Shown one piece after another: positions 1 to 64,000 of a stretch of 64,000 nt of DNA. The position numbers and the translations under genes were made by a program. Below the pieces are notes generated by a model that was not told the DNA's origin, searched no databases, and saw only the letters and a list, made by a program, of their open reading frames with translations. Within the stretch, counting starts at the first letter, position 1. Each line of letters opens with the position of its first letter. This stretch comes from an uncultured Mediterraneibacter sp. (GTDB lineage: Bacteria; Bacillota; Clostridia; Lachnospirales; Lachnospiraceae). The stretch is taken from positions 5,832 to 69,831 of the forward strand of contig CAKRDD010000018.1 in NCBI GenBank assembly GCA_934309345.1, in the 5' to 3' direction.

Positions 1-646
1 TTTTTTTATTATCAATAATTTTAAGTAAGTTATCTCTTTCTGACACCCATTTTTTTACATTTTCTATTTCTTCTTCTAAATCAACATTTGACGAATCCCA
101 ATTTTCCAACATCATATCTCTTTCTTCTGTCCACTCTCTCAGGTCATCTTTATATGATTCTAGACATTCTTTTTCGTGTTCGATGAATTCTTCCACGTTA
201 TTATATGCATGAACAATTTTATAGCTTGTAAAATCATCGTTGTATTTGTGATGATAAATATTCTTCCATTCGTCCGTAGGCTCTGCGATGTCCTTTTGGG
301 ATTGCTTTATGTCTCTTTTTGCAGTTTCAATGTTGTTTAATGCATCAAGAAAATGCTGTGGTTCATGTCCTTCGGAAAGTAGATGATTGAGAAGCGAAGG
401 TTCCGGGAACATTCCAAACCAACAACGCTCAAACCACTGTTGTGCATACATTCTCTCATCACTTCCGTTGGAGTAAGTACCGTCTACCAAATCTCCGACA
501 AAATTCTCTATCAGCTCTCCGATAGTCAGACCATGCTCCCCACACTTTCTCGCCAGTCGGTCACAATCTGCATCTGATAACTCAAGCTTGATTTGTCTTT
601 TTTTAATTGTTTCAATCTCTTTTCTCTGCTCTTCACCATAACTCAT
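1..646 (-). CDS. Hypothetical acidic protein, paralog of 3759..4238 (C-terminus cut by the window edge)
   Basis: My own minus-strand translation from the ATG at 646..644 reads MSYGEEQRKEIETIKKRQIKLELSDADCDRLARKCGEHGLTIGELIENFVGDLVDGTYSNGSDERMYAQQWFERCWFGMFPEPSLLNHLL... The frame stays open to position 1, so it is absent from the ORF track. The core GELIENFVGDLV.GTYSNGSDER..A.QWFERCWFGM and the tail KKWV..R.L are shared with 3759..4238. Confidence 0.6.
   Translation of the reverse strand, partial: MSYGEEQRKEIETIKKRQIKLELSDADCDRLARKCGEHGLTIGELIENFVGDLVDGTYSNGSDERMYAQQWFERCWFGMFPEPSLLNHLLSEGHEPQHFLDALNNIETAKRDIKQSQKDIAEPTDEWKNIYHHKYNDDFTSYKIVHAYNNVEEFIEHEKECLESYKDDLREWTEERDMMLENWDSSNVDLEEEIENVKKWVSERDNLLKIIDNKK
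381..523. repeat. Nucleotide-level repeat shared with 4057..4199 (conserved core of the two acidic paralogs)
   Basis: Manual alignment shows long identical runs, for example cattccaaaccaacaacgctcaaaccactg and catcacttccgttggagtaagtaccg...caccaaatctccgacaaaattctctatcagctctccgat. Confidence 0.8.
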
Positions 647-692
647 TAATACTTACCTCACATTTCGGATTAGCAATCATTTTATAGATGAT

Positions 693-842
693 CTATTTGT
701 TTTCAGATTCAGATTTCGTTTGTTCCAAATCATAGTTATATTTTTGACTACGCCAATTTATTGATTGTTTGCATAAACACAACGCAATTATAAATCCAAT
801 AAAAAGCACTAGAATGATTGCTGCAATTATAAAAAAAATCAT
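693..842 (-). CDS. Small hydrophobic peptide (49 aa, one predicted TM helix)
   Basis: My own translation is MIFFIIAAIILVLFIGFIIALCLCKQSINWRSQKYNYDLEQTKSESENK. An AAGGAG-type RBS sits upstream (aaaaaggagttttaaATG), and the operator palindrome lies 20 nt upstream of the start. It is below the ORF-track length cutoff. Confidence 0.35.
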   Translation of the reverse strand: MIFFIIAAIILVLFIGFIIALCLCKQSINWRSQKYNYDLEQTKSESENK

Positions 843-861
843 TTAAAACTCCTTTTTATTT

Positions 862-878
862 GTGCCGAATTTCGGTAC
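862..878. promoter_or_regulatory. Operator-like palindrome GTGCCGAATTTCGGTAC (copy 1 of 4)
   Basis: 17-bp dyad located 20 nt upstream of the ATG at 842. The same motif occurs at 1319, 3697 and 4904. Confidence 0.6.
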
Positions 879-884
879 AAACAA

Positions 885-1304
885 TTAATAAAATGGTAAT
901 TCTTCATCATATTCATCTGTAAGATTCATAAATCCATCATCAGCTGATGGCTCTTCCACTGAATTAGAAATATTTTTACTTTCCGATTTATTTTCTGCAA
1001 ATTCCTGTTCTTCCACAATTACTACTGTCGTGTATACTTTCACTCCATCTTTGTTCGTATAGCTTCCTGTCTGGATATGTCCTGAGATAGAGACACGCAT
1101 TCCCTGATGGAAATACTTCTCAGCAAATTCAGCGGAACGTCCAAATACAACACACGGAATGAAATCCGCTGTCGGCTCGCCGTCTCTCTTGAATCTGCGG
1201 TCTACGGCAACTGTATATCTTGCAACTGCAGTTTCTTTTTCTCCGGTTGAATATCTTACTTCTGGATCTTTAGTTAATCTTCCTAATAAAACGACTTTAT
1301 TCAT
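885..1304 (-). CDS. ssb: Single-stranded DNA-binding protein
   Basis: MNKVVLLGRLTKDPEVRY... is an OB-fold SSB N-terminus, and the acidic C-terminal tail DEYDEELPFY is typical. I chose the internal ATG at 1304 (RBS gggaaggagccagtATG) rather than the ORF-track start at 1337, which would run through the operator palindrome. Confidence 0.9.
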   Translation of the reverse strand: MNKVVLLGRLTKDPEVRYSTGEKETAVARYTVAVDRRFKRDGEPTADFIPCVVFGRSAEFAEKYFHQGMRVSISGHIQTGSYTNKDGVKVYTTVVIVEEQEFAENKSESKNISNSVEEPSADDGFMNLTDEYDEELPFY

Positions 1305-1318
1305 ACTGGCTCCTTCCC

Positions 1319-1335
1319 GTACCGAATTTCGGTAC
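1319..1335. promoter_or_regulatory. Operator-like palindrome GTACCGAATTTCGGTAC (copy 2 of 4)
   Basis: Perfect dyad 15 nt upstream of the ssb ATG. Confidence 0.6.
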
Positions 1336-1364
1336 ACATGTACAATTTGTTACAATGTTCATTT

Positions 1365-1440
1365 GATGGCAGAAATCAATCAAATTTCTGCCATCACCAT
1401 CAACACAAGCATATATACGGCAATTGCATCGTATATATGC
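1365..1440. other. Two strong adjacent hairpins between the 68-aa ORF and ssb
   Basis: The first hairpin is gatggcagaaat (1365-1376) paired with atttctgccatc (1384-1395), a 12-bp stem. The second is gcatatatacg (1409-1419) paired with cgtatatatgc (1430-1440), an 11-bp stem whose loop gcaattgc is itself palindromic. Neither has a flanking T-run. Confidence 0.5.
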
Positions 1441-1513
1441 AGTCCACCTTGTGTCTTTGAGACCACGGACTTCACCGATTCATGCAGCAATTCCGCAAGG
1501 TGGTATATTAAGT

Positions 1514-1720
1514 TTAATCTTCATTATTACCATGATTATTCATGTTTTGGTTTACCGCCATTAACAATCTAATTCCAACAATTAATACAGCTCCATCTAA
1601 TCCAATCTGAATCACCAGACTCCAAAGTGCATCCGGCAGATAATCTGCCAGATGTCTAAGGATAAACAATACAATAAATAACGCAAACTTTTTTATTAGT
1701 TGTTTCACTCTTCTGTTCAT
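1514..1720 (-). CDS. Small membrane protein (68 aa)
   Basis: Two hydrophobic segments (FALFIVLFILRHL, GAVLIVGIRLLMAV). An AGGAAG RBS lies 6 nt upstream. The ORF is tightly packed after the parB-like gene. Confidence 0.45.
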   Translation of the reverse strand: MNRRVKQLIKKFALFIVLFILRHLADYLPDALWSLVIQIGLDGAVLIVGIRLLMAVNQNMNNHGNNED

Positions 1721-1730
1721 ATTTTACTTC

Positions 1731-2957
1731 CTAACAAAATATTGGTATCATTTCCAGGTTTAGAATCGAATACCCTTTCTCAATTCCGGAATCCTGCTTA
1801 TTAATATAAGTAATCGTGAACTCGATTGATTCTGTTTCAGATCCATCAGAAGCAATCGCATAAATATCTACCAGCTCTGCTTCTTGATAGGTATCGTCTT
1901 TTACAAGAATGCATCTCTGTTGTCCGGAAAGGAGTCTGTCATATGTCTCATATGAGACTTGCAATTCTCTTTTTTCAAAATACAGTTTTTTCTTTTCTTT
2001 TTTTGCCTGAACTTCTACTTGATAAGCTGGTATTACTTTTTCAATCAGTTTTACAAAACGATTCCATGTAATCTCTTTTCCATTAATCGTAATTGTTTTT
2101 GGAGTACAAGAAATGTTTATTGTATCCGAAGTTTGTCCCAAGTGTGATTTTCCATATCGTTCGATTAATTTCTTACATGTTTCTTTCCGATCCGGGCAAT
2201 CTATTTCCCGTATATCAAGTTCGTCATAAGCTGTAAGGATTTCGTTTGAAGTCGGCTCAAGAACTTCTTTTTTATATGCTTTTAGTTCTTTATCTGTTTT
2301 TCGCCCCTGTGATAATGCCTGATTCTGGTCTTCTTCCGGCATACTTGCCAATGTTACCGCTGCTGACTTATCAATTTCTCCTTTTTGAAATTCATCCATT
2401 GCTGTATCCCCCAAATTTTTGGAGATTGTCAAATATTCACCTACCGTAGATTTACTGAGATTGTATTTTTTTGCAAGACGATCTACCATTCGACCACCTT
2501 GAATTTCCGGAAATTCCTCCGGATAATTATTAATTAAATACTGCATTCGTTCCAATTTGTGCATAATCTCATAAGGTGTTTCCTCATGATGGCAATTACT
2601 GCTATAGATCTGGAATTCTGCCTGAATATCACTAATATTCTGTTCAAAACAAGGCAAGAATTCAAACTCCTTTTTTCCTCGTTCTTCAACCAGTAATTTA
2701 CATGCAGCATGTCTTTTATGTCCTGCAATAATCTTGTACTCATCCGCATCTAATTTTTTTACCAGTAAATCCTGCAGAACCATTCCGTCTGCTTCAATAA
2801 TATCTGCCAACCCCTCAATCTCTTCTTTATCTTTTGCATCACAATATTGTTTCTCATTTCTAACAAGCTTTGTGTAATGAATCCATTTCGTAATCCTTTT
2901 AGGATGTACCGACTTTTTTACTTCTTCTTTTGAAAACACATTTGATATCTTAGCCAT
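1731..2957 (-). CDS. ParB/Srx-like N-terminal domain protein with a central HTH
   Basis: KIIAGHKRHAACKLL resembles the ParB box (GxRRxxA-like). LAKKYNLSKSTVGEYLTISKNL is an HTH. The gene lies directly downstream of parA. Confidence 0.75.
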   Translation of the reverse strand: MAKISNVFSKEEVKKSVHPKRITKWIHYTKLVRNEKQYCDAKDKEEIEGLADIIEADGMVLQDLLVKKLDADEYKIIAGHKRHAACKLLVEERGKKEFEFLPCFEQNISDIQAEFQIYSSNCHHEETPYEIMHKLERMQYLINNYPEEFPEIQGGRMVDRLAKKYNLSKSTVGEYLTISKNLGDTAMDEFQKGEIDKSAAVTLASMPEEDQNQALSQGRKTDKELKAYKKEVLEPTSNEILTAYDELDIREIDCPDRKETCKKLIERYGKSHLGQTSDTINISCTPKTITINGKEITWNRFVKLIEKVIPAYQVEVQAKKEKKKLYFEKRELQVSYETYDRLLSGQQRCILVKDDTYQEAELVDIYAIASDGSETESIEFTITYINKQDSGIEKGYSILNLEMIPIFC

Positions 2958-2969
2958 GATTCTTTCCCC

Positions 2970-3680
2970 CTATGCTTCTATCAATTCTTTTGCCAGTTCC
3001 AGGTAATCTTGTGCCACAGAACTATTTTTTCGATGTTTTAACACAGGTTTGTAGAGATTCAATGCATTGTCTACAACTGCTGAACGGCTCACACAGGTTT
3101 CCATAATCGGATAGTCATGTTTTCCAATTAGATCAGCCATTGTCTCCCTTTGCGCTTTTCCATTCGCAACCATATTAGCAAAGATCTTCCATTCCATATT
3201 TTCATCTGCATATTCGTTTACGAAACGTTCAACCAATGCCAAATTATCTCTACAGTAATTATCAAACTTAATTGGCGTCAGCATAATATCGGAAACGTGA
3301 AAAGCATTTCTTGTCAGACTGTCAAAGACTGGTCGTGTATCTATTACACAATAATCATATTCTTTCTTTAATTTTCCGAATGCAGTCTGTAACTGATATT
3401 CTCCTTGGCAATTTTCTTCTGCTGAACCACGCATAATATCAATTTCTTTATATTTTGTGCGGTAAATACTATGATTAATTACTTCGGGATTCATGAGCAC
3501 ATCCTGTACTGTTTGTCCAGTATAATTCACTTTCGCAAAGAATTTTGTACTATTACACTGTGGATCTAAGTCAATTAACAGTACTTTTTTTCCCAATGAC
3601 ATCAAGCTGTATGCCAAATTAATTGATGTCGTTGTTTTTCCTACACCGCCTTTAAGATTTGCAATTGCTATTGTTTTCAT
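2970..3680 (-). CDS. parA: ParA/Soj-family partition ATPase
   Basis: Deviant Walker A motif IAIANLKGGVGKTTT, followed by LLIDLDPQCNST. Confidence 0.9.
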   Translation of the reverse strand: MKTIAIANLKGGVGKTTTSINLAYSLMSLGKKVLLIDLDPQCNSTKFFAKVNYTGQTVQDVLMNPEVINHSIYRTKYKEIDIMRGSAEENCQGEYQLQTAFGKLKKEYDYCVIDTRPVFDSLTRNAFHVSDIMLTPIKFDNYCRDNLALVERFVNEYADENMEWKIFANMVANGKAQRETMADLIGKHDYPIMETCVSRSAVVDNALNLYKPVLKHRKNSSVAQDYLELAKELIEA

Positions 3681-3696
3681 TTTAAACTCCTTTTCC

Positions 3697-3713
3697 GTAC
3701 CGAAATTCGGTAC
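3697..3713. promoter_or_regulatory. Operator-like palindrome GTACCGAAATTCGGTAC (copy 3 of 4)
   Basis: Perfect dyad 17 nt upstream of the parA ATG. The leader aaactcctttt matches the one at copy 1. Confidence 0.6.
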
Positions 3714-3758
3714 ATGTTATGTGTTGTGTTGATTGGTTTTATGAATTACTTCATAATT

Positions 3759-4238
3759 TTATTTTGTCATTATTTTTTGTCTTCTTTTATTTATGATTAA
3801 AAAAAGATTTCTGTCTGTTACCCATTTCTTAATGCGTTCGATTTCTTCATCCATATTTGGCTCATTCTCTGGTTTCCAGTCCTCTCTCATGCTTTTCAGT
3901 TCTTCTTCCCAGTCCGCTATATCATCATCAAGATAGCTCGCTTCTTCCTCGTCTGCTTCTTCTGGGTGTTCTTCCAGATACTTCTTTTCTTCCTTAGCGG
4001 TTTCGATATTGTCCATTGCGTTCAGATAGTCCTCTGGGTCATATCCCCAACAAAGGAGATGATTCAGAAGTGTAGGCTTTGGGATCATTCCAAACCAACA
4101 ACGCTCAAACCACTGGTCGGCATAATCTCTTTCATCACTTCCGTTGGAGTAAGTACCGCCCACCAAATCTCCGACAAAATTCTCTATCAGCTCTCCGATT
4201 GTTTCAATTTCTTCCTGCTGTTCTTCCTGACAACTCAT
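3759..4238 (-). CDS. Hypothetical, strongly acidic protein (159 aa), paralog of 1..646
   Basis: By my count about 44 D/E versus about 18 K/R residues, with runs such as EEHPEEADEEEASYLDDDIADWEEE. It shares a conserved core with the 1..646 product. I recognise no known family. Confidence 0.7.
   Translation of the reverse strand: MSCQEEQQEEIETIGELIENFVGDLVGGTYSNGSDERDYADQWFERCWFGMIPKPTLLNHLLCWGYDPEDYLNAMDNIETAKEEKKYLEEHPEEADEEEASYLDDDIADWEEELKSMREDWKPENEPNMDEEIERIKKWVTDRNLFLIINKRRQKIMTK
4057..4199. repeat. Second copy of the 143-bp near-identical block (see 381..523)
   Basis: Manual alignment with 381..523. Confidence 0.8.
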
Positions 4239-4270
4239 ATTTTTTCCTCTCTTTCATCTCGCCTATTTCT

Positions 4271-4882
4271 CTATGCTTTAAAAAGATCATTTAATGACAT
4301 CTGCTCATACTGATATTCTTGTTCGACTTTTCTTTTCCCTTTTTTCCCACAAGCATTCTCTTTCTGAATGCAAATAATTTGCGCATTACTCAGATCACTC
4401 TCATACAACTTTTGTATATCTCTGATAGCCTGCTTACGTTTACCCTCGAATATTCGATGATTTAATCCCATATCTTGCTCTACTGATTTATACAATTCAC
4501 CTTTCACATACAGTCGATCTATAATATCATGTTCCTCCCCGATCAATGTTTGAAAGCATAGATATAATCTGTGAATTCCTTCAGCATGTATAGTAAGAAC
4601 ATGCATTTCAGCAGCTAATTGTTCTTCCTGCTCATTTACAAGCTTTTGGTATCTAAGGTATACATCTGCAAGATCTTTATGTGTTCCTCTTCCTCCACCT
4701 TCCTGGGACAAATCTATCTTTGGATAAGATGCCATTTCTATCGTTTGCTGTTGTACTTCATCTAATTTTTCCCGAATCTCAAGCACTTGTTTGTGTATCT
4801 GCTGGGTTAGTTCACTATGATGCCGAAGTACATCTTTAATTTTTTTACTATCCATTTTAAGATATCCGCCTTCTCCTGACAT
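4271..4882 (-). CDS. Putative transcription factor with a sigma-70 region-4-like / ArpU-like C-terminal HTH
   Basis: LIGEEHDIIDRLYVKGELYKSVEQDMGLNHRIFEGKRKQAIRDIQKLY fits the L..E..II..RY..G.S...IA..LG.S.RTV.R....A..KL pattern of region 4. Strong RBS aagggagggttcagATG. Confidence 0.55.
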   Translation of the reverse strand: MSGEGGYLKMDSKKIKDVLRHHSELTQQIHKQVLEIREKLDEVQQQTIEMASYPKIDLSQEGGGRGTHKDLADVYLRYQKLVNEQEEQLAAEMHVLTIHAEGIHRLYLCFQTLIGEEHDIIDRLYVKGELYKSVEQDMGLNHRIFEGKRKQAIRDIQKLYESDLSNAQIICIQKENACGKKGKRKVEQEYQYEQMSLNDLFKA

Positions 4883-4903
4883 CTGAACCCTCCCTTCTAC
4901 AAT

Positions 4904-4920
4904 GTGCCGAATTTCGGCAC
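4904..4920. promoter_or_regulatory. Operator-like palindrome GTGCCGAATTTCGGCAC (copy 4 of 4)
   Basis: Dyad 22 nt upstream of the ATG at 4882. Confidence 0.6.
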
Positions 4921-4940
4921 ATTGATTTATTTTTCACCAC

Positions 4941-4968
4941 TTGACAAATATTACAAAATCGATATAAT
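4941..4968 (+). promoter_or_regulatory. Consensus sigma-70 promoter on the plus strand (TTGACA, 16-nt spacer, TATAAT)
   Basis: ttgaca at 4941-4946 and tataat at 4963-4968. It points away from the 4271..4882 gene into a 160-bp gap that has no plus-strand ORF. Confidence 0.6.
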
Positions 4969-4974
4969 AAAAAT

Positions 4975-5046
4975 GTACAAGGAATTTTTCAAAAGCTAGG
5001 AACAATTCCTTAAAGAACACGCTTTGGTCGGGGTGTTCTTTTTTTA
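4975..5046 (+). ncRNA. Candidate ~70-nt small RNA (promoter, two stem-loops, T-run)
   Basis: Stem-loop 1 is aaggaatt (4979-4986) paired with aattcctt (5004-5011). Stem-loop 2 is aagaacac (5013-5020) paired with gtgttctt (5033-5040), followed by ttttt. The only reading frame is 8 codons with no RBS. Confidence 0.45.
5013..5046. terminator. Intrinsic terminator, strong on the plus strand and weaker as the minus-strand terminator of the HTH gene
   Basis: 8-bp GC-containing stem, 12-nt loop and a T5 run on the plus strand. It abuts the TAA stop (5044-5046) of the minus-strand gene. Confidence 0.6.
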
Positions 5047-5649
5047 TTTCTTTTTTACAACCTCTTGATATATCTCGTCATAATATTTTTCAACTCGTTC
5101 AATCGGAAATCCTGTTGCTATTTTTATATCAATGATGTCAGCCTTGGGATCTAATTTCAAACAAGCCCGAATAATTTTTTTATATTCTTTCTCGTTTTTT
5201 TCTATCCGGGTTGCCACTGCAGTTCTGGCCGCCATTTTTTGTCTCTCCTTCGCTTTTTGTATATCTTTCTGTGCTTCGTCCGCAGAATAGTCTCCTATGC
5301 ATCTCTCCATTTCTCTTGTAATAGAACGGGTACATTTCTCGAAGTGTGCTGCCATTTCTGGAATAGATTTTCCGTCTTTGATCATTTGCTCCAACTCTAC
5401 TCTATTATTATAAGTAAAACGTTTTCCTTTTGGGGTTATCGTAATATCGTACTTCCCCTTTTTTTTACTATCTGCATCTGCTTGAGCTTTATCTGCAGTG
5501 TAATCATCAGGGTATCTATGTAATTCACGATAGACTGTACTGTAGTTTTTTCCGAGTGCATTCGCAATCTTAGGTGTACTCATTCCAGATTTGTACATTT
5601 TTTCAATATTTAATCTATCGTCATATGTTAAATATTTGAATTTTGCCAT
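5044..5649 (-). CDS. Tandem helix-turn-helix protein (two IS30-type HTH_38-like repeats, no transposase catalytic domain)
   Basis: Repeat 1 is LTYDDRLNIEKMYKSGMSTPKIANALGKNYSTVYRELHR. Repeat 2 is FTYNNRVELEQMIKDGKSIPEMAAHFEKCTRSITREMERC. The start is set at MAKFKYL (5649) with RBS ggaaaggaggtatttgggttaATG. Confidence 0.75.
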   Translation of the reverse strand: MAKFKYLTYDDRLNIEKMYKSGMSTPKIANALGKNYSTVYRELHRYPDDYTADKAQADADSKKKGKYDITITPKGKRFTYNNRVELEQMIKDGKSIPEMAAHFEKCTRSITREMERCIGDYSADEAQKDIQKAKERQKMAARTAVATRIEKNEKEYKKIIRACLKLDPKADIIDIKIATGFPIERVEKYYDEIYQEVVKKK

Positions 5650-5692
5650 TAACCCAAATACCTCCTTTCCTGTCAACCATGGGGATCTTGGT

Positions 5693-5740
5693 AAAAAAAT
5701 AAGTGCGTAGGAAACTTTTTATTTGTTTCCTATGCACTTA
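5693..5740 (-). terminator. Intrinsic terminator on the minus strand (16-bp stem plus T7), downstream of purL and upstream of the HTH gene
   Basis: taagtgcgtaggaaac (5700-5715) pairs with gtttcctatgcactta (5725-5740) with one G-U pair. The A7 run at 5693-5699 is a T7 run on the minus strand. Confidence 0.65.
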
Positions 5741-5779
5741 GTATATAATTTGCGTTTAATTTTACATTTTATATTTTAT

Positions 5780-5920
5780 GTAACTGTTCAGAGCCAACCT
5801 TCAAAATGCTACGCATTTTGAAGGTGTGGCGTATCCGCCAAATAAAATTTCAAAAACAGTCTTAAAAATGCAAGCATTTTACATCTTTTTTTGAAATTTT
5901 GCTTGGCTCTGAACAGTTAC
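5780..5920. mobile_element. MITE-like 141-bp element with perfect 18-bp terminal inverted repeats
   Basis: gtaactgttcagagccaa (5780-5797) and ttggctctgaacagttac (5903-5920). The flanks are tattttat (5772-5779) and cattttat (5921-5928), a 7/8 direct repeat. The interior is non-coding and full of nested hairpins. Confidence 0.55.
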
Positions 5921-5924
5921 CATT

Positions 5925-8900
5925 TTATTTAAAGTATTTTACACCTGACTCGAAAATCTTAAGATCCTGCTCTCCATAGATGTTGATAGCAACATGATCT
6001 CCACGTCTCTCTGAATGAGCCATCTTACCAAGAACACGTCCATCCGGGCTTGTGATACCTTCGATTGCACGGTAAGATCCATTCACATTCCACTCTTCGT
6101 TCATGCTGATATTTCCTTCCGGATCACAGTACTGTGTTGCCACCTGTCCGTTCGCGAACAGCTTATCAAGCCACTCTTCGCTTGCAACAAATCTTCCTTC
6201 ACCGTGGGATGCCGGGTTTGTGTAAACTCCGCCAAGCTGTGCACCCTGAAGCCATGGGGATTTGTTTGTAACAACCTTTGTATAAACCATCTTGGAGATA
6301 TGGCGTCCGATCGTATTGTATGTCAGTGTCGGAGCATCATCTGTCTGTCCAACGATTTTTCCGTATGGTACAAGTCCGAGCTTGATCAGGGCCTGGAATC
6401 CGTTACAGATACCAAGTGCAAGTCCGTCTCTCTCATTCAGAAGTTTTTCAACAGCTTCTTTGATCTTCGCATTCTGGAATGCAGTTGCAAAGAATTTAGC
6501 TGAACCATCCGGCTCATCACCGGCACTGAATCCACCTGGGAACATGATCATCTGAGCCTGTCCGATTGCCTTCTCAAACTCGTCTACTGATCCACGGATA
6601 TCTTCTGCATCAAGGTTACGGAATACTTTTGTAATAACCTTAGCACCTGCTCTCTCAAATGCACGGGCGCTGTCATACTCACAGTTTGTTCCAGGGAATA
6701 CCGGAATAAATACTGTTGGCTGTCCGATCTTATGGCTGCAAATATGAACATCGGATGTATTGAAGAGTTTCTCTTCAACCTTAGCATCAGAATCTGCCGC
6801 TGATTTTGTAGCAAATACTTTCTCAAGTGTTCCTGTCCATGCATCCTGTGCATCTGCAAGTGCAATCTTCACATCACCGTAAGCAAGTACAGGCTCTTCT
6901 GTTACTTCACCGATCTCTGTATAAGTGATCGCAAGTTCTCCAACCTTTCCGTCTTCAACCTCTGCGATAATATCACCAAATGCAGGAGCAAACAGATCTC
7001 TCTTATCTACATTGTGCTCTATCTTGGCACCCATGCGGTTACCGAATGCCATCTTGCTGACTGCTGCAGCAACTCCATGACGATCCAGTGCATATGCAGA
7101 GACGATTTTTCCGCTCTGTACATCTTCCATGAATTTACCGTACTGATCCATTACTGCATCGTAAACCGGAAGATCATTCTCGTCTCTTTCAATCTTGAGC
7201 CATACAAGTTTATTTCCCGCTTTCTTAAGTTCAGGTGTAATAATATCCTGCTCAAGAGCCATATCAACAGCAAAGGATACAAGTGTCGGAGGTACGTCGA
7301 TATCCTGGAATGTTCCTGACATACTGTCTTTTCCACCGATAGACGGAAGTCCGAAACCGATCTGCGCTGCATAAGCACCAAGAAGTGCTGCAAATGGCTG
7401 GCTCCATCTCTTCGGATCCTCTGTCATTCTGCGGAAATACTCCTGGAATGTGAAACGGATCTTTCTGTAATCTCCACCTGCTGCCACGATCTTGGCAACT
7501 GACTCTGTCACTGCATAAACAGCTCCGTGGTATGGGCTCCAGCTTGACAGATATGGATCAAATCCATAACTCATCATAGAAACACTATCTGTTGTTCCGT
7601 TCAGAACAGGAACTTTCGCTATCATTGCCTGTGTCTCTGTCATCTGGTATTTTCCGCCATGTGGCATGAATACGGAACCTGCTCCGATCGAACCGTCGAA
7701 CATCTCAACAAGTCCTTTCTGAGAGCATACATTGAGATCAGAGAGCATAGAAAGCCATGTTTCTTTTACATCTCCTACTTCTTTCTTTACAAAAAGGCTG
7801 TCCTTCTTAGAAGGAATCTCGACCTCAACATTTGTCTCCTGATGCGCACCGTTTGTATCAAGGAATGCACGAGAAAGATTTACGATCTCTTTTCCTCTCC
7901 ATACAAGTACAAGTCTTGGCTCTTCTGTTACTACTGCTGCAACTGTTGCCTCTAAGTTTTCCTCCTTAGCATATCCCATGAATTCATCTACATCTTTCGG
8001 ATCTACAACAACTGCCATTCTTTCCTGAGACTCAGAGATTGCGATCTCTGTTCCGTCAAGTCCTGCATATTTTTTCGGTACTTTATCAAGTTCAACGCGA
8101 AGTCCGTCTGCAAGTTCTCCGATTGCTACTGAGACACCGCCCGCACCGAAGTCATTACATTTCTTGATCAGATGGCTGACTTCTTCTCTGCGGAATAATC
8201 TCTGGATCTTACGCTCTGTCGGTGCATTTCCTTTCTGAACTTCTGCGCCGCAAGTCTCGATAGACTCTTCTGTATGAACCTTAGAGGAACCTGTTGCTCC
8301 ACCACAGCCGTCACGGCCTGTACGTCCACCAAGAAGGATGATGATATCTCCCGGATCGGAATTTTCACGGATAACAGCACGTCTTGGAGCAGCTCCAAGT
8401 ACAGCTCCGATCTCCATACGTTTTGCTACGTAATCCGGATGATAAATCTCTTTTACAAGTCCTGTAGCCAGACCGATCTGGTTACCATAGGAACTGTATC
8501 CGTGTGCAGCTTCGCGAACAAGTTTCTTCTGAGGAAGTTTTCCTTTCAAAGTCTCATTTGCTGATACAGTCGGATCAGCAGCACCTGTCACACGCATTGC
8601 CTGATATACATAAGTACGTCCTGACAGTGGGTCACGGATAGCTCCTCCAAGACATGTTGCAGCTCCACCGAAAGGTTCGATCTCTGTCGGGTGGTTATGT
8701 GTCTCATTCTTGAAGTTGATCAGCCACTCTTCTTCTACTCCGTCAACCTTGATCGGAACTACAATACTACATGCATTGATCTCATCAGACTCTTCCTGAT
8801 CAGCAAGCTTTCCTTCCTTTTTCAGGCGGCGCATAGCCATCAGTGCAAGATCCATAAGGCAGACAAATTTATCTTCTCTTCCCTTGAAGATCTCGCTGTG

Positions 8901-9680
8901 ATCTTTCAGATACTCTTTGTATGTTGCTTCGATTGTCTCTTTGTAATCACCTTCGTCAAACTTCACGTCCTTTAATTCTGTGGAGAATGTTGTATGACGG
9001 CAGTGATCTGACCAGTATGTATCAAGAACACGGATTTCTGTCATTGTCGGGTCTCTGTGCTCTTCTCCTGCATAATAGTTCTGGATATGCAGGAAATCTT
9101 TAAATGTCATTGCCAGTCCAAGAGAATCATATAACTCTTTTAATTCTGCTTCCGGCATATCTTTAAAACCGTCAAAGATCTTTACATCTGCCGGCTCATC
9201 AAATACTGTCACCAGTGTCTCTGGTTTCTCTGCTGCAGCTTCTCTGGAATCTACCGGGTTGATGCAGTGATTCTTTATTGCCTGCAGTTCTTCATCTGAA
9301 ACTCCGCCTTCAATTACATAGGTAACTGCTGTGCGGATCACAGGAGTTTCATCTTCTTTGATAAAACGGATACACTGCTCTGCGGAATCCGCTCTCTGGT
9401 CAAACTGTCCCGGAAGGAACTCAACAGAAAAACATTTATCTGTTTCATTTTTCGGGAATTCTTCTTTATAAAGGAAATCTACCGGCGGCTCTGCAAACAC
9501 ACCGTTGCATGCCTTTTCAAATGTTTCTTCTGAAATATTCTCTGCGTCGTAACGAATCAGAACTCGTACATTTGTCACATCCTGAAGTCCAAGATAATGA
9601 CGGATCTCATGTCTGAGGCCCTTCGCTGCAACAGCAAACTCCGGTTTCTTTTCTACATATACGCGCTTTACATTACTCAT
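5925..9680 (-). CDS. purL: Phosphoribosylformylglycinamidine (FGAM) synthase, single-chain large form
   Basis: 1251 aa. Contains NFKNETHNHPTEIEPFGGAATCLGGAIRD in the AIR-synthase-like domains and a C-terminal glutamine amidotransferase motif LALGICNGFQAL. Confidence 0.97.
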   Translation of the reverse strand: MSNVKRVYVEKKPEFAVAAKGLRHEIRHYLGLQDVTNVRVLIRYDAENISEETFEKACNGVFAEPPVDFLYKEEFPKNETDKCFSVEFLPGQFDQRADSAEQCIRFIKEDETPVIRTAVTYVIEGGVSDEELQAIKNHCINPVDSREAAAEKPETLVTVFDEPADVKIFDGFKDMPEAELKELYDSLGLAMTFKDFLHIQNYYAGEEHRDPTMTEIRVLDTYWSDHCRHTTFSTELKDVKFDEGDYKETIEATYKEYLKDHSEIFKGREDKFVCLMDLALMAMRRLKKEGKLADQEESDEINACSIVVPIKVDGVEEEWLINFKNETHNHPTEIEPFGGAATCLGGAIRDPLSGRTYVYQAMRVTGAADPTVSANETLKGKLPQKKLVREAAHGYSSYGNQIGLATGLVKEIYHPDYVAKRMEIGAVLGAAPRRAVIRENSDPGDIIILLGGRTGRDGCGGATGSSKVHTEESIETCGAEVQKGNAPTERKIQRLFRREEVSHLIKKCNDFGAGGVSVAIGELADGLRVELDKVPKKYAGLDGTEIAISESQERMAVVVDPKDVDEFMGYAKEENLEATVAAVVTEEPRLVLVWRGKEIVNLSRAFLDTNGAHQETNVEVEIPSKKDSLFVKKEVGDVKETWLSMLSDLNVCSQKGLVEMFDGSIGAGSVFMPHGGKYQMTETQAMIAKVPVLNGTTDSVSMMSYGFDPYLSSWSPYHGAVYAVTESVAKIVAAGGDYRKIRFTFQEYFRRMTEDPKRWSQPFAALLGAYAAQIGFGLPSIGGKDSMSGTFQDIDVPPTLVSFAVDMALEQDIITPELKKAGNKLVWLKIERDENDLPVYDAVMDQYGKFMEDVQSGKIVSAYALDRHGVAAAVSKMAFGNRMGAKIEHNVDKRDLFAPAFGDIIAEVEDGKVGELAITYTEIGEVTEEPVLAYGDVKIALADAQDAWTGTLEKVFATKSAADSDAKVEEKLFNTSDVHICSHKIGQPTVFIPVFPGTNCEYDSARAFERAGAKVITKVFRNLDAEDIRGSVDEFEKAIGQAQMIMFPGGFSAGDEPDGSAKFFATAFQNAKIKEAVEKLLNERDGLALGICNGFQALIKLGLVPYGKIVGQTDDAPTLTYNTIGRHISKMVYTKVVTNKSPWLQGAQLGGVYTNPASHGEGRFVASEEWLDKLFANGQVATQYCDPEGNISMNEEWNVNGSYRAIEGITSPDGRVLGKMAHSERRGDHVAINIYGEQDLKIFESGVKYFK

Positions 9681-9878
9681 ATATAATCTCCTCTTTCTGT
9701 ATTACGTGTTCAAGACACGATACTACCTTCATTACATTATCTGTTTTTATCCTACCATAGTTTTCTTCATTAGTATAATTAATAAAATTAAACAATCTGA
9801 TAAGCAGTACTAATTGATTACTGTTTCTTCTATACTTCCGTATTATTCTCTATATTTTTCCATATTACAAGATTTAAT

Positions 9879-9903
9879 ACAACAGATTTTTTTATTCTGT
9901 TGT
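9879..9903. promoter_or_regulatory. Dyad ACAACAGA-N9-TCTGTTGT, a candidate LysR-type regulator binding site
   Basis: 8-bp perfect inverted repeat with an AT-only spacer, 57-81 nt upstream of the LysR ATG in the divergent purL/lysR intergenic region. No gene ends here, so a terminator role is unlikely. Confidence 0.4.
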
Positions 9904-9959
9904 ATTTTTCCTTTATTTATCTTATAATAAGATGAATATTTATTAGGAGGTCTAATAAA

Positions 9960-10844
9960 ATGATGGATATAAACTACGAATTATACAAAGTGTTTTATCA
10001 CGTTGCCACCACATTGAATTTCTCTGAAGCATCCAAGCAGCTGTTTATCTCACAGTCTGCTGTCAGTCAGTCAATTAAAACACTGGAACGCAAACTGGAT
10101 CAGACACTCTTTATCCGAAGCACAAAGAAAGTCCAGCTTACACCGGAAGGAGAGATTCTTCTGCGCCACATTGAACCGGCCATGAATCTGATCCAGAAAG
10201 GTGAAGCCCAGCTTTTAGACGCTGCTTCTACCGGCGGACAGATCCGTATTGGTGCGAGTGACACGATCTGCAGATATTTTCTCGTTCCGTACCTCGAGAA
10301 ATTCCATAAGACTTTCCCAAATGTACATATTAAAGTCATCAATCAGACTTCTTTAAAATGTACAGAGCTTTTAAAGAATGGATTGGTAGACTTAATTGTT
10401 GTCAATTATCCGAACGCAGCACTCAACAATATTTCCGCCTCCATGAAGATCAAGAATTTCCATGATGTTTTCATTGCCGGAAACAACTATCCTGAATTAA
10501 AGGAAAAGAAGTTGACACTTTCTGATCTGCTTCACTATCCGATCCTGATGCTGGATAAAAACAGTACGACGAATGAATTCCTGCATCGCCTGTTCCAGCA
10601 GCATCAGCTTGATCTCGTTCCTGAGATTGAACTTACAAGCAATGATCTCCTGATCGATCTTGCCAGAATCGGGCTTGGAATCGCATTTATTCCGGATTAT
10701 TGCCTTTCCGAGAATAGTGATGGTATCTTCAAACTGGATATGGAAGAAGAAATGCCAGAGCGTTCTCTTGTGATCGCTTACAACGAGCAGCTTCCTCTGG
10801 CTAAGCCTGCACAGGAATTTCTGAACTATTTTGAAGAACAGTAA
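9960..10844 (+). CDS. LysR-family transcriptional regulator
   Basis: N-terminal wHTH FSEASKQLFISQSAVSQSIKTLE, about 290 aa, with a C-terminal substrate-binding fold. The RBS aggagg lies upstream. Confidence 0.93.
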   Translation: MMDINYELYKVFYHVATTLNFSEASKQLFISQSAVSQSIKTLERKLDQTLFIRSTKKVQLTPEGEILLRHIEPAMNLIQKGEAQLLDAASTGGQIRIGASDTICRYFLVPYLEKFHKTFPNVHIKVINQTSLKCTELLKNGLVDLIVVNYPNAALNNISASMKIKNFHDVFIAGNNYPELKEKKLTLSDLLHYPILMLDKNSTTNEFLHRLFQQHQLDLVPEIELTSNDLLIDLARIGLGIAFIPDYCLSENSDGIFKLDMEEEMPERSLVIAYNEQLPLAKPAQEFLNYFEEQ

Positions 10845-10888
10845 TCAGAATCATTTATTTTACTCCTGACAGTTAAACTTATAAAAAT

Positions 10889-10980
10889 GAGAATCGTTAC
10901 CCAACATGCATCTCACAGTAAGAATGTCAAAGGCATTCTTGACTCACTGCATTTGTTTCCGCTAACGATTCTCGTTTTTA
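10889..10980. terminator. Probable bidirectional terminator between convergent lysR and the helicase gene (nested structure)
   Basis: Outer stem gagaatcgtta (10889-10899) pairs with taacgattctc (10963-10973), flanked by an A-run and a T-run. Inner hairpin aagaatg/cattctt. The loop is long, so this is not a textbook terminator. Confidence 0.4.
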
Positions 10981-11013
10981 TATATCAGGAAAATGTTTTC
11001 CTACCCTTGTTCT

Positions 11014-13371
11014 CTACTGCTTCTCCCAGAATTCTTCAATCTTCTCCTTTATCTCTTTCTGCCCGCACACTTCATACTCCTTCCATTCTCTTGGAAAAAG
11101 CTGCTGATACTGCCGATTCTGAAAACGATCATCAAGCAGAAGGATAATTCCTTTATCGTCTTCAGTGCGGATCACTCTTCCTGCGGACTGAAGTACTTTA
11201 TTCATTCCGGGATAAAGATACGCATAATCAAATCCTCGCATCCCTTTCTGGTCAAAATAATTTTTCACGATCTCTCTGTCATTACACACCTGTGGAATCC
11301 CTGTTCCGACAACGATCACTCCGATCAGTCTGTCATGTGTAAGATCGATCCCTTCTGAAAAAACACCGCCCATCACGCAAAATCCAAGCATCGGATGATC
11401 TCTTTCTTCTTCAAACATTTCCAAGAATTCTTCTCTCTGATTTTCTGACATAAATTGCGATTGAATTACCAGTTCCACTCCGGATGACAGTTTTTCAAAC
11501 TCTTCCAAAACATCTTCCATAAACTGATACGAAGGGAAAAATGCAATGTAGTTTCCATTCTTTCCATCCACTGTGCTTCTCAGATAGTCGGCAATCTTGC
11601 GATACATTTCTGTACCTCTTTGTGTATACTTTGTACTCGCCTCCCTTCCAATCAGAATTTTCCTGTTCTCCTTAGGGAACTTTGATTCAGCATAAACCGC
11701 ATAATCATCCTTCTCAACAGACAATAATTGTTTATAGTAATCGATCGGAAGCAATGTTGCTGAGAAAAAGACCGTAGAATTGCCCTGGCTCAAATAATGA
11801 TTCAGATTTTGTGCCGGATTTACACAGAACAACTTTACTTTAAACCTTCCGTTTCCTTCCAGTTCTGTATACTGTACATAATTTTCATCCAGCAGTTCAT
11901 GAATTTCCAAAAACTGCCTCACCCGAAAAAAGAGTTCCATAAATGCATCCGGCTGCTCTGCATTTCCCGCATTCCGCTCTTCTTCAAGATACCTCTCCAT
12001 CTGTGTCAGAAGATTCATCAATTTTAATGCAAAGGAAGAAACACTTTCCACCAGCCGATAATTCTCACATTCCCGTTTCATTTCAAGCATCAGCTTATTG
12101 ACAGCTTCCAGACTTCTCACCAGCTTTTTATCCCGGTCTTTCACAAGCTTCTTCACTTCAAGAACATCTTCTTTATAGATGGAAGCGCTGTACATCTCCC
12201 GTCCTCGTTCCACAAGATTGTGCGCCTCATCAATCAGAAACAAATACTCTCCGCTGACATTCTCTGCAAAAAACCGCTTCAAATGTGCAGTCGGATCAAA
12301 CACATAATTGTAATCACAGATCACGCCATCTGCCCATTCTGACAGATCCAGAGACAGTTCAAATGGACAGACATGAAACTCTTCTGCCTGTTTTTCAATT
12401 GATTCCCGTGTCAGTTTCTTTCTCTTTTCCAGCATGTCATAAACTGCATCATTCACACGGTCAAAATGCCCTTTCGCATAAGGACAAGCATCCGGATTGC
12501 ATTCCGTTTCCTCACAAAAGCAGATTTTCTCTTTCGCAGTCAATGTAATTGAACGAAAGGCAAGACCCTTTTCTTCAAGAATAGAAAATGCCTGTTCTGC
12601 CACCGTTCTTGTGATCGTCTTTGCAGTCAGATAGAATAATTTATCTCCTAATCCTTCTCCGATTGCTTTCACCGCCGGATACAATACAGCCATTGTCTTT
12701 CCGGTTCCTGTTGAAGCCTGGATAAATAATTTCTTTTTGTGATAAATTGTACGATATACGGAAGCTGCCAGATCAAACTGCCCTTCTCTGTATGCGAAGG
12801 GAAATTTGGTCTGATGAATCGAAGCATCTCTTCTCTTTTCCCACTCAATCTGCAGTTTTGCCCAGCGTTCGTACTGATGAACCAGATCAAGAAACCATTT
12901 TTCTAATTCTTCAAATGTATACTCTTCACGAAATCTTTTCACATCTTCTGTATCCAGATTGCAATAAGTCATCTGAACCCCGATTTTTTCCAGACTTTGT
13001 TGTTTTGCGTAAATATAGGCGTAACATTTTGCCTGGGCAAGATGAACCGGCACCGGATGCTCCACCCGATCAAGAGAACGCACGACGCCTTTGATCTCAT
13101 CCACAACGACTCCTGCACCATCTTTCATAATCCCATCTGCACGCCCTTCCAGATTCAATTGGAATCCATCGCACGGAAGCTGCAGCTTCAGGGAAACTTC
13201 TGCCTGATAGTTTGAGCCCATCATACGCTGGATTTTCCGGTGAAGGCGTCCTCCCATCAACATTGCGTCTTTATCCAGCGTACCTGAAATCCTGTTATCA
13301 ATATCACCTTCTTTTAATATGAATTCAACAAGATTCCGGACGGATAACTTGATGATTTTCTCTGTCCCCAT
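11014..13371 (-). CDS. DinG/XPD-family (Rad3-like) Fe-S DNA helicase with an N-terminal RecB/Cas4-like PD-(D/E)XK nuclease domain
   Basis: Nuclease motifs are EGRADGI, VVDEIKG and QAKCYAY. Helicase motifs are ASTGTGKT (Walker A) and LIDEAHNL (DEAH). The cysteine cluster is CFCEETECNPDACPYAKGH. The start is set at MGTEKII (13371, RBS ggagag), not the longer ORF-track start. Confidence 0.88.
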   Translation of the reverse strand: MGTEKIIKLSVRNLVEFILKEGDIDNRISGTLDKDAMLMGGRLHRKIQRMMGSNYQAEVSLKLQLPCDGFQLNLEGRADGIMKDGAGVVVDEIKGVVRSLDRVEHPVPVHLAQAKCYAYIYAKQQSLEKIGVQMTYCNLDTEDVKRFREEYTFEELEKWFLDLVHQYERWAKLQIEWEKRRDASIHQTKFPFAYREGQFDLAASVYRTIYHKKKLFIQASTGTGKTMAVLYPAVKAIGEGLGDKLFYLTAKTITRTVAEQAFSILEEKGLAFRSITLTAKEKICFCEETECNPDACPYAKGHFDRVNDAVYDMLEKRKKLTRESIEKQAEEFHVCPFELSLDLSEWADGVICDYNYVFDPTAHLKRFFAENVSGEYLFLIDEAHNLVERGREMYSASIYKEDVLEVKKLVKDRDKKLVRSLEAVNKLMLEMKRECENYRLVESVSSFALKLMNLLTQMERYLEEERNAGNAEQPDAFMELFFRVRQFLEIHELLDENYVQYTELEGNGRFKVKLFCVNPAQNLNHYLSQGNSTVFFSATLLPIDYYKQLLSVEKDDYAVYAESKFPKENRKILIGREASTKYTQRGTEMYRKIADYLRSTVDGKNGNYIAFFPSYQFMEDVLEEFEKLSSGVELVIQSQFMSENQREEFLEMFEEERDHPMLGFCVMGGVFSEGIDLTHDRLIGVIVVGTGIPQVCNDREIVKNYFDQKGMRGFDYAYLYPGMNKVLQSAGRVIRTEDDKGIILLLDDRFQNRQYQQLFPREWKEYEVCGQKEIKEKIEEFWEKQ

Positions 13372-13411
13372 TTCATTTGCTCTCCAAAATATTTTTGCTG
13401 TAAAACACATT

Positions 13412-13437
13412 GTGCCAATCTTTTGACGGATTGGCAC
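13412..13437 (-). terminator. Hairpin downstream of the SPFH gene (weak T-run)
   Basis: gtgccaatc pairs with gattggcac (9-bp stem, 8-nt loop). On the minus strand it is followed by aatgtgtttta. Confidence 0.35.
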
Positions 13438-13457
13438 TCTGAAATACATCTTTTATT

Positions 13458-14417
13458 TTACTTTACTTCTTTTTCTTTTGCAACGCCTGTTTCTGTATGG
13501 GCAACCTCAGCGATTGTCTTTGTCAGTCCTGCGATTCCCTGAATCTCTGAAGGAATGATGATCTTCGTTGCTTTTCCATCCGCTGCCTTGGCAAATGCCT
13601 CCAGACTCTTTAATGTAAGAACAACATCATCTGCTCCGGCATTCTTAATATACTCAATACCCTCTGCAGTCGCTTTCTGTACAGAACGGATTGCTTCTGC
13701 CTGTCCTTCTGCTTCTTTGATTCGTTTCTGTTTCTCAGCTTCTGCTTTCAGGATTGCTGCCTGCTTAGATGCCTCTGCCTCCAGGATCACGGATTCTTTC
13801 TCTCCTTCTGCAACAAGAATCGTGGACTTCTTCTCTCCTTCTGCACGCAGGATTGCTTCACGACGTTCACGCTCCGCTTTCATCTGCTTCTCCATTGCAT
13901 CTTGGATTGCCTTCGGCGGCATGATATTCTTCAGTTCAACACGGTTTACCTTGATTCCCCACTCATCTGTTGCAATATCAAGGATCGTACGCATCTTGGA
14001 GTTGATCGTCTCGCGGGAAGTCAGTGTCTCATCCAGTTCCAGATCTCCGATAATATTACGGAGTGTTGTTGCCGTCAGATTCTCGATCGCAGCAATTGGG
14101 CTTTCTACTCCATAAGCATATTTCTTCGGATCAGTGATCTGGTAGAAAACAACCGTATCAATCTGCATGGTAACGTTATCCTTCGTGATCACTGCCTGTG
14201 GTTCAAAATCAACAACCTGTTCCTTCAAAGAAACCTTTTTTGCCACACGGTCAAGGATCGGCACCTTAAAATGCAATCCCACACCCCATGTCTCCTTGTA
14301 TCCGCCAAGTCGCTCTACAACATACGCATGCGCCTGCGGAACAATACGGATATTCGACACAAGAAGCCACACCACAATCATAATAATGATCATCCAAATA
14401 ATAAGTCCAAATATCAT
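13458..14417 (-). CDS. SPFH/band-7 (stomatin/prohibitin-like) membrane protein
   Basis: N-terminal TM helix, then IRIVPQAHAYVVERLGGY and the SPFH core, then an A/E/K-rich coiled-coil tail. Confidence 0.92.
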   Translation of the reverse strand: MIFGLIIWMIIIMIVVWLLVSNIRIVPQAHAYVVERLGGYKETWGVGLHFKVPILDRVAKKVSLKEQVVDFEPQAVITKDNVTMQIDTVVFYQITDPKKYAYGVESPIAAIENLTATTLRNIIGDLELDETLTSRETINSKMRTILDIATDEWGIKVNRVELKNIMPPKAIQDAMEKQMKAERERREAILRAEGEKKSTILVAEGEKESVILEAEASKQAAILKAEAEKQKRIKEAEGQAEAIRSVQKATAEGIEYIKNAGADDVVLTLKSLEAFAKAADGKATKIIIPSEIQGIAGLTKTIAEVAHTETGVAKEKEVK

Positions 14418-14863
14418 AGCTCATCCTCCTCACATTTCTCTAAAATCAGTTTCACTCCGGAAATTGCTGTTACTTTGGCAAGCGAATCTTTCTCAATCCT
14501 GTCCTTATCTGACTTACACCGTGCAGTCCATTCCTTCCCCTGTGCGATTGCAGTACCTGTCTGTGCAAAATTATCAACCGTCTCTGTTACCTTAACAACA
14601 CTTCCGATCAGTTCATCACAATTCGTCTTCACATGATGCACATTAACATACTTCGCTGCAAAAGGCCTGGTAAAGATCACAAGCACTGCCGAAACGACCA
14701 CGAATACAACAATCTGTATCACCGTCCCCGCTCCGGCAAGCGAACACAACAGCGCCGCCAGCGCACCGCCCGAAAACCAGATTGAAGTCAGACCAACCGT
14801 AGCAAGCTCAATAACCAAAAACACCACCATAAGCCCCAGCCACAAAAAAATCTCCCTCTCCAA
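14414..14863 (-). CDS. NfeD-family membrane protein (partner of the SPFH protein)
   Basis: Three N-terminal TM helices plus a C-terminal OB-like domain. It overlaps the SPFH gene by 4 nt (the classic nfeD-SPFH operon). The start codon is TTG with an aaggggg RBS. Confidence 0.85.
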   Translation of the reverse strand: MEREIFLWLGLMVVFLVIELATVGLTSIWFSGGALAALLCSLAGAGTVIQIVVFVVVSAVLVIFTRPFAAKYVNVHHVKTNCDELIGSVVKVTETVDNFAQTGTAIAQGKEWTARCKSDKDRIEKDSLAKVTAISGVKLILEKCEEDEL

Positions 14864-14994
14864 AAAATCCGCCCCCTTTCATTTTTGAACACACTGATTA
14901 TCCTAGTCAATAAGTATCCGTTTTCTTTCCTACTTTCAATTCTGTATTTCTGAGTGGATTCCTTCTCTTGAAATGAGCCCCCCTCTTTGAAAGT

Positions 14995-15200
14995 GTAAGC
15001 GAGAACAGTTCTGCTGTTGCCATGGGCACATGTAAGGCAGGAGCGTTCCGAATACACTTTGTTCAGTATGTTAGTAAGAGCCAGACAGGCACCACACACG
15101 GTAACTGTTCTGGCTCTTACGTTACATACTTTCAAAGGGATGAGGTAGAGCGAGCCGGTGCTCGTGGTAATAGCAGGACTGATCTTGCGACCATTCTGTA
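14995..15200 (+). ncRNA. Copy A of an unclassified structured-RNA-like repeat
   Basis: Nearly identical to 42593-42800. The closing helix 15001-15029 / 15158-15188 contains four G-U pairs that work only for a plus-strand transcript. The extended hairpin is 15056-15136. The invariant unpaired segments are 15028-15055 and 15137-15157. There is no ATG, RBS or conserved frame. Confidence 0.5.
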
Positions 15201-15240
15201 AAGTGCTCATTCCCCATACGAATCCCCTCAAAAATACAAA

Positions 15241-16869
15241 TTACTCACACTCGCGAATCTTCTTTCTAAGCGGCAATACCATCGCCGGAGATACAGACAA
15301 CTCATCCAGTCCCATCTTCAGGAACTCTTCTGTCAGTTCAAGGTCTGCGCCAAGCTCTCCACAGATTCCGATCCATTTTCCTTCTGCATGTGCATTATCA
15401 GCTGCCATCTTGATCATAGCAAGCACTGCCGGGTGATGTGGATCATAGAACTCATCCAGCGCAAGGTTCTGACGGTCAATCGCCAGTGTATACTGTGTCA
15501 GGTCATTTGTTCCGACACTGAAGAAATCTACTTCTTTCGCAAGCTCACGGCTCATCATAACAGATGCCGGAGTCTCGATCATGATACCAAGTTCTACGTC
15601 TTCCTTAAATGGAAGTCCTTCTTCTCTCAGCTCTGCCTTCACTTCTTCGATGATCTCTTTGATCTTACGAACTTCTTTTACAGAAATGATCATCGGGAAC
15701 ATAATGGAAAGGTTTCCATATACGGATGCACGGTAAAGTGCACGAAGCTGAGTCTTGAAGATCTCCGGTCTTGTCAGGCAGATACGGATTGCTCTGTATC
15801 CGAGTGCCGGGTTCTCTTCTTTTGCAAGATTGAAGTAATCAACCTGCTTGTCTGCTCCGATATCAAGTGTACGGATGATAACTTTCTTTCCGGCCATGCT
15901 TTCTACAACCTGTTTGTAAGCTGCAAACTGCTGGTCTTCTGTCGGATATGTACTGTTCTCAAGATAAAGGAACTCACTTCTGAACAGACCTACTCCGCCT
16001 GCATCATTCTTAAGAACTGCACCAAGATCAGATACATTACCAATGTTCGCATAAACATTGATCTTCTGTCCGCTCTTTGTTACATTCTCTTTTCCTTTGA
16101 GCTGGTTGAGAAGTTCTTTCTGCTCAAGGTCTTTCGCACGCTTCTCCTGCATCTTTGCAAGTGTCTCTTCATCCGGATCCACATAGAGTGTTCCCGTAAA
16201 TCCATCAATGATAGCCATCTCTCCGTCATATTTCGGGTTGAGAGCTTCTCCCATTCCGATCACAGCCGGAATGTTCATTGTTCTTGCAAGGATTGCTGTA
16301 TGAGAGTTGGAAGAACCATACATTGTAGCAAATCCGAGTACTTTCTCTTTATCAAGCTGTACTGTCTCACTTGGTGCAAGATCATCTGCCGCAACAATAC
16401 AAGGTTCTGTCATCTCACGTGTTCCATTGCTCACTCCGCAGAGAATATCAAGCACACGCTCGGAAACATCCTTCACGTCCGCTGCACGTCCCTGCATATA
16501 TGCATCATCCATAGATGCAAACATCTGTGCAAAGTTATCAGCTGTTGTTGAAACAGCATACTCTGCATTCACATTCTGTGTACGGATAATTCCTTCAATA
16601 GATTCCAGATAATCCAGATCATCAAGCATCATCTGGTGAATCTCAAAGATCATGGCGTTGGCCTCACCTACATCTTCAATGGCTTTGTCGTAGAGAGCTT
16701 TCAGCTGGTCGATTGCTGTGTTCTTAGCCTCTTCGAATCTCTTCCATTCTGCATCCACATCATCTACATGCGTTCTTCTGATCACCTTTTCGTTTCTCTT
16801 ATAGAACATCAGTTTTCCAATGGATACCCCACCGAATACGCTTTTCCCTTCAATCGTTATCATATACAC
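15241..16869 (-). CDS. ptsI: Phosphoenolpyruvate-protein phosphotransferase (PTS enzyme I)
   Basis: GSSNSHTAILARTMNIPAV contains the phospho-histidine. FFSVGTNDLTQY marks the PEP-utilising domain. Confidence 0.96.
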   Translation of the reverse strand: MYMITIEGKSVFGGVSIGKLMFYKRNEKVIRRTHVDDVDAEWKRFEEAKNTAIDQLKALYDKAIEDVGEANAMIFEIHQMMLDDLDYLESIEGIIRTQNVNAEYAVSTTADNFAQMFASMDDAYMQGRAADVKDVSERVLDILCGVSNGTREMTEPCIVAADDLAPSETVQLDKEKVLGFATMYGSSNSHTAILARTMNIPAVIGMGEALNPKYDGEMAIIDGFTGTLYVDPDEETLAKMQEKRAKDLEQKELLNQLKGKENVTKSGQKINVYANIGNVSDLGAVLKNDAGGVGLFRSEFLYLENSTYPTEDQQFAAYKQVVESMAGKKVIIRTLDIGADKQVDYFNLAKEENPALGYRAIRICLTRPEIFKTQLRALYRASVYGNLSIMFPMIISVKEVRKIKEIIEEVKAELREEGLPFKEDVELGIMIETPASVMMSRELAKEVDFFSVGTNDLTQYTLAIDRQNLALDEFYDPHHPAVLAMIKMAADNAHAEGKWIGICGELGADLELTEEFLKMGLDELSVSPAMVLPLRKKIRECE

Positions 16870-16910
16870 AAATCCTCCTTGAAATAAAATATTTCATAGA
16901 CATTGGTTAA

Positions 16911-16939
16911 ATTATATAATATTTCAATTCTTTTTTCAA
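16911..16939 (-). promoter_or_regulatory. ptsI promoter (TTGAAA, 17-nt spacer, TATAAT on the minus strand)
   Basis: Plus-strand tttcaa at 16934-16939 and attata at 16911-16916, about 40 nt upstream of the ptsI start. Confidence 0.5.
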
Positions 16940-17110
16940 TCGACATCCTTTATTTTTCCAATCCATTCATAAAATAATCTTTCCTCGCACTTCTATTTTT
17001 ACCAATCTTATAAATCCGATATGCTAAATGGTATTTACAAATTGTTGAAATCGATTTTACGTCACTTCACATGTTTTTGTCATTTTTCTACAAATCAAAA
17101 AAGATTACAT

Positions 17111-17139
17111 TTGACTTTCTTTGTTAAACATGCTACAAT
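17111..17139 (+). promoter_or_regulatory. Cold-shock gene promoter (TTGACT, 17-nt spacer, TACAAT) giving a ~100-nt 5' UTR
   Basis: ttgact at 17111-17116 and tacaat at 17134-17139. Long leaders are typical of cspA-type genes. Confidence 0.55.
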
Positions 17140-17246
17140 AGACAAAGTGTCAATATGAATTTATACTGACACAACATTACAGTTTTCAGCGCATTGTCAA
17201 CTGTGATGATTTAACAACTTATATTCTTTTAATGGAGGGCAACACA

Positions 17247-17444
17247 ATGACAGGTACAGTAAAATGGTTTAATAACCAGAAGGGTTACGGATTTATCTCT
17301 GACGCTGAAGGAAATGACATTTTTGTTCATTATTCAGGACTTGTAATGGATGGATTCAAATCTCTCGAAGAGGGCCAGGCTGTTGAGTTCGAAGTAACAG
17401 AAGGCGCTAAAGGACCTCAGGCTGTTAACGTAGTGAAACTTTAA
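17247..17444 (+). CDS. Cold-shock protein (CspA family)
   Basis: [17 protein letters not shown] (RNP-1) and DIFVHYS (RNP-2). RBS ggaggg 8 nt upstream. I used the internal ATG rather than the ORF-track start at 17232. Confidence 0.95.
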
Positions 17445-17520
17445 TCAAGACTTTATGTACCTTTTAATTAATAAATAGACCGTATTTAATTTTTAAAAGT
17501 AATACAGAAATTCGATTAAC

Positions 17521-17548
17521 AAAAAAGAGCTTTTTCAAGCTCTTTTTT
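17521..17548. terminator. Bidirectional intrinsic terminator between csp (+) and glyA (-)
   Basis: aaaaaagagc tttttcaa gctctttttt: a stem flanked by an A-run and a T-run. Confidence 0.75.
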
Positions 17549-17563
17549 GTTGCGCAAATCTTA

Positions 17564-18799
17564 TTAACAAAGTGGATATTTTGCAGTCAGCTCAGCAACC
17601 ATTGCTTTTGCTTTTTCTACATTCTCTTCGCTCTCGATTACCATTGCGATAATCTCTGCGATCTTATCCATATCATCTTCTTTCATTCCACGTGTTGTAA
17701 CAGCAGGTGTTCCAAGTCTTACACCGCTTGTTACGAACGGTGAACGAGGATCGTTCGGGATTGTATTCTTATTTGCTGTTACATGAGCATCATCCAGACG
17801 CTTCTCCAGTTCTTTTCCACTTGTCTCTGTTCCTGACAGATCTACAAGCATCAGATGGTTATCTGTATCTCCGGAAACAATCTTCACTCCGCGTGCTTTC
17901 AAACCATTGCAAAGTGCTTTCGCATTCTTAACAACCTGTTCCATGTATGTCTTATACTCCGGCTCAAGTGCTTCCTTGAAGCAGACTGCTTTTCCGGCAA
18001 TCACATGCATCAGCGGTCCTCCCTGGATTCCCGGGAATACAGCTTTGTTGAAATTGAACTTTTTGTTCATCTCTTCGCTGCACATGATCATTCCGCCTCT
18101 TGGTCCACGGAGTGTCTTATGTGTTGTTGTTGTTGTCACATGAGCATACGGAATCGGGCTTGGATGAAGTCCTGTAGCAACAAGTCCTGCAATGTGTGCG
18201 ATATCTACCATCAGGTATGCTCCCACCTCATCTGCAATCTCACGGAAACGTTTGAAATCAATCGTTCTTGCATAAGCACTTGCACCGGCAACGATCAGTT
18301 TCGGTTTATGCTCTTTCGCAATACGAAGCACTTCATCATAATCGATCACACCGTCTGCATTCACACCATAATGTGCTACATCAAAATATTTACCGGACAT
18401 ATTAACCGGTGAACCGTGTGTAAGATGTCCGCCGTGATCCAGGTTCATTCCCATGATCTTATCTCCCGGCTCAAGCATGGCAAACATAACTGCCATATTC
18501 GCCTGTGCTCCTGAATGTGGCTGCACATTGACATACTCACATCCAAACAGTTTCTTTGCTCTTTCTCTTGCAAGGTCTTCTACTACATCTACACACTGAC
18601 ATCCGCCATAATATCTCTTTCCCGGATATCCTTCTGCGTATTTATTCGTCAATGGGCTTCCCATAGCTGCCATGACTGCTTTACTCACCCAGTTCTCAGA
18701 GGCGATCAACTCGATATGGGAGTTCTGTCTCTCCATCTCTGCTTTTATCGCATCTGCTATCTCTGGGTCTGTGTTCATAATCTCATCGAAATCGTACAT
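17564..18799 (-). CDS. glyA: Serine hydroxymethyltransferase
   Basis: [14 protein letters not shown] is the PLP-lysine motif. The start is set at MYDFDEI (18799) with GGAGG 8 nt upstream. The ORF-track start at 18814 is also possible. Confidence 0.96.
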
Positions 18800-18845
18800 T
18801 ATCTCTTCCTCCATTAAAACGTTACCACGTCAAAGCGTTGTAGTC

Positions 18846-18874
18846 ATTATAGCACAGCACTTTACATCCGTCTA
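18846..18874 (-). promoter_or_regulatory. glyA promoter (TAGACG, 17-nt spacer, TGcTATAAT extended -10, minus strand)
   Basis: The minus strand reads tagacggatgtaaagtgctgtgctataat and sits between the polC stop and the glyA start. Confidence 0.45.
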
Positions 18875-18883
18875 GCGCATTTC

Positions 18884-21800
18884 CTACGAAAAATCAAACA
18901 ATGAAAGCTGGTTACTCTGTGGAAGATTCCCAAATAATCCCAACTCTGCCATCAGATCGATCACTGTTTTACTGACTTTTGTTCTCTGACGGAAATCATC
19001 CAGCGACAGATACGGTCCGTCTTTCGACGCCTCTTCCACGGCCTCGGCAGCCTTATCTCCCATTCCTTCAATGCTGGCAAGAGACGGCATCAGTTTCCCG
19101 TCAATGATCTGGAACATCTTAGCCTTCGCCCGATAAATATCGATCGGCATAAACTCCAGACCTCGCGCATACATTTCCTGGACGATCTTCATATCTTTCA
19201 TAACATCCTGTTCTTTTTTCGTCAAACTGTCACTTCGCTTTTTATAGTCCTTCATGTAATAATTCAGTTTATCCTTACCCTGGCACATGATTGCATAAGA
19301 GAATGCATCTGCACGGATTCCAAAGTAAGCCCCGTAATAAGCCAGCGGATAATTGATCTTACAGTAAGCGATACGATAAGCCATCATAACATACGCAGCT
19401 GCATGCGCCTTCGGGAACATGTAGCTGATCTTCTTACAGGACCAGATATACCAGTCCGGTACATCCTGCGCTTTCATCGCCTCTTCCCACTCCGGTTTCA
19501 ATCCTTTTCCTTTACGCACACTCTCCATGATCGTAAAGGCAAGTGCACTTTCCACTCCCTTGTTGATCAGATAGATCATGATATCATCACGGGTACAGAT
19601 TGCCGTGGAAATGGTTGCTTTTCCGGATTTTACAAGTTCCTGTGCATTTCCAAGCCATACATTCGTTCCATGGGACAGACCGGAAATTCGAATCAGATCG
19701 GACAATGTCTGTGGCTTTGTATCCTGTACCATCTGGATAACGAAATCCGTACCAAACTCCGGGATTCCAAGACATCCAAGCTTACAGCCGTCAATATCTT
19801 CCGGTTTGATTCCGAGAATTTCTGTGCCATGGAATAGTTCGATTACTTTCTTGTCATCCAGCGGAATCTCCGTTGCAACAAACGGATGCTCCTCATTGTA
19901 TTCATTTTCCATTGCATCGGAAGTGATATAATCTTCCAATGTACGGATCATCGTAGGATCATCATGTCCTAGGATATCAAGTTTCAAAAGGTTGTGGTCA
20001 ATGGAATGGTAATCAAAATGTGTTGTTGTAATTCCACATTCCATATCGTTGGCCGGATGCTGTACCGGTGTAAACTCATTGATGCTGTGTCCGTGCGGAA
20101 GTACTACAATTCCACCCGGATGCTGTCCGGTACTTCGCCGGATTCCGGTACATCCTTCCGTGATTCGCTCAATCTCACAGCCACGCTTTCTCTGACCGCG
20201 CTCCTCATAATAATTTTTCACAAATCCATACGCCGTCTTATCGGCCAGCGTACCGATCGTTCCTGCTTTAAATGTATGACCCTCGCCAAAGAGAACCTCT
20301 GTATATTTATGTGCCTTCGCCTGGTAGTCTCCGGAGAAGTTCAGGTCGATATCAGGCTCCTTGTCTCCTTTAAATCCAAGGAATGTTTCAAACGGAATAT
20401 CAAATCCGGCCTTGACCAGTTTTTCTCCGCACACAGGACAATTTCTATCCGGCATATCGTAACCACAGCCTCCGGCAAATGCCCGGACCTCTTCAGACTC
20501 GAAATCACTGTAATGACATTTTTTACAGTAATAGTGAGGGCTTAGAGGATTAACCTCCGTAATTCCTGACATCGTTGCAACAAAAGATGAACCTACTGAT
20601 CCACGGGAACCAACAAGGTACCCATCCGCATTGGACTTCCATACCAGTTTCTGTGCAATGATATACATAACGGCATATCCGTTGGAAATAATGGAGTTCA
20701 GCTCTTTCTCAAGTCTGGAAGAAACCTGTACCGGAAGATCTTCTCCATACATTTCATGTGCTTTACGATAACAGATGTCTCGAAGCTCCTGATCGGAATC
20801 TGCGATGACCGGTGGACACTTATTCGGGTTAACCGGTGAGATCTTCTCAACCATACGTGCAATTTTCTGCGGATTTTCTATCACAACTTCTCTCGCCTTC
20901 GCAGAACCAAGATATGCGAATTCTTCCAACATTTCATCCGTTGTACGAAGGAACAGAGGTGCCTGATTATCTGCATCTTTAAATCCTTTTCCTGCCATGA
21001 TGATCCGACGATATACTTCATCTTCCGGATCAAGGAAATGAACGTCACAGGTTGCTACAACCGGCTTACCGAATTTCTCTCCAAGTTCAACAATCTCCCT
21101 GTTTACGTTACGCAGATCTTCCTCTGTATTGATATTCGGCGTTTTCTCATCTTCGAGCATAAACATATCATTTCCAATTGGCTGGATCTCATAATAATCA
21201 TAGAAATCTGCCAGTCTCGCAATCTGCTGTGCAGACTGTTTTTCAAGAACCGCACGGTATAATTCTCCTGCCTCACAGGCACTTCCGATAATGATTCCTT
21301 CTCTGTGTTCATTGATCAGACTTTTCGGAATTCTCGGTCTTCTTGCATAATATGTCATATGAGATGCCGTGATCAGCTGATACAGGTTATATCTTCCGAT
21401 ATCATTCTGTGCGATCAAAATAATGTGATGTGTCGGCATCTTACGGATTGCATTAACATTACGATCCCCGAACTTATTCATTTCTTTTAAGTTCATGATG
21501 TGCTGATCTTTGAGCATTTCAACAAATTTCACAAAAATTTCTGCTGTTGCCCCTGCATCATCAACCGCACGATGATGATTTTCTAATGAAATTCCAAGTG
21601 CTTTTGCAACCAGGTTCAATTTGTATTTTGAAAGGGTCGGAAGCAGCACACGGGCAAGAGCCACTGTATCAACAGATGTGAATTCCCGGTCCAGGCCAAG
21701 CACACGACAATTCTGTTCGATAAACCCTACATCAAATCCTGCATTATGCGCAACCAATGCGCCCTCACCAATAAATTCGAGAAACTGTGGCAGCACGACC

Positions 21801-23440
21801 TCGATTGTCGGAGCATCCAGCACCATCTCATCTGTAATACTTGTCAGGTTTGTAATTTCAAAAGGAATCGGGCGTTCCGGATTCACAAAGGTACTGAACT
21901 TATCTACAATCTGACCATTCTCTACCTTTACAGCTCCAATCTCAATGATCCTGTCACGGATAGAACTGAATCCTGTTGTCTCGATATCAAAAACAATATA
22001 GGTATCATCCAATGTCTGATCTTTTGCATTAACTGCAATTTCTGTCAGATCATCAACCACATATCCTTCCACTCCATAAAGGACTTTAAACGGATCATCT
22101 TTATCCAGTGTCTCAATATAGTGATTTGCAACCGGGAATGCCTGCGCCACACCATGATCGGTAATTGCAATCGCCGGATGTCCCCAGTCATGTGCTCTGC
22201 GGACGATATCTGTCACTTCGGATACGCCATCCATATCACTCATCTTCGTATGGCAATGAAGTTCTACACGCTTTGTCGGATTCAGATCCTGTCTTGAAAC
22301 CGTAAAGTCTCCAATCTTCTTGATTCCGGTAATCGAACCGATTGTCAGTTCACCGTCGAATTTATCAATTGTCGTCACACCTTTGATCTTAACGAAAGCA
22401 CCTTTCTTCAAATCTCCGAGAATCTCCGGTAACTGATCATTTCTGGCAAACATCTTGATCGTGATCGTATCCGTAAAATCAGTCACAGCAAAGATAATAA
22501 TTGTCTTCTCATTTCTGATCTCCCGTGTATCAAAGTTGATGATCTTTCCATGAATCGTGATCTCACCCATCTCAGATACAACCTGTTCCAATTTGATCGG
22601 CTCATCTTCAAAATTCTTTCCGTAGATCAGGTTCGGATCGTCTCCGATCTTCACCGGACGCACATAATCTTTCTTGCGGAATTCCTTCTTTTGGAACTCT
22701 TTCTTTCCGCCCGAAGCTGCTGTATTTCCTGAAGATTTTCCAGCAGTCTCTGCTTTCTTTTCTCCCGAAGAAAGTTTTCCGGATTCGGATGACTTCTTCT
22801 TTGCCTCCACAGCAGACTTTCGCTCCTCATATTCGCCTCTCTGTTTCGCGCGCCGTTCAAAGATTGCATTAATCTCCTGCTGGATCCTTTGCTCATCATA
22901 TTCTCTGCTTCCCTGACCCTCGTTTTCTTTATATGTGACCCTGATATCAACATTCATATGAAAACGATTCCTGAATACATCGTCCAGCAGATTCAGGATC
23001 TCTTCTTTTCTTCCTTCAGAAACAATCGTATCAAGAAGCTCCAGACGGACGACATTTCCCTCTTCATAGTTCACTTCTGCCTGTGAAAACATATTCGCGG
23101 CAAGGACACTGATTTCTTTTAGTTCAAGAATCAGACTATCCTTGTACTCTTCCATCACTGCTTCCGGTGTATAAAGCTCTGACAGCTCATACTCTTCCAA
23201 AATCTGAAGTTTTACAGAAGATGTTCCAAAAAGCTGCTCTTTGATCCGCTGCTCCATCTGCCGTATCTTCTTCTTCGGGATCAGATGATGGCTCTTTAAA
23301 TGTACATGCAGAAAATCACGACCGGAATTAGTCGTGATTTTCTTAACCTCCACATCAGCAAAGAGGACTTTAAATTCCTCTTCCACCTTCAATGTGGGAA
23401 ATACATGAAAAAATGTTTTTTCATTCTTTATTTGTTCCAA
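18884..23440 (-). CDS. polC: DNA polymerase III alpha subunit, PolC type
   Basis: 1518 aa. PHP domain [11 protein letters not shown]. Inserted DEDDh exonuclease [21 protein letters not shown] and HRAVDDA. Zinc module CKKCHY...CPVCG. Confidence 0.97.
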
Positions 23441-24486
23441 TTCAATAACTCCTGTCTTAAAGTCTCAAGAAGTTCTTCTTCCTTTACCTTCCTGATGATC
23501 TCACCTTTCTTGATCAAAAGTCCTTCACCGATACCACCTGCAATTCCGATATCTGCTTCTTTCGCCTCTCCAGGCCCGTTCACAACACATCCCATAACAG
23601 CAACTTTAATATCATCGAGCGGAATGTCTGCTACCATCTCTTCTACCTGGTTTGCAAGGCTGATCAGATCGATTCTTGTTCTTCCGCAAGTCGGACAGGA
23701 TACAACTTCAATACCGCCCTTGCGAAGTCCAAGTGTCTTAAGAATCAGTTTTGCTGTACGGATCTCTTCTACCGGATCTCCCGTCAGGGAAACACGGATC
23801 GTATTACCGATTCCCTCATGAAGAATGATTCCAAGTCCTACAGAAGATTTCACATTTCCTGAATATACAGTTCCTGACTCTGTGATTCCGACATGAAGCG
23901 GATATGGGCATTCCTTAGCGATCAGCTCATGCGCTTTCACACACATCAGAACATCAGAAGATTTAATGCTGACGACAAGATTGTCATAGCCCATAGACTC
24001 GATCAGATGAACTTTATCCAGCGCACTTTCCACGATTCCCTCAGCTGTCACACCGCCATATTTTTCAAGCAGATGTTTCTCAAGAGAACCACTGTTTACG
24101 CCGACACGGATTGGAACATGATACTCTTTTGCTTTGTCTACGACTGCCTGTACACGTTCTTTTGCACCAATATTTCCCGGATTGATACGGATCTTATCAG
24201 CTCCGTTCTCAATTGCTGCGATTGCCATCTTATAATCAAAATGGATGTCTGCAACAAGCGGAATATGAATCTGTTTTTTAATCTCTCTGATCGCTTTTGC
24301 CGCCTCCATTGTCGGAACTGTACAGCGGATGATCTCACATCCTGCTTTTTCCAGACGTAGTATCTGCTCCACTGTGGCTTCTACATCTTCTGTCCTTGTA
24401 TTTGTCATAGACTGGATTGCAATCGGGTGATCTCCTCCGATCACAACATTCCCAATTCTTACTTCTTTCGTCTGATTTCTGTACAT
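23428..24486 (-). CDS. ispG: 4-hydroxy-3-methylbut-2-en-1-yl diphosphate synthase
   Basis: [18 protein letters not shown], and the Fe-S cysteines VSCPTCGRT and [10 protein letters not shown]. The start is set at MYRNQTKE (24486, RBS aggggg). Confidence 0.95.
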
Positions 24487-24555
24487 AATCTGTACCCCCT
24501 GTTTCCACTGCCCTGCAAGTTCTTTCCGTGTCGTCTGCTGAGGCAGAATCACCTT

Positions 24556-25020
24556 TTACTTTCCACTTTTTTCAAATGTCTTCTGACTTCCATATTCTGA
24601 ATCAGTCAGTGTCAGTACATTCTGTTCTACACTGTATTCGTAGGTTCCTTCCATCACATCCGCTATATCTCTGAGATCCTGCTCAGAATATTCGTTTGTT
24701 TTTTCAGCTTGTGCTGCAAGTTTCTCTTCATTTACATGAATCGCGAAACGCTTATGTTCCATATCGATTGTATAATCAACCGGAACGCTGATTGTACTTT
24801 CATCCAATGTCTGTACGATATTCATCGCTCCGTTATTCTTAATCGTCAGCTTCATTCCATCATCTGTATTCTCCCAGTTTCCTGTCAGAGGATTGGAAGT
24901 AAAGAGCTTCACTCCGAAAAAGATAACGATCAGAATGATCAGGACAGAAGTTACTGTCATAACCGTTCTCCAGGCTATATTTCTCTTTTCTTCATTATCT
25001 TTCAGTAACATAAGAATCAC
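24556..25020 (-). CDS. Hypothetical membrane-anchored protein
   Basis: One N-terminal TM helix (VMTVTSVLIILIVIFFGVKLF) followed by a ~110-aa soluble domain. I recognise no motif. Confidence 0.6.
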   Translation of the reverse strand: MILMLLKDNEEKRNIAWRTVMTVTSVLIILIVIFFGVKLFTSNPLTGNWENTDDGMKLTIKNNGAMNIVQTLDESTISVPVDYTIDMEHKRFAIHVNEEKLAAQAEKTNEYSEQDLRDIADVMEGTYEYSVEQNVLTLTDSEYGSQKTFEKSGK

Positions 25021-25038
25021 TTCCTTTGCATATTTATC

Positions 25039-25548
25039 TTATCCAAAAATCCCGCCAATAATTCCATAGGAAATGACTGACATAATAAATGCAGCGAGGC
25101 AGACACCAACAACAACTGCCGGAAAAGCTTTTCTAAAGCGGATTCCAAGTAGTGCAGCGATCAGTGATCCTGTCCACGCTCCTGTTCCCGGAAGAGGAAT
25201 TCCAACAAAAAGTACAAGACCCCAGAACTCATATTTCTCTATCTTGTCACTTTTACTCATTGCCTTCTTCTCCAGCTTCTCCACCATTGGCTTCAAACGC
25301 TTCGTTCCTTTCATCCAGTCAAAGATCTTTGTGATCAGTAAAAGGATGAATGGAATCGGAACCAGATTTCCGATTACACAGATCGGTACCGCTTTTGCAA
25401 GTTCCACGTTCAGAAACGCCGGTCCTGCTGCCAGAAGTCCTCCACGCAGTTCCAGAATCGGAACCATAGAGATCAGGAAAAGAATAAATTCCTTACCGAC
25501 CTTTCCGCCCAGTGTCACCATAAACCAGTTGATCAAAGCTTCACTCAT
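25039..25548 (-). CDS. Small multidrug-export-like membrane protein (COG2426-like)
   Basis: 169 aa with four hydrophobic helices and the motif ILELRGGL near the N-terminus, typical of this family. Confidence 0.7.
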   Translation of the reverse strand: MSEALINWFMVTLGGKVGKEFILFLISMVPILELRGGLLAAGPAFLNVELAKAVPICVIGNLVPIPFILLLITKIFDWMKGTKRLKPMVEKLEKKAMSKSDKIEKYEFWGLVLFVGIPLPGTGAWTGSLIAALLGIRFRKAFPAVVVGVCLAAFIMSVISYGIIGGIFG

Positions 25549-25552
25549 TCAG

Positions 25553-26620
25553 TTATTTCTCCTTTATATATGTTTTCAAAAATCCAAAGAGCATCTCCAT
25601 CTCTTCTCTTGTACCGATTGTAATTCTCAGATACTGATCGATTCGTGGTGCATTCCAGTGTCTGACAAAGATATTATTCTCTTTCAAAGCCTGGAAAAGT
25701 TCATTCGCATCAATCTTAGGATGTCTTGCAAAAATAAAGTTTGCCTTTGCATCCGGGAAAACAAAGCCAAGTTTCCTGAGCTCTTCTTTTGCCCATTCTC
25801 TTGTCTCAACTATTTTACGAACCCCTTCTTCAAAATATGCCTTATCCTTAACTGCTTCCACACCACAGGCAAGAGCTGTCTGATTCATCGTGTAAGAGTT
25901 AAAAGAATACTTCACATCATTCAGGCAGCGGATCAGATCCGGATTCGAAATTGCATATCCGATTCGCATACCAGCCATACTTCTTGCTTTTGAGAAAGTC
26001 TGTGTCACAATAAGATTATCATATTTATCAATCAGTTCAATCGCAGATTTTCCTGCAAAATCAACATATGCTTCATCTACGATCACGATAGAATTCCTGT
26101 TCTGCTTTAAGATATCTTCCACGAACTCAAGATCTTCGTAAATTGCTGTCGGTGCATTTGGATTAGGGAAAATAATTCCACCGTTTTCAGCATAATAGTC
26201 TTCTTTCACAATTTTAAAATTGTCGTCAAGCTTTGGACAATGATATGGTATCCGATACAATTCTGCCCAGACTTTATAAAACGAATATGTAATATCCGGG
26301 AAGAGAATTGGGAGATCTGAATTAAAAAATGTGAGGAAACACATAGAAATCACATCATCAGATCCAACTCCTACAAAAACCTGGTCTTTCCCTACACCAT
26401 AATAATCTGCAAGACTTCCAACGAGTTCATCTGCAGTCGGATCCGGGTACAGACGGAAACGGTCTGTGTCCATCTCTTTCAGAACACGTTCCACTCCCGG
26501 TGCCGGTGGATATGGATTCTCATTTGTATTCAGTTTCACAACCTTATGCTGAGGCTGTTCCCCCGGAACATATGGTTCTACGCTTCGTATATTTCTTAAA
26601 AGTTCTTCTCTTACAGCCAT
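25553..26620 (-). CDS. hisC: Histidinol-phosphate aminotransferase
   Basis: VKLNTNENPY, YPDPT, and TFSKARSMAGMRIGY (PLP lysine). The start is set at MAVREELL (26620). Confidence 0.9.
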   Translation of the reverse strand: MAVREELLRNIRSVEPYVPGEQPQHKVVKLNTNENPYPPAPGVERVLKEMDTDRFRLYPDPTADELVGSLADYYGVGKDQVFVGVGSDDVISMCFLTFFNSDLPILFPDITYSFYKVWAELYRIPYHCPKLDDNFKIVKEDYYAENGGIIFPNPNAPTAIYEDLEFVEDILKQNRNSIVIVDEAYVDFAGKSAIELIDKYDNLIVTQTFSKARSMAGMRIGYAISNPDLIRCLNDVKYSFNSYTMNQTALACGVEAVKDKAYFEEGVRKIVETREWAKEELRKLGFVFPDAKANFIFARHPKIDANELFQALKENNIFVRHWNAPRIDQYLRITIGTREEMEMLFGFLKTYIKEK

Positions 26621-26630
26621 GGTACTACCT

Positions 26631-27818
26631 CTATCTATACTCTTTCGCAAGCTCCGCAAATTTTGGAAGTGCATTTACAATTGTTTCATATGCTACACAG
26701 TACGCCATTCTGACATATCCCGGACATCCGAAAGAACTTCCCGGAACAATCAGGATATTGTATTTCTTCGCGGTATTACAAAATTCCTTTTCATCTGCAA
26801 CCGGTGATTTCACAAAGAGATAAAATGCTCCTTCCGGTTTGATGCACTCGAATCCAAGTTCTTTCAATCCATTATAAAGCGTCTCTCTGTTTCTGTCATA
26901 ATATGAAATATCTGTCTTCTCATTCAGACATGCCTTCACCACTTTCTGCTGCAATGTCGGTGCATTGACAAATCCAAGGATCCTTGTCGCAACATTTGCC
27001 GCTGCATTCAGTTTCTCGCTGTCTGCAACTTCATCCGGAATCACAAGATAACCGATACGTTCTCCCGGAAGAGAAAGTGATTTACTGAAAGAATATCCTA
27101 CAACTGTATTTGCGTAATACTTTGTAAGATAAGGAACTTCCACTCCGTCATAAGCAAGTTCTCTATACGGTTCATCTGAGATCAGATAAATCTCTGTTCC
27201 AAATTCTTTCTGTTTCTTCTCAAGAATCGCTGCCAGCTTCTGGATCGTCTCTTCGGAATAAACAACACCTGTTGGATTATTCGGCGTATTAACGATGACT
27301 GCCTTTGTCTTTGGCGACAGCTTTTCCTCAAACTCATCAAGCTTTGGCTGGAATGTCTCTGTATCCGGAGATATCTCCACAATTACACCGTCATAATTAT
27401 CCGTGTAGCTTCTGTATTCTCCAAAATAAGGAGCAAACACAACAACTTCATCACCTGGATTCAGCAGTGATTTCAGAATTACATTGAGACCTCCTGCTGC
27501 TCCGACGGTCATCGTAATATTGCGGGAAGCAAAGTTTGTTCCAAAGCGCTCATTTAAGGAATCAGCAACTGCCTGTCTCACATCTTCATAACCTGCATTG
27601 CTGTTCGTATAGCCATGAAGTACGATCGGATCTTCTTCGGAAAGGATCTCGATCATTGCCTTCTTTACCGCTTCCGGTGCCGGAACATTCGGATTTCCAA
27701 GGCTGAAGTCAAATACATTCTCTGCCCCGTATTTTGCTGCAAGACGGTTGCCCTCTTCAAACATCGCACGGATTGCAGAACTGTTCGCTACCATGTTTTC
27801 CATTTTCTTTGAAATCAT
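26631..27818 (-). CDS. Class I/II pyridoxal-phosphate-dependent aminotransferase (aspartate/alanine aminotransferase-like)
   Basis: NTPNNPTG and SFSKSLSLPGERIGY (PLP lysine). Confidence 0.9.
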   Translation of the reverse strand: MISKKMENMVANSSAIRAMFEEGNRLAAKYGAENVFDFSLGNPNVPAPEAVKKAMIEILSEEDPIVLHGYTNSNAGYEDVRQAVADSLNERFGTNFASRNITMTVGAAGGLNVILKSLLNPGDEVVVFAPYFGEYRSYTDNYDGVIVEISPDTETFQPKLDEFEEKLSPKTKAVIVNTPNNPTGVVYSEETIQKLAAILEKKQKEFGTEIYLISDEPYRELAYDGVEVPYLTKYYANTVVGYSFSKSLSLPGERIGYLVIPDEVADSEKLNAAANVATRILGFVNAPTLQQKVVKACLNEKTDISYYDRNRETLYNGLKELGFECIKPEGAFYLFVKSPVADEKEFCNTAKKYNILIVPGSSFGCPGYVRMAYCVAYETIVNALPKFAELAKEYR

Positions 27819-28720
27819 TGCTGTCCTCCTATTCTTGTCACAAACCCTTTCTCTTCCAAAAAAGCCGGACGATAAGATAATTTTGCCTTACGAAGTCCTT
27901 CTTCTCCGGCATCATCTTCTCTGTTCACATAAGTGTAATCCATACATTCATGTTCAACAAACTGCTGATTGATCATCGGGTATGCTCCCTGTACATCTGC
28001 AAATGCTTTCTCAATATGAACAACAAATGTATCCTTGCACAGTTCTTCCCCTACTGTAAAAGCAACAATTTTTTCGCCATTTCTCAACACTCCGCCTTTA
28101 AAACCGAGTTCTTTATATAAACGGAGGGAATTCAACGAAACGCACATCTCTGCGTTCTTCTCAGGATCATCATTACATCCATTTGAATTTCTCCACTTCA
28201 GAGCCATCTGAAAGCACGCTTCTACATTCTCATCACTGAGTGATTCGTAAGACCAGTCCGGATAAAGCTGCTTAAACTTGTTAATATGGTTTCGCTTTCC
28301 GTGAAGCTTCTTTCCTGCAAGTGTTGCAAGCTTCTCTGTCTCATAGATATAATCTGCCTGATCTCTGTCATATTCAATCTGGAATTGTCCCGGATACCAT
28401 TCTTCCATCTGTTCAAAATTCTCCGGTGTCACACAGTAAAGACCGAACTCACAGCCTTCATCCTCACAGATCTTCATCAGTTCTTCCAATGCAGCTTTGA
28501 CAGCTTCCGGCTTTCCTACCGGGTAAGCATAAGTATGTCCATCTCCTTCATCACGAAATACAAGTGCATCATGAAGGATTGCGTATTTCACTTTATACTG
28601 TCTGGACCAGAGATATACATTCGCAAATGTTCTCTCACAGCTTCTGCTCGGAGCCTGTGCAAAATAATAGTCAATCAGTTCTTTGTCTTCCAGTTCCGGT
28701 CGTTTGAATTCCGGTATCAT
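27815..28720 (-). CDS. DUF2156-family protein (homolog of the C-terminal domain of lysyl-phosphatidylglycerol synthase, GNAT-like fold)
   Basis: SCERTFANVYLWSRQYKVKYA and GKKLHGKRNHINKF are typical of DUF2156. The start is set at MIPEFK (28720, RBS ggaggag). Confidence 0.7.
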   Translation of the reverse strand: MIPEFKRPELEDKELIDYYFAQAPSRSCERTFANVYLWSRQYKVKYAILHDALVFRDEGDGHTYAYPVGKPEAVKAALEELMKICEDEGCEFGLYCVTPENFEQMEEWYPGQFQIEYDRDQADYIYETEKLATLAGKKLHGKRNHINKFKQLYPDWSYESLSDENVEACFQMALKWRNSNGCNDDPEKNAEMCVSLNSLRLYKELGFKGGVLRNGEKIVAFTVGEELCKDTFVVHIEKAFADVQGAYPMINQQFVEHECMDYTYVNREDDAGEEGLRKAKLSYRPAFLEEKGFVTRIGGQQ

Positions 28721-28727
28721 CCTTGTA

Positions 28728-29798
28728 CTACTCCTCCATCTTTGCAAGCTTCGCTGTCTGATCCGCTGCGATCAGGCTGTCGATCACTTCATCCAGATCA
28801 CCATTCAGAATGCTATCCAGTTTATGAAGTGTCAGCTTGATTCTATGATCTGTTACTCTTCCCTGTGGGAAATTATAAGTTCTGATCTTCTCAGAACGAT
28901 CTCCTGTACCAATCTGACTTCTTCTCTCTGCTGCCTCGGAAGCCTGTTTCTTCTCAAGCTCCAGGTCATACAATTTGGAACGAAGCAGTCGGAATGCTTT
29001 CTCTTTATTCTGCAGCTGTGATTTCTCTGTCTGGCTGTAGATCACGATTCCTGTCGGGTAATGAGTCAGTCGTACGGCAGAGTCTGTTGTGTTGACACAC
29101 TGTCCACCGTTTCCTGATGCACGCATTACGTCGATACGGATATCCTTCTCATCGATCACAACATCGACTTCTTCCGCCTCCGGCATCACAGCTACTGTGA
29201 TTGTTGAAGTATGAATTCTTCCGCCACTCTCTGTCTCCGGCACACGCTGTACACGATGTACACCACTTTCATACTTCATACGGGAATATGCTCCCTGTCC
29301 TGTGATCATAAATACACACTCTTTAAATCCGCCGATTCCATTCTCATTCAGAGAGATCATCTCTGTCTTCCATCTGCGGCTGTCTGCATAATGCACATAC
29401 ATACGATAAACTTCTGCCGCAAAAAGTGCAGCCTCATCTCCACCTGCACCGGCACGGATCTCAACGATAACATTCTTATCATCATTCGGGTCCTTCGGAA
29501 GAAGAAGAATCTTAAGTTCCTGCTCCAATTCTTCAATTCTGGCTTTTGATTCATTCAGCTCTTCTTTTGCAAGCTCGCGCATCTCTTCATCTGATTCCTC
29601 TTCCAGGATCATCAGACTCTCTTCTACGTTCTGCTTGCAGTTCTTATATTCCTGATAAGCCTCCACGATCGGTGCAAGATCACTCTGCTCTTTCATCAGC
29701 TTACGGAAACGCTCCGGATCATTCGCCACATCCGGCTCCTGAAGCTCACCCATTACTTCCTGGTAACGAATTACCAAATCCTCTAATCTGTCAAACAT
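28728..29798 (-). CDS. prfA: Peptide chain release factor 1
   Basis: [14 protein letters not shown] contains the PxT tripeptide for RF1. [11 protein letters not shown] contains the GGQ motif. Confidence 0.97.
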
Positions 29799-29839
29799 AG
29801 TTCTATATCCTCTTCTATTTTTTAATCTTCTTTATCTTT

Positions 29840-30781
29840 TTAATAGTACACGCCACAGACGATGCGGTCAAGTCCTGCCAGGTCCTTTTTTACGAACACC
29901 TTGTCATATCCTGCTTCTTTCATAAGATCTGAAACAGCTTTTCCCTGATCGTATCCTATCTCAAAAGCAAGGACACCGTTCTCTTTCAAAAATCGCTTCG
30001 CGTCTGCTATAATCTTCTTATAAAAATACAATCCGTCTTCTTTCCCATCCAATGCACTGAATGGATCATGAAGTTTTACTTCGTCCTGAAGCTTCTCAAT
30101 CTCTGACGTTCTGATATAAGGCGGATTCGACAAAATCATGTCATAGATCCCACTGACATTTTCAAAAAGATCACTCAAAATCCAGCTGATTTTTCCTTTT
30201 CCGTCATTTTGACCGTTTCTTAAATGCTCTTCATTTTTCTTTGCGACTGCAAGTGCCTCTTCTGAAAAATCAACGCCTGTTCCTTTTATGGAAATCCCTC
30301 TCTGCTCTGCATAGTGCATCACACTCAGCAGGATACATCCAGATCCGGTACACATATCAAGAAGCTGAAAACTACTATCACCGACTGACTGGTCTTTGCT
30401 TATCATGTGAAGTGCTTCTTCTACAAGAACTTCTGTATCTTGTCTTGGAATAAGTACGTATTCGTTCACAAGGAATTCAAGTCCCATGAATTCCTGGGTT
30501 CCTGTGATATGCTGCAGCGGAATATGATTTTTTCTCTTCTCCAGACATTCTTTATATTTCCTGCCGGCATCTTCGCTCATTCTCTGATCCGGATCCATAT
30601 AATAACGGGCTTTTGTGATCCCCGTTACATACTCTAACAAATACCATGCATCGAGATCCGCTTCGTCAATCCCTGCTCCTGCAAGAATCTCTTTCCCCTC
30701 TATATAAGCCTTCTTCAGGCTCATGATAGAATCGTCTTCTATTTTGTTCCCTGTCATCTTCCCTGATTCCATTCTTATCAC
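29840..30781 (-). CDS. prmC: Release-factor glutamine N5-methyltransferase
   Basis: SAM-binding motif LLDMCTGSGCI and catalytic motif LSNPPYI. The true start is uncertain: the ORF-track start is GTG, and internal ATGs occur at 30772, 30757 and 30724. Confidence 0.88.
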   Translation of the reverse strand: MIRMESGKMTGNKIEDDSIMSLKKAYIEGKEILAGAGIDEADLDAWYLLEYVTGITKARYYMDPDQRMSEDAGRKYKECLEKRKNHIPLQHITGTQEFMGLEFLVNEYVLIPRQDTEVLVEEALHMISKDQSVGDSSFQLLDMCTGSGCILLSVMHYAEQRGISIKGTGVDFSEEALAVAKKNEEHLRNGQNDGKGKISWILSDLFENVSGIYDMILSNPPYIRTSEIEKLQDEVKLHDPFSALDGKEDGLYFYKKIIADAKRFLKENGVLAFEIGYDQGKAVSDLMKEAGYDKVFVKKDLAGLDRIVCGVYY

Positions 30782-31695
30782 TTCAGATTCTCCTTCTGCC
30801 AGCTTCTCCAGTCAAATACAGCTTCTACTGCTTTGATTCCAACTTCGATCATACTGTCATCAGGCTCCTTCGTTGTCAGATTCTGAACCCAGAGTCCCGG
30901 TTTACTGAGTACATTGATCACCGGATGATCACTGTTTCCGGCCAGACGTATCAATTCGTAAGAGATTCCTGCAATCAACGGAAGCAGGGCGATCCGGAGA
31001 AGCACTCTCACAATCTGTGACTTTGCCGTAATAAAAAAGCAGACAATAATACTTACGATCATGACAAAGAAAAGAAAGCTTGTTCCGCATCTCTTATGCT
31101 GTTTGGAACTTTTCCGGACATTTTCTACATTTAATTCCAGTCCATGTTCGATGCAATTAATACATTTATGCTCTGCCCCGTGATACATAAATGTTCTCTT
31201 AATATCCTTTGTTCTGGAAATCAGAACAATATAGATCAGGAAAACAGCAACGCGGATCACACCTTCTAAAACGGTCATCACAAGATGTGAAGATGTGTGC
31301 TTTTCTACAATACTACTCAGATAATATGGAAGAACCATAAAAATACCAACCGCAATCAAGACAGAAACCACAACCGTCAGATTCATGATCAGTTTTTCCT
31401 TCTTCTCCTGCTTTCTCGCCTCATCTTCTGTAAGGATCTCCTCTTCCTCGTCCTCAAAAAAACTTGCAGAATAAGTCAGGGTCTTCATCCCAAGCACAAG
31501 AGAATCCACAAAATTAAAAATCCCCCGGATGAAAGGAATCTTTTGCGGTGCCTTCCATGGGAGAACTCCTCTGTATTCCTGAATATCTACTTCAATCTCT
31601 CCATCTGGTTTCCGGACGGCAACGGAATACGTTTCCCGGTTCTTCATCATAATGCCTTCCAGCACTGCCTGGCCGCCTATATTCGATGATTTCAT
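30778..31695 (-). CDS. DUF1385-family membrane protein (conserved neighbour of prmC/prfA)
   Basis: MKSSNIGGQAVLEGIMMKN and YHGAEHKCINC are family hallmarks. Confidence 0.85.
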   Translation of the reverse strand: MKSSNIGGQAVLEGIMMKNRETYSVAVRKPDGEIEVDIQEYRGVLPWKAPQKIPFIRGIFNFVDSLVLGMKTLTYSASFFEDEEEEILTEDEARKQEKKEKLIMNLTVVVSVLIAVGIFMVLPYYLSSIVEKHTSSHLVMTVLEGVIRVAVFLIYIVLISRTKDIKRTFMYHGAEHKCINCIEHGLELNVENVRKSSKQHKRCGTSFLFFVMIVSIIVCFFITAKSQIVRVLLRIALLPLIAGISYELIRLAGNSDHPVINVLSKPGLWVQNLTTKEPDDSMIEVGIKAVEAVFDWRSWQKENLK

Positions 31696-31706
31696 ATATT
31701 TCTCCT

Positions 31707-31743
31707 AAACACAAAGAGGACTGAGATTTCCACCTCAGCCCTC
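31707..31743 (-). terminator. Intrinsic terminator after rpmE
   Basis: The minus strand reads gagggctgag gtggaaat ctcagtcctc tttgtgttt (10-bp stem with one G-U pair, then a T-rich tail). Confidence 0.6.
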
Positions 31744-31758
31744 ATCACTTCGTATTTC

Positions 31759-31959
31759 TTATTTAATACCGTATTTCTTATTGAACTTATCAACACGGCC
31801 ACGAGCCTGTGTTGCTTTCTGCTGACCTGTGTAGAATGGATGACACTTGGAGCAGATTTCTACGTGGATGTTCTCCTTTGTAGATCCTGTAACAAATGTG
31901 TTTCCACAGTTGCATGTTACAGTTGCCTGATAATAATTAGGATGGATACCTTCGCGCAT
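31759..31959 (-). CDS. rpmE: 50S ribosomal protein L31
   Basis: [22 protein letters not shown]...[10 protein letters not shown]. The start is set at the ATG at 31959 (RBS agaggtg). The ORF-track start is an upstream GTG. Confidence 0.95.
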
Positions 31960-32050
31960 GATTTTCACCTCTCTATTTTTAAATTACTTATTATTTTCTC
32001 TAAACAGCTTTTTAATTGTATCACACATTTTTTGATTATGCAACACTTTT

Positions 32051-33391
32051 TTAGATAAATTTCTGACGGATGATCTGCTGAACAAGCTCTTCGTTTGTTT
32101 TTGTACGGGAAAACATGTTCAAAAGGTTGTCCACTGCCTCTTCTGATTTCATGCCGTTCATTGCTTTTCTCATGATATAAACCGCATCCTGTTCTTCCTT
32201 TGTAAGAAGCAGATCTTCTCTTCTTGTTCCTGATTTCGGAATATCAATCGCCGGGAAAACTCTTTTCTCCTGAAGCTTTCTGTCAAGCATCAGTTCCATG
32301 TTACCTGTTCCCTTGAATTCTTCATAAACAACATCATCCATCTTGCTTCCTGTATCAACCAGTGCTGTTGCAAGAATCGTAAGGCTTCCACCTTCTCTCA
32401 TATTTCTTGCTGCTCCGAAGAAACGCTTTGGACTGTAAAGTGCTGCCGGATCAAGACCACCGGAAAGTGTTCTTCCTGATGGTGGAACGATCAGGTTATA
32501 TGCTCTTGAAAGTCTTGTAATGCTGTCAAGGAGAATCATAACGTCTTTTCCGTGCTCTACCAGACGTTTTGCCCTTGAGATAACCATTTCTGATACTCGC
32601 TTGTGATGCTCCGGAAGTTCATCAAATGTAGAATGGATCACTTCTACATTCGGACCTTCGATTGCTTCACGGATATCAGTTACTTCTTCCGGACGTTCAT
32701 CGATCAACAGAATCAGAAGATGCATATTCGGTTCTGTCTTCTGTACAGACAGTGCAACTTCTTTTAATAATGTAGTTTTTCCTGCCTTCGGTGGAGATAC
32801 GATCATACCTCTCTGTCCTTTTCCAATAGGAGAAACAAGATCCACGATACGCATAGCTGTTGTACAACCCGGATTCTCCAGACGAATTCTCTGATTCGGG
32901 AAAATCGGAGTCAAATCTTCAAAGTTCTTTCTCTTCATTGCCTCTGCCGGACGCAGTCCATTGATTGTAGACACATAAAGAAGTGCGCTGAACTTTTCTC
33001 CCTGCGTCTTAACTCTTGTATTTCCTGTCAGGATATCTCCTGTTTTAAGCCCGAATCTGCGAATCTGTGAAGGAGCAACATAGACATCTCCATCCCCCGG
33101 AAGATAATTATCAGAACGAATGAATCCATATCCATCCTGAAGTACCTCAAGGATTCCGTTTGCTGTAAAACCACTGTCCAGCTGTTCAATATCTGTCTCT
33201 TCTTTTTTCTCTTCTTTTACTTCTTCTCTCGCTTCTTCTGCTGCCTCTTTCTGCTCTTCCTGCTCATCCAGTTCAAGCATTGCATCGATCAGATCGCCTT
33301 TCTTTAATGTAGAAACACCTCTCATCTTTCTTGCTTTTGCAAGTTCTTTCAATGTTGCCAGCGGCAATGATTCATATTTTTCTCGTGTCAT
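32051..33391 (-). CDS. rho: Transcription termination factor Rho
   Basis: The Rho N-terminal domain [22 protein letters not shown] is followed by an acidic insert. Then come the RNA-binding OB region GFIR and Walker [17 protein letters not shown]. The start is set at MTREKYE (33391). Confidence 0.95.
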
Positions 33392-33655
33392 ATTCTTTTC
33401 CTTTCTTTTCAGGTAAGTCTGTTTTTTCAATCCGCTTCACATGTGCCCTTTTCACATACCGGATTATTCATTCATACTTCGGGAATATAAGTCTGATTCG
33501 ACTTTAATGGAAATTTGCTTTAAATATGGTGTTATTATACAGTATATTTTTCTAAAAAGAAAGAACTTTTTGAACTTTTCTCTGTTTTCCTGTACTTGCG
33601 TGTTTCCTTTTTCAGTGGTATCATTAATTCAATCAAATCAGAGAGGTATAAAATC

Positions 33656-34804
33656 ATGACAAACAATGAAAAAGCTTTAAAAATGCATGAAGAATGGAAT
33701 GGTAAGATAGAGACAACTGCCAAAGCGCATGTCAACTCAAGAGAAGATCTTGCCATCGCTTATACTCCGGGTGTTGCTGAACCTTGTAAGGTGATTGCAC
33801 AGGATCCGGAAGCCGCATATAAATACACTATGAAAGCCAATACAGTTGCCGTTGTATCTGACGGAAGCGCTGTTCTTGGTCTTGGAAACATCGGTGCGCT
33901 TGCTGCTATGCCGGTTATGGAGGGAAAGGCAGTCCTGTTCAAGGAATTCGGTGGTGTCAACGCAGTTCCGATCTGTCTGGATACACAGGACACAGAAGAG
34001 ATCATTAAATCTGTAGTCAACATTGCACCGGCTTTCGGTGGAATCAATCTGGAAGATATTTCAGCTCCTCGTTGTTTTGAAATCGAAACACGTCTGAAAG
34101 AACTCCTGAACATTCCAGTTTTCCATGATGACCAGCACGGAACAGCTATCGTTGTCCTCGCCGGAATCATCAATGCCCTGAAAGTAACAGGAAAGAAGAA
34201 AGAAGATTGCCGTGTTGTAGTAAACGGAGCCGGATCTGCCGGAGTTGCTATCACAAAGCTGCTTCTCACTTATGGTTTCCCGCATATTACAATGTGTGAC
34301 ATCAACGGAATCATTTCCAAGAACTCTCCGAACCTGAACTGGATGCAGCAGCAGATGACTGAAGTTACAAATCTGGAAGGACGCACCGGAACACTTGCCG
34401 ATGCATTAAAAGGTGCTGATATTTTCGTTGGTGTTTCTGCTCCGAATATTGTTTCTAAAGAGATGGTTGCTTCTATGAATAAGGATGCAATTCTGTTCGC
34501 CATGGCGAACCCTGTACCGGAGATCATGCCTGACCTTGCAAAAGAAGCAGGTGCCAAAGTTGTCGGAACTGGACGCTCTGACTTCCCGAACCAGGTAAAC
34601 AATGTTGTTGCATTCCCTGGTATTTTCAAAGGTGCATTAGAAGGACGTGCCACACAGATTACAGAAGAAATGAAACTTGCCGCTGCCAATGCAATCGCAG
34701 GTCTTGTTCCGGATGAAGAATTGAATGAGAACAACATTCTTCCGGAAGCCTTTGATCCTCGTGTAGCAGACACAGTAAGCAAAGCAATCAAGGATTTAAT
34801 CTAA
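33656..34804 (+). CDS. NAD(P)-dependent malic enzyme (short form, malate oxidative decarboxylase)
   Basis: YTPGVAEPC, FHDDQHGTAIV, and NGAGSAGVA (Rossmann fold). The start is set at MTNNEKAL (33656). Confidence 0.93.
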   Translation: MTNNEKALKMHEEWNGKIETTAKAHVNSREDLAIAYTPGVAEPCKVIAQDPEAAYKYTMKANTVAVVSDGSAVLGLGNIGALAAMPVMEGKAVLFKEFGGVNAVPICLDTQDTEEIIKSVVNIAPAFGGINLEDISAPRCFEIETRLKELLNIPVFHDDQHGTAIVVLAGIINALKVTGKKKEDCRVVVNGAGSAGVAITKLLLTYGFPHITMCDINGIISKNSPNLNWMQQQMTEVTNLEGRTGTLADALKGADIFVGVSAPNIVSKEMVASMNKDAILFAMANPVPEIMPDLAKEAGAKVVGTGRSDFPNQVNNVVAFPGIFKGALEGRATQITEEMKLAAANAIAGLVPDEELNENNILPEAFDPRVADTVSKAIKDLI

Positions 34805-34805
34805 T

Positions 34806-35753
34806 ATGTGGGGAGAGAAGCGCTACCACTCTCTTGACTATGCATTGAAATCCCAGTTTGGAGAGAAAGTATATCGCATTGCATTGAACGGCGGTATGAC
34901 TTGCCCGAACCGTGATGGTAAGATTGGATATGGTGGCTGTATCTTCTGCAGTGGTATGGGTTCGGGAGATTTTGCAGGTTCTGCCTGCAAAACAATTACA
35001 GAACAGCTCGCAGAAGGGAAAGCCATTCTTGCCAGGAAACGTCCGGTGCATGCTTATATCGCATATTTCCAGGCCTTTACAAGCACATATGCTCCTATCG
35101 ATTATTTGCGGAAGATTTTTACAGAAGCAATACAAGACCCTGATGTGAAAGTACTTGCAATCGCAACCCGCCCTGACTGTTTAGATTCTGATGTCCTGGA
35201 ACTTTTGGATGAGTTGAACCGGATAAAACCTGTCTGGATTGAACTTGGCCTTCAGACCATCCATCCCGAATCTTCCAGATACATTCGCAGAGGCTATCCT
35301 TTAGAGGTATTTGATACTGCTGTGCATGAACTGAAGCGCCGGAATCTGACTGTAATCGTGCATGTCATTTTATTTCTGCCCGGAGAGACTCACGAAATGA
35401 TGCTTGAGACGATCGATTATCTGAATCATTCAAATATTGACGGAATCAAGTTACAGCTTCTCCACATTTTAAAAGGAACTGATCTTGCAGTTGAGTATCA
35501 GAAAAGTCTCTCAGATCCTGCTTATACCGGTCCTGCTTTCCATATCCCGGATGCGGACGAATACATCCGTCTGCTCACTGAATGTATCCAGCATTTGCGT
35601 CCGGGAATTGTTATTCACCGACTGACCGGTGACGGACCGAAGGATCTCTTGATCGCACCTCTGTGGACAGGTGCAAAACGAACTGTTTTAAATCAGATCC
35701 ACAAATATATGAAAGATCATGACTTGTACCAGGGAAAGGAGTATTATGGCTGA
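34806..35753 (+). CDS. Radical SAM protein, TIGR01212 family
   Basis: The N-terminal cluster region is GMTCPNRDGKIGYGGCIFCS. Length and downstream motifs are typical of the TIGR01212 family. Confidence 0.85.
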   Translation: MWGEKRYHSLDYALKSQFGEKVYRIALNGGMTCPNRDGKIGYGGCIFCSGMGSGDFAGSACKTITEQLAEGKAILARKRPVHAYIAYFQAFTSTYAPIDYLRKIFTEAIQDPDVKVLAIATRPDCLDSDVLELLDELNRIKPVWIELGLQTIHPESSRYIRRGYPLEVFDTAVHELKRRNLTVIVHVILFLPGETHEMMLETIDYLNHSNIDGIKLQLLHILKGTDLAVEYQKSLSDPAYTGPAFHIPDADEYIRLLTECIQHLRPGIVIHRLTGDGPKDLLIAPLWTGAKRTVLNQIHKYMKDHDLYQGKEYYG

Positions 35754-36258
35754 AACATTTACATTATATAAACTGATTGTGTTGTACATGTTGGATAGAG
35801 TCGATTTTCCGCTTACAACTTCCCAGATATCAGAATTCATTCTTGATAAAGGATATACAACTTATTTCCGTCTTCAGTCTGCTCTTGCAGAATTAACGGA
35901 TTCCGGACTTCTGAAAATTGAGCTGACACATAATCGTACGCTTTATAATCTCACAGAAGAAGGCGCTGCTACGATCAACTATTTCAGAAATAAAATTTCT
36001 CCTGAGATTCGTCAGGAAATTGATAATTTTATCAATGAGAAAAAATATGATCTGAAAGAAGAGGTTTCTGTTAAATCAGATTACTATCTGAATACAAACC
36101 ATGAATATGAAGTAAAATGCCAGATTTTAGAAAATGGCTCCCACCTCATCGATATGACACTCACTGTGCCAACTCAGACTGAGGCAGAAGCCATTGTAAA
36201 TAACTGGAATCGAAAGAATCAGGAGATTTACGCTTTACTGCTCTCGCAGCTTCTGTAA
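35746..36258 (+). CDS. DUF4364-family protein
   Basis: MAETFTLYKLIVLYMLDRVDFPLTTSQISEFIL. The ATG overlaps the upstream stop by 8 nt, and the RBS is aaaggag. Confidence 0.75.
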   Translation: MAETFTLYKLIVLYMLDRVDFPLTTSQISEFILDKGYTTYFRLQSALAELTDSGLLKIELTHNRTLYNLTEEGAATINYFRNKISPEIRQEIDNFINEKKYDLKEEVSVKSDYYLNTNHEYEVKCQILENGSHLIDMTLTVPTQTEAEAIVNNWNRKNQEIYALLLSQLL

Positions 36259-37551
36259 ACGCTCCTTGATCTGTTTTTCATAACCAAGGTCGCCGGGTTC
36301 ATAGAACCTGGCGTCTTTTATTTCATCCGGAAGATATTGCTGATCCACATAATGATTTGGATAATCATGGGCATATTTATACCCTGTTCCATGTCCTAAT
36401 TTCTGTGCACCTTTGTAATGTGCATCCTGAAGGTGTGTCGGAACCGTTGTTTTATTGTTCCGTACTGCATCATTCGCTGCAAATATTGCATTCACGGCAG
36501 AATTGCTCTTTGGTGCTGATGCCACATAAGTCACCGCCTGTGAAAGAATAATCTGTGATTCCGGCATTCCAATCCTTTCTACGGCCTGTGCAGCCGCAAC
36601 TGCAACAGTAAGCGCCATTGGATCTGCATTTCCAACATCTTCAGAGGCACAGATCATAATTCTTCTTGCTATGAACTTCACATCTTCTCCTGCATACAAC
36701 ATCTTTGCAAGATAAAAGACCGCTGCATCCGGATCCGAGCCACGCATGCTCTTAATAAATGCAGAGATGATATCGTAATGATTGTCTCCTTTTTTGTCAT
36801 AATTCACCACTCGCTTCTGGATGCATTCTGACGCAACATCCAGAGTAATATGAATTTGTCCATCTTCACTTCTGTCTGTTGTCAATACACCCAGTTCAAT
36901 CGCATTCAATGCGTTTCTTGCATCTCCGCCTGACACATCTGCCAGAAATTCAAGTGCATCATCTTCGATCACTGCATGAAAGCTTCCAAGACCTTTCTCC
37001 GTATCATTCACTGCGCGGAGAAGAAGCTCCTTGATGTCCTGCTTCTCCAGTGGACGCAATTCAAAAATACTTGACCTTGAAATCAAAGCTCCATTCACCT
37101 CGAAATAAGGATTCTCCGTTGTTGCACCAATCAGGATCAACGTTCCATCTTCCACAAACGGAAGCAGATAATCCTGCTGCCCTTTATTAAAGCGATGGAT
37201 CTCATCAATAAAAAGAATCGTCTTCTTTCCATACATTCCCTGCAGATCTTTTGCTTCTTTCACTACTTCTTCCATGTCTTTCTTTCCGGCAACTGTCGCA
37301 TTGATCTGCTTGAACTCCGCGCTGGTGGTATGTGCGATCACCTTTGCCAGTGTTGTCTTTCCTGTTCCCGGAGGTCCGTAAAAAATCAAAGAACTCAGCT
37401 TATCTGCCTTAATTGCCCGGTAAAGCAATTTATCTTTTCCAATAATATGCTTCTGTCCCACCACTTCATCCAGTGTCACCGGACGCATTCTGGATGCAAG
37501 CGGGGATTCCTTCTCTTTATTTGTCTCTCTCATATAATCAAATAAATCCAT
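36235..37551 (-). CDS. rarA: Replication-associated recombination protein A (AAA+ ATPase)
   Basis: GPPGTGKTTLA (Walker A), ILFIDEIHRFNK (Walker B), and a MgsA C-terminal domain. Its 3' end overlaps the convergent DUF4364 gene by 24 nt. Confidence 0.93.
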   Translation of the reverse strand: MDLFDYMRETNKEKESPLASRMRPVTLDEVVGQKHIIGKDKLLYRAIKADKLSSLIFYGPPGTGKTTLAKVIAHTTSAEFKQINATVAGKKDMEEVVKEAKDLQGMYGKKTILFIDEIHRFNKGQQDYLLPFVEDGTLILIGATTENPYFEVNGALISRSSIFELRPLEKQDIKELLLRAVNDTEKGLGSFHAVIEDDALEFLADVSGGDARNALNAIELGVLTTDRSEDGQIHITLDVASECIQKRVVNYDKKGDNHYDIISAFIKSMRGSDPDAAVFYLAKMLYAGEDVKFIARRIMICASEDVGNADPMALTVAVAAAQAVERIGMPESQIILSQAVTYVASAPKSNSAVNAIFAANDAVRNNKTTVPTHLQDAHYKGAQKLGHGTGYKYAHDYPNHYVDQQYLPDEIKDARFYEPGDLGYEKQIKERLQKLREQ

Positions 37552-37579
37552 ATTTCTCTCCTGTTTTTAATCTTATATT

Positions 37580-37616
37580 CACATTTTGTAACTGTTCAGA
37601 GCAGTTACCACATTTT
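37580..37616. repeat. 21-bp mini-palindrome gtaactgttcagagcagttac flanked by a perfect 8-bp direct repeat cacatttt
   Basis: Direct repeats at 37580-37587 and 37609-37616. The core at 37588-37608 shares its first 15 nt exactly with the TIR of the 5780-5920 element, and its last 6 nt match that element's other end. Confidence 0.6.
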
Positions 37617-38329
37617 TAATCCATGATCAGATGGTCTACTGTCACAAACTCATAACCTTTGCCCTGCAACAGATCTACAATCCGTATAGCCGCCTGCACA
37701 GAAGATGGATAACAGTCATGCAATAAAATAATATCTCCCGGATTTATCTCTTCCACAACTGTTTTTACAACCGCCCCTGCATCTTCGGTCATCCAGTCCA
37801 GCGGATCTACCGTCCATCCGATATACATTCTGCTCAGGTCTTGTTCGCTGTCCACCGGGAGTTCTCCGTAAGGTGCTCTTGCGAACGCAGGTTGTTTTCC
37901 CGTTATCTTTTCAATCACTGTATCTGTCTGTTCCAGTTCTTTCTTCGCTTCTCCTGTTTCCAGTTTTGACAGATTGCAATGCGTATAAGTATGATTTCCG
38001 ATCAAATGACCTTCCTCATACATTCTTTTCACAATTTTTTCATTCTCGCCTTTTTCTACATTTTCGCCGATCAGGAAAAAGGTTGCCCGCACTTTACGTT
38101 CCTTTAATCCATCCAACAGAATCGGAGTAGAGGATGCATTTGGGCCGTCATCAAATGTAAGCGCAACAACCGGTCTTACCTCATCTGATATACTCTGGCT
38201 TCGCACTGAATCAGATGAAACACTCATTGTTTTTCTTCCATCCATCTTTATCAAAGATGGGAACATAGCTAAAAATACCAGAAAACAGAAAAACTGTACT
38301 ACATAACTCCAACTTTTTCCAGACATCAT
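37616..38329 (-). CDS. Polysaccharide deacetylase (NodB homology domain), membrane-anchored
   Basis: N-terminal TM helix, then LTFDDGP and GNHTYTH (NodB motifs). Confidence 0.85.
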   Translation of the reverse strand: MMSGKSWSYVVQFFCFLVFLAMFPSLIKMDGRKTMSVSSDSVRSQSISDEVRPVVALTFDDGPNASSTPILLDGLKERKVRATFFLIGENVEKGENEKIVKRMYEEGHLIGNHTYTHCNLSKLETGEAKKELEQTDTVIEKITGKQPAFARAPYGELPVDSEQDLSRMYIGWTVDPLDWMTEDAGAVVKTVVEEINPGDIILLHDCYPSSVQAAIRIVDLLQGKGYEFVTVDHLIMD

Positions 38330-38384
38330 GACAGCTTCCCGCCTCTGACATTCTTACTCTATTCTTATGTCCTGCGCCCCGGCA

Positions 38385-39230
38385 TCATTCCTTCTTTTTT
38401 CTATGCTTTTCTCTGTATTCCGTCGGGCTTGTCTTCTTCACTTTCCGGAATGCCTTCGAAAAATAAAGATTATTCTCAAAACCAACAGAATATGCAATTG
38501 CCGAAACCGAAAGTCCCGTCTCTTTCAACAGACGGCATGCCTGCTGGATTCTGTATTCTGTCAGATATTCTTTTGGTGAACAATTCATATAGGTCTGAAA
38601 AGAGCGAAACAGATGACTTCTGCTGATTCCTACATAGTCTGCAATATCTTCCACCGTCACAGGATAAGAATAATTGGTCTCTATATAATTCTCTGCCTTT
38701 TCTACATACAAAAGCTTTGCATCTCTTTCCTGGTCTTCCCCTTCATGGTAGTGCATAAAGACAGACAGAAGACTATAAAGTGCTCCTGTCATGGCAACCG
38801 CTTCTTCGTATCCATTGCCCTTTGCATTATAAATCCGTTCCAATCCATTCCGGATCTGTTCATCCGGCACATTCCCTCTTTTTAAAAAAGGCCGTTCTTT
38901 CAGAAAACCTGTATTTCGAATAATTGACGCCGCATCCGTCCCCATGAATCCTGCCCAGGCATATTCCCATGGCTCCTGCTGATCGGCATAATACTTTACT
39001 TCCACGCCCGGATATAAGATAAAAGTATCTCCGGCTTCTAATTTCCAAGTCTTTTCTCCAACCGTATAGTATCCTGTTCCTGATAAAATATGATGGATAC
39101 AATAATGATCCCTGACTCCGGGTCCCCACTGATATCCTGCTTCACACCTTTGATATCCCGTGTTATATACAGACAACGAAGTCATCAGAATTTCTCCTGA
39201 CTTATACGAATGTTTGTAAGTCTCTGCCAT
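38385..39230 (-). CDS. AraC-family transcriptional regulator, divergent from galK
   Basis: N-terminal cupin-like sugar-binding domain. The C-terminal double HTH includes ISRSHLFRSFQ and AIAYSVGFENNLYFSKAFRK. Confidence 0.9.
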   Translation of the reverse strand: MAETYKHSYKSGEILMTSLSVYNTGYQRCEAGYQWGPGVRDHYCIHHILSGTGYYTVGEKTWKLEAGDTFILYPGVEVKYYADQQEPWEYAWAGFMGTDAASIIRNTGFLKERPFLKRGNVPDEQIRNGLERIYNAKGNGYEEAVAMTGALYSLLSVFMHYHEGEDQERDAKLLYVEKAENYIETNYSYPVTVEDIADYVGISRSHLFRSFQTYMNCSPKEYLTEYRIQQACRLLKETGLSVSAIAYSVGFENNLYFSKAFRKVKKTSPTEYREKHRKKKE

Positions 39231-39328
39231 CTTCCGGCTCCTTTCCCATATTCTGTAATCCGTAATATCATTATAACACCTTGTCTTTTTAATGCAACAT
39301 TATTACATACCACAGCACGTATTTTTTA

Positions 39329-39357
39329 TAGACGTTTCCACTTGTTAACGCTATAAT
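39329..39357 (+). promoter_or_regulatory. Candidate galK promoter (TAGACG, 17-nt spacer, TATAAT) overlapping a cre-like site
   Basis: tagacg at 39329-39334 and tataat at 39352-39357. ttgttaacgctataa resembles the CcpA cre consensus WTGNAANCGNWNNCW with two mismatches. Confidence 0.4.
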
Positions 39358-39406
39358 AAATATAAATAAATCTGATCGATACGATTACTTTAAATGGAGG
39401 TAAATA

Positions 39407-40579
39407 ATGATGAAGAAAAAATTATTCGATATGTTTGCAGAACTTTTTGGGGATTCCGAAGGAACTCGTTTTTACTTTTCTCCTGGACGCGTGAATCTGA
39501 TCGGTGAGCACACAGATTATAACGGTGGACATGTATTTCCTTGTGCACTCACACTTGGTACTTATGGTGCAGCACGTAAAAGAGAGGATAACAAGATCCA
39601 TTTCTATTCCATGAATCTGGATTCCTTTGGTGTTGTAGAAGCATCACTTGATGACCTGACCAATAAAAAAGAATATAACTGGGCGAACTATCCTCTTGGT
39701 GTTGTCTGGGCATTCAAAGAAAAAGGACATGAGATCACAAGTGGTTTTGATATGGTGATCTGGGGAAATATTCCGAACGGTTCCGGACTTTCCTCTTCTG
39801 CTTCCCTGGAAGTTCTCACTGGTGTGATCCTGACAGACCTGTTCGAGATCAAAGATCTTTCCATGACAGATCTTGCACTGATCGGCCAGTATTCTGAGAA
39901 TAACTTCAATGGATGCAACTGTGGTATCATGGATCAGTTTGCTGTTGCCATGGGTAAAAAAGACCACGCGATCTTCCTTGATACAAGTGATTTAAGCTAC
40001 GAATATGCACCTTGCGTTCTTGATGGTGCCAAGATCGTAATCACAAACAGTAAAGTAAAACACAGTCTTGTTGATTCTGCTTACAACGACAGAAGAAACG
40101 AGTGTGCTGCTGCACTGAAAGCGCTCCAGAGTGAACTTGATATTCAGGCACTTGGAGATCTTACTCCTGAAGAATTCGAGGCACACAAATCTCTGATCAA
40201 AGATGAGATCCAGTTAAAGCGTGCAAAACATGCCGTTTACGAAAACCAGCGTACAATTGATGCCGTTACTGCACTGAAAGCCGGAGACATTGAAAATTTC
40301 GGAAAATTAATGAATCAGTCCCATATTTCACTGCGTGATGATTATGATGTATCCTGTGAAGAGATTGACATCCTTGTAGATCTTGCATGGCAGATCCCAG
40401 GTGTACTCGGCTCCCGTATCACAGGCGGCGGATTCGGCGGATGTACAGTTAGTATTGTAAAAGATGAATCTGTAGATACATTTATTGAAACAATTGGAAA
40501 AACATATCTCGAAAAAGTAGGACATGAAGCTGAGTTCTACACAGTAGATATCGGAGATGGTGCTTCTCGTCTTGACTAA
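39407..40579 (+). CDS. galK: Galactokinase
   Basis: GRVNLIGEHTDYNGG is the galactokinase signature. PNGSGLSSSAS is the GHMP kinase motif. Confidence 0.96.
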   Translation: MMKKKLFDMFAELFGDSEGTRFYFSPGRVNLIGEHTDYNGGHVFPCALTLGTYGAARKREDNKIHFYSMNLDSFGVVEASLDDLTNKKEYNWANYPLGVVWAFKEKGHEITSGFDMVIWGNIPNGSGLSSSASLEVLTGVILTDLFEIKDLSMTDLALIGQYSENNFNGCNCGIMDQFAVAMGKKDHAIFLDTSDLSYEYAPCVLDGAKIVITNSKVKHSLVDSAYNDRRNECAAALKALQSELDIQALGDLTPEEFEAHKSLIKDEIQLKRAKHAVYENQRTIDAVTALKAGDIENFGKLMNQSHISLRDDYDVSCEEIDILVDLAWQIPGVLGSRITGGGFGGCTVSIVKDESVDTFIETIGKTYLEKVGHEAEFYTVDIGDGASRLD

Positions 40580-40691
40580 CGCCCACCTGTTCTGACTAAC
40601 ACTTATCTTGGCTATTATCAGATAGGAAATGATACATATTTTATTGCAGGAATGCCAATGGCATTCCCGCATTTAAGGAGGTTCTCAAAGC

Positions 40692-42182
40692 ATGCTTTAC
40701 GATGCAATCAAAAAATTAGTACAATATGGAATCAATACCGGAATCACTCCGGAATCTGAACGGATTTATACAACTAATCTTCTGCTGGATCTGTTCCACG
40801 AAGATAACTATGAAGACGTTGACTGTAACCTGGACAATCTCGTTCTGGAAGATATTCTTGCAGAACTTTTAGATATCGCCGCAGAGCGCGGAATCATTGA
40901 AAACAGCATCGGCTACCGTGATCTGTTTGACACAAAGCTGATGAATACACTGATGCCACGCCCATCACAGATCCAGCAGACTTTCTGGGAAAAATACAAA
41001 GTTTCTCCGGAGACAGCAACTGATTATTATTACAAATTAAGCCAGGACAGTGATTATATCCGCAGATACCGCATTGCCAGAGACCGCAAATGGACGGTTG
41101 ACACAGAATATGGCACTTTGGATATTACGATCAATCTTTCCAAACCAGAGAAAGATCCAAAAGCGATTGCAGCAGCAGGAAAAGCAAAATCCTCTTCCTA
41201 TCCAAAATGTCAGCTTTGCATGGAAAATGAGGGCTATGCAGGACGCCTTGATCATCCGGCTCGTGAGAACCACAGAATCATCCCGATCACAATTCAGGAT
41301 AATCCTTGGGGATTCCAGTACTCCCCTTATGTATACTACAACGAGCACTGTATCGTATTTAACGGACAGCATGTTCCAATGAAGATCGATCGTAATGCAT
41401 TTGAAAAGCTTTTTGATTTCATCAAACTTTTCCCACACTACTTCCTTGGATCCAATGCAGACCTTCCGATCGTTGGCGGTTCTATCTTAAGCCATGATCA
41501 TTTCCAGGGCGGAAATTATACTTTCGCAATGGCTAAAGCTCCGATCATTGAGCACTTTACTGTAAAAGGTTATGAAGATGTAACAGCCGGTATTGTAAAA
41601 TGGCCACTCTCTGTTATCCGTCTCCAGAGCAAAGAAGTAAAACCTCTGATTGATCTGGCTGAGCACATTTTAAACACATGGAGATCCTATACAGATGAAG
41701 ATGCTTTCATCTTCGCTGAGACAGACGACACGCCGCACAATACGATCACACCAATTGCAAGAAAGCGTGGAGACCTTTACGAACTTGACCTGACATTAAG
41801 AAACAATATTACAACAGAAGAACACCCACTTGGTGTTTATCATCCACACGCGAAGCTGCACCATATCAAGAAAGAAAACATCGGTCTTATTGAAGTAATG
41901 GGACTTGCTGTTCTTCCTGCACGACTGAAAGGTGAGATGGAACTTCTGAGAGATTACATCCTGACAGGAAAAGATATCCGCAGCAATGAGCAGATTGCAA
42001 AACACGCTGACTGGGTAGATGAATTCCTTCCAAATTATTCTTCCATCACAGAAGATAATGTTGAAGAGATCCTTCAGCAGGAAGTCGGAAAAGTATTCTG
42101 CGAAGTACTCGAAGACGCCGGGGTTTATAAATGTGATGAAAAAGGACTGGAGGCATTCCATCGTTTTGTAGGGGTGTTGTAA
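40692..42182 (+). CDS. galT: UDP-glucose--hexose-1-phosphate uridylyltransferase (type 2, ~500 aa)
   Basis: Length and motifs are those of the Gram-positive GalT type, including GGSILSHDHFQGG. It lies directly downstream of galK. Confidence 0.94.
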   Translation: MLYDAIKKLVQYGINTGITPESERIYTTNLLLDLFHEDNYEDVDCNLDNLVLEDILAELLDIAAERGIIENSIGYRDLFDTKLMNTLMPRPSQIQQTFWEKYKVSPETATDYYYKLSQDSDYIRRYRIARDRKWTVDTEYGTLDITINLSKPEKDPKAIAAAGKAKSSSYPKCQLCMENEGYAGRLDHPARENHRIIPITIQDNPWGFQYSPYVYYNEHCIVFNGQHVPMKIDRNAFEKLFDFIKLFPHYFLGSNADLPIVGGSILSHDHFQGGNYTFAMAKAPIIEHFTVKGYEDVTAGIVKWPLSVIRLQSKEVKPLIDLAEHILNTWRSYTDEDAFIFAETDDTPHNTITPIARKRGDLYELDLTLRNNITTEEHPLGVYHPHAKLHHIKKENIGLIEVMGLAVLPARLKGEMELLRDYILTGKDIRSNEQIAKHADWVDEFLPNYSSITEDNVEEILQQEVGKVFCEVLEDAGVYKCDEKGLEAFHRFVGVL

Positions 42183-42237
42183 TTTGTTGAACTTGGATTC
42201 ATTATCACTCAAATAAGTACTTTTTAGTAAAACAGAC

Positions 42238-42450
42238 GTGAGGAAGCCACTGTATTGCATCGGACACCGGCCCGCTTTACCTCATCCCTTTGACAATCTG
42301 TAACGAAAAAGCCAGAGCACTCACCGTGTGTGATTCGTGTCTGGCTTTTTCTAACAGATTCTGCAAAGTGTATTCGGAACGCTCCTGCCTTAAATGTGTC
42401 CTCAACAATACAGTGGCTCCCTCACTCGGCTTTTCAAATGAGTAAGTGCT
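42238..42450 (-). ncRNA. Copy C (diverged, inverted) of the structured-RNA-like repeat
   Basis: On the minus strand the two unpaired cores are conserved (acatttaaggcaggagcgttccgaatacacttt and tcaaagggatgaggtaaagcgggccggtg). The closing helix has an unrelated sequence but is still fully complementary (plus-strand 42238-42267 with 42396-42425). Confidence 0.5.
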
Positions 42451-42498
42451 ATTCCAAATGAAATGAATCCAGAAAACAAAATATGAACTTAAAGTGTT

Positions 42499-42544
42499 AA
42501 GGAAATGGGAACGCAATCAACTACGATGGTCTTCCCATTTCCTT
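42499..42544. repeat. Central 13-bp-stem palindrome between the inverted repeat copies C and B
   Basis: aaggaaatgggaa (42499-42511) pairs with ttcccatttcctt (42532-42544). A second inverted pair flanks it: aatccagaaaacaaa (42466-42480) and tttgttttctggatt (42543-42557). Confidence 0.7.
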
Positions 42545-42592
42545 TGTTTTCTGGATTTGTCTGATTGGAATTAAATATCTCGTTTGGAATAT

Positions 42593-42800
42593 GTAAGCAA
42601 GGACAGTCCTGCTGTTGCCACGAGCACATGTAAGGCAGGAGCGTTCCGAATACACTTTGTTCAGTATGTTAGTAAGAGCCAAAACAGGCACCACACACGG
42701 TAACTGTTCTGGCTCTTACGTTACATACTTTCAAAGGGATGAGGTAAAGCGGGCCGGTGCTCGTGGTAATAGCAGGGCTGGCCTTGCGACACCATTCTAT
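42593..42800 (+). ncRNA. Copy B of the structured-RNA-like repeat
   Basis: Differs from copy A at about a dozen positions by manual alignment. The closing helix is 42601-42629 / 42758-42783. It ends 18 nt before the convergent ilvA stop. Confidence 0.5.
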
Positions 42801-42817
42801 AGACTGTTTAATACCAA

Positions 42818-44032
42818 TTAGTACAGTTTCGCACTGATCAGTTTTGGTCTGAATCCTGCTTTATCGAGTGTATCGAGAATCTTTTTCTTATGATCTGTTC
42901 CGAATGCTTCCATTGTGATACGAAGCTCTACTGCTGCGTTTCTGTTTGTGCTTACAAACTGGTTATGTTCCAGTTTAATGATATTACCCTGTACGTCTGC
43001 GACTGTCTGTGCCACGCGTGCGAGTTCACCCGGCTTATCCGGAAGGAGTACGGATACGGAGAAGATACGGTCTCTCTGAATCAGTCCGTGCTGTACGATA
43101 GAGGACATTGTGATTACATCCATATTTCCACCACTTAATACACAGACTACTTTCTTTCCTTTGATGTCCATCTGCTTTAATGCAGCTACGGAAAGAAGTC
43201 CTGAATTTTCTACGATCATCTTATGATTCTCTACCATATCAAGAAATGCACCAATCAATTCATCATCTTCTACAAGAAGTACTTCATCTACATTTTCTTT
43301 CACATATGGGAGGATCTTATCTCCAACTTCTTTTACAGCTGTTCCATCTGCGATTGTATTCGCTGAAGGAAGTTCTACCGGCTCTCCTGCTTTCAGGGCT
43401 GCTGTCATGCTGGCTGCCTCTGACGGCTCTACACCAACTACTTTGATCTTTGGATTGAGCATCTTGGCAAGTGTGGAAACACCTGTGATCAGTCCGCCGC
43501 CACCGATCGGTGCAAGGATATAATCTACAGTCGGGAGTTCCTGAACAATCTCCATTGCGATTGTTCCCTGACCCGTAGCGACATCAAGGTCATTGAATGG
43601 ATGAACAAATGTATATCCGTTCTCTTCTGCAAGTTTGCACGCATGTGCGTAAGCATCATCATAAACATCTCCGTGAAGTACTACATCTGCTCCAAAGCTT
43701 TTTGTACGGTTTACTTTGATCAGCGGAGTAACTGTAGGCATAACGATCGTAGCTTTGCATCCAAACTGTTTTGCTGCAAATGCAACGCCCTGTGCATGAT
43801 TTCCTGCTGATGCTGTGATCAGTCCACGGCTTCTTTCTTCGTCTGTCAGTGTGCTGATCTTGTAGTATGCACCACGGATCTTATAAGCTCCTGTGTGCTG
43901 CATATTCTCCGGTTTTAAATAGACCTTTGCTCCTGTCTGTGCACTTAAGTATTCACTGTAAATAAGTTTTGTAGGATTTGTTACCTTTTTTACCAGTTCG
44001 CTAGCTTCTTCAAATTTCTCTAATGTCATCAT
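42818..44032 (-). CDS. ilvA: Threonine ammonia-lyase (threonine dehydratase), ~400-aa form with one C-terminal ACT-like domain
   Basis: HTGAYKIRGAY contains the PLP lysine. Also SAGNHAQGVA and GGGGLI. Confidence 0.92.
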   Translation of the reverse strand: MMTLEKFEEASELVKKVTNPTKLIYSEYLSAQTGAKVYLKPENMQHTGAYKIRGAYYKISTLTDEERSRGLITASAGNHAQGVAFAAKQFGCKATIVMPTVTPLIKVNRTKSFGADVVLHGDVYDDAYAHACKLAEENGYTFVHPFNDLDVATGQGTIAMEIVQELPTVDYILAPIGGGGLITGVSTLAKMLNPKIKVVGVEPSEAASMTAALKAGEPVELPSANTIADGTAVKEVGDKILPYVKENVDEVLLVEDDELIGAFLDMVENHKMIVENSGLLSVAALKQMDIKGKKVVCVLSGGNMDVITMSSIVQHGLIQRDRIFSVSVLLPDKPGELARVAQTVADVQGNIIKLEHNQFVSTNRNAAVELRITMEAFGTDHKKKILDTLDKAGFRPKLISAKLY

Positions 44033-44976
44033 GGTCTTTCTTCCTCTCTGTAAAACAACGCGTTTACGAACTCTTCTGAGTTAAATTTCTGCAAGTCATC
44101 AATCGTTTCTCCTACACCGATATATTTTACCGGAATACCAAGTTCAGACTGGATTGCTACTGCGATTCCACCTTTGGCTGTTCCATCCATCTTTGTCAGA
44201 ACAATTCCTGTTATATCTGTTACTTCATTGAATTCCTTTGCCTGGGCAAGTGCATTCTGTCCTGTCGTTGCATCCAGCACAACCAGTGTCTCACGGAACG
44301 CATCCGGATACTCTCTGTCGATCACACGATTGATCTTCTTAAGCTCTTCCATCAGGTTCTTCTTATTGTGAAGTCTTCCGGCTGTATCGCACAGAAGTAC
44401 ATCTGCCTTTCTTGCTTTCGCAGCAGCAACCGCATCATATACAACAGATGCCGGATCTGCGCCTTCCTGACCGCCGATCATCTCAACGCCGGCACGGTTG
44501 GACCATTCTTTTAACTGCTCTCCTGCTGCCGCACGGAATGTATCCGCTGCCGCAAGGATCACTTTCTTATTCTGTGCTTTCAGCTTTCCTGCAAGTTTAC
44601 CGATCGTTGTTGTTTTACCAACACCATTTACTCCGATCACGAAAACCACACTCTGACGATTCTCAAACTCATATGCTGTCTCTCCGACATCCATCTGTTC
44701 ACGAATACTGTCGATCACAAGCTGTCTACATTCAATCGGTTCCTTGATATGTTGCTCTTTTACTTTAACCTTTAAATCTTCAATGATGTCCATTGTTGCT
44801 CTGACACCAAGATCTCCCATGATCAGAGTTTCTTCCAGTTCTTCATAAAAGTCATCATCAATTTTTGAAAATCCATGGAAAATACTATCCATGCCGGACA
44901 CAATATTATCTCTTGTCTTTGTCAGACCGGATACAAGTCGTTTAAAAAAGCCTTTTTTTTCTTCTCCCATTTTCAA
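44029..44976 (-). CDS. ftsY: Signal recognition particle receptor
   Basis: GVNGVGKTTTIGKLA (G1), DTAGRL (G3) and TKMDGTAKGG (G4). Confidence 0.95.
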   Translation of the reverse strand: MKMGEEKKGFFKRLVSGLTKTRDNIVSGMDSIFHGFSKIDDDFYEELEETLIMGDLGVRATMDIIEDLKVKVKEQHIKEPIECRQLVIDSIREQMDVGETAYEFENRQSVVFVIGVNGVGKTTTIGKLAGKLKAQNKKVILAAADTFRAAAGEQLKEWSNRAGVEMIGGQEGADPASVVYDAVAAAKARKADVLLCDTAGRLHNKKNLMEELKKINRVIDREYPDAFRETLVVLDATTGQNALAQAKEFNEVTDITGIVLTKMDGTAKGGIAVAIQSELGIPVKYIGVGETIDDLQKFNSEEFVNALFYREEERP

Positions 44977-45017
44977 CCTCCTGTTCTCTTAATTCCCTGT
45001 TTGCAATAAAAACAGAT

Positions 45018-48000
45018 TTATTTGTCCAGATCATCTTCCAGCAGATCCACAGAAACAAGTGTGGATACTCCTTTTTCCTGCATGGTAATTCCATACAGGC
45101 GGTCTGCTGCTGCCATTGTACCACGTCTGTGGGTAATAACGATGAACTGTGTATATTTTGTCAGCTTATGCAGATATTTTGCATAGCGGTCTACATTGTT
45201 ATCATCCAGCGCCGCTTCAATCTCATCAAGGAGACAGAACGGAGATGGCTTCAGATTCTGGATTGCAAATAGTAATGCGATTGCAGTCAGTGCCTTCTCT
45301 CCACCTGAAAGCTGCATCATATTCTGCAGTTTCTTTCCTGGTGGCTGTGCAATAATGCGTATTCCTGCTTCAAGAATATCCACATCCTCCTGTAATTCCA
45401 ACGATCCCTTTCCGCCTCCGAAAAGCTGCCGGAATACATCATTGAACTCTGTCGCAATTCTTGCGAACTGTTCTGTGAACTGCTTACGCATTGCTACATC
45501 CAGTTCTTCGATAATCTGTTCAAGAGAAGCTTCTGCTTCCACCAGATCATCATGCTGGTCTTTTAAGAAAGTATAACGCTCGGATACATTTTTGTAATCC
45601 TCAATTGCATTGACATTGACTGAACCAAGCTTTCGGATCTCATTTTTAAGTTCCTGGATCTTTTTCTTCATCAATGCCAGATCTGTCAGTGTCTCATTAC
45701 GAAGCTCTTTCGCATGATTGTAAGTGAGTTCATACTCTTCCCACATATAATTCATCTGCTTCTCCGACGCTTCTTCATAGCCTTCTTTCTGGCTGTTCAG
45801 ACGGAAACATTCTTTATCAAGATCTGACACATGCTTTGCAAGTTCTTCTCTCTGTCGTAAGAAATCTTTATGCTGCTGATTCAGTTCTTCGCGTTTTTTG
45901 CTCTGTACTTTAATCTCTTCACCAATCTCTGTAAACAGTTCTTTTGAATCTTCAATCGTTTTCCTGAGTCCTTCGATTTCATTTTCTTTTTGCAGAATCT
46001 CCTCAGATACATCTCCACGATTTTCGGCAAGTTCTTCCTGCTCTTTTTCATATCTGGTGATTTCCTCATCTATACGGGAAATATTTTCTACAATAAAGGT
46101 CTTCTGCTGATCCAGGCCTGCCAGTGAAAGATGGACTTCCTCGGACTGTTTCATCTGAACAGCCTCATCCTCTCTTTCTTTCTCCAGCTGCATCTGCAAA
46201 ACTTCAATCTGTTCATTCAGTTCTTTTTCCAACTTCTCCGATGTCTCAAGTTCCATCTGGATAGAATCTTCATTCTCATTGATTTCATCCAACTCTTGAT
46301 GCAATGCTTTCTGTTCTTTCAGGAATCCTTCGTAACGCTGTTTTGATTCTAACTGTTCTCTCTGTACCTGTGCAACATTCATTCGCGCAGTGTTCTCCAG
46401 CACCGATTCTTCTCTTAAATGCTCCTGCACTTCATCAATCACACTGTAGCACGCCGCACGACGATTCTTCGCCTCTGTAACTTCTTTTTCCAACATGTCC
46501 ATGTCAGATTTGAGCATATCAACCGTCTTCTCGAATTCTTCTATCTCGCGGCGTCTGCTCAACAGATTACTTGAATTCTTAAATGCACCACCTGTCATGG
46601 ATCCTCCCGGATTGATCAGGTCACCTTCCAGTGTGACCAGACGCAGAGACTGGCGGTATTTTCTCGCAATTGCTATTCCGTGATCAATATGGTCTACTAC
46701 GATCGTACGCCCAAGCAACTGATCTGCCAGACCGTCAAATCTTGATTCCACATGGATCAATGTATTCGCAAGTCCGATCACTCCCGGTTCTTTGAGTGCT
46801 TCCGGATTCCTGATTCCTCCGCCTCCATGCATACTTGTCAGCGGAAGAAAGGTTGCCCGTCCGAATTTATTACGCTTGAGGAAATCAATCATGCGCTTGG
46901 CTGTATCTTCATTATCTGTAACGATATTCTGAATACTTCCTCCAAGTGCTGTCTCAATAGCGATCTCATATTCCTTATCAACCTTAATGATATCCGCTAC
47001 AACACCGATCAGACCTTTCTCACGGTCTTTATTCGACATTACCTTTCGGATACTGTTACCATATCCGTCATAGCGCTCTGTAATATTCTTTAATGACTCC
47101 AGACGGGAAGATTCTCTGTGATAAGCGGTCTGTCCGATCCGTAACTTTTCCTGCTTCTCTTTCAACTCATTCTGAAGCCTGCCTAGTTCCTGTTCGTTCA
47201 GGGAAATCTTTTCCTTATAGGTTTGTATGCGCTCACGAATCTGACTAAGTTCTTCTTCATACTCCTTAAGTCTGTTGTTCTGTCCTTCTGCTACCGTCGA
47301 AATCTCAAGAATATTTCTTGCAAGTACAGACTTACGCGTCTGGATCTGTTCTTTCGTCGTATCAAAATGCTGAATCTTAGCTTTTGTTGAAGCACGATTT
47401 CCAAGCAGACCCATGATCTCCTGCTTCTTCTGCTCGATTCCTGCACTGTGTTCTGCAATCTTTGACTGAATCTCAATTAAACTCTGCTGTGCTTCCGTAT
47501 CCTGTCCACTGGCTGATTCTAACTGTTCTGAAATTCTTTTCTTCTCTTCTTCAAGCTCTCTTTTCTGTTGCTGTCTTGTATCTATCTCACTGACGATCGT
47601 ACTCAGACGATGATCATAATGCTCATCATTCATACGGGCTGTATTGATCTGCTCTTTCAGGACATTGATCTGACCTTCCAGTTGCTGCTTCAAAAGATTC
47701 GTCTCATTCATCTGATTCTTTGCAGTTTCAATTGCAAGATCAATCTGATCTACTTCTTCCTCGATTGCCTCGTATTCTGCTTTCATCTTCTCATAGCGGG
47801 CATTCGATTCCTTCATCTCCTGCGAAGCAATCTCATATTTCCCACCGACTTCACGAATACGCTCCTGCAGCCGCTCTTCCTCCAGCAAAAACATATTAAT
47901 ATCATATGTTTTTAATTCTTCTTTCATCTTCAGATAGATTCTGGCTGTCTCTGACTGTCTTTCCAGAGGACCGATCTGTTTCTCAAGCTCTGCAAGAATA

Positions 48001-48578
48001 TCATTCACACGGGTAAGATTCTGGCGTTCATCCTCCAGCTTTTTCAAAGAAAGTGACTTTCTTCTCTTATATTTTACAATTCCGGCGGCCTCGTCAAAAA
48101 GTTCTCTTCTCTCTTCCGGCTTGCCGCTTAAGATCTTATCAATCTGTCCCTGACCAATAATCGAATAGCCTTCTTTACCGATACCTGTATCATAGAACAT
48201 CTCATTGATATCTTTCAGTCTGCAGGCTGAACCATTGATCAGATACTCACTCTCTCCGGATCGGTACAATTTACGTGTAACAGTAACCTCTTCGTACTCT
48301 ACCGGAAGTTTATGATCTGAATTATCCAGCGTGATTGCAACCGAAGCATAGCTAAGCGGTTTCCGGTTCTCTGTTCCTGAGAAAATTACATCCTGCATGG
48401 TGCCTCCACGCAGCTGCTTCACTCTCTGCTCTCCAAGAACCCAGCGGACGGCGTCAGCGACATTACTCTTACCACTTCCATTCGGACCTACAATACCTGT
48501 AATTCCGTTATGAAATTCAAATTTGATCTTATTGGCAAAAGATTTGAATCCCTGCACTTCTATACTCTTTAAATACAT
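45018..48578 (-). CDS. smc: Chromosome segregation protein SMC
   Basis: GPNGSGKSN (Walker A), long coiled coils, a hinge, [10 protein letters not shown] (signature motif) and [12 protein letters not shown] (Walker B). Confidence 0.97.
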
Positions 48579-48588
48579 AAAGTCCTCT

Positions 48589-49275
48589 TTACTTTTTCTT
48601 TCTGAGATTCAGGATTGCCTCATAAGCTGCCTGCTGTTCTGCTGACTTCTTCGAGCTTCCTTTTCCACGTCCCCAGGCTTTTCCCCCAATTCTTGCTTCC
48701 ACTTCGAAAATCTTATTATGATCCGGTCCCTGTTCATCGATCAGTTCATAACTTACATTTCCTGTCATATTCGCCTGCACGATCTCCTGTAAGATCGTTT
48801 TACTATCATAAAAGAGTTTCTTATTCTCTAAATCTGTCAAAATAAAATGATGGATAAACTCTTTTGCATTAGTAAAACCACCGTCGAGATAGATAGCCCC
48901 GATCAATGCTTCCATCGCATCAGATGTGATAGAATCTCTCTTTCTTCCACCGGTTGCCTCTTCTCCCTTCCCAAGAAGCAGGTAATCTCCAAGTCCGATA
49001 TCTCTTGCACACATTGCCAGAGACGGTTCACATACCATACTTGCACGTGTCTTTGTCAATTCTCCCTCAGATACCTTTGGAAATTCATTGAATAAATACG
49101 CGCTTGATACTAATTCCAATACTGCATCTCCGAGAAATTCCAGGCGTTCATTACACTCGTATTTCTTCAAATGCTTCTCATTCGTATAAGAACTGTGCAT
49201 CAGTGCACGTTCGATCAGGCTTTTGTCTTTAAACACATATCCGATCTTCTGTTCCAGTTCTTTCACTCTGTCCAT
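48589..49275 (-). CDS. rnc: Ribonuclease III
   Basis: ERLEFLGDAVLE is the RNase III signature. A C-terminal dsRBD is present. Confidence 0.96.
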   Translation of the reverse strand: MDRVKELEQKIGYVFKDKSLIERALMHSSYTNEKHLKKYECNERLEFLGDAVLELVSSAYLFNEFPKVSEGELTKTRASMVCEPSLAMCARDIGLGDYLLLGKGEEATGGRKRDSITSDAMEALIGAIYLDGGFTNAKEFIHHFILTDLENKKLFYDSKTILQEIVQANMTGNVSYELIDEQGPDHNKIFEVEARIGGKAWGRGKGSSKKSAEQQAAYEAILNLRKKK

Positions 49276-49341
49276 TTAAATGGCCTCCTTCGTGTTTATA
49301 AACGAAAAAGCCCAAACGGGCTTTTTCATCTCACTATCTGA

Positions 49342-49581
49342 TTATTCATTAGCCTTCTTTTTCTGGATCTGGTCAACAGCATCCTGCACTGTTGTGATCT
49401 TCTCTGCCTCTTCGTTATCAATCTCGATATCAAAATCTTCCTCAATTCCCATAATAATCTGGAAAATGTCCAGAGAATCTGCTCCAAGATCATCTACAAA
49501 TGTAGTATCCGGTGTGATTGTCTCCGGTGAAACATTAAGTACGTCCGCAATAATTGCCTGCAGTTTTTCAAATTCTGTCAT
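49342..49581 (-). CDS. acpP: Acyl carrier protein
   Basis: 79 aa. DLGADSLD contains the phosphopantetheine-attachment serine. Confidence 0.95.
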   Translation of the reverse strand: MTEFEKLQAIIADVLNVSPETITPDTTFVDDLGADSLDIFQIIMGIEEDFDIEIDNEEAEKITTVQDAVDQIQKKKANE

Positions 49582-49599
49582 TGTAAAACTCCTCCTGTC

Positions 49600-50643
49600 T
49601 TATTCGACTTCTTTCTCTTCTTTCTTTTCTTCCAGGGTCTCCTGTTGAATTGCTTCTTTTATCTTCTCGTTGATCTTCTGCTCCTTAAATGTAACACACT
49701 GAATGATTGAATTGCATACTTCCTTTGACTTTGAACTTCCATGTGTCTTTACTACAAGTCCGTTCAGGCCAAGAAGCGGTGCGCCGCCATACTCGCTTGT
49801 ATCAAAATCTTTCAGTACACCCTTTAAAGCAGGTTTCACAAGCAGTGCCCCTATCTTACTACGCAAAGAAGAAAGCATACCTTTCTTCACTTTCTTAAGC
49901 AGTGCTCCGGCAACTCCCTCATAAAGCTTCAGAATAATGTTACCTGCAAATGCTTCACATACAATAACATCTGCTGCTCCGTAAGGAATATCTCGTGCCT
50001 CAACACTTCCAATGAAATTAATGTCAGGACATTCTTTTAACAATGGAAATGTCTCTTTCACCAGCGCATTCCCTTTCTCTTCTTCAGCACCGATATTCAC
50101 GATACCAACTGTCGGATTCTTCTTTCCCATAACGCTTTCCATATAAATGGATCCCATCTTTGCAAACTGTACCAGATGAGATGGGCGCGCATCTACATTA
50201 GCTCCACAATCGATCAAAAGTGAAACACCTTTTAATGTAGGGATCAATGGTGCAAGCGGTGGTCTTTCAACGCCTTTGATCCTGCCTACAAGAACCTGTC
50301 CTCCAACAAGAACGGCTCCTGAACTTCCTGCGGATACAAATGCATCAGCTTCCCCTTTCTTCACCATCTTCATCGCAACAACGATAGATGAATCCTTCTT
50401 GCCACGGATTGCTTTCACCGGAGGTTCTGCCGTCTCAATGACCTCTGTAGCATTCACAATCTCAATCTGCTCCTCCGGATACGTATAAGCGGAGAGTTCC
50501 TTGCGGATCACATCTTCCTTACCTGTCAGCAATACCTTGATATCTTTTCTCTTCTGTACTGCCTCTACCGCACCTTTTACCATCTCTCCTGGTGCATGGT
50601 CTCCTCCCATGGCATCAAGGGCAACCCTTGTAATCTCTGACAT
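49600..50643 (-). CDS. plsX: Phosphate acyltransferase
   Basis: RVALDAMGGDHAP is the PlsX N-terminus. The start is set at MSEITR (50643, RBS aaggagg). Confidence 0.95.
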   Translation of the reverse strand: MSEITRVALDAMGGDHAPGEMVKGAVEAVQKRKDIKVLLTGKEDVIRKELSAYTYPEEQIEIVNATEVIETAEPPVKAIRGKKDSSIVVAMKMVKKGEADAFVSAGSSGAVLVGGQVLVGRIKGVERPPLAPLIPTLKGVSLLIDCGANVDARPSHLVQFAKMGSIYMESVMGKKNPTVGIVNIGAEEEKGNALVKETFPLLKECPDINFIGSVEARDIPYGAADVIVCEAFAGNIILKLYEGVAGALLKKVKKGMLSSLRSKIGALLVKPALKGVLKDFDTSEYGGAPLLGLNGLVVKTHGSSKSKEVCNSIIQCVTFKEQKINEKIKEAIQQETLEEKKEEKEVE

Positions 50644-50777
50644 ATCATTTCCTCCTTGCGCTACTGAAATTATTCTACTGGATATCAGTATAAAAATCAA
50701 TAAAAAAAGGCGTAAAACACAAAGTTTTTACGCCCTCAAGTGTTCTGTTCGCAGTACACTCAATATCTTATTGATCA

Positions 50778-50957
50778 TTAGTCAACTGAAACGATCTCGC
50801 GCTTGTTGTAAGATCCACATGCCTTACATACACGGTGTGGCATCATAAGCTCGCCGCACTTGCTGCATTTCACCAGATTCGGTGCGCTCATCTTCCAGTT
50901 AGCTCTTCTTTTATCTCTTCTTGCTTTTGAAGATTTATTCTTTGGACAGATTGACAT
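50778..50957 (-). CDS. rpmF: 50S ribosomal protein L32
   Basis: My own translation (59 aa, below the ORF-track cutoff) is MSICPKNKSSKARRDKRRANWKMSAPNLVKCSKCGELMMPHRVCKACGSYNKREIVSVD. It lies in the usual position between the DUF177 gene and plsX. Confidence 0.9.
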   Translation of the reverse strand: MSICPKNKSSKARRDKRRANWKMSAPNLVKCSKCGELMMPHRVCKACGSYNKREIVSVD

Positions 50958-50960
50958 AGG

Positions 50961-51488
50961 TTACACCTCCTTAAAATTCTTAAATAAGTCACGGACAACT
51001 GACATTCTCGGATCAAGCCCTGTATCTTCACAGTTACAAGACCCCGTATTTAAATTCTGACCGCATACATTGCATAATCCCTTGCAGTCTTCCCTGCAAA
51101 GTACTTTCGTCGGCCAGCTCGACAAAATCTCATGAAAGAGCAGTTTGTCCACGTCAAGATGATATCCGTCAATAAAGTTTGATTCATCCAGCTCCTCTGT
51201 CAGTTCTGCGTCGGAGAGGCCTACGTCCACATGCTTCACACAATTCAGTTCAAACTCCCGTTTCACATCCTCCAGACAACGGTCACATGGAATCATGACA
51301 CTCAATCTGGTATCAGCTGTGATGAGCAGTTCTTTTCCCCTTATATGCTCTACTTTAACATGAACCGGCTCCTTGCTGATAATGGGGTAGGTTCCGGATT
51401 GTAACCGGATCTCTTCCATCTCCAGCCGCACAGTTTCTTCAACCGCCTTATGCTGGTCTGACAAAACGTCTGATAGGTTAATCAACAT
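50961..51488 (-). CDS. DUF177 (YceD-like) protein
   Basis: Cysteine-rich C-terminal part CREDCKGLCNVCGQNLN. It has the conserved position upstream of rpmF. Confidence 0.85.
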   Translation of the reverse strand: MLINLSDVLSDQHKAVEETVRLEMEEIRLQSGTYPIISKEPVHVKVEHIRGKELLITADTRLSVMIPCDRCLEDVKREFELNCVKHVDVGLSDAELTEELDESNFIDGYHLDVDKLLFHEILSSWPTKVLCREDCKGLCNVCGQNLNTGSCNCEDTGLDPRMSVVRDLFKNFKEV

Positions 51489-51620
51489 AATGTATTTCTC
51501 CTATTCATACCTAAACTATTATATCATGGAAAAATTGTTTGTCAACAGATATTTATAATTTCTATCAAAATTATTAAAAATCGCAAATTGTATTGGATAC
51601 ATTTCACCATCTTCTATGCG

Positions 51621-51662
51621 CAAAAGCAGGACTGAACTGCTCTTCGTGCACTCCAGCCCTGC
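51621..51662 (-). terminator. Intrinsic terminator after ackA
   Basis: The minus strand reads gcagggctgga gtgcacgaagagcag ttcagtcctgc ttttg (11-bp stem including G-U pairs, then a T-run). Confidence 0.6.
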
Positions 51663-51727
51663 GGTTATATACAATTATTTCCTTACAGATTACCATTGTA
51701 TACATTTTTAAGTTAAGGTTTCTTCAA

Positions 51728-52924
51728 TTATTTTACAAGCGCTAATGTCTCACGGGCAATTGCAAGTTCTTCGTTTGTAGGAATAACGAATACTTTAACT
51801 TTTGATCCTTCTTTTGTAAGCTCTGCTTCTTTTCCTCTGAGTCCTGTATTCACTTCTGAATCAAAGTCTACTCCGAGGTATCCGAGGTATTTACATACTT
51901 CTTCTCTTACGTAATCATCGTTCTCACCGATACCAGCTGTGAATACGATATCGTCTACACCGTTCATTGCTGCTGCGTAAGATCCGATATATTTTGCTAC
52001 TCTGTAGGAGAATACATCCATAGCGATTGTTGCTTTCTTATCTCCTGCGTTCATAGCATCTGTAAGATCACGGAAGTCACTGGAAAGTCCGCCTGAGATT
52101 CCAAACACACCAGATTTCTTATTCAGGACATTCATAACACCATCGATATCAAGGTTCTCTTTCTTAGCGATGAACTCCATGATTGCTGGATCGATATCTC
52201 CTGAACGTGTTCCCATTACAAGTCCTTCAAGTGGAGTAAGTCCCATAGAAGTATCTACACATTTTCCATTGAGAACTGCACTTACACTGGAACCATTTCC
52301 AAGGTGGCATACGATTGTCTTCACTTCATCGTAAGGTCTTCCCATTACTTCTGCTGCTCTCTTAGATACAAAGCTGTGGCTTGTTCCGTGGAAACCATAA
52401 CGTCTTACTTTGTATTTCTCATAATACTCATATGGAAGTCCGTACATATAAGCCTTCTCTGGCATTGTCTGATGGAAAGCTGTATCAAATACTGCAACCA
52501 TAGGTGTTCCTGGCATCAGTTTCTCACATGCTGCAACACCGATCAGGTTTGCCGGGTTATGAAGTGGTGCAAGATCATTACACTCTTCTACTGCTTTCTT
52601 TACTTCGTCTGTGATTACTACAGATGAAGCAAACTTCTCTCCACCATGTACGAGACGGTGTCCAACTGCTCCGATCTCATCAAGGCTCTTAACAACTCCT
52701 GTCTTCTCATTTGTCAGAGCATCAATTACAAACTGAATTGCTTCTGTATGAGTTGGCATAGCCAGATCAGATTTCTCTTTCTCTCCGCCAGCCGGCTGAT
52801 ATGTCAGACGTCCGTCGATTCCAATTCTCTCACAAAGTCCTTTTGCAAGTACATCCTCTGTCTCAGCATTGATCAGCTGGAATTTCAGAGATGAGCTTCC
52901 GCAGTTGATTACTAATACGTTCAT
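51728..52924 (-). CDS. ackA: Acetate kinase
   Basis: VLVINCGSSSLKF, RRYGFHGTSH, and FTAGIGEN. Confidence 0.97.
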   Translation of the reverse strand: MNVLVINCGSSSLKFQLINAETEDVLAKGLCERIGIDGRLTYQPAGGEKEKSDLAMPTHTEAIQFVIDALTNEKTGVVKSLDEIGAVGHRLVHGGEKFASSVVITDEVKKAVEECNDLAPLHNPANLIGVAACEKLMPGTPMVAVFDTAFHQTMPEKAYMYGLPYEYYEKYKVRRYGFHGTSHSFVSKRAAEVMGRPYDEVKTIVCHLGNGSSVSAVLNGKCVDTSMGLTPLEGLVMGTRSGDIDPAIMEFIAKKENLDIDGVMNVLNKKSGVFGISGGLSSDFRDLTDAMNAGDKKATIAMDVFSYRVAKYIGSYAAAMNGVDDIVFTAGIGENDDYVREEVCKYLGYLGVDFDSEVNTGLRGKEAELTKEGSKVKVFVIPTNEELAIARETLALVK

Positions 52925-53040
52925 TTTCTTTTTTCCTCCTGAAAAAACCTTATTCTTATTATCCGAGGGCAGCTTACACTACCCTCTTTGTTTCTTTTGA
53001 TTACCCGTAACTATTTTTAAAGATCTGTAAACAATTACAA

Positions 53041-54036
53041 TTATTCAGCCTGTGCCTGTACAGCTGTGATAGCTACAACGCCTACGATATCTTCAGCGCT
53101 GCACCCACGGGAAAGGTCGTTAACCGGAGCGGCGATTCCCTGTGTCAGAGGACCGTAAGCTTCTGCTTTAGCAAGTCTCTGAACAAGTTTGTATCCAATG
53201 TTACCAGCATCAAGGTCTGGGAATACAAGTACGTTAGCATGTCCTGCAACCTTGCTTCCCGGTGCTTTGGACTCTCCAACAGCCGGAACGATTGCAGCAT
53301 CAAGCTGAAGTTCTCCGTCAAGAGCAAGCTCTGGTGCAAGTTCCTGAGCGATCTTTGTTGCCTCAACAACTTTATCTACATCTGCATGCTTAGCACTTCC
53401 CTTTGTTGAGTGAGAAAGCATAGCAACAACTGGCTCTTTCTCAACAAGCAGTTTGAAAGAATCTGCAGAAGAAATAGCGATGTTCGCAAGTTTCTCCGGA
53501 TCCGGATTCTGCTCAAGTCCTGCATCAGCAAAGATGAATGTTCCGTTTGCTCCCATGTCGCAGTTCGGTACTACCATAAGGAAGAATGCGGATACAAGCT
53601 TTGTTCCCGGTTTTGTCTTCAGGATCTGAAGGCATGGACGAAGTGTATCTGCTGTAGAGTGGCATGCACCTGATACCATTCCGTCTGCATCACCCATCTT
53701 AACCATCATTACACCATAGTATAAGTAGTTGCTAAGAAGCAGTTCTTTTGCCTGCTCAGGAGTCATTCCCTTTTTCTGTCTTAACTCAACAAGTTTTGCA
53801 ATATATCCTTCTGTTCTTGCATCTGTTGCAGGATCTACGATTGTTGCACCGGAGATGTCGTATGTACCTTTGTTCTTCTCAATCTCCTCTTTGCTTCCTA
53901 CAAGCACCAGATCAGCAAGTCCCTCTTTCAGTACTGTCTCTGCTGCTTTATAAGTTCTTTCGTCTTCTGTCTCTGGAAGAACGATTGTCTTTTTGCAAGC
54001 TTTTGCTCTTGCTTTGATTTCATCAATAAATCCCAT
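53041..54036 (-). CDS. pta: Phosphate acetyltransferase (PTA_PTB catalytic domain only)
   Basis: 331 aa. GADGMVSGA and the C-terminal SRGCSAEDIV. It lies directly upstream of ackA. Confidence 0.95.
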   Translation of the reverse strand: MGFIDEIKARAKACKKTIVLPETEDERTYKAAETVLKEGLADLVLVGSKEEIEKNKGTYDISGATIVDPATDARTEGYIAKLVELRQKKGMTPEQAKELLLSNYLYYGVMMVKMGDADGMVSGACHSTADTLRPCLQILKTKPGTKLVSAFFLMVVPNCDMGANGTFIFADAGLEQNPDPEKLANIAISSADSFKLLVEKEPVVAMLSHSTKGSAKHADVDKVVEATKIAQELAPELALDGELQLDAAIVPAVGESKAPGSKVAGHANVLVFPDLDAGNIGYKLVQRLAKAEAYGPLTQGIAAPVNDLSRGCSAEDIVGVVAITAVQAQAE

Positions 54037-54200
54037 GATTTAATGCCACCTTTCTTTTTATCTCACTTGGCTCTATTATAACGCAATCGTTTTTTGTATA
54101 CAAGTCATTTTATGTGCATTTTCAAATACAATCCGCACTTTGTAACAGGATATTTGTAAGATTGTTACAGTTTTATCAAACATTGTCTTTTTCCAGAAAC

Positions 54201-54250
54201 AATAAGAGCCGGAACAGACACCACTCATGGTAACTATTCTGGCTCTTATT
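54201..54250. repeat. Stand-alone copy of the hairpin module found inside repeat copies A and B, placed where the tmcAL terminator should be
   Basis: aataagagccggaacag acaccactcatggtaa ctattctggctcttatt matches taagagccagacag gcaccacacacggtaa ctgttctggctctta at 15075-15119, including the loop. It starts 6 nt after the TAG stop at 54256. Confidence 0.65.
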
Positions 54251-54255
54251 AAAAT

Positions 54256-55542
54256 CTACACCTTCAAAATCCCCTGCTTATATTCATTTTGAAACGCTGT
54301 CTTAAACTTATCCGTCACCACTGAGGTATACAGATTTGAAGCAAGCATATCATGCCTGAGCATTTTCTGACCAAGTTCCGGAAGATCTTCGATTTCAGAC
54401 ATTTTCGTCAAAACCGGAAGACTGCTTTCCTTTGACATAGCTGCCAGCAGCTTTGCATTGTCTTTTCGAAAACCAAGCAGACGTGCATACATATGATAGC
54501 CATTGTCAATATATTCTTCCACATTTGCTTTCTTCGTTCCAAGCATAATATGAAGCAGCGCACGGTTAACTCTGGTCTGTGTGAGTTCTCGCGTTTTCAG
54601 TAGATCACAGAACTGTTTATAATTAAAGAAGTTATTTAGCTGATTCGCAATTCTGGATGCGATCTCCGGGGAGACATCCACATATCGAACCAGACTTTCC
54701 GGCTGTTTATTTAACAGTTTATATTTCAAAATCAAAGAAAAATCATTCTGTGAAATCGGATACTGTACTTTATGATAATCCTTCAAAAGTTCCAGACAAC
54801 ATTTTGGAACCTGGTTTTCCAACTCTGACAGTATTCCCGAAAGCGAAAGCTCATCGTAATTTCCTTCTACCGGTTCTGTATTGAAAGATGAACTTGAATA
54901 AGCAAGCAGTGAACGAATTGCCGTAGCGGAACTGTAATCACTGTCCAGTTCTTCATCATGATACTGTGCACCACGCCTTGCAATCGTATAAGGTTCCATC
55001 CTGCTTCCAATTTTTTTGATTGCTTTCAGATATTCAATTCCTAAAATATTATTCGGATTTCTTAAAATCTCTGCAAACCGAGAATCTTCTGTATAAGAAA
55101 GAATCGCTTCCTGTCTGGCGCGCGGGAAAGACATCCCTTGTTTCAGATAATCTTTCAACAGAATCTGATAGGCTTCAGGTTCTTCAAGAAGAAGTTCTGC
55201 AAGCTGTTCCATACTCGGAAGGTCATCACATTCACTGCCAAAACAGATAGAATCAACAATTCCAAGAGACTCTAAAAGAGATACTGCTCCAAGTGCAAAA
55301 AGCTCCGCTGATCCCGTCGCATAGCAGACCGGAAGTTCAAAGACAGCTCCAGCGCCACACATCAGCGCCATCTCTGCACGTATCCTTTTAGGCATGATTG
55401 CAGGTGTTCCCCGCTGCACATAGTCACCACTCATAACGACAACGGCCGCATCTGCACCGGTTACACGCAAAGATTCTTTAATATGATAAAGATGTCCATT
55501 GTGAAATGGATTATATTCTGTAATAAGACCAACGATTTTCAT
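54256..55542 (-). CDS. tmcAL: tRNA(Met) cytidine acetate ligase (UPF0348 / YlbM-type nucleotidyltransferase)
   Basis: MKIVGLITEYNPFHNGHLYHI contains the HxGH nucleotidyltransferase motif. Length ~430 aa. Confidence 0.85.
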   Translation of the reverse strand: MKIVGLITEYNPFHNGHLYHIKESLRVTGADAAVVVMSGDYVQRGTPAIMPKRIRAEMALMCGAGAVFELPVCYATGSAELFALGAVSLLESLGIVDSICFGSECDDLPSMEQLAELLLEEPEAYQILLKDYLKQGMSFPRARQEAILSYTEDSRFAEILRNPNNILGIEYLKAIKKIGSRMEPYTIARRGAQYHDEELDSDYSSATAIRSLLAYSSSSFNTEPVEGNYDELSLSGILSELENQVPKCCLELLKDYHKVQYPISQNDFSLILKYKLLNKQPESLVRYVDVSPEIASRIANQLNNFFNYKQFCDLLKTRELTQTRVNRALLHIMLGTKKANVEEYIDNGYHMYARLLGFRKDNAKLLAAMSKESSLPVLTKMSEIEDLPELGQKMLRHDMLASNLYTSVVTDKFKTAFQNEYKQGILKV

Positions 55543-55555
55543 AACAGTTACCAGA

Positions 55556-56416
55556 TTACAATCTCTTCATACAAGTAATCGCCAGTGCCCCCGGACCAAT
55601 ATGGCAGGCCACGCTCAATGACAATTGTCCTTCCATAATCTCATATCCCGGAAACCTTTCTTCGATCTCCGCTTTCCACTCCTGTGCTTCTTCTTTACTG
55701 CATGTATAAGCCATACCAAGAACCATCTGATCCTTAACATCTGCAAAGCGTCCATTCAGATCTTTCTCGATCGCATTTAGCATTGTCTTCTTCGCTGTTT
55801 TCCAGCCTCTTGCTTTAGAAAATGCATCCAGCTTTTCTCCCTGGATCTGAAGAACAGGCTTTAAGTTAAGCACCGTTCCGATCGCCGCTGCCGCCGGTGT
55901 GATTCTTCCACCTTTTTTCAGGTATTTTAAAGTATCAACCGTAATATAAATGCTTGCCTGAAGTTTTTCTTTCTCCAGTATTTCTTTAATCTCTGCTGCA
56001 CTCTTTCCTTCTTCACGCAGATTCATTGCATCCAGAACAGACTGCTCCTGTGTAACTGAAATTCTCTGATTATCAACCACTTGAACGCGTCCGTCATATT
56101 CAGCCGCAAGAGTAATTGCTGTTGCACATGTGCTGCTCAAGCCACTAGACATCGGAATACATACAAGCTCATCATATTCTTCCAGAACTTTATCCCAAAG
56201 ATCCATGACCTCTCCCGGTGACGGCTGGGATGTTGAAATGTCAGAATCTGCTCCGAGCTTTTCATAAAATTCACTTTGGGAAAGTGTGATATCCTCCAGA
56301 TAAAGTTCTCCATCAATAAAAAATGGCATCGGAAGGACAAAAATCCCCAGTTCTTTTCCTCGTTCCTGTGTTATACCGCTATTACTATCCGTTACAATTG
56401 CAACTTTACTCATCAA
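55556..56416 (-). CDS. DegV-family fatty-acid-binding protein
   Basis: VAIVTDSNSGI at the N-terminus and the C-terminal HIGPGALA are typical of DegV. Confidence 0.92.
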   Translation of the reverse strand: MMSKVAIVTDSNSGITQERGKELGIFVLPMPFFIDGELYLEDITLSQSEFYEKLGADSDISTSQPSPGEVMDLWDKVLEEYDELVCIPMSSGLSSTCATAITLAAEYDGRVQVVDNQRISVTQEQSVLDAMNLREEGKSAAEIKEILEKEKLQASIYITVDTLKYLKKGGRITPAAAAIGTVLNLKPVLQIQGEKLDAFSKARGWKTAKKTMLNAIEKDLNGRFADVKDQMVLGMAYTCSKEEAQEWKAEIEERFPGYEIMEGQLSLSVACHIGPGALAITCMKRL

Positions 56417-56427
56417 ATTTCTCCCTA

Positions 56428-57792
56428 TTAATTCTTAAAACTATGAATTGGAGCCGGAATACGTCCCTGTCTGTTAATAAACGCATCACATCCGAATTCA
56501 TTCACCGGCATAATTGGTGCATATCCTAACAATCCGCCAAATTCTGCCACATCTCCAACATCCTTACCAATAACCGGTATCAGACGCACTGCTGTTGTCT
56601 TCTGGTTGACCATACCGATTGCCATCTCATCTGCGATAATTCCTGAGATTGTCGCTGCTGATGTCTTTCCAGGGATTGCGATCATATCAAGTCCTACAGA
56701 GCATACGCATGTCATTGCCTCTAACTTTTCAAGTGTAAGAGAGCCTGCATTTACTGCATCGATCATTCCCTGGTCTTCACTGACCGGAATAAATGCACCG
56801 CTGAGTCCACCTACATAAGAAGATGCCATAACGCCGCCCTTCTTCACCTGGTCATTGAGCATTGCAAGTGCTGCTGTTGTTCCAGGTGCACCAACGCGCT
56901 CCAGTCCGATCTCCTCCAGAATCTCTGCAATACTGTCACCAACTGCCGGAGTCGGAGCAAGTGAAAGATCGATGATTCCAAATGGAATTCCAAGACGTGC
57001 GGAAGCCTCTCCTGCAACAAGCTGTCCTACTCGTGTAATCTTAAACGCTGTCTTCTTAATTGTTTCACAGAGTTCTTCAAAACCTTTTCCACGTGCTTTT
57101 TCAATCGCTTTCTTTACAACTCCCGGTCCACTGACACCTACATTAATAATCGTATCTGCCTCAGTTACACCGAGGAATGCACCTGCCATAAACGGGTTAT
57201 CATCCGGTGCATTGCAAAGAATAACAAGCTTTGCACAGCCAAGAGAATCTCTGTCTTTCGTTGCCTCTGCCGCTTCTTTCACAATCTGTCCACACAGACG
57301 GACTGCATCCATATTAATACCTGTCTTTGTTGATCCCACATTGACAGAACTACAGATTCTCTCTGTCTCGGCCAGTGCCTGTGGAATTGAACGGATCAGA
57401 TTCTCTTCACTTGGTGTCATTCCTTTCGACACAAGCGCGGAGTATCCGCCAATGAAGTTTACGCCAACCTTTTCCGCTGCGCGGTCAAGTGTGCGTGCGA
57501 TTGTCACATAATCTTCCGGAGTCTTACACGCTGCTGCTCCAACAAGCGATACAGGTGTAATTGAAATTCTCTTATTTACGATCGGAATTCCGAATTCTTT
57601 CTCAATGTCTTTTCCTGTAGATACAAGATCTTTTGCAACTGTTGTAATTTTCTCATAAATCTTACGGTTCAGTTCATCCAGATCAGAATCCACACAGTCC
57701 AACAGACTGATTCCAAGAGTGATCGTGCGGACATCAAGGTTCTCGCTCTCGATCATCTTATTGGTTTCTGATACTTCATACATATTAATCAT
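56428..57792 (-). CDS. UPF0210 / DUF711 (PFL-like) family protein
   Basis: ~450 aa. The N-terminal [10 protein letters not shown] motif and pairing with an upstream ACT-domain UPF0237 gene are characteristic. Confidence 0.85.
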
Positions 57793-57821
57793 AGTCTTAT
57801 CCTCACCTTATCTCCGACTGC

Positions 57822-58094
57822 TTACAGACGGTGCATTTTTTCAAAAATCTCTTCTCTCTGGCAGTGAATTGTTACACCGATCTCTTTGCCAAGTGCATCC
57901 ATCTCATCACAAATTTCTTTGAAATCTTTCTTCAGATTCGCAACATCCACGATCATCATCATGTTGAAATATCCCTGAACAATTGTCTGTGAAATATCAA
58001 GAATATTTATTTCATTTTCTGCAAGATATGTACATACTTTTGCAATAATTCCTACTGTGTCTTCTCCAAGTACTGTGACAATACATTTCTTCAT
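57822..58094 (-). CDS. ACT-domain protein (UPF0237)
   Basis: MKKCIVTVLGEDTVGIIAKVCTYLAE. The start is set at 58094 (RBS ggagg). Confidence 0.85.
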   Translation of the reverse strand: MKKCIVTVLGEDTVGIIAKVCTYLAENEINILDISQTIVQGYFNMMMIVDVANLKKDFKEICDEMDALGKEIGVTIHCQREEIFEKMHRL

Positions 58095-58127
58095 TCTTTC
58101 TGTACCTCCGCTTTGATTCACTCAATT

Positions 58128-58925
58128 TTATACATTAATAATATCCGAAACTGATTCCCGGCTTGCAACGAACATATTCAGGTCTTCCCCTTTATATTCA
58201 TTATCTGCAAGCGTAACTTCCAGCTTCACTGTCTCATAAGCAAGTCTTGCGTAATTGTTCTCCTTGCTCAGGTGACCAAGCATGATGTGTTTCAGATTAT
58301 CATGTAGTATATCACAAAGAAGCTGTCCTGACAATTCATTTGATAAATGACCGCGATCACCAAGAATTCTCTGCTTCAAATAATATGGATATCCTCCGAC
58401 TTCCAGCATATGGATATCATGGTTTGCTTCCAGAAGGATCGCATCCAGATTTTTCAGATTCTCCACTGTATAATCATCATATTTCCCAAGATCTGTTGCA
58501 ACTGCTACGGACTTCCCACCTTGTTCAATCCGATACCCGGACGGTTCATTTGCATCATGGGAAATAGCAAATGGGTGTACATCCAGTTCACCAAGCTGAA
58601 ATGGGTGATCTGCCTTGATCGGATGCAAAAGTCCTTCCGGCATCTTTCCAAGACTGGAAGATTCTTTGATTCCTGCAATCGTTCCGGGAGTCGCATAAAT
58701 CGGGATCTCATACTTTCTGCTGAACACACCAAGTCCTTTGATATGATCCGAATGTTCATGTGTGATCAGAATCCCATCGAGTTCGTCCCCTTTAATTTCC
58801 AGCTTATTCAGACCTTCTTCAATTCGTTTCTTACTAATTCCCGTATCAATCAGCAGATGGGAATTATCACTTCCTACATAAATACAGTTTCCACTGCTGC
58901 CGCTTGCAATACTGCACATTCTCAT
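58128..58925 (-). CDS. MBL-fold metallo-hydrolase
   Basis: ITHEHSDHIKG is the HxHxDH motif. Confidence 0.85.
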   Translation of the reverse strand: MRMCSIASGSSGNCIYVGSDNSHLLIDTGISKKRIEEGLNKLEIKGDELDGILITHEHSDHIKGLGVFSRKYEIPIYATPGTIAGIKESSSLGKMPEGLLHPIKADHPFQLGELDVHPFAISHDANEPSGYRIEQGGKSVAVATDLGKYDDYTVENLKNLDAILLEANHDIHMLEVGGYPYYLKQRILGDRGHLSNELSGQLLCDILHDNLKHIMLGHLSKENNYARLAYETVKLEVTLADNEYKGEDLNMFVASRESVSDIINV

Positions 58926-59506
58926 TTGTTCAATCTATCTCCTATTTGTCTCTTTGTTGCTTCAAAATCTCCACTATTATCAATTACAACTGTGCATGCT
59001 TTTCGAAATGCTTCTTCTGCCGGTTGTGAAGCAATCATCCTGGTGATCTTTTCATCTGTATAATGTCTGGAACTTTTCAGTCGTTCTCTGCGGACTGCTT
59101 CATCTGTGTAAATATACCACAGCTCATCACACAGTTCCTTCCCAACTTCCGGAAGAAGTGCTGCTTCTACTATATAATAAGAGCAGCACTCTTCTTTTTT
59201 CTTTAAAATATCTTTCTGAACCCATTCCAGCACTTCCGGATGCACAATGTCATTCAATATTTGTAATTTCTTCTCATCTGCAAATACGCAGCTTCCAAGT
59301 TTCATGCGATCCAGTTCGCCATCATTTCCAACAATCTGTTCACCAAATTCCTGTACGATTCTCGTAAATGCCCGTGTCCCTTTCTTCTGGATCTGCTTTG
59401 CAACTTCATCCATCTGGCAGACTACCGCACCGTATTCCTGTTCGAGGAATTTTAAAACTTCACTTTTCCCGGATCCAACTCCGCCTGTAATTCCAATTAC
59501 TTTCAT
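58922..59506 (-). CDS. coaE: Dephospho-CoA kinase
   Basis: MKVIGITGGVGSGKS contains the P-loop. The start is set at 59506 (RBS gagg), adjacent to the polA stop. Confidence 0.92.
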   Translation of the reverse strand: MKVIGITGGVGSGKSEVLKFLEQEYGAVVCQMDEVAKQIQKKGTRAFTRIVQEFGEQIVGNDGELDRMKLGSCVFADEKKLQILNDIVHPEVLEWVQKDILKKKEECCSYYIVEAALLPEVGKELCDELWYIYTDEAVRRERLKSSRHYTDEKITRMIASQPAEEAFRKACTVVIDNSGDFEATKRQIGDRLNK

Positions 59507-59507
59507 C

Positions 59508-62123
59508 TTATTTTGCCTCATACCAGTTCTTCCCTGTATGCATATCTACACTGAGCGGAACTGACAATTCTGCAGCGTGTTCCATCTTATCCTGAAGAAT
59601 CTGCTGTACTTCTTCTAATTCTGTTTCATCCGCTTCGATCAAAAGCTCATCATGCACCTGAAGGATCATCCGTGATTTCAGATTTCTCTTCTTCAATTCC
59701 TCATTTACATGAATCATTGCAATCTTAATGATATCTGCAGCAGTTCCCTGGATCGGTGCATTCATTGCCACGCGCTCTCCAAAGTTTCTCTGCATAAAAT
59801 TGCTGGATTTTAATTCTGGCATCGGCCGTCTTCTTCCGTACAAAGTCTCTGCATATCCTTTTTCTTTTGCATCGCTTACACATTTATCAAGAAATGTTTT
59901 GATTCCCGGATAAGATTCAAAATAATGCTCGATATACTGCGCCGCCTCTTTTCTCGAAATACTCAAATCCTGGCTCAGTCCAAAAGAACTGATTCCATAC
60001 ACAATACCGAAATTAACTGCTTTTGCATTTCTTCTCTGCAGATCTGTCACTTCATCAAATGGTACGTGGAATACCTGGGAAGCTGTCATCCGATGAATAT
60101 CTCTCGCTTCACGATATGCCTGGATCAGCTGCTCATCACCGGAACAATGCGCCAGAATACGAAGCTCGATCTGAGAGTAATCCGCATCCACAAAGACACA
60201 ACCTTCTTTTGGCACAAATACTTTACGGATCAAACGTCCAAGTTCCATACGCACCGGGATATTCTGCAGATTCGGTTCTGTACTGCTGATACGTCCTGTA
60301 GCTGTGATCGTCTGATTAAATTTACTGTGGATTCTTCCATCCATTCCGATATAATTCGCAAGTCCGTCTGCATATGTTGACTTCAGTTTTGCAAGCTGAC
60401 GATACTCCAAAATCTTTGCTACAATAGGATATTCCGGTGCAAGTTTATCCAACACATCCGCTGCTGTAGAATACCCGGTCTTTGTCTTCTTTGCATGAGG
60501 CATTTCCAGTTTTTCAAAAAGAATCACGCCAAGCTGTTTTGGAGAATTGATATTAAACTCTTCCCCTGCCATTTCATAAATCTCTTTTTCCAGCTCAACG
60601 ATTCTTGCTCCAAGCTCTTCTCCGTAACGCTTCAGCTCTTCACCTTCAACTTTAACACCAGCCTGTTCCATATCATACAATGTAAATACTAACGGCATTT
60701 CAATTTCATTAAATAAACAGAACATTCCAGTCTCTTCCAGTTTCTTCTCAAGAACCGGTACACAAGCATAAGCTGTATATGCCTCGTAACATGATTTTGT
60801 ACCCTCATCAAGTTTTTCATCAATCAGAAGATTCAAATGTTCTCTTGCCACATCTTCTGCATTGTAATCATTTTTCAGAGGATTCAGAAGATATGCTGCC
60901 ACGATCGCGTCAAACCCGTTCTCACTTGTAAGCTCCGGCAGCCATTCCAGATATTCTTTCAATCCACACATCGAGAAACATTTCACGCATTTCGCAAGGT
61001 GAGATAGTTTTCCTGTCAGATACTCAAAATCAGCATCCATATCACAAGGAATCGTAACAATCTTTTCTGCTTCATAGCAAAGAGAAATACGTCCATATCC
61101 AGAAGCATGTGCAAACAGCGGAAGTACATTTCCTGCATCTTTGGAAAATGCTACTCCGACAGTTTCTGCTTTTTCCGCCTCTTTAAAGACTTTCTCTATC
61201 TCCTTTTTCCCTGTTATCTCACAGAAATATTTTTCCACATCATTCACTGACGCTTCTACATCAAATCTTCCAAGCAGATTTTTAAACTCCAGTCTTTGGA
61301 ATAATTCATGGGCTTCTTTTGTATAAGGATTCTCATGGCGGGCATTTTCAATCTCAAACGTAATATCTGCGTCCAGTTTAATCGTCGCAAGTGTCTTACT
61401 AAGCTGTGCCTGCTCCCAGAATTCTTTCAGATTCTTGCTTGCTCTTGGCGGTTTCAGTTCATCAACATGCTCGTACGCATTTTCAATCGTCTGGTACTGC
61501 TGAATGATCTTTGTCGCTGTCTTTTCACCAACTCCCGGAACTCCTGGAATATTATCAGCAGTATCACCCATCAAAGCCTTTACATCAATAAATTCCTTCG
61601 GTGTTACACCATAACGTTCCTGCACATCTGACGCATAATAATCTTCTACTTCTGTCTTCCCCTGCTTCGTCTTTGGAATACGGATCTTAATATGCTCTGT
61701 CGCAAGCTGAAGCGTATCACGGTCTCCGGAAATAATGGAAACATCCATTCCATTCTCCTCACAACGATGAGACAAGGTTCCCAGAAGGTCATCCGCCTCA
61801 AGTCCGGCCTTTTCAATCACTTCTATATGCATTGCACGCAGAACGTCCTTGATTACAGGCACCTGCTGACGCAGTTCCTCTGCCATTGGCTTTCTTGTAC
61901 CTTTATAATCTGCAAACATCTCATGTCGAAATGTCGGCGCATGCACATCAAATGTAACCGTCAGATATTCCGGTTTCTCTTCATCTAATATCTTAAACAT
62001 AATATTCAGGAATCCATAAACTGCGTTCGTATGCAGTCCTTCCGAATTCGTCAGATCCGGAACTCCGTAAAACGCCCGGTTCAATATACTGTGTCCATCG
62101 ATCAGTACTATTTTATCTCTCAT
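59508..62123 (-). CDS. polA: DNA polymerase I
   Basis: The 5'-3' exonuclease region includes LIDGHSILNRAFY. Polymerase motif A is DYSQIELRILAH, motif B is RRNAKAVNFGIVYG, and motif C is QVHDEL. The start is set at MRDKIVL (62123, RBS ggagag). Confidence 0.97.
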   Translation of the reverse strand: MRDKIVLIDGHSILNRAFYGVPDLTNSEGLHTNAVYGFLNIMFKILDEEKPEYLTVTFDVHAPTFRHEMFADYKGTRKPMAEELRQQVPVIKDVLRAMHIEVIEKAGLEADDLLGTLSHRCEENGMDVSIISGDRDTLQLATEHIKIRIPKTKQGKTEVEDYYASDVQERYGVTPKEFIDVKALMGDTADNIPGVPGVGEKTATKIIQQYQTIENAYEHVDELKPPRASKNLKEFWEQAQLSKTLATIKLDADITFEIENARHENPYTKEAHELFQRLEFKNLLGRFDVEASVNDVEKYFCEITGKKEIEKVFKEAEKAETVGVAFSKDAGNVLPLFAHASGYGRISLCYEAEKIVTIPCDMDADFEYLTGKLSHLAKCVKCFSMCGLKEYLEWLPELTSENGFDAIVAAYLLNPLKNDYNAEDVAREHLNLLIDEKLDEGTKSCYEAYTAYACVPVLEKKLEETGMFCLFNEIEMPLVFTLYDMEQAGVKVEGEELKRYGEELGARIVELEKEIYEMAGEEFNINSPKQLGVILFEKLEMPHAKKTKTGYSTAADVLDKLAPEYPIVAKILEYRQLAKLKSTYADGLANYIGMDGRIHSKFNQTITATGRISSTEPNLQNIPVRMELGRLIRKVFVPKEGCVFVDADYSQIELRILAHCSGDEQLIQAYREARDIHRMTASQVFHVPFDEVTDLQRRNAKAVNFGIVYGISSFGLSQDLSISRKEAAQYIEHYFESYPGIKTFLDKCVSDAKEKGYAETLYGRRRPMPELKSSNFMQRNFGERVAMNAPIQGTAADIIKIAMIHVNEELKKRNLKSRMILQVHDELLIEADETELEEVQQILQDKMEHAAELSVPLSVDMHTGKNWYEAK

Positions 62124-62296
62124 CAGATTCTCTCCTATTATCTCTTGCTTTTTGTTGCATTTAATTTTAACCATTATTAAAGTATACACTAATTAACTTC
62201 TTTTTTAAAGGTTCATTTTATGGTATCATAATTTAGGGCTTTTGACTCCAATATCTTGTAAACAATATTTTCAGAAATACAATCAGGAGAATTATT

Positions 62297-62926
62297 ATGG
62301 ATGGAATTATATTTGATGTAGATGGAACACTTTGGGATTCTGTTGAAGTTGTAGCCGAATCCTGGAATCTTGCAATAAAAGAGAACTCTGATCTTGAGCC
62401 AAACTTAAACCGCGAAATTCTTCAGGGACTGTTTGGAAAAACAATGGACGAAATTGCGGCCGGAGTTTTTCCTGATCTTGACCTGAATGCTCGAAAAAAG
62501 CTGATGGATATCTGTTTTGAGTATGAAAACCGGTACCTTGAGACACATCCCGGCACTTATTACGAAGGTGTTATGGATACACTCAAAGAGCTGGCTTTGG
62601 AATACCCTCTTTTTATTGTAAGCAACTGTCAATGTGGATATATTGAAGTTATGATGAAAGGCGCAGGCATGGAACCATATATCAAAGATTTCCTTTGTTT
62701 TGGCCAGACACAGACTTCCAAAGATCAGACGATTCTGAAATTAATGGAGAAAAATAATCTGAAAGCCCCTGTCTATGTCGGAGATACCCAGGGCGATGCT
62801 GACTCCTGTAAAAAAGCCGGTATTCCTTTTATCTTTGCCAAATATGGACTTGGAGATGTTAAAGAAGATTATCCGACGATACATTCTTTTTCAGAATTAA
62901 AAAACATTTTGAGGGAGCTTGATTAA
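62297..62926 (+). CDS. HAD-superfamily hydrolase (phosphoglycolate-phosphatase-like)
   Basis: IIFDVDGTLWDS is the DxDGT motif I. VGDTQGDADS is motif IV. Confidence 0.85.
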   Translation: MDGIIFDVDGTLWDSVEVVAESWNLAIKENSDLEPNLNREILQGLFGKTMDEIAAGVFPDLDLNARKKLMDICFEYENRYLETHPGTYYEGVMDTLKELALEYPLFIVSNCQCGYIEVMMKGAGMEPYIKDFLCFGQTQTSKDQTILKLMEKNNLKAPVYVGDTQGDADSCKKAGIPFIFAKYGLGDVKEDYPTIHSFSELKNILRELD

Positions 62927-62952
62927 CGCCTCCGCTTCTGTTTATTTAAAGC

Positions 62953-63025
62953 AAACTGACAAATCACGCAAAACATTTTCTGTCCGTTAAGGATTTCGTT
63001 CTGTTGTGATCTGTCAGTTTTTTAT
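62953..63025. terminator. Possible bidirectional terminator between the HAD gene (+) and the 69-aa ORF (-)
   Basis: aaactgacaaatcac (62953-62967) pairs with gtgatctgtcagttt (63006-63020), a 15-bp stem with one mismatch, followed by tttttt. The loop is unusually long (38 nt). Confidence 0.4.
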
Positions 63026-63234
63026 TACTCTCGACTTTTTTCATAGTCCCGGATCTTACGCATCAATCCACGATAAATCTTATCCTGAAGCAATTCCCGA
63101 TATTCATACGATACCGGATATTCATTCATAAAATCGGGATGTTCTTTTATATAGCAATCCCTTTCTTCTTTCGTCGCATTCAACAGATATTTTTCATAAT
63201 AATCCATATCATCTATTTTTTCTTTATTCATCAC
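63025..63234 (-). CDS. Hypothetical small protein (69 aa)
   Basis: Charged, Tyr/Glu-rich sequence with no recognisable motif. It is divergent from the XRE regulator gene. Confidence 0.45.
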   Translation of the reverse strand: MMNKEKIDDMDYYEKYLLNATKEERDCYIKEHPDFMNEYPVSYEYRELLQDKIYRGLMRKIRDYEKSRE

Positions 63235-63301
63235 TTTCTCCCATTCCCCTTAGTTCTTATGCTGTCTCATTTCTTGCACATTTCTTCATGTTTTTATCAA
63301 T

Positions 63302-63335
63302 TATAGTCGTAGTACGACTATATTTCAATAGTCGT
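63302..63335. promoter_or_regulatory. Operator-like palindrome TATAGTCGT-AGT-ACGACTATA plus an extra half-site
   Basis: The palindrome is at 63302-63322, and the third half-site atagtcgt is at 63328-63335. Both lie in the divergent intergenic region between the 69-aa ORF and the XRE gene. Confidence 0.5.
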
Positions 63336-63461
63336 GTCAGGACTTTTATATAATAATCCAAAAATACAAAAGAGATCAGATTATTGTCCACCGGATACTG
63401 TGAACAATAGCTTGCTGCCGGTTAAGTTCGCACACCGGCTTTAAGGTACGAGGATGGGATT

Positions 63462-63662
63462 ATGAAATTCGAAAATATACGAAATTTGCGAGAAGATAAT
63501 GATAAAACGCAGAAAGAAGTTGCTGCATATCTCAATATTAAGCAGACTACATATTCTAAATATGAACTTGGAAAAATCAACGTTCCTATTGATGTCTTTA
63601 TCAAGCTTGCTGATTATTATACAGTCTCAATTGATTATCTCGTTGGACGTGGGAAAAGGTGA
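63462..63662 (+). CDS. XRE-family (Cro/CI-type) helix-turn-helix regulator
   Basis: LREDNDKTQKEVAAYLNIKQTTYSKYELGKINVPIDVFIKLADYY is a typical HTH_3 domain. Confidence 0.85.
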   Translation: MKFENIRNLREDNDKTQKEVAAYLNIKQTTYSKYELGKINVPIDVFIKLADYYTVSIDYLVGRGKR

Positions 63663-63797
63663 AATTACAGACAAAGAATGTGCCTCGGCACATTCTTGCG
63701 CCTGCGGCGGTCGCTTGCGACACCTACCTTGTACGCCGCAGTGCGCATCCCTAGCGGAGCGTTTTTTATATATTAGGAAAGCACTTTCCTAATATAT

Positions 63798-63848
63798 AAA
63801 AAATCTCTGAATATCTTACAAACAATGAATCCGCAAGATATTCAGAGA
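63798..63848 (-). terminator. Intrinsic terminator downstream of tRNA-Leu
   Basis: tctctgaatatctt (63804-63817) pairs with aagatattcagaga (63835-63848), a 14-bp stem. The A6 run at 63798-63803 is a T6 run on the minus strand. Confidence 0.7.
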
Positions 63849-63858
63849 TTAAGTTCGA

Positions 63859-63941
63859 TGCCGCTGGCCGGACTCGAACCGGCACGGCTACTAACCGCTT
63901 GATTTTGAGTCAAGTGCGTCTGCCAATTCCGCCACAGCGGC
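63859..63941 (-). tRNA. tRNA-Leu (anticodon CAA), type II with a long variable arm, no encoded CCA
   Basis: The minus strand reads gccgctgtggcggaattggcagacgcacttgactCAAaatcaagcggttagtagccgtgccggttcgagtccggccagcggca. The acceptor stem is GCCGCTG/CAGCGGC, the anticodon stem is cttga/tcaag around loop ctCAAaa, and the T-arm is gccgg-ttcgagt-ccggc. Confidence 0.93.
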
Positions 63942-64000
63942 TTATTCTGTCGGACAAGAAAATCTTCCTGTCCGAATCAGCTTTTTTATGTTACCATATC

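Follow-up and report, generated by a model that had tools for sequence, protein, structure and literature searches.

A palindromic intergenic repeat of Mediterraneibacter built around a terminator-like hairpin

What is a segment of about 200 nt that recurs in closely similar form in a bacterial genome and folds like a structured RNA? The window considered here, a stretch of 64,000 nt from an uncultured Mediterraneibacter species, contains such a segment next to ptsI (copy A) and a close relative of it in a second intergenic region (copy B). The original prediction saw in these copies an unclassified family of structured RNA elements lying in unrelated contexts, with a discrete plus-strand transcript of about 190 nt as the product. 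We followed the segment through the window, through genomes of related species and through metagenomes, and asked which kind of element it represents.

Copies in the window and extent of the family

Copies A and B are aligned by a repeat finder in two blocks, 14986-15083 with 42584-42681 at 92% and 15085-15191 with 42684-42790 at 95% identity. The blocks are displaced by 1 nt relative to each other, and about 13 substitutions and one indel separate the copies overall, which agrees with the dozen or so differences counted originally. A third copy (C) lies on the minus strand, where 42253-42401 is 82% complementary to 15024-15172. A covariance model of the core region (R1, built from 51 representative sequences) recovers exactly three full copies in the window, with 133-138 bits and E values of about 1e-33 and on the strands that had been named for them, as well as a partial match to the distal hairpin alone at 54202-54251.

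The conserved unit, or module, extends beyond the approximately 200 nt first proposed: it reaches about 300 nt and possesses terminal inverted repeats, whose ends (TTTGTTGAACTTGGATTC / GAATCCAAGTTCAACAAA and AATTCGTGTTTGTT.. / ..AACAAACACGAATT) co-vary. Between the TTTGTT..GGATT and AATCC..AACAAA termini it comprises two long arms, which pair as P1 and P2, two small conserved asymmetric loops and, in mid-unit, a further hairpin (P3); a diverged module folds end-to-end as a single rod.

Copy A is a complete solo module on the plus strand (14947-15241), as delimited by a profile search (nhmmer, 14949-15241), the covariance model (15022-15164, 136.8 bits) and the predicted fold. Its 5' inverted-repeat end is TTCTGAGTGGATTC, and its 3' end, ..AAAAATACAAAT, adjoins the TAA stop codon of ptsI (15241-15243). 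The genes that were expected to flank this copy, ptsI and nfeD, were both found, on the minus strand. On the 5' side of copy A lies a leader region (14890-14946, plus strand) with a TAGTCAATAAG box and, adjoining the inverted repeat, a TCTGTATTT box. Alignments reveal that this leader is homologous to the centre of composite elements, and a segment of the same type sits between the paired modules of two other loci (L125 and L064).

Copy C is a minus-strand module at 42183-42479 (nhmmer 42182-42479; covariance model 42261-42403, 137.6 bits), and its 3' end, TTTGTTGAACTTGGATTC on the plus strand, comes directly after the TAA stop codon of galT (42180-42182; ORF 40692-42182). Copy B is a plus-strand module at 42544-42817 (nhmmer 42544-42807; covariance model 42620-42763, 133.1 bits), whose 3' end adjoins the TAA stop codon (42818-42820) of a PALP/ACT-domain gene (ORF 42818-44032). 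The two are separated by a central hairpin at 42499-42544, to which no strand is assigned and which reads AAGGAAATGGGAA..TTCCCATTTCCTT, then TGTTTTCT; the covariance model gives weak matches over the same interval.

Some side observations concern this centre and other repeated sequences of the window. The C/B centre occurs in two unrelated-looking versions among strains, on the one hand the hairpin with a 13-bp stem that is found in the window and on the other hand, in L125 (6900-6990) and L064, a longer segment that contains a GTCGATAAA box and is also found ahead of solo copy A (14890-14946). A TCGATAA(A/G) box is kept across subtypes at a similar distance from the 5' end of the module. A separate direct repeat of 222 nt (305-526 and 3981-4202, 80% identity, 3.7 kb apart) has its second copy inside a minus-strand ORF (3759-4238) and is probably paralogous coding sequence.

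Scanning the GTDB species representatives with an exact 20-mer from the core matched 27 loci, of which 26 are real; a locus in an Oscillospiraceae genome (L019) was rejected as a chance match of the 20-mer. [Ruminococcus] (Mediterraneibacter) faecis JCM 15917, a close match of the window, has three loci, Candidatus M. intestinigallinarum and Candidatus M. surreyensis have about 11-12 each, and another Eubacteriales MAG has one. In metagenomes a two-block pattern identified at least 120 loci, mostly from the human gut. Profile searches of the Mediterraneibacter genomes and the metagenome matches listed yielded 166 complete modules. At 92% identity these fall into 51 clusters, and several clearly diverged subtypes are among them. 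A blastn search of plasmid and phage collections with the B/C composite returned no match, and a viral origin was likewise rejected, four IMG/VR matches to a 19-mer being chance matches inside a coding region. A literature search by sequence string and by topic retrieved no description of the repeat, and the motif is absent from the first 200 of the supplementary files that accompany Fremin & Bhatt 2021.

In the two Candidatus species the usual form of the element is a composite of about 700 bp, consisting of a minus-strand module, a central hairpin between an A-run and a T-run, and a plus-strand module. Copy C, the hairpin at 42499-42544 and copy B show the same layout, in which the window hairpin is the counterpart of the A-run/hairpin/T-run centre. 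Units are found solo or as inverted pairs, the 5' ends of a pair facing a further terminator-like hairpin and the pair filling the whole gap between convergent genes; composites are flush with stop codons on both sides. With ORFs called mechanically, the 3' ends of about 104 of 150 modules are found at -7 to +27 nt relative to a converging ORF's stop codon, whereas about 30% of the modules are not adjacent to a converging stop codon. The neighbours of the copies include ptsI, nfeD, galT and genes for a PALP/ACT enzyme, an SRP54-family GTPase and SMC. The contexts of the copies, previously regarded as unrelated, are thus alike, because the copies abut stop codons. A rule by which the module would always be antisense to its neighbour was dropped, because a pair by its very construction exposes the 3' end of a module on each side, and because solo copies located between genes of the same direction are too few (two antisense, one sense).

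Fold and strand preference

The plus strand of copy A has a minimum free energy (MFE) of -103.5 kcal/mol (z = -9.7) and the minus strand one of -75.2 kcal/mol. Both helices of the original prediction, the closing helix and a hairpin at 15056-15136, are present in the MFE fold at the coordinates proposed for them. The closing helix P1 (plus strand, 15011-15029 paired with 15158-15176) covaries in 17 of its 18 pairs, and a direct reading of copies A and B confirms the changes that had been described within it: U.G to C-G, G.U to A-U, U-A to U.G and one double change from A-U to G-C.

Fold statistics were obtained from alignment A2, which consists of the 51 cluster representatives. RNAalifold predicts 55 pairs, and in 42 of them compensatory changes are found, i.e. 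changes on both sides that keep the pair. Standard pairs make up 95.2% of the cells, compared to 74.0% in column shuffles and 39-49% if the partners are slid by 1-3 columns, and the covariation score of 0.626 (0.231 when shuffled) was attained in none of 500 shuffles; counts of cells nevertheless overstate the number of independent events because many metagenome copies are orthologues at the same sites, an overcounting that the slid-partner control and the several subtypes lessen without removing. With such compensatory changes, the fold of the repeat family is very well supported, as the original prediction had anticipated.

The 5' core segment ACATGTAAGGCAGGAGCGTTCCGAATACA (15028-15056, plus strand) consists of near-invariant columns in alignments A2 and A3, and the 3' core segment GGATGAGGTAGAGCGAGCCG (15138-15157, plus strand) is delimited by alignment, fold and covariation. 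CCGAA (15048-15052) in the former and TGAGG (15141-15145) in the latter are the two halves of a tandem G.A (5'-CGAA / 5'-UGAG), which together with small bulges and a GGC/GCC clamp is a constant feature of the core. A second constant small loop, UGUUAG / CGUUACA, is located at the base of the distal hairpin, and the spacing between the two core motifs is always 91-99 nt. The core does not, however, consist of two strictly invariant and wholly unpaired segments as had been claimed: the 3' segment of copy A differs from that of copy C (ACATTTAAGG), and several core positions pair and covary (columns 117:209, 119:207 and 121:206).

A search of the whole window against Rfam 15 at the gathering threshold yields only a tRNA; an 83-nt tRNA gene (59.6 bits) is located at 63859-63941 on the minus strand. 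At E <= 10 both regions return only sub-threshold matches to unrelated eukaryotic or plant families, mostly miRNA-hairpin models, far below gathering scores. Within Rfam the element thus matches no known RNA family, including 6S, hammerhead, hairpin ribozyme, HEARO/omega RNAs, raiA and Clostridiales-1, as originally stated. Two further candidates were rejected by inspection of their topology and are likewise absent from the Rfam matches: the hammerhead, for which one hairpin is present where two are needed, and the K-turn, for which the 3-nt bulge adjoining the G.A pairs is lacking.

The strand named by the original prediction folds better in 46 of 47 copies, with a mean difference of 15.8 kcal/mol, and the window copies score 133-138 bits on this strand versus 17-18 bits on the reverse, whereby the consensus structure was derived on the same strand that the comparison then favours. 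At paired positions G.U exceeds A.C by 169 to 59 on a structure derived from the named strand, and by 58 to 43 on one derived from the opposite strand. The argument from G-U pairs for the plus strand holds in its direction, but less so in its force: the strand asymmetry is real but moderate, because the ratio varies from about 1.35:1 to 2.9:1 with the strand used to derive the structure.

The central hairpin, its alleles and rearrangements

P3 (15074-15119 in copy A, plus strand) is a distal hairpin that is terminator-like on both strands, as seen in repeat family D4, in the folds and in an allele without arms. This allele belongs to a series of ten contigs that encode exactly the PtsI of the window and in which the ptsI-nfeD spacer occurs in four states. 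A full module is present in the window, L162, L165, L169 and L170, and as a variant in L163, L166 and L167; L168 has only the (left) arm next to ptsI, and L171 possesses only the other (right) arm. L164 has no arms at all, and a few bases after the ptsI stop follow GAAAAAGCCGAAACAG..CTGTTTCGGCTTTTTC and then the upstream region of nfeD. The hairpin of L164 is the P3 of the module; it is bordered by an A-tract and a U-tract and folds equally well on either strand. An A5-stem-U5 arrangement is found in this L164/T2 allele and in the P3 of the R-type, and the P3 of copy A itself is followed by CUAACAUAC, a poor U-tract. A simple terminator scan of the window called neither P3 nor the central hairpin, owing to its loop limit of 8 nt.

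At 54203-54248 the P3 family has another member, a bare hairpin that is not assigned to a strand, shares 87% identity with the P3 of copy B and resembles an arm-less terminator. A distance of 8 nt separates it from the preceding stop (54256), that of a minus-strand ORF of 428 aa; the hairpin is upstream of the next minus-strand gene, and an inverted-repeat-like remnant, CCAGAAACAA, adjoins it at 54193-54202. This hairpin may be the relic of a module that lost its arms, or a member of the terminator family that underlies the modules.

Judged by its sequence, P3 has the form of a bidirectional intrinsic terminator. The L164 allele and the bare hairpin at 54203-54248 imply that the centre of the structured element is the terminator-like hairpin of the gene, whereas the arms can be dispensed with and separated from each other. 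A crossover inside the hairpin that full and arm-less alleles have in common is a simple explanation for the half-modules; the arm-less alleles could be either ancestral or derived. At the ptsI site, strains whose PtsI is identical have two arms, one or none, but none of them represents a clean empty site, since every allele contains the central hairpin.

A reading frame also crosses the element. On the minus strand of the window a 147-aa ORF (14788-15231) runs straight through copy A, and in L162, L169 and L170 a 140-aa gene without a Pfam match was called across this copy. The copy-A ORF is almost certainly spurious and caused by the repeat, since it vanishes in the alleles lacking arms. No conserved reading frame is apparent in the alignments, which carry many 1-3-nt indels.

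How do these alleles bear on a free-standing gene for a structured non-coding RNA, with a transcript of about 190-300 nt per module, loops that bind a protein or ligand or are catalytic, and copies that represent paralogous genes? The very strong covariation would suit such a gene, as would the better folding of the named strand, its covariance-model scores, the excess of G.U over A.C, the absence of a match in Rfam and a tandem G.A core that makes sense on the named strand only. Furthermore, a -10-like box (TATGAAT / TGTAAT / TGTATT) adjoins the 5' end in all types. It is without a -35, however; simple scans of the window copies found neither a sigma-70-type promoter nor an end terminator, and promoter scans of the copies gave matches at or below chance. 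Instead of a promoter and a terminator of its own that would delimit the structure, the element has only the terminator-like hairpin in the middle of the fold, which in either direction would truncate the RNA. Among strains whose PtsI is identical, one arm or the other may be missing on its own. The orientation of the copies, which either face the 3' ends of converging genes or run antisense to the genes on both sides, speaks against a gene as well, as do terminal inverted repeats, inverted pairing and in-place inversion. The data fit an RNA gene poorly, because a transcript from either side meets the terminator-like hairpin before the second arm, because the arms are separable and because delimiting signals are missing. 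We therefore consider this explanation unlikely, and the discrete plus-strand RNA of about 190 nt is a part of the original prediction that is not supported.

Two outward-facing promoter-like matches may be recorded here, ATGACA-18-CATAAT in L010 (3747-3776) and TTATCA-17-GATAAT in L125 (6622-6650, minus strand). They are located 20-40 nt inside the 3' end of the module and point into the 3' end of the neighbour gene, and their number equals the chance expectation. A CATAAT / CATGAT box is kept in L-type copies.

The B/C site is likewise polymorphic. Among ten contigs encoding an identical 404-aa PALP/ACT protein, five have the B/C pair in the order of the window, four have it inverted relative to both flanking genes, and one carries a chimeric allele, a single module in which the two outer arms are joined within P3. 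Other metagenome contigs show the same inversion, or deletions that leave copy B solo, with junctions in the inverted-repeat copies. Two further in-place inversions are found between the two Candidatus species, and at another M. faecis locus some strains have a solo and others a paired element, with flanks that are 98-99% identical. Looking for empty sites among the fetched loci gave only this solo/paired polymorphism. Frequent rearrangement is evident from these alleles, comprising the loss of one or both arms around a retained hairpin, the collapse of a pair to a solo module and the inversion of whole pairs. In addition, among L004, L023 and L025 of the Candidatus Mediterraneibacter species, one composite of one species has its left flank in common with one composite of the other species and its right flank in common with a different one, which suggests that recombination between scattered copies of the element has rearranged the chromosome.

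No direct repeat that could represent a target-site duplication flanks the aligned ends of 17 composites, the common AATT being part of the inverted repeat, and neither in the window nor in about 1.2 Mb of fetched loci was an autonomous element with the same inverted repeats, or a transposase, detected. Mobility is accordingly inferred from dispersal and polymorphism only, as parent element, transposase and target-site duplication were not found. The original prediction was meant to fail if its copies proved to be part of a repeat or mobile element, and the family comes close to that description. A replication-strand explanation of the IS200/IS605 kind was rejected because the modules of a pair lie on opposite strands.

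Alternatively, the module might be a site of single-stranded DNA recombination or transposition, the folded strand being recognised by a recombinase or HUH-type enzyme encoded elsewhere, comparable to attC or REP/RAYT; such recognition would then account for the covariation and the conserved unpaired bases. This hypothesis is consistent with a fold that is kept while stem sequences vary, with conserved extrahelical or mismatched bases, with the attC-like position right after stop codons, with junctions of inversions, deletions and the chimera at the inverted repeats or in P3, and with the lack of a target-site duplication. However, no recombinase or HUH gene was found near any copy, the neighbours being housekeeping genes; the ends are GTTTGTT..AACAAAC instead of RYYYAAC..GTTRRRY; in length the unit exceeds attC or REP 2-5 times; the genes on either side retain their synteny and are not cassettes; and no dedicated enzyme is needed for the rearrangements, which homologous recombination within palindromic repeats accounts for. 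We regard such a site as distinctly improbable. Less plausible still is a programmed inverton, in which the paired element would flip between convergent genes and change which transcript terminates or reads through: both orientations do occur at comparable frequency (5 vs 4) in contigs with an identical neighbouring protein, the terminal inverted repeats of the inverted allele are perfect over 18 bp, some alleles have an asymmetric centre and there are two further inter-species inversions, but inverted and standard alleles differ by 2-5% in their flanking DNA and therefore come from different lineages instead of one switching population, a recombinase gene is not adjacent, and solo copies such as A would be unable to switch.

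Interpretation and comparison with known systems

The observations are best accommodated by a dispersed, recombinationally active, non-coding palindromic repeat around a terminator hairpin. We assign a probability of about one half to the explanation that the 200-nt segment is the core of a terminator-centred palindromic non-coding repeat of Mediterraneibacter, about 300 bp in length and of the MITE or REP/BIME kind. The family is new and well supported; its broad kind, intergenic palindromic repeats, is known, and its terminator-centred architecture and conserved loops are unusual.

From sequence features, P3 is predicted to terminate the transcript of the adjacent gene, in which case the element would supply or wrap the terminator. 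The arms would pair only in read-through RNA or in single-stranded DNA, and the invariant loops could be the recognition site of a trans-acting protein, either an enzyme that spreads or recombines the element or a protein that binds or processes RNA. The element may have spread as a non-autonomous transposable element, or through recombination that was seeded in terminator hairpins belonging to its own family.

Several features count against the repeat explanation. Invariant asymmetric loops, covarying helices and the spacing of 91-99 nt are more typical of functional RNAs than of MITEs. A target-site duplication and a parent element were not found in the sequences searched, about 30% of the modules are situated away from converging stops, the named strand folds better in all but one of the copies compared, and the U-tract of the copy-A P3 is poor. 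Invariant loops at fixed spacing, covarying stems and a preferred folding strand are unusual for such repeats, and from them we infer a folded single strand that is recognised by a protein; the asymmetric loops with their tandem G.A core are probably the recognition site. It is possible, although we would advance it only tentatively, that the core (the tandem G.A with bulges and the UGUUAG / CGUUACA loop, 91-99 nt apart around the terminator hairpin) is a functional single-strand module recognised by a dedicated protein, be it as RNA or as ssDNA. If so, it would represent either a class of terminator-associated structured RNA not described before from gut Lachnospiraceae, or a new mechanism by which mobile elements home to intrinsic terminators and wrap them.

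The repeat is of interest for several reasons. Mediterraneibacter faecis and its relatives are common commensals of the human and animal gut. For genome annotation, the repeat occupies the space that follows many housekeeping genes, whose terminators it probably provides, and gene callers turn it into spurious 'hypothetical proteins' such as the 140-aa product called across copy A. Between strains, the element is a hot spot of structural variation with inversions, loss of arms and changes between the paired and the solo state. Should the loops be a recognition site of a protein or ligand, the family would offer a tractable case of a palindromic repeat that becomes or wraps a transcription terminator, as well as a new RNA or ssDNA motif supported by covariation; otherwise it is one more family of intergenic palindromic repeats.

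Among known systems, bacterial MITEs (ERIC/IRU, Correia/NEMIS, RUP, BOX, YPAL) fold as long RNA hairpins (PMC2229807, PMC3184786). MITE-type repeats are co-transcribed with neighbouring genes, and their RNA hairpins affect the neighbouring transcripts (PMC2229807); YPAL inserts at or beside regions of dyad symmetry (PMC2229807, PMC3184786). The repeat of the window shares with MITEs that it is small, non-coding and intergenic, that it is dispersed in many copies per genome and that it possesses terminal inverted repeats. In contrast to MITEs, it measures about 300 bp and not <200 bp, TA ends or a target-site duplication were not seen and no parent IS is known. Furthermore, it is built around a terminator-like hairpin, forms inverted-pair (foldback) composites, and has strongly conserved asymmetric internal loops and stems that covary across diverged subfamilies.

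With REP/BIME elements (REPIN) the repeat has in common palindromic units in alternating orientation, a position behind genes and between convergent genes, and, as proposed here, strand-specific recognition of a hairpin. REP/BIME elements are linked to 3'-end formation and mRNA stability. REP sequences, however, are proteobacterial, 20-40 nt long and GC-rich, with a GTAG tetranucleotide and a RAYT gene, whereas the unit described here belongs to Bacillota, measures about 300 nt and lacks the GTAG signature, and no RAYT gene was found in the fetched loci.

Integron attC sites resemble the module in that a folded single strand would be the functional form, that stems covary around conserved unpaired bases and that the site starts at or just after the upstream stop. 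The repeat differs from attC, as it is associated with neither an integrase nor a cassette array, its end sequences (GTTTGTT..AACAAAC) are of opposite polarity, and it comprises about 300 nt compared with 57-141 nt.

To bidirectional intrinsic terminators, finally, P3 and the central hairpin correspond in their A-tract, GC-containing stem and U-tract and in their location a few nt after stop codons. Ordinary terminators of this type are without inverted arms of 100 nt with conserved loops and do not constitute a homologous multi-copy family; the arm-less allele at ptsI, on the other hand, is exactly a hairpin of the bidirectional-terminator type.

Follow-up and report, generated by a model that had tools for sequence, protein, structure and literature searches.

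A head-to-head repeat cassette between galT and ilvA belongs to an undescribed non-coding mosaic repeat family of Mediterraneibacter

Organization of the galT-ilvA gap

In the window, the whole 64,000-nucleotide stretch of DNA analysed from an uncultured Mediterraneibacter sp., the genes galT and ilvA converge on a gap of 635 bp; the galT product matches Pfam GalP_UDP_transf (assigned on an identical protein) and the ilvA product Pfam PALP and ACT. The initial annotation had described this gap as one large imperfect palindrome, in which two units of ~200 nt, C on the minus and B on the plus strand, stand head to head around a hairpin with a 13-bp stem, and every part was found where it had been placed, with the gap being 72% self-complementary over its 635 nt (Table 1). 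Each unit is also a long hairpin by itself, and arms C and B form 53 and 54, respectively, of the 62 consensus base pairs of the family described below. The leader TTTGTTTTCTGGATT, which had been read as common to copies B and C, has exactly two matches in the window, one on the minus strand (42466-42480) and one on the plus strand (42543-42557).

Table 1. Features of the galT-ilvA cassette and of related repeats in the window
Feature	Position	Strand	Basis or remark
galT stop codon TAA	42180-42182	+	ORF 40692-42182; element abuts directly
Left terminal inverted repeat (TIR) TTTGTTGAACTTGGATTC	42183-42200		AATCCAAGTTCAACAAA exact match, minus strand
Arm C, type 1 unit	42201-42450	- (sense strand)	repeat and profile searches, helix coordinates
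Arm C tail	42201-42238
Unit C hairpin	42238-42267/42396-42425		repeat finder
Arm C P1	42404-42421/42239-42254
Arm C 3' core GGGATGAGGTA	42278-42288
Arm C apex hairpin	42305-42351		A-run and T-run at its flanks
Arm C 5' core GGAGCGTTCCGAA	42373-42385
Inverted arms, first pair	42253-42340/42684-42771		88 nt, 82% complementary; repeat finder
Inverted arms, second pair	42342-42398/42625-42681		57 nt, 86% complementary; repeat finder
Central module	42450-42573		lower stem 42450-42480/42543-42573 plus 13-bp stem
Central hairpin	42499-42518/42525-42544		repeat finder
Perfect 13-bp stem	42499-42511/42532-42544		read from sequence
T-rich tail of central hairpin TGTTTTCTGG	42545-42554	+	plus strand only
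Arm B leader TTTGTTTTCTGGATT...TTGGAAT...TTTGGAATATGTAAGC	42543-42596	+
Arm B, type 1 unit	42597-42790	+ (sense strand)
Unit B hairpin	42597-42627/42757-42787		repeat finder
Arm B P1	42602-42619/42771-42786
Arm B P2	42623-42629/42757-42767
Arm B core helix	42638-42647/42743-42755
Arm B P4	42650-42659/42732-42740
Arm B P5	42663-42669/42723-42729
Arm B apex	42672-42719
Arm B tail, truncated	42791-42817	+	alignment with L085-L087 and 693-698-nt alleles
ilvA (threonine dehydratase) stop codon	42818-42820	-	ORF 42818-44032; abutted by element
Copy A, solitary type 1 arm	14930-15240	+	nhmmer, helix coordinates
Copy A leader	14930-15003
Copy A hairpin P1	15004-15021/15172-15187
ptsI stop codon	15241-15243	-	copy A tail ends there
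Solitary hairpin	54203-54248	+	87% identical to apex of arms A and B (repeat family D4)

The left TIR is the M. faecis form of the family TIR AAATTCGTGTTTGTTGAA, and its 18 nt mark the boundary common to the standard, one-arm, and flipped alleles of this locus. Its pairing partner in other alleles is a right TIR, AATCCAAGTTCAACAAAC; the window cassette has kept only the left repeat and does not contain the right one (…AATCCAAGTTCAACAAACAC…), and the window allele is therefore probably no longer invertible.

The statement in the initial annotation that no T-runs follow the helices holds only in part, as the central hairpin has its T-rich tail, an A-run and a T-run lie at the apex of arm C, and TCTGTTTTACT follows the sense strand of that arm. 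U-tracts after sense arms are inconsistent across the family, being good in C-type arms and in B alleles with a long tail but lacking in copy A and in arm B of the window. Because its T-rich tail is present on the plus strand only, the central module resembles a one-directional terminator, which a terminator scan left unflagged because the loop is too large. Consensus scans for sigma-70-like promoters and canonical terminators, a weak negative given that other sigma factors lie outside their scope, found neither in the gap.

Related sequence occurs elsewhere in the window. The 27-nt core AGGCAGGAGCGTTCCGAATACACTTTG is found three times, compared with none in 100 shuffles, and the third match is copy A; similarly, an nhmmer search over the window returned only copies A (~14978-15209), B, and C, with E-values of 1e-37 to 1e-39. 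The arm of copy A is antisense to both of its neighbours, ptsI and nfeD, so that its sense strand cannot belong to either mRNA, and a read-through model does not account for this copy. The solitary hairpin listed in Table 1 lies downstream of a minus-strand gene (54256-55542), at a distance of 7 nt from its stop codon (54256-54258), and is probably the terminator of that gene, the ortholog of which in Ca. M. intestinigallinarum (L069) has a full element at its stop codon.

A mosaic repeat family with ends at stop codons

What fills the gap is a single member of an undescribed, genus-specific family of non-coding mosaic repeats in the gut genus Mediterraneibacter. In an exact-pattern scan, 81 loci were found, and every one belonged to Mediterraneibacter or to closely related Lachnospiraceae; three species had 13 to 24 or more of them in a MAG, frequently at the ends of contigs. 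The head-to-head arrangement recurs elsewhere with a constant spacing of ~260 nt (253 nt in the window), and in eleven loci the whole ~685-nt cassette, including the centre, is ~90% or more conserved with sharp ends. The arms consist of a core of ~190 nt, reaching up to ~330 nt with the basal stem, and share an invariant asymmetric core, in which the 5' strand carries GAGCGUUCCGAA, the 3' strand carries UGAGG..AGCGGG, and the internal loop is GUUA/GUUAC. Two other subfamilies have a comparable central hairpin with a flanking A-run and T-run, and in sister subfamilies the basal stem of the arm begins ~8 nt after the central terminator-like hairpin. No conserved ORF is common to the copies, either upstream or inside. 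Rfam 15 at the gathering threshold returned only a tRNA-Leu over the window, and permissive scans of the gap and two sister cassettes gave only generic hairpin (miRNA) matches far below threshold. In addition, plasmid, phage, and viral-contig collections contained nothing similar, and literature searches by organism, keywords, and exact core and TIR sequences returned nothing relevant. Readings of the core by eye as a hammerhead, k-turn, T-loop, or loop E, taken as leads and not as tests, gave no fit. A giant hairpin that follows galT in a species with 85% GalT identity is not recognized by the arm profile (nhmmer) and represents a separate family.

A gap between convergent genes is where terminators are expected, and one relative has a plain terminator at this very site; however, that the gap reflects a random local duplication, or a common bidirectional terminator without a family, is hardly conceivable and is refuted by the 81 related loci, the strong covariation, and the conservation of arm B above silent sites. 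Bidirectional intrinsic terminators do share the position, the A-run and T-run at the central hairpin, and the terminator-like apices, but the family is ten times larger, repeated, and built on an invariant non-helical core.

REP, BIME, BOX, and MITE repeats are known mainly from Proteobacteria and streptococci, have short units, and are of debated function. The comparison with a BIME-like inverted repeat cluster, already made in the initial annotation, fits well, as the family is a multicopy mosaic of alternating palindromic units with a linker hairpin at gene 3' ends. As with the REP, BIME, and REPIN sequences of Proteobacteria, the elements are extragenic, carry linker motifs, lie between convergent genes and often a few nucleotides from stop codons, and have asymmetric units with a defined "head" in systems for which roles in termination or mRNA stability have been proposed. 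In contrast to them, the Mediterraneibacter units are 5-10 times longer (190-330 nt vs 20-40 nt), have an invariant multi-loop core and no GTAG or CGTC head, reside in a Firmicute host, with no RAYT gene identified in the window genes examined or beside the copies, and form a cassette that has its own TIRs and flips as a whole. The pneumococcal BOX, enterobacterial ERIC, and neisserial Correia elements are likewise non-coding, shorter than 1 kb, multicopy, and modular, form long stem-loops when transcribed, show presence/absence polymorphism, and are able to act as terminators or processing sites; unlike these, the present family duplicates neither TA nor another target, has ends that overlap stop codons, shows strong strand-specific covariation and purifying selection at orthologous sites, and has alleles with two arms, with one arm, and in flipped form at a single locus. 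MITEs likewise have terminal inverted repeats around a small non-coding body, but their target-site duplication is missing here.

An incoming ORF is present at 85 TIR anchors; at 52 of them the stop codon of that ORF ends 0-3 nt ahead of TTCG, at 19 the distance is 5-8 nt, and at only 8 does the ORF enter the element. The elements lie mostly between convergent genes with stop codons at both ends, and in relatives the sharp cassette TIRs abut or overlap the stop codons of the incoming genes. The sequence at the ends is T[AG]A-AAATTCGTGTTTGT, with TTTGTTGAACTTGGATT as the M. faecis version. The base at the outer limit of the TIR remains with the flank, and there is covariation between the two TIRs of a single copy.

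The family might also be a selfish non-autonomous element (MITE- or REPIN-like) without host function, with hairpins that would be ssDNA substrates of a trans-acting HUH/RAYT-like or integrase-like enzyme and a stop-codon position that would reflect target choice together with the purging of harmful insertions. High similarity among copies and sharp ends are also compatible with such an element, and its multicopy nature and TIRs point the same way. Elements are also present or absent at orthologous genes, for example glyA, where L041 and L068 carry a 750-nt element and the window a plain terminator; one copy is 99% identical between species, compared with 89-93% in its flanks, and contigs break inside the galT-ilvA cassette in 37 of 89 cases, a practical matter since the cassettes break metagenome assemblies. 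Against this stand the junctions of 21 full elements, which carry no direct repeats indicative of a target-site duplication and whose logo excludes a fixed TA or TTAA target (T at position -4 in only 42%). No autonomous IS with the same terminal repeats was seen in ~600 kb of family loci, neither the window genes examined nor those adjoining copies include a RAYT (Y1 HUH transposase), no autonomous partner or ORF stands in or beside the copies, and plasmids, phages, and viral contigs hold nothing similar. Taking also the fold and conservation of the arms into account (below), the selfish reading is considered unlikely.

Allelic rearrangement of the cassette

The comparison of this spacer among related strains, proposed in the initial annotation, was carried out on alleles read from 89 human-gut contigs and revealed two-arm, one-arm, collapsed, and flipped forms. 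A more distant relative carries a plain terminator alone. In the one-arm alleles, the left TIR stands where the arm B leader would be. Flipped alleles (L099, L102, L187, and L158) occur on two galT backgrounds and are ~9-10% diverged from the unflipped ones, and the "+-" architecture was never found; the identity of L158 is 0.91 when flipped and 0.72 in the same orientation. Between species, the cassette is flipped at four of seven orthologous sites. An assembly artefact is unlikely to lie behind the flips, as the arm-specific bases start no more than ~20 nt from the unique flank, inside one k-mer. The cassette is thus rearranged by recombination among its repeated ends, which produces whole flips, one-arm deletions, and two-arm collapses.

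Such rearrangements invite comparison with the invertons of gut bacteria, which are also segments of a few hundred bp bounded by inverted repeats of 15-30 bp and found in both orientations at one locus. In a regulatory inverton, a site-specific invertase would flip the cassette between its 18-bp terminal repeats as a phase-variable switch, and the one-way central terminator would let orientation decide which convergent gene terminates at the centre and which reads through. The presence of both orientations at one locus in one species, the flips between species, a crossover inside the terminal repeat, and the one-sided T-rich tail of the window's central hairpin agree with this, as does the repeat length, 18 bp being short for RecA-dependent inversion. 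However, the divergence of the flipped alleles points to old or infrequent events more than to rapid switching, the right repeat has been lost from the commonest alleles, including that of the window, and neither a promoter in the cassette nor an invertase was identified. Unlike invertons, the cassette lies between gene 3' ends and has many near-identical copies per genome, and its interior is quasi-palindromic with near-equivalent arms, so that a flip leaves the "-+" architecture as before. A switch of this kind is accordingly improbable.

Strand-specific folding, selection, and a possible role at gene 3' ends

Unit B has a folding energy of -108 kcal/mol on the plus strand (z = -11), and its minus strand reaches -94 kcal/mol. 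In an alignment of 32 non-redundant units, 45 of the 62 consensus base pairs covary through compensatory changes, and 95.9% of the alignment cells are paired; the corresponding values are 78.5% for shuffles and 34-50% after sliding of the partners. The sense strand is the more stable one in 91 of 92 units, and G-U exceeds A-C by 102 to 32, which indicates that one defined strand folds, running from the centre outward; the polarity read from G-U pairs in the initial annotation is thereby upheld. A replication-strand mutation bias was rejected as the source of the G-U excess, as both arms, lying on opposite strands, show it in their own sense. In a separate observation bearing on ssDNA folding on the lagging-strand template, the sense strand of copy A lies on the presumed leading-strand template, as judged from gene orientation, a single and indecisive case.

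Conservation of the arms exceeds that of silent sites. The hairpin of copy A is 98.5% identical to that of M. faecis JCM 15917, compared with 87-89% at third codon positions, and its leader is also 98.5% identical between lineages. Similarly, the leader and hairpin of arm B are 96.2% identical to L085, compared with 82% at third codon positions, and one of the differences in arm B replaces G-C by A-T in a compensating manner. The arm therefore evolves ~4-8 times slower than silent sites, a conservation that gene conversion among copies could inflate, and orthologous copies retain copy-specific differences. Selection thus favours folding of the arm as one strand with a defined polarity, either RNA or ssDNA, with compensatory changes referring to one strand, and the folded strand presumably acts as RNA.

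The same properties bear on the selfish reading. Integron attC sites fold in a strand-specific manner, have conserved unpaired bases, and lie beside a stop codon, antisense to the upstream gene. The arms are attC-like in each of these respects, being imperfect palindromes that keep structure over sequence and start on or inside the upstream ORF's stop codon, and G-T pairs are tolerated in DNA hairpins too. Unlike attC sites (RYYYAAC ... GTTRRRY, 57-141 nt, near intI), however, the family members measure 200-330 nt, three times too long, and lie beside housekeeping genes in conserved synteny rather than in cassette arrays near an integrase; the R-box-like GTTGAAC/GTTCAAC is restricted to the TIR of M. 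faecis. In addition, a fixed inert insertion would decay, yet the orthologous copies are conserved beyond silent sites as described above, the galT site is occupied throughout lineages with 87-100% GalT identity, and a multi-loop structure of 200-330 nt far exceeds the needs of known hairpin-recognizing transposases.

The outward direction of the sense strands might instead reflect two independent divergent small-RNA genes with a central bidirectional promoter, each ending at the stop codon of its neighbour, as the initial annotation had suggested. The conserved leaders (that of copy A between lineages and the 15-mer common to B and C) favour such genes, and copy A, not being derivable from the mRNA of its neighbours, would need its own promoter. 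In the gap, however, neither a promoter nor a terminator of their own was found by the scans above, a 3-nt indel in the leader of copy A alters the spacing of two TTGAAA motifs, and the ~8 nt between central hairpin and arm in other subfamilies leave no space for a promoter. A better account of the "leader" is that it combines the T-rich tail of the central hairpin with one strand of the arm's basal stem. This part of the initial annotation is therefore not sustained, and independent genes are very doubtful.

The preferred explanation, held with moderate confidence, is a mosaic cassette akin to BIMEs and MITEs that can be inverted by recombination and is built of structured single-strand modules, probably RNA; it would serve as a 3'-end terminator or insulator. 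Two opposite arms flank a terminator-like hairpin in the window cassette, and complete cassettes are bounded by short TIRs on the stop codons of two convergent genes, for which the cassette may act as a common 3'-end module. The central hairpin would end the incoming transcript, whereas the distal arm, in its sense orientation, would be a structured RNA of high stability, with a U-rich tract after it in some cases, and may stop or mark read-through before it enters the neighbouring gene in antisense. The conserved loops would bind some factor. Against this explanation, the invariant core is more elaborate than a terminator or roadblock requires. A further, speculative and rather unlikely extension is that the arms constitute an undescribed class of structured RNA (~190-330 nt, with the GAGCGUUCCGAA / GUUA-GUUAC / UGAGG..AGCGGG core bound by a dedicated factor) within a cassette that a site-specific recombinase would place at stop codons and flip. 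With a one-directional central terminator, orientation would in that case set which convergent gene reads through into the other, and the cassette would be a switchable, mobile "anti-antisense insulator".

The family comes from a genus abundant in the human and chicken gut, and its units are ten times larger than REP, with covariation as strong as in riboswitches and polarized to one strand and with orthologous sites under clear purifying selection. It is an old question whether repeats of this kind are selfish DNA or host 3'-end devices, and it is directly testable here in the cultivable M. faecis JCM 15917, and two-arm, one-arm, collapsed, flipped, and absent forms provide a natural allelic series at a single housekeeping locus.

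Paired hairpin units and their cassette

The 635-bp gap between the stop codons of galT and ilvA contains two units of ~200 nt, C and B, and a search of the window with nhmmer recovered only one further copy, A. The initial annotation had described C and B as a head-to-head inverted pair with a common leader, and this observation is confirmed, since the two units face away from a perfect 13-bp stem, are both preceded by the same 15-mer (TTTGTTTTCTGGATT), and each fold into one long hairpin (−108 kcal/mol and a z-score of −11 for B). The tail of B reaches the ilvA stop codon, the tail of A ends at the ptsI stop codon, and the T-rich tail of the central hairpin is found on the galT strand only.

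Features of the window, with the terminal inverted repeat abbreviated TIR
Feature	Position	Strand	Remarks
Unit A	~14978-15209	plus	Between ptsI and nfeD (both minus)
Plain bidirectional terminator of classical type, AAAAAAGAGCTTTTTCAAGCTCTTTTTTG	17521-17549		Between a cold-shock gene (17232-17444, plus) and glyA (17564-18814, minus)
galT stop codon	42180-42182		
Left TIR of cassette	42183-42200		Immediately after the galT stop codon
Unit C	~42201-42450	minus	
Central hairpin	42499-42511/42532-42544		Perfect 13-bp stem
Unit B	~42597-42790	plus	
ilvA stop codon	42818-42820		
Solitary 46-nt hairpin	54203-54248		87% identical to the apex of A and B
tRNA-Leu(CAA)	63859-63941	minus	Sole Rfam or ARAGORN match in the window

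An exact-match scan for two core motifs (GGAGCGTTCCGAA...GGGATGAGG) in one genome per species found 81 loci, all in Mediterraneibacter or closely related Lachnospiraceae, with 13 to 24 or more loci per MAG in three chicken-gut species, where many copies lie at contig ends. Nothing similar was found in Rfam 15, in plasmids, phages and viral contigs, or in the searchable literature. The head-to-head pair also occurs in Ca. M. surreyensis and Ca. M. intestinigallinarum with a core-motif spacing of ~260 nt (253 nt in the window). Eleven cassettes of ~685 nt from these species, each comprising two units (arms) around a GC-rich hairpin bordered by an A-run and a T-run, show conservation of about 90% or higher over their full length, including the central hairpin, and conservation ends abruptly at AAATTCGTGTTTGT...ACAAACACGAATTT. 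In a second subfamily (~740 nt), a type 1 arm is joined to a long hairpin of another kind. The basal stem of each arm is formed by the terminal repeat paired with an internal copy of itself, and the repeat is therefore present four times in the order a...a'...a...a'. A selfish element recognised as single-stranded DNA is a possible reading of such a multicopy family; no ORF, target-site duplication or autonomous partner was found for the cassette copies, and the latter two absences separate it from classical MITEs.

Folding, polarity and conservation of the arms

In an alignment of 32 non-redundant units (pairwise identity <90%), RNAalifold predicted 62 pairs, 45 of which show compensatory double changes, and 95.9% of cells are paired versus 78.5% in column shuffles and 34–50% when partners are slid by 1–3 columns. 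Covariation is heavy in helices P1, P2, P4, P5 and the apical stem, and the invariant parts are an asymmetric core (5' strand GAGCGUUCCGAA; 3' strand UGAGG..AGCGGG) and one internal loop (UGUUA(G)/GUUACA). Two arm types differ by coordinated changes in the core-adjacent helix, AUACAC/GGGGAU versus AAAGCA/AUCUUU. The strand running from the 5' core to the 3' core, the sense strand, folds more stably than the complementary strand in 91 of 92 arms (means of −101 versus −87 kcal/mol), and the variable positions of these arms contain 102 G-U versus 32 A-C pairs on it. Both arms of a pair, although on opposite DNA strands, have the G-U excess each in its own sense, which indicates selection on folding and rules out replication-strand bias as its source.

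The arm is under purifying selection. For example, the window is 91% identical across 8 kb to [Ruminococcus] (Mediterraneibacter) faecis JCM 15917, and arm A shows 3 differences over 196 positions between them (98.5% identity), compared with 89 and 87% identity for third codon positions in ptsI and nfeD, the genes on either side. Similarly, arm B with its leader is 96.2% identical to that of strains at 97% GalT identity, compared with 82% at galT and ilvA third positions; one of the differences is a compensating G-C to A-T change, and another, C to T, leaves G-U in place of a G-C pair on the sense strand.

Stop-codon placement, allelic forms and inversion

Among 85 TIR-like anchors with a long incoming ORF, the stop codon ends 0–3 nt before the conserved TTCG in 52, usually straddling the junction as T|AA or TG|A, and 5–8 nt before it in 19; the ORF continues into the element in only eight. 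The elements lie mostly between convergent genes, where both ends touch stop codons with zero spacer, and the arm's sense strand is convergent with the neighbouring gene wherever one adjoins. Candidate explanations for this placement are a target preference, microhomology to the element's A-rich end, and the gradual loss, over long periods, of spacer that serves no purpose between two features under constraint. As to target preference, C is almost never present at flank positions −4 to −8.

The comparison of related galT spacers proposed in the initial annotation revealed two-arm, one-arm, collapsed and element-free gaps. At 87–91% GalT identity, a minus-strand arm lies downstream of galT and the contigs end inside it, and in a relative at 80% the gap measures 89 nt and holds an ordinary terminator. 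Mediterraneibacter relatives at 85% (L092-L097, 3992-4276) carry an unrelated hairpin of ~285 nt, which occupies the whole space up to a convergent fumarase gene and has two alleles (82% identical) with compensatory stem changes of its own. It is missed by the arm profile, and filling such gaps from stop to stop with a giant hairpin therefore seems typical of the genus in general. In addition, glyA orthologs in two other species have a 750-nt element on the stop codon instead of the plain terminator.

For M. faecis-like populations, 89 human-gut metagenome contigs were matched by the galT end and the TIR. The 53 complete gaps (window included) comprise 35 two-arm cassettes (613–698 nt) with a minus arm followed by a plus arm ("-+"), about 10 plus-arm forms (249–326 nt), four minus-arm forms (462–485 nt) and four collapsed hybrids (268 or 305 nt). 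In the one-arm allele a single giant hairpin, with the TIR pair as its base, spans the gap between the two stop codons. Compared with this form, the window carries 322 nt more (arm C and centre), flanked by direct TGGATT repeats. Another 37 of the 89 contigs end inside the element, short-read assemblies being broken by the repeat or by heterogeneity in its orientation; L083, L084 and L088-L091 also stop tens to hundreds of nt past galT, inside the element. Some GalT homologs (P0002 at L098 2501-4273, P0016, P0072) were called at 541–590 aa versus 496 aa, possibly through an alternative start or a fused ORF.

Four of the 35 two-arm cassettes (L099, L102, L187 and L158), plus two partial contigs, are inverted between the same 18-bp TIRs, with L158 showing 0.91 identity to the window when flipped and 0.72 in the same orientation. 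The flipped alleles occur on two galT backgrounds, the main haplotype cluster (<2% divergence) and the window's own lineage (L158, 2.4% away), and the inversion therefore recurred or was transferred by recombination. Flipping was also found at four of seven orthologous sites compared between two chicken-gut species and within one further species pair; in one pair the outermost TIR base remains with the flank, and another copy has matching variants in both TIRs (AATACG...CGTATT). A true phase-variable inverton is possible. The family has the structure of one, but regulatory content is not evident; a flip of the quasi-symmetrical cassette keeps its outward-reading design, and the opposite arrangement ("+-") was never seen among the copies examined. 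The right TIR is lost in the window allele, which is probably locked, and in the commonest, 657-nt allele.

Synteny breaks between window positions 51978-60323 and Ca. M. intestinigallinarum/surreyensis (L037/L032/L069) coincide with element copies. There, the orthologs of window genes 54256-55542 and 55556-56416 have become separated, each with an element at its end, and the repeats are possible mediators of rearrangement.

Relation to known repeats and putative role

The family is a genus-specific, multicopy, non-coding mosaic cassette whose modules fold as one strand, are selectively kept and sit on stop codons, and which is shuffled by recombination among its repeated ends. The BIME-like alternative in the initial annotation fits well: BIME/REPIN repeats are the closest analogue in function and architecture, followed by the structured BOX, ERIC and Correia repeats, but the unit size and the lack of a GTAG head separate the family from REPs. 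The defining features of attC sites and of every Rfam family are likewise lacking. It is filed among dispersed palindromic 3'-end repeats. What sets it apart from them is the giant size, covariation and polarity of its units, the abutment of its ends on stop codons and the inversion of whole cassettes.

We infer that the folded arm strand is RNA and the cassette a 3'-end module. The incoming mRNA would be terminated by the central hairpin, and the distal sense arm, with a U-rich tract after C-type arms and long-tail B alleles, would form a very stable RNA that stops or marks read-through before this can run antisense into the convergent gene. This reading is weakened by scans of the gap, which found neither a promoter nor a canonical terminator, and by copy A, whose sense strand is in neither neighbour's mRNA, and it does not account for the invariant core. 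Independent sRNA genes, as in the divergent pair of RNA genes first suggested for C and B, are also possible, though the same scans gave them no promoter.

The solitary hairpin lies 7 nt past the stop codon (54256-54258) of a minus-strand HIGH-nucleotidyltransferase gene and may be an arm remnant or a terminator of the kind ancestral to the arm apices. Behind it, on the mRNA strand, comes TTGTTTCTGG, the T-rich motif that also trails the central hairpin of the pair. Elsewhere in the window, a 222-nt direct repeat (305-526 and 3981-4202; 80% identity, 3676 bp apart), one copy of which overlaps the 5' part of the minus-strand ORF 3759-4238, probably represents paralogous genes.

Follow-up and report, generated by a model that had tools for sequence, protein, structure and literature searches.

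Several families of MITE-like repeats that form long RNA hairpins have been described in bacteria: Correia/NEMIS (Neisseria), ERIC/RU-1 (enterobacterial), BOX, RUP and SPRITE (pneumococcal), and bcr1 (Bacillus cereus). The Mediterraneibacter repeats described here resemble this group in being short, non-coding, multicopy and intergenic, in having terminal inverted repeats and lying at gene ends, in the stable hairpins predicted to form when they are transcribed, and in the clustering and nesting of their copies. Unlike that group, they have no sequence similarity in Rfam, plasmids or phages, no detected target-site duplication, a clear strand asymmetry of pairing, and an asymmetric internal core, rather than termini, as their most conserved part. 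Full-text literature searches gave no report of termini 0–1 nt from stop codons in those families, which are not known to have this property. SPRITE has been likened to a Rho-independent terminator (review PMC10969869).

REP/BIME sequences and REPINs share with the present family an extragenic palindromic form, a frequent position between convergent genes and near stop codons, single-stranded hairpins, proposed roles in mRNA 3′-end protection or termination, and within-genome lineages. They are mobilized by RAYT transposases, and no RAYT-like gene was seen in the loci of our family. REPs measure 20–40 nt and REPINs about 100 nt, with a conserved GTAG or CGTC head (PMC3733652). The present rods, in contrast, are ~300 nt long, have an invariant central core and occur in Firmicutes; on size and sequence we rejected membership in REP/REPIN.

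Integron attC sites are 57–141 nt long, carry RYYYAAC/GTTRRRY at their boundaries and stand in co-oriented cassette arrays beside intI/attI. Like them, the family consists of imperfect inverted repeats that start right after a stop codon and keep structure rather than sequence; attC functions as a folded single strand in which unpaired bases set strand choice, a feature that the family would share if read as ssDNA. The family's terminal repeat also contains GTTGAAC/GTTCAAC, which fits the attC GTTRRRY/RYYYAAC consensus and could do so by chance; unlike in attC, this GTTSAAC motif lies ~11 nt inside the end and not at the boundary. Membership was rejected on the ~300-nt length, the internal motif and the housekeeping neighbors in mixed orientation, and no cassette array or integrase was found beside copies at the family loci. 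PATEs, which derive from IS200/IS605, are likewise non-autonomous, lack a target duplication and form strand-specific hairpins with important mismatches. They have separate sub-terminal hairpins on the left and right and integrate 3′ to a fixed sequence of four or five nucleotides, whereas our family forms a single end-to-end hairpin with true terminal inverted repeats and variable flanks, and no TnpA or TnpB gene was found near its copies.

Three rods in one window

The window (the whole 64,000-nt stretch of DNA that was analyzed) matches [Ruminococcus] faecis and holds three copies of the repeat, A and B on the plus strand and C on the minus strand. The part of copy C flagged in the preliminary description (42238..42425, minus strand), with its closing helix, conserved core and inner hairpin, belongs to one rod. 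This fold had implicitly been read as a stand-alone RNA; it proved to be only the middle of a ~290-nt rod ending at the galT stop codon. The full copy C rod (42183..42470, minus strand, ~288 nt) is closed by an outer helix, GGAUUC (42470-42465).../...GAAUCCAAGUUCAACAAA (42200-42183), and its 3′ end abuts that stop codon (42180-42182). The outer terminal repeat of copy C is also conserved in other strains (L086, L092), and the 291 nt from 42180 to 42470 fold at −121.2 kcal/mol in the sense vs −99.4 kcal/mol in the antisense direction. The corresponding part of copy A (15011-15176, plus strand) is the center of a full rod at 14937..15243 (plus strand), the 3′ end of which, ...ATACAAATTA, contains the complement of the ptsI stop codon (15241-15243); the presence of arms at this locus is polymorphic between strains. 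Copy B (42609-42775, plus strand) lies within a full rod at 42561..42820 (plus strand) ending in ...ACCAATTA, which contains the complement of the stop codon of a PALP/ACT (IlvA-like) gene (42818-42820). The outermost terminal-repeat segment is absent from the window's copy B and retained in strains L082 and L092. Each of the three copies forms a single long rod when folded, with minimum free energies of −101.6 (A; z = −9.7), −107.1 (B; z = −11.1) and −100.1 kcal/mol (C; z = −10.5), equalled by no shuffle in any copy.

Copies C and B stand head to head around a middle hairpin module (42471..42560) with arms at 42450-42480 and 42543-42573, and C, the middle hairpin and B together take up all 635 nt that separate galT from the ilvA-like gene convergent with it. 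Other strains carry a different middle module with TTTATCGACTAAG, which is common to the elements of chicken-gut species.

The near-identity of the cores in A, B and C, reported in the preliminary description, was borne out. The 27-mer AAGGCAGGAGCGTTCCGAATACACTTT occurs exactly three times, at 15034-15060 (plus), 42365-42391 (minus) and 42632-42658 (plus), with none expected from shuffles; the 29-mer TCAAAGGGATGAGGTAAAGCGGGCCGGTG is exact at 42265-42293 (minus) and 42731-42759 (plus) and has two mismatches at 15132-15160 (plus). The cores had also been called unpaired, and here only the invariance of their sequence stands, as variant lineage V2 shows them to be partly base-paired. In the 5′ core of copy C (42365..42397, minus strand), the family-invariant GGAGCGUUCCGA is followed by AUACAC, which pairs with the 3′ core; in the 3′ core (42265..42293, minus strand), UGAGG-NNN-AGCGGG is invariant and GGGAU pairs with the 5′ core. 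CCGA opposite GAGG in the cores may form tandem G·A pairs, flanked by C-G pairs. The V2 core is a near-continuous helix, and the flanking nucleotides pair on both sides in V1 and V2, so that there is no 3-nt bulge where a kink-turn needs one. Resemblances of the core to the hammerhead, kink-turn and T-arm, compared by hand, were dropped because element order or a required bulge did not fit.

Copies A and B share the closing helix CUGCUGUUGCCA.../...UGGUAAUAGCAG, unlike copy C, whose 30-nt arms, GUGAGGGAGCCACUGUAUUGUUGAGGACAC on the 5′ side (42396..42425, minus strand) and GUGUCCGAUGCAAUACAGUGGCUUCCUCAC on the 3′ side (42238..42267, minus strand), are 83% complementary. That the copy C helix differs was thus correctly noted, but its sequence is not unrelated, as had been stated: the helices align at ~50% identity. 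The ACUGUAU/AUACAGU block of copy C recurs in the arms of another subfamily in other species, and C-type arms are present at other loci, there with further compensatory changes (L164). Copy C is thus no case of one helix replaced wholesale; the dispersed repeat has diverged into several lineages, and C belongs to one of them. The preliminary description had allowed for a chimeric origin of copy C; chimeras with non-cognate arms do exist (L083), which makes inter-copy recombination part of the family's dynamics.

Dispersal of the family and its placement at stop codons

We place copy C, as a diverged paralog, in an apparently undescribed family of Mediterraneibacter repeats that are dispersed, do not code for protein and form hairpins; we regard this description of the element as very probably correct. 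The unit is an imperfect palindrome, or rod, of ~290–330 nt that terminal inverted repeats delimit on either side; these read TTGTTGAACTTGGATTC...GAATCCAAGTTCAACAA in M. faecis and AATTCGTGTTTGTTGAA...TTCAACAAACACGAATT in the related chicken-gut species. Rods usually occur in composites, where two of them face outward on either side of a middle hairpin. A genome scan yielded 81 loci, all in Mediterraneibacter, Lachnoclostridium or Clostridiales. Copies number up to ~25 per genome (Ca. M. faecavium); one MAG contains at least 24, and two more contain 13 apiece. Many copies lie at contig ends, and assemblies frequently break at copies. Similarity between copies stops ~105–118 nt 3′ of the core and extends up to ~546 nt 5′ of it. 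With non-coding units of ~300–770 bp, many copies per genome, and terminal inverted repeats at both ends in M. faecis and the chicken-gut species, the family has the size, copy number and termini of MITEs. No reading frame is open across copies. The neighbors are unrelated housekeeping genes (ptsI, galT, ilvA-like) in both orientations, and the neighborhoods of the copies gave no consistent gene association suggestive of a cis-regulator.

Strains differ in what they carry at a given locus, where we found different lineages, inversions, chimeras and arm-less alleles. The galT/ilvA-like composite, for example, is present in all M. faecis strains, with differing lineages and orientations. We found no clean empty site: all-against-all BLAST of the flanks was noisy, and the ptsI locus provided none because its short-allele junctions are not simple deletions. 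Elements with both ends defined were flanked by no consistent direct repeat (TA, TAA/TTA or TTAA), and the occasional TA at both element ends is accounted for by the stop codons. Across ~1 Mb of family loci, no terminal-repeat pair enclosed more than 700 bp without a core, as an autonomous partner would, and no transposase or other candidate enzyme gene adjoined any copy. At the gathering threshold, Rfam models matched only a single tRNA in the window; searches of the B/C region (E-value to 10) and of a full composite from another species (to 1) returned spurious miRNA-precursor matches only. Neither BLAST nor pattern searches of plasmid, phage and viral collections matched the family. Full-text literature searches and a review (PMC10969869) yielded no account of the family or of MITEs that abut stop codons.

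Element ends typically lie 0–1 nt from stop codons. When the repeat was defined more strictly, 71 of 107 distinct ends lay between −2 and +12 nt from an inward-reading gene's stop codon, with 5.5% expected. For distances of −3 to +12 nt from a stop, the count was 49 of 66 for distinct 3′ ends and 29 of 48 for outer left ends, with a mode of 0. We rejected the ideas that the element supplies the stop codon or that its insertion truncated the genes, because TAA, TGA and TAG all occur next to elements, PtsI aligns with its Pfam model up to the final residues, and relatives without the element have the same C-terminus and stop codon in the IlvA-like gene. Precision of 0–1 nt is not explained by selection alone, and a targeting step is needed. 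To our knowledge, no known transposition mechanism explains placement at stop codons without target duplication. One reading, which we consider improbable, is that a structured mobile element homes to the nucleotide after stops by way of gene ends rather than DNA sequence, leaving the native C-terminus untouched and duplicating no target; the invariant mismatched core of the folded single strand, RNA or ssDNA, would be its catalytic or recognition center. If true, it would amount to a gene-end-specific integration system without a known bacterial counterpart.

Covariation, strand asymmetry and competing explanations

Copies B and C could be compared at 56 pairs in common alignment columns. Forty pairs are identical, five differ on one side, each time creating or removing a G·U pair, and 11 differ on both sides and still pair; the simultaneous change in both arms of the inner hairpin, noted in the preliminary description, is among these compensatory changes. 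The same description had proposed comparing the copies with their homologs. An alignment of 75 copies showed double changes at 35 of the 53 predicted pairs and 97.2% of cells paired, counts that overstate the number of independent events since the copies are related by descent and many double changes were inherited by whole subfamilies. Paired cells fell to 88.1% in shuffled and 33–48% in partner-slid controls; the observed covariation values were reached by 0 of 500 shuffles, and the partner-slid controls collapsed. Covariation is seen at several depths (V1 vs V2, B-type vs C-type, and C vs L164), and within the core the pairs 30-118, 32-116 and 34-115 covary with variant V2. An alternative pairing, CAUGGAG/CUCCAUG, found in one subfamily, was dropped as it is not conserved in the M. 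faecis copies.

The two strands are not equivalent. The flagged strand folds 16.5 kcal/mol better than its complement, the same strand is favored in 85 of 86 copies (V1 rods), and V2 rods favor their own sense strand in 18 of 18; minority cells contain 129 G·U against 31 A·C. G·T pairs are also tolerated in ssDNA, so the excess of G·U does not prove RNA. Together, covariation and strand asymmetry support, as judged from the sequences, selection on the fold of a single strand, which may be RNA or ssDNA. The preliminary description's proposal of selection on secondary structure is thereby supported: helices are kept by compensatory change and short internal segments are invariant. GGAGCGUUCCGA and UGAGG-NNN-AGCGGG never vary across the family, and the asymmetric core they form part of is the most conserved region across species whose stems have little sequence in common.

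As an explanation of these observations, we tentatively propose a family of mobile hairpin repeats that also functions as a gene-end module, a combination for which we see not quite an even prospect. The next most credible explanation, though an unlikely one, is a mobile ssDNA element whose one-strand fold serves excision and integration by a structure-recognizing enzyme, for example an HUH/Y1 transposase like those of IS200/IS605 and REP/RAYT or a tyrosine recombinase like that acting on integron attC, with the core as recognition site and any RNA role incidental. The multicopy, dispersed family with defined ends, its strand-specific folding, and the different lineages and orientations at one locus between strains would all follow; the apparent lack of target-site duplication is as seen with ssDNA transposons and site-specific recombination, and the retention of structure over stem sequence and the ends beside stops recall what is known of attC sites. 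Consensus scans of four regions likewise found no sigma-70-like promoter above chance in or beside the rods, a result that also counts against the gene-end module. Yet the ~1 Mb of loci contained no candidate enzyme gene beside any copy, the copies lie among housekeeping genes in both orientations and not in cassette arrays, and a ~300-nt rod far exceeds attC or REP hairpins. The conserved core, moreover, is central, whereas IS200/IS605 enzymes bind sub-terminally, and orientation in the window is independent of replication direction: A and B (plus) are opposite to C (minus) under uniform GC skew, on which ground a replication-strand bias was also rejected.

Another account is that of a selfish palindrome or MITE in the DNA, its fold under no selection, which would have arisen as a recent inverted repeat and been homogenized at the DNA level by template switching within quasi-palindromes or gene conversion between copies, the core being its least-diverged part. 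This account fits the terminal inverted repeats, the many copies, the breaks in assemblies and the occurrence of recombinant or chimeric copies. Template switching in quasi-palindromes can change both arms together, and the double changes are often subfamily-wide, leaving fewer independent events than the cell counts suggest. However, a purely double-stranded palindrome does not predict the strand asymmetry or the predominance of G·U over A·C, covariation recurs at several depths, and homogenization should erase asymmetric mismatches, yet GGAGCGUUCCGA opposite UGAGG-NNN-AGCGGG is the most conserved part; we consider this account hardly likely. A family of stand-alone structured ncRNA genes (riboswitch, ribozyme or protein-sponge RNA) in three paralogous copies would show the invariant internal loops, covarying helices and very strong folding z-scores that are classical for functional RNA, but it is very improbable given a fold with no flanking promoter or own terminator (consensus scans of the four regions did no better than chance for the latter) that extends outward into terminal inverted repeats abutting stop codons, a copy number reaching ~25 in one genome, with copies that lie in either orientation beside unrelated genes, variation of one locus by inversion, chimeras and arm loss between strains, and the lack of an Rfam match or of a gene association pointing to a cis-regulator.

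A possible gene-end module

In the combined explanation that we prefer, the element would spread as DNA, non-autonomously, through some mobilizing enzyme and without target duplication, and would persist because its transcript serves as a gene-end module. The apical hairpin could act as a terminator, possibly bidirectional, or as a 3′-end stabilizer, and the full rod would carry a putative protein-binding internal loop built on tandem G·A pairs. The apical hairpin of copy C, GAAAAAGCC...GGCUUUUUC (42305..42351, minus strand), combines an A-run, a GC-containing stem and a U-run (A5-GCC...GGC-U5, also in L162 and L164) and so looks like an intrinsic terminator that could work in both directions. 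In copies A and B the hairpin has no flanking A-run and U-run (AAGAGCC/GGCUCUU, with CUCUU instead). In short alleles L162 and L171 the arms are gone and what is left, immediately downstream of the ptsI stop, is precisely the apical hairpin; this homologous hairpin folds at −30.7 kcal/mol (z = −7.1). A consensus terminator scan did not call the apical hairpin, because its U-run pairs with the A-run and its loop exceeds 8 nt, so we can only infer a terminator function. The outer 3′ end of the rod has no U-run and is thus not a canonical intrinsic terminator, and no other terminator-like site was found in the 635-nt convergent spacer.

The favored strand is antisense to the mRNA of the abutting gene, and the simplest reading as a 3′-UTR stabilizer therefore predicts the wrong strand. 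The rod would instead form on RNA from polymerases arriving from the element's far side and, as an insulator, would keep convergent antisense read-through out of the abutting gene. Such an insulator would account for the favored strand always running toward the adjacent stop codon; it presumes read-through transcripts. We regard this functional mechanism, as gene-end module and insulator, as possible but doubtful.

These repeats interrupt the assembly of metagenomes, and they drive rearrangements at the level of strains (inversions, chimeras and changed neighbors); both effects are relevant to strain tracking in gut metagenomics. Their placement at stop codons without target duplication makes how a mobile element finds gene ends a directly testable question. 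If the proposed explanation is true, common human and chicken gut bacteria carry MITE-like repeats that evolve like functional RNA, and these would provide a natural system for hairpin repeats that shape mRNA 3′ ends in Firmicutes and for studying how convergent genes may be shielded from antisense read-through.

Copies, anatomy and distribution of the repeat

Core strings of 27 and 29 nt match exactly three sites in the window, exactly or with 2 mismatches, where shuffled sequence is expected to yield none; the cores of copies A, B and C are thus near identical, as first described. Read from both strands, from closing helix to closing helix, copy A occupies 15011-15176 (+), copy B 42609-42775 (+) and copy C 42238-42425 (-). 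Each folds into one long rod, an end-to-end imperfect palindrome (MFE -100 to -107 kcal/mol, z -9.7 to -11.1). The closing arms of copy C (42396-42425 and 42238-42267) are mutually complementary, but their sequence is not the CUGCUGUUGCCA.../...UGGUAAUAGCAG used by A and B. The preliminary description went too far in calling this helix unrelated sequence: in alignment, about half of it matches the B-type helix, and it has an ACUGUAU/AUACAGU block in common with the arms of another subfamily. Among 56 pairs in columns common to B and C, 40 are identical, 5 differ on one side, each change making or removing a G.U pair, and 11 differ on both sides with pairing kept, including the inner-hairpin changes that had been reported to alter both arms at once. 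The three-copy observation is real and far beyond chance. Copy C has cognate arms and is not a chimera like the one at L083 (L-numbers denote other loci or contigs compared with the window), where a B-type 5′ arm faces a C-type-like 3′ arm. Additional compensatory changes separate C from L164, a copy with C-type arms at a different locus.

When one genome per species was searched with a gapped core pattern, 81 loci came back, every one from Mediterraneibacter, Lachnoclostridium or Clostridiales. Ca. M. faecavium accounts for about 24 of them and two further species for 13 each; many of the loci lie at contig ends. The window itself was identified as [Ruminococcus] faecis via L007. The helix originally drawn does not mark the limit of similarity between copies, which reaches ~105-118 nt past the 3′ core and as far as ~546 nt in the 5′ direction. 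Long copies, once aligned, reveal terminal inverted repeats (AATTCGTGTTTGTTGAA...TTCAACAAACACGAATT; equivalent ends in M. faecis, TTGTTGAACTTGGATTC...GAATCCAAGTTCAACAA), a second rod-shaped module and a middle hairpin. Copy C therefore forms only the middle of a 288-nt rod (42183-42470, minus strand). The convergent galT and ilvA-like genes are 635 nt apart, and C, the middle hairpin and B take up all of this spacer as a composite of two outward-facing rods. The neighbours are housekeeping genes: ptsI and nfeD/SPFH for A, and galK-galT, the PALP/ACT (IlvA-like) gene, ftsY and smc for B and C. No open reading frame is kept across copies, Rfam holds no family for the element at curated or permissive thresholds, and plasmid, phage and viral-contig collections gave no match to it.

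The middle hairpin between C and B (window 42450-42573) differs between strains. The window carries a GGAAAUGGGAA.../...UUCCCAUUUCC hairpin inside a conserved CCAGAAAACAAA/UUUGUUUUCUGG stem; in its place, a module marked by the motif TTT(A/G)TCGACTAAG is present in the chicken-gut species and in other strains of M. faecis (L084/L092, about 4480-4600; L024, about 4280-4350), and a remnant of this module (ACTTATTGACTAGG) lies beside copy A at about 14895-14910. Module 1, a second and unrelated rod-shaped module of ~430 nt with its own inverted ends (AAATTCGTGTTTGTCGGGGAG.../...CTCCCCGGCAATCACGAAGTTT), occurs at L024 (3915-4330) and equivalently in other Ca. M. faecavium-type loci; module and rod occur together in composites of ~770 bp, and the module gave only spurious miRNA-like matches in Rfam. 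Within the terminal repeat of every copy (e.g. L024, about 4640-4660), ~11 nt inside the element end, lies GTTGAAC/GTTCAAC; its agreement with the integron core-site consensus GTTRRRY/RYYYAAC may well be a coincidence. Elsewhere in the window, the only Rfam gathering-level match (59.6 bits) is a tRNA-Leu gene with anticodon CAA and a long variable arm (63859-63941, minus strand). The 31-nt inverted repeat at 5837-5907 (9-nt gap, 81% complementary), just downstream of a 1251-aa ORF ending at 5925, is probably a terminator of the ordinary kind. Paired inverted repeats of 34 nt (32902-32935 and 33555-33588, 71% complementary, 619 nt apart) flank the region between ORFs 32051-33430 (-) and 33596-34804 (+).

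Support for selection on the fold, and the conserved core

Across 75 distinct copies, two-side changes occur in 35 of the 53 pairs predicted by RNAalifold. Paired cells amount to 97.2%, versus 88.1% in shuffles and 33-48% with partners slid, and 0 of 500 shuffles equalled the observed values; the covariation score is 0.335, versus 0.04-0.08 for slid structures. This signal is carried by the outer and inner helices, the predicted pairs in the invariant core being uninformative. In 85 of 86 copies the strand folded in the preliminary description gives the more stable structure, by 16.5 kcal/mol, with 5.8 G.U pairs versus 2.6 on the complement; minority cells in helices are G.U in 129 cases and A.C in 31. 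Replication-direction bias was rejected as the cause, since element orientation does not follow replication direction, and deamination linked to transcription, acting on the non-template strand of the abutting gene, would be expected to give the opposite bias. Because a purely double-stranded palindrome does not predict strand-specific constraint, these data support selection on a single-stranded form, RNA or ssDNA, of the folded strand, and the original proposal of selection on secondary structure is thus partly supported.

The cores had been drawn as simply unpaired, but their positions switch as pairs in V2, a second core lineage (the cores of A, B and C being V1) of which a sequence-profile search of the collected loci found at least 17 copies. 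From V1 to V2, GAAUACAC becomes GAAAAGCA and GGGAU becomes UCUUU; in A2, the multiple alignment of copies, pairs 30-118 (U-A to A-U), 32-116 (C-G to G-C) and 34-115 (C-G to A-U) switch together. On this pairing the core becomes an almost uninterrupted helix that has a one-nucleotide bulge and a likely tandem G.A (CCGA opposite GAGG). Because the switch represents one lineage event, support for the pairing is suggestive rather than statistical. The truly invariant segments are GGAGCGUUCCGA and UGAGG-NNN-AGCGGG, and the invariant loop is probably a protein site.

Stop-codon placement and strain-level turnover

Element ends abut stop codons. Copy A ends in ...ATACAAA followed by the TTA of the ptsI stop (15241-15243), copy B in ...ACCAA before that of the ilvA-like stop (42818-42820) and copy C in ...CAACAAA before that of the galT stop (42182-42180). 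After de-duplication, an inward-reading ORF of at least 100 codons had its stop within -3 to +12 nt of 49 of 66 rod 3′ ends (mode at 0) and 29 of 48 outer left ends; under a stricter repeat definition the same held for 71 of 107 ends, whereas only 5.5% of intergenic positions in the window qualify. TAA, TGA and TAG all occur. The element neither supplies the stop nor truncates genes, because the IlvA-like C-terminus and stop are the same in relatives without it and PtsI is full length. Consistent target duplication was not seen at element ends, and selection alone seems too imprecise for such placement. The closest relative without the element (L094, 89% IlvA-like identity) has TAATTGTTGTAAGG right after the stop (about 4212-4235), resembling the start of the terminal repeat TAATTGGTGT...TTTGTTGAA; this may reflect chance, a target preference or a footprint.

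The element turns over quickly by recombination. At the galT/ilvA-like site, a composite is present in every M. faecis-like metagenome contig (98-99% IlvA-like identity), but its version varies: on the B side the outer repeat is fuller in L082 and L092, and L083 and L086 have the composite reversed, with different sub-terminal sequence. At the ptsI-nfeD site, ten contigs encode an identical NfeD protein; seven carry A-type alleles, one, L164, combines C-like arms with a different apical hairpin, and two (L162, L171) lack arms and have only the L164-type apical hairpin (AAAAAGCCGAAACAGG...CUGUUUCGGCUUUUUC) directly past the stop, with junctions that are not clean deletions. This hairpin (-30.7 kcal/mol, z = -7.1) resembles a bidirectional intrinsic terminator; a simple terminator scan did not call it.

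In L083 (about 1407-2130, compared with window 42183-42817) the right-hand neighbour gene is not galT; its end (TTACAGTCTCTTCGC...) also lies against a different copy in JCM 15917 (L017), which suggests that copies have recombined and rearranged the genome. Many contigs at the ilvA-like site terminate 90-165 nt past the stop. The many metagenome and MAG contigs that stop inside or just past the element include L087, L088, L090, L097, L103, L106, L114 and others, as well as L010, L022, L025, L036 and L053, and some have the core 10-20 nt from the contig end. The family is a recurrent assembly breakpoint.

Relation to known repeats and proposed role

The element is a non-coding repeat, dispersed in genomes and enclosed by inverted repeats, whose hairpin has covarying helices, an invariant core and a favoured strand. 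In its way of working it is like REP elements and the hairpin-forming MITE-like repeats of other bacteria, such as Correia, ERIC, BOX/RUP/SPRITE and bcr1 (review PMC10969869). It has the terminal repeats, size, non-coding status and copy number of a MITE but lacks target duplication, and ~1 Mb of loci around copies contained no parent IS. Identity with an attC site, a REP or any Rfam family was rejected. Relative to what a limited literature search found described, the element stands out by its asymmetric, unchanging core among covarying helices, by its strand asymmetry and by its placement at stop codons.

The main rival explanation, which we regard as rather unlikely, is that the fold is needed on single-stranded DNA for mobilisation, as in IS200/IS605, REP-RAYT or attC systems; it fits both the missing target duplication and the strand specificity, but ~1 Mb of loci around copies yielded no enzyme candidate, and the element's size and context do not fit. 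We favour a model in which the element spreads as DNA via a non-duplicating mechanism and would persist, tolerated or favoured, through a transcript that serves as a gene-end module. The weak points of this gene-end reading are that consensus scans of four regions found no promoter for the element, that the rod end lacks a U-run and that copies A and B lack an A-run/U-run. In a composite, each of the two rods folds better on its own outward strand (85 of 86 V1 copies, 18 of 18 V2 copies). As a gene-end module, the apical hairpin would terminate or stabilise transcripts, and the full rod would form on transcripts arriving from the far side, where it may shield the abutting gene from convergent read-through.
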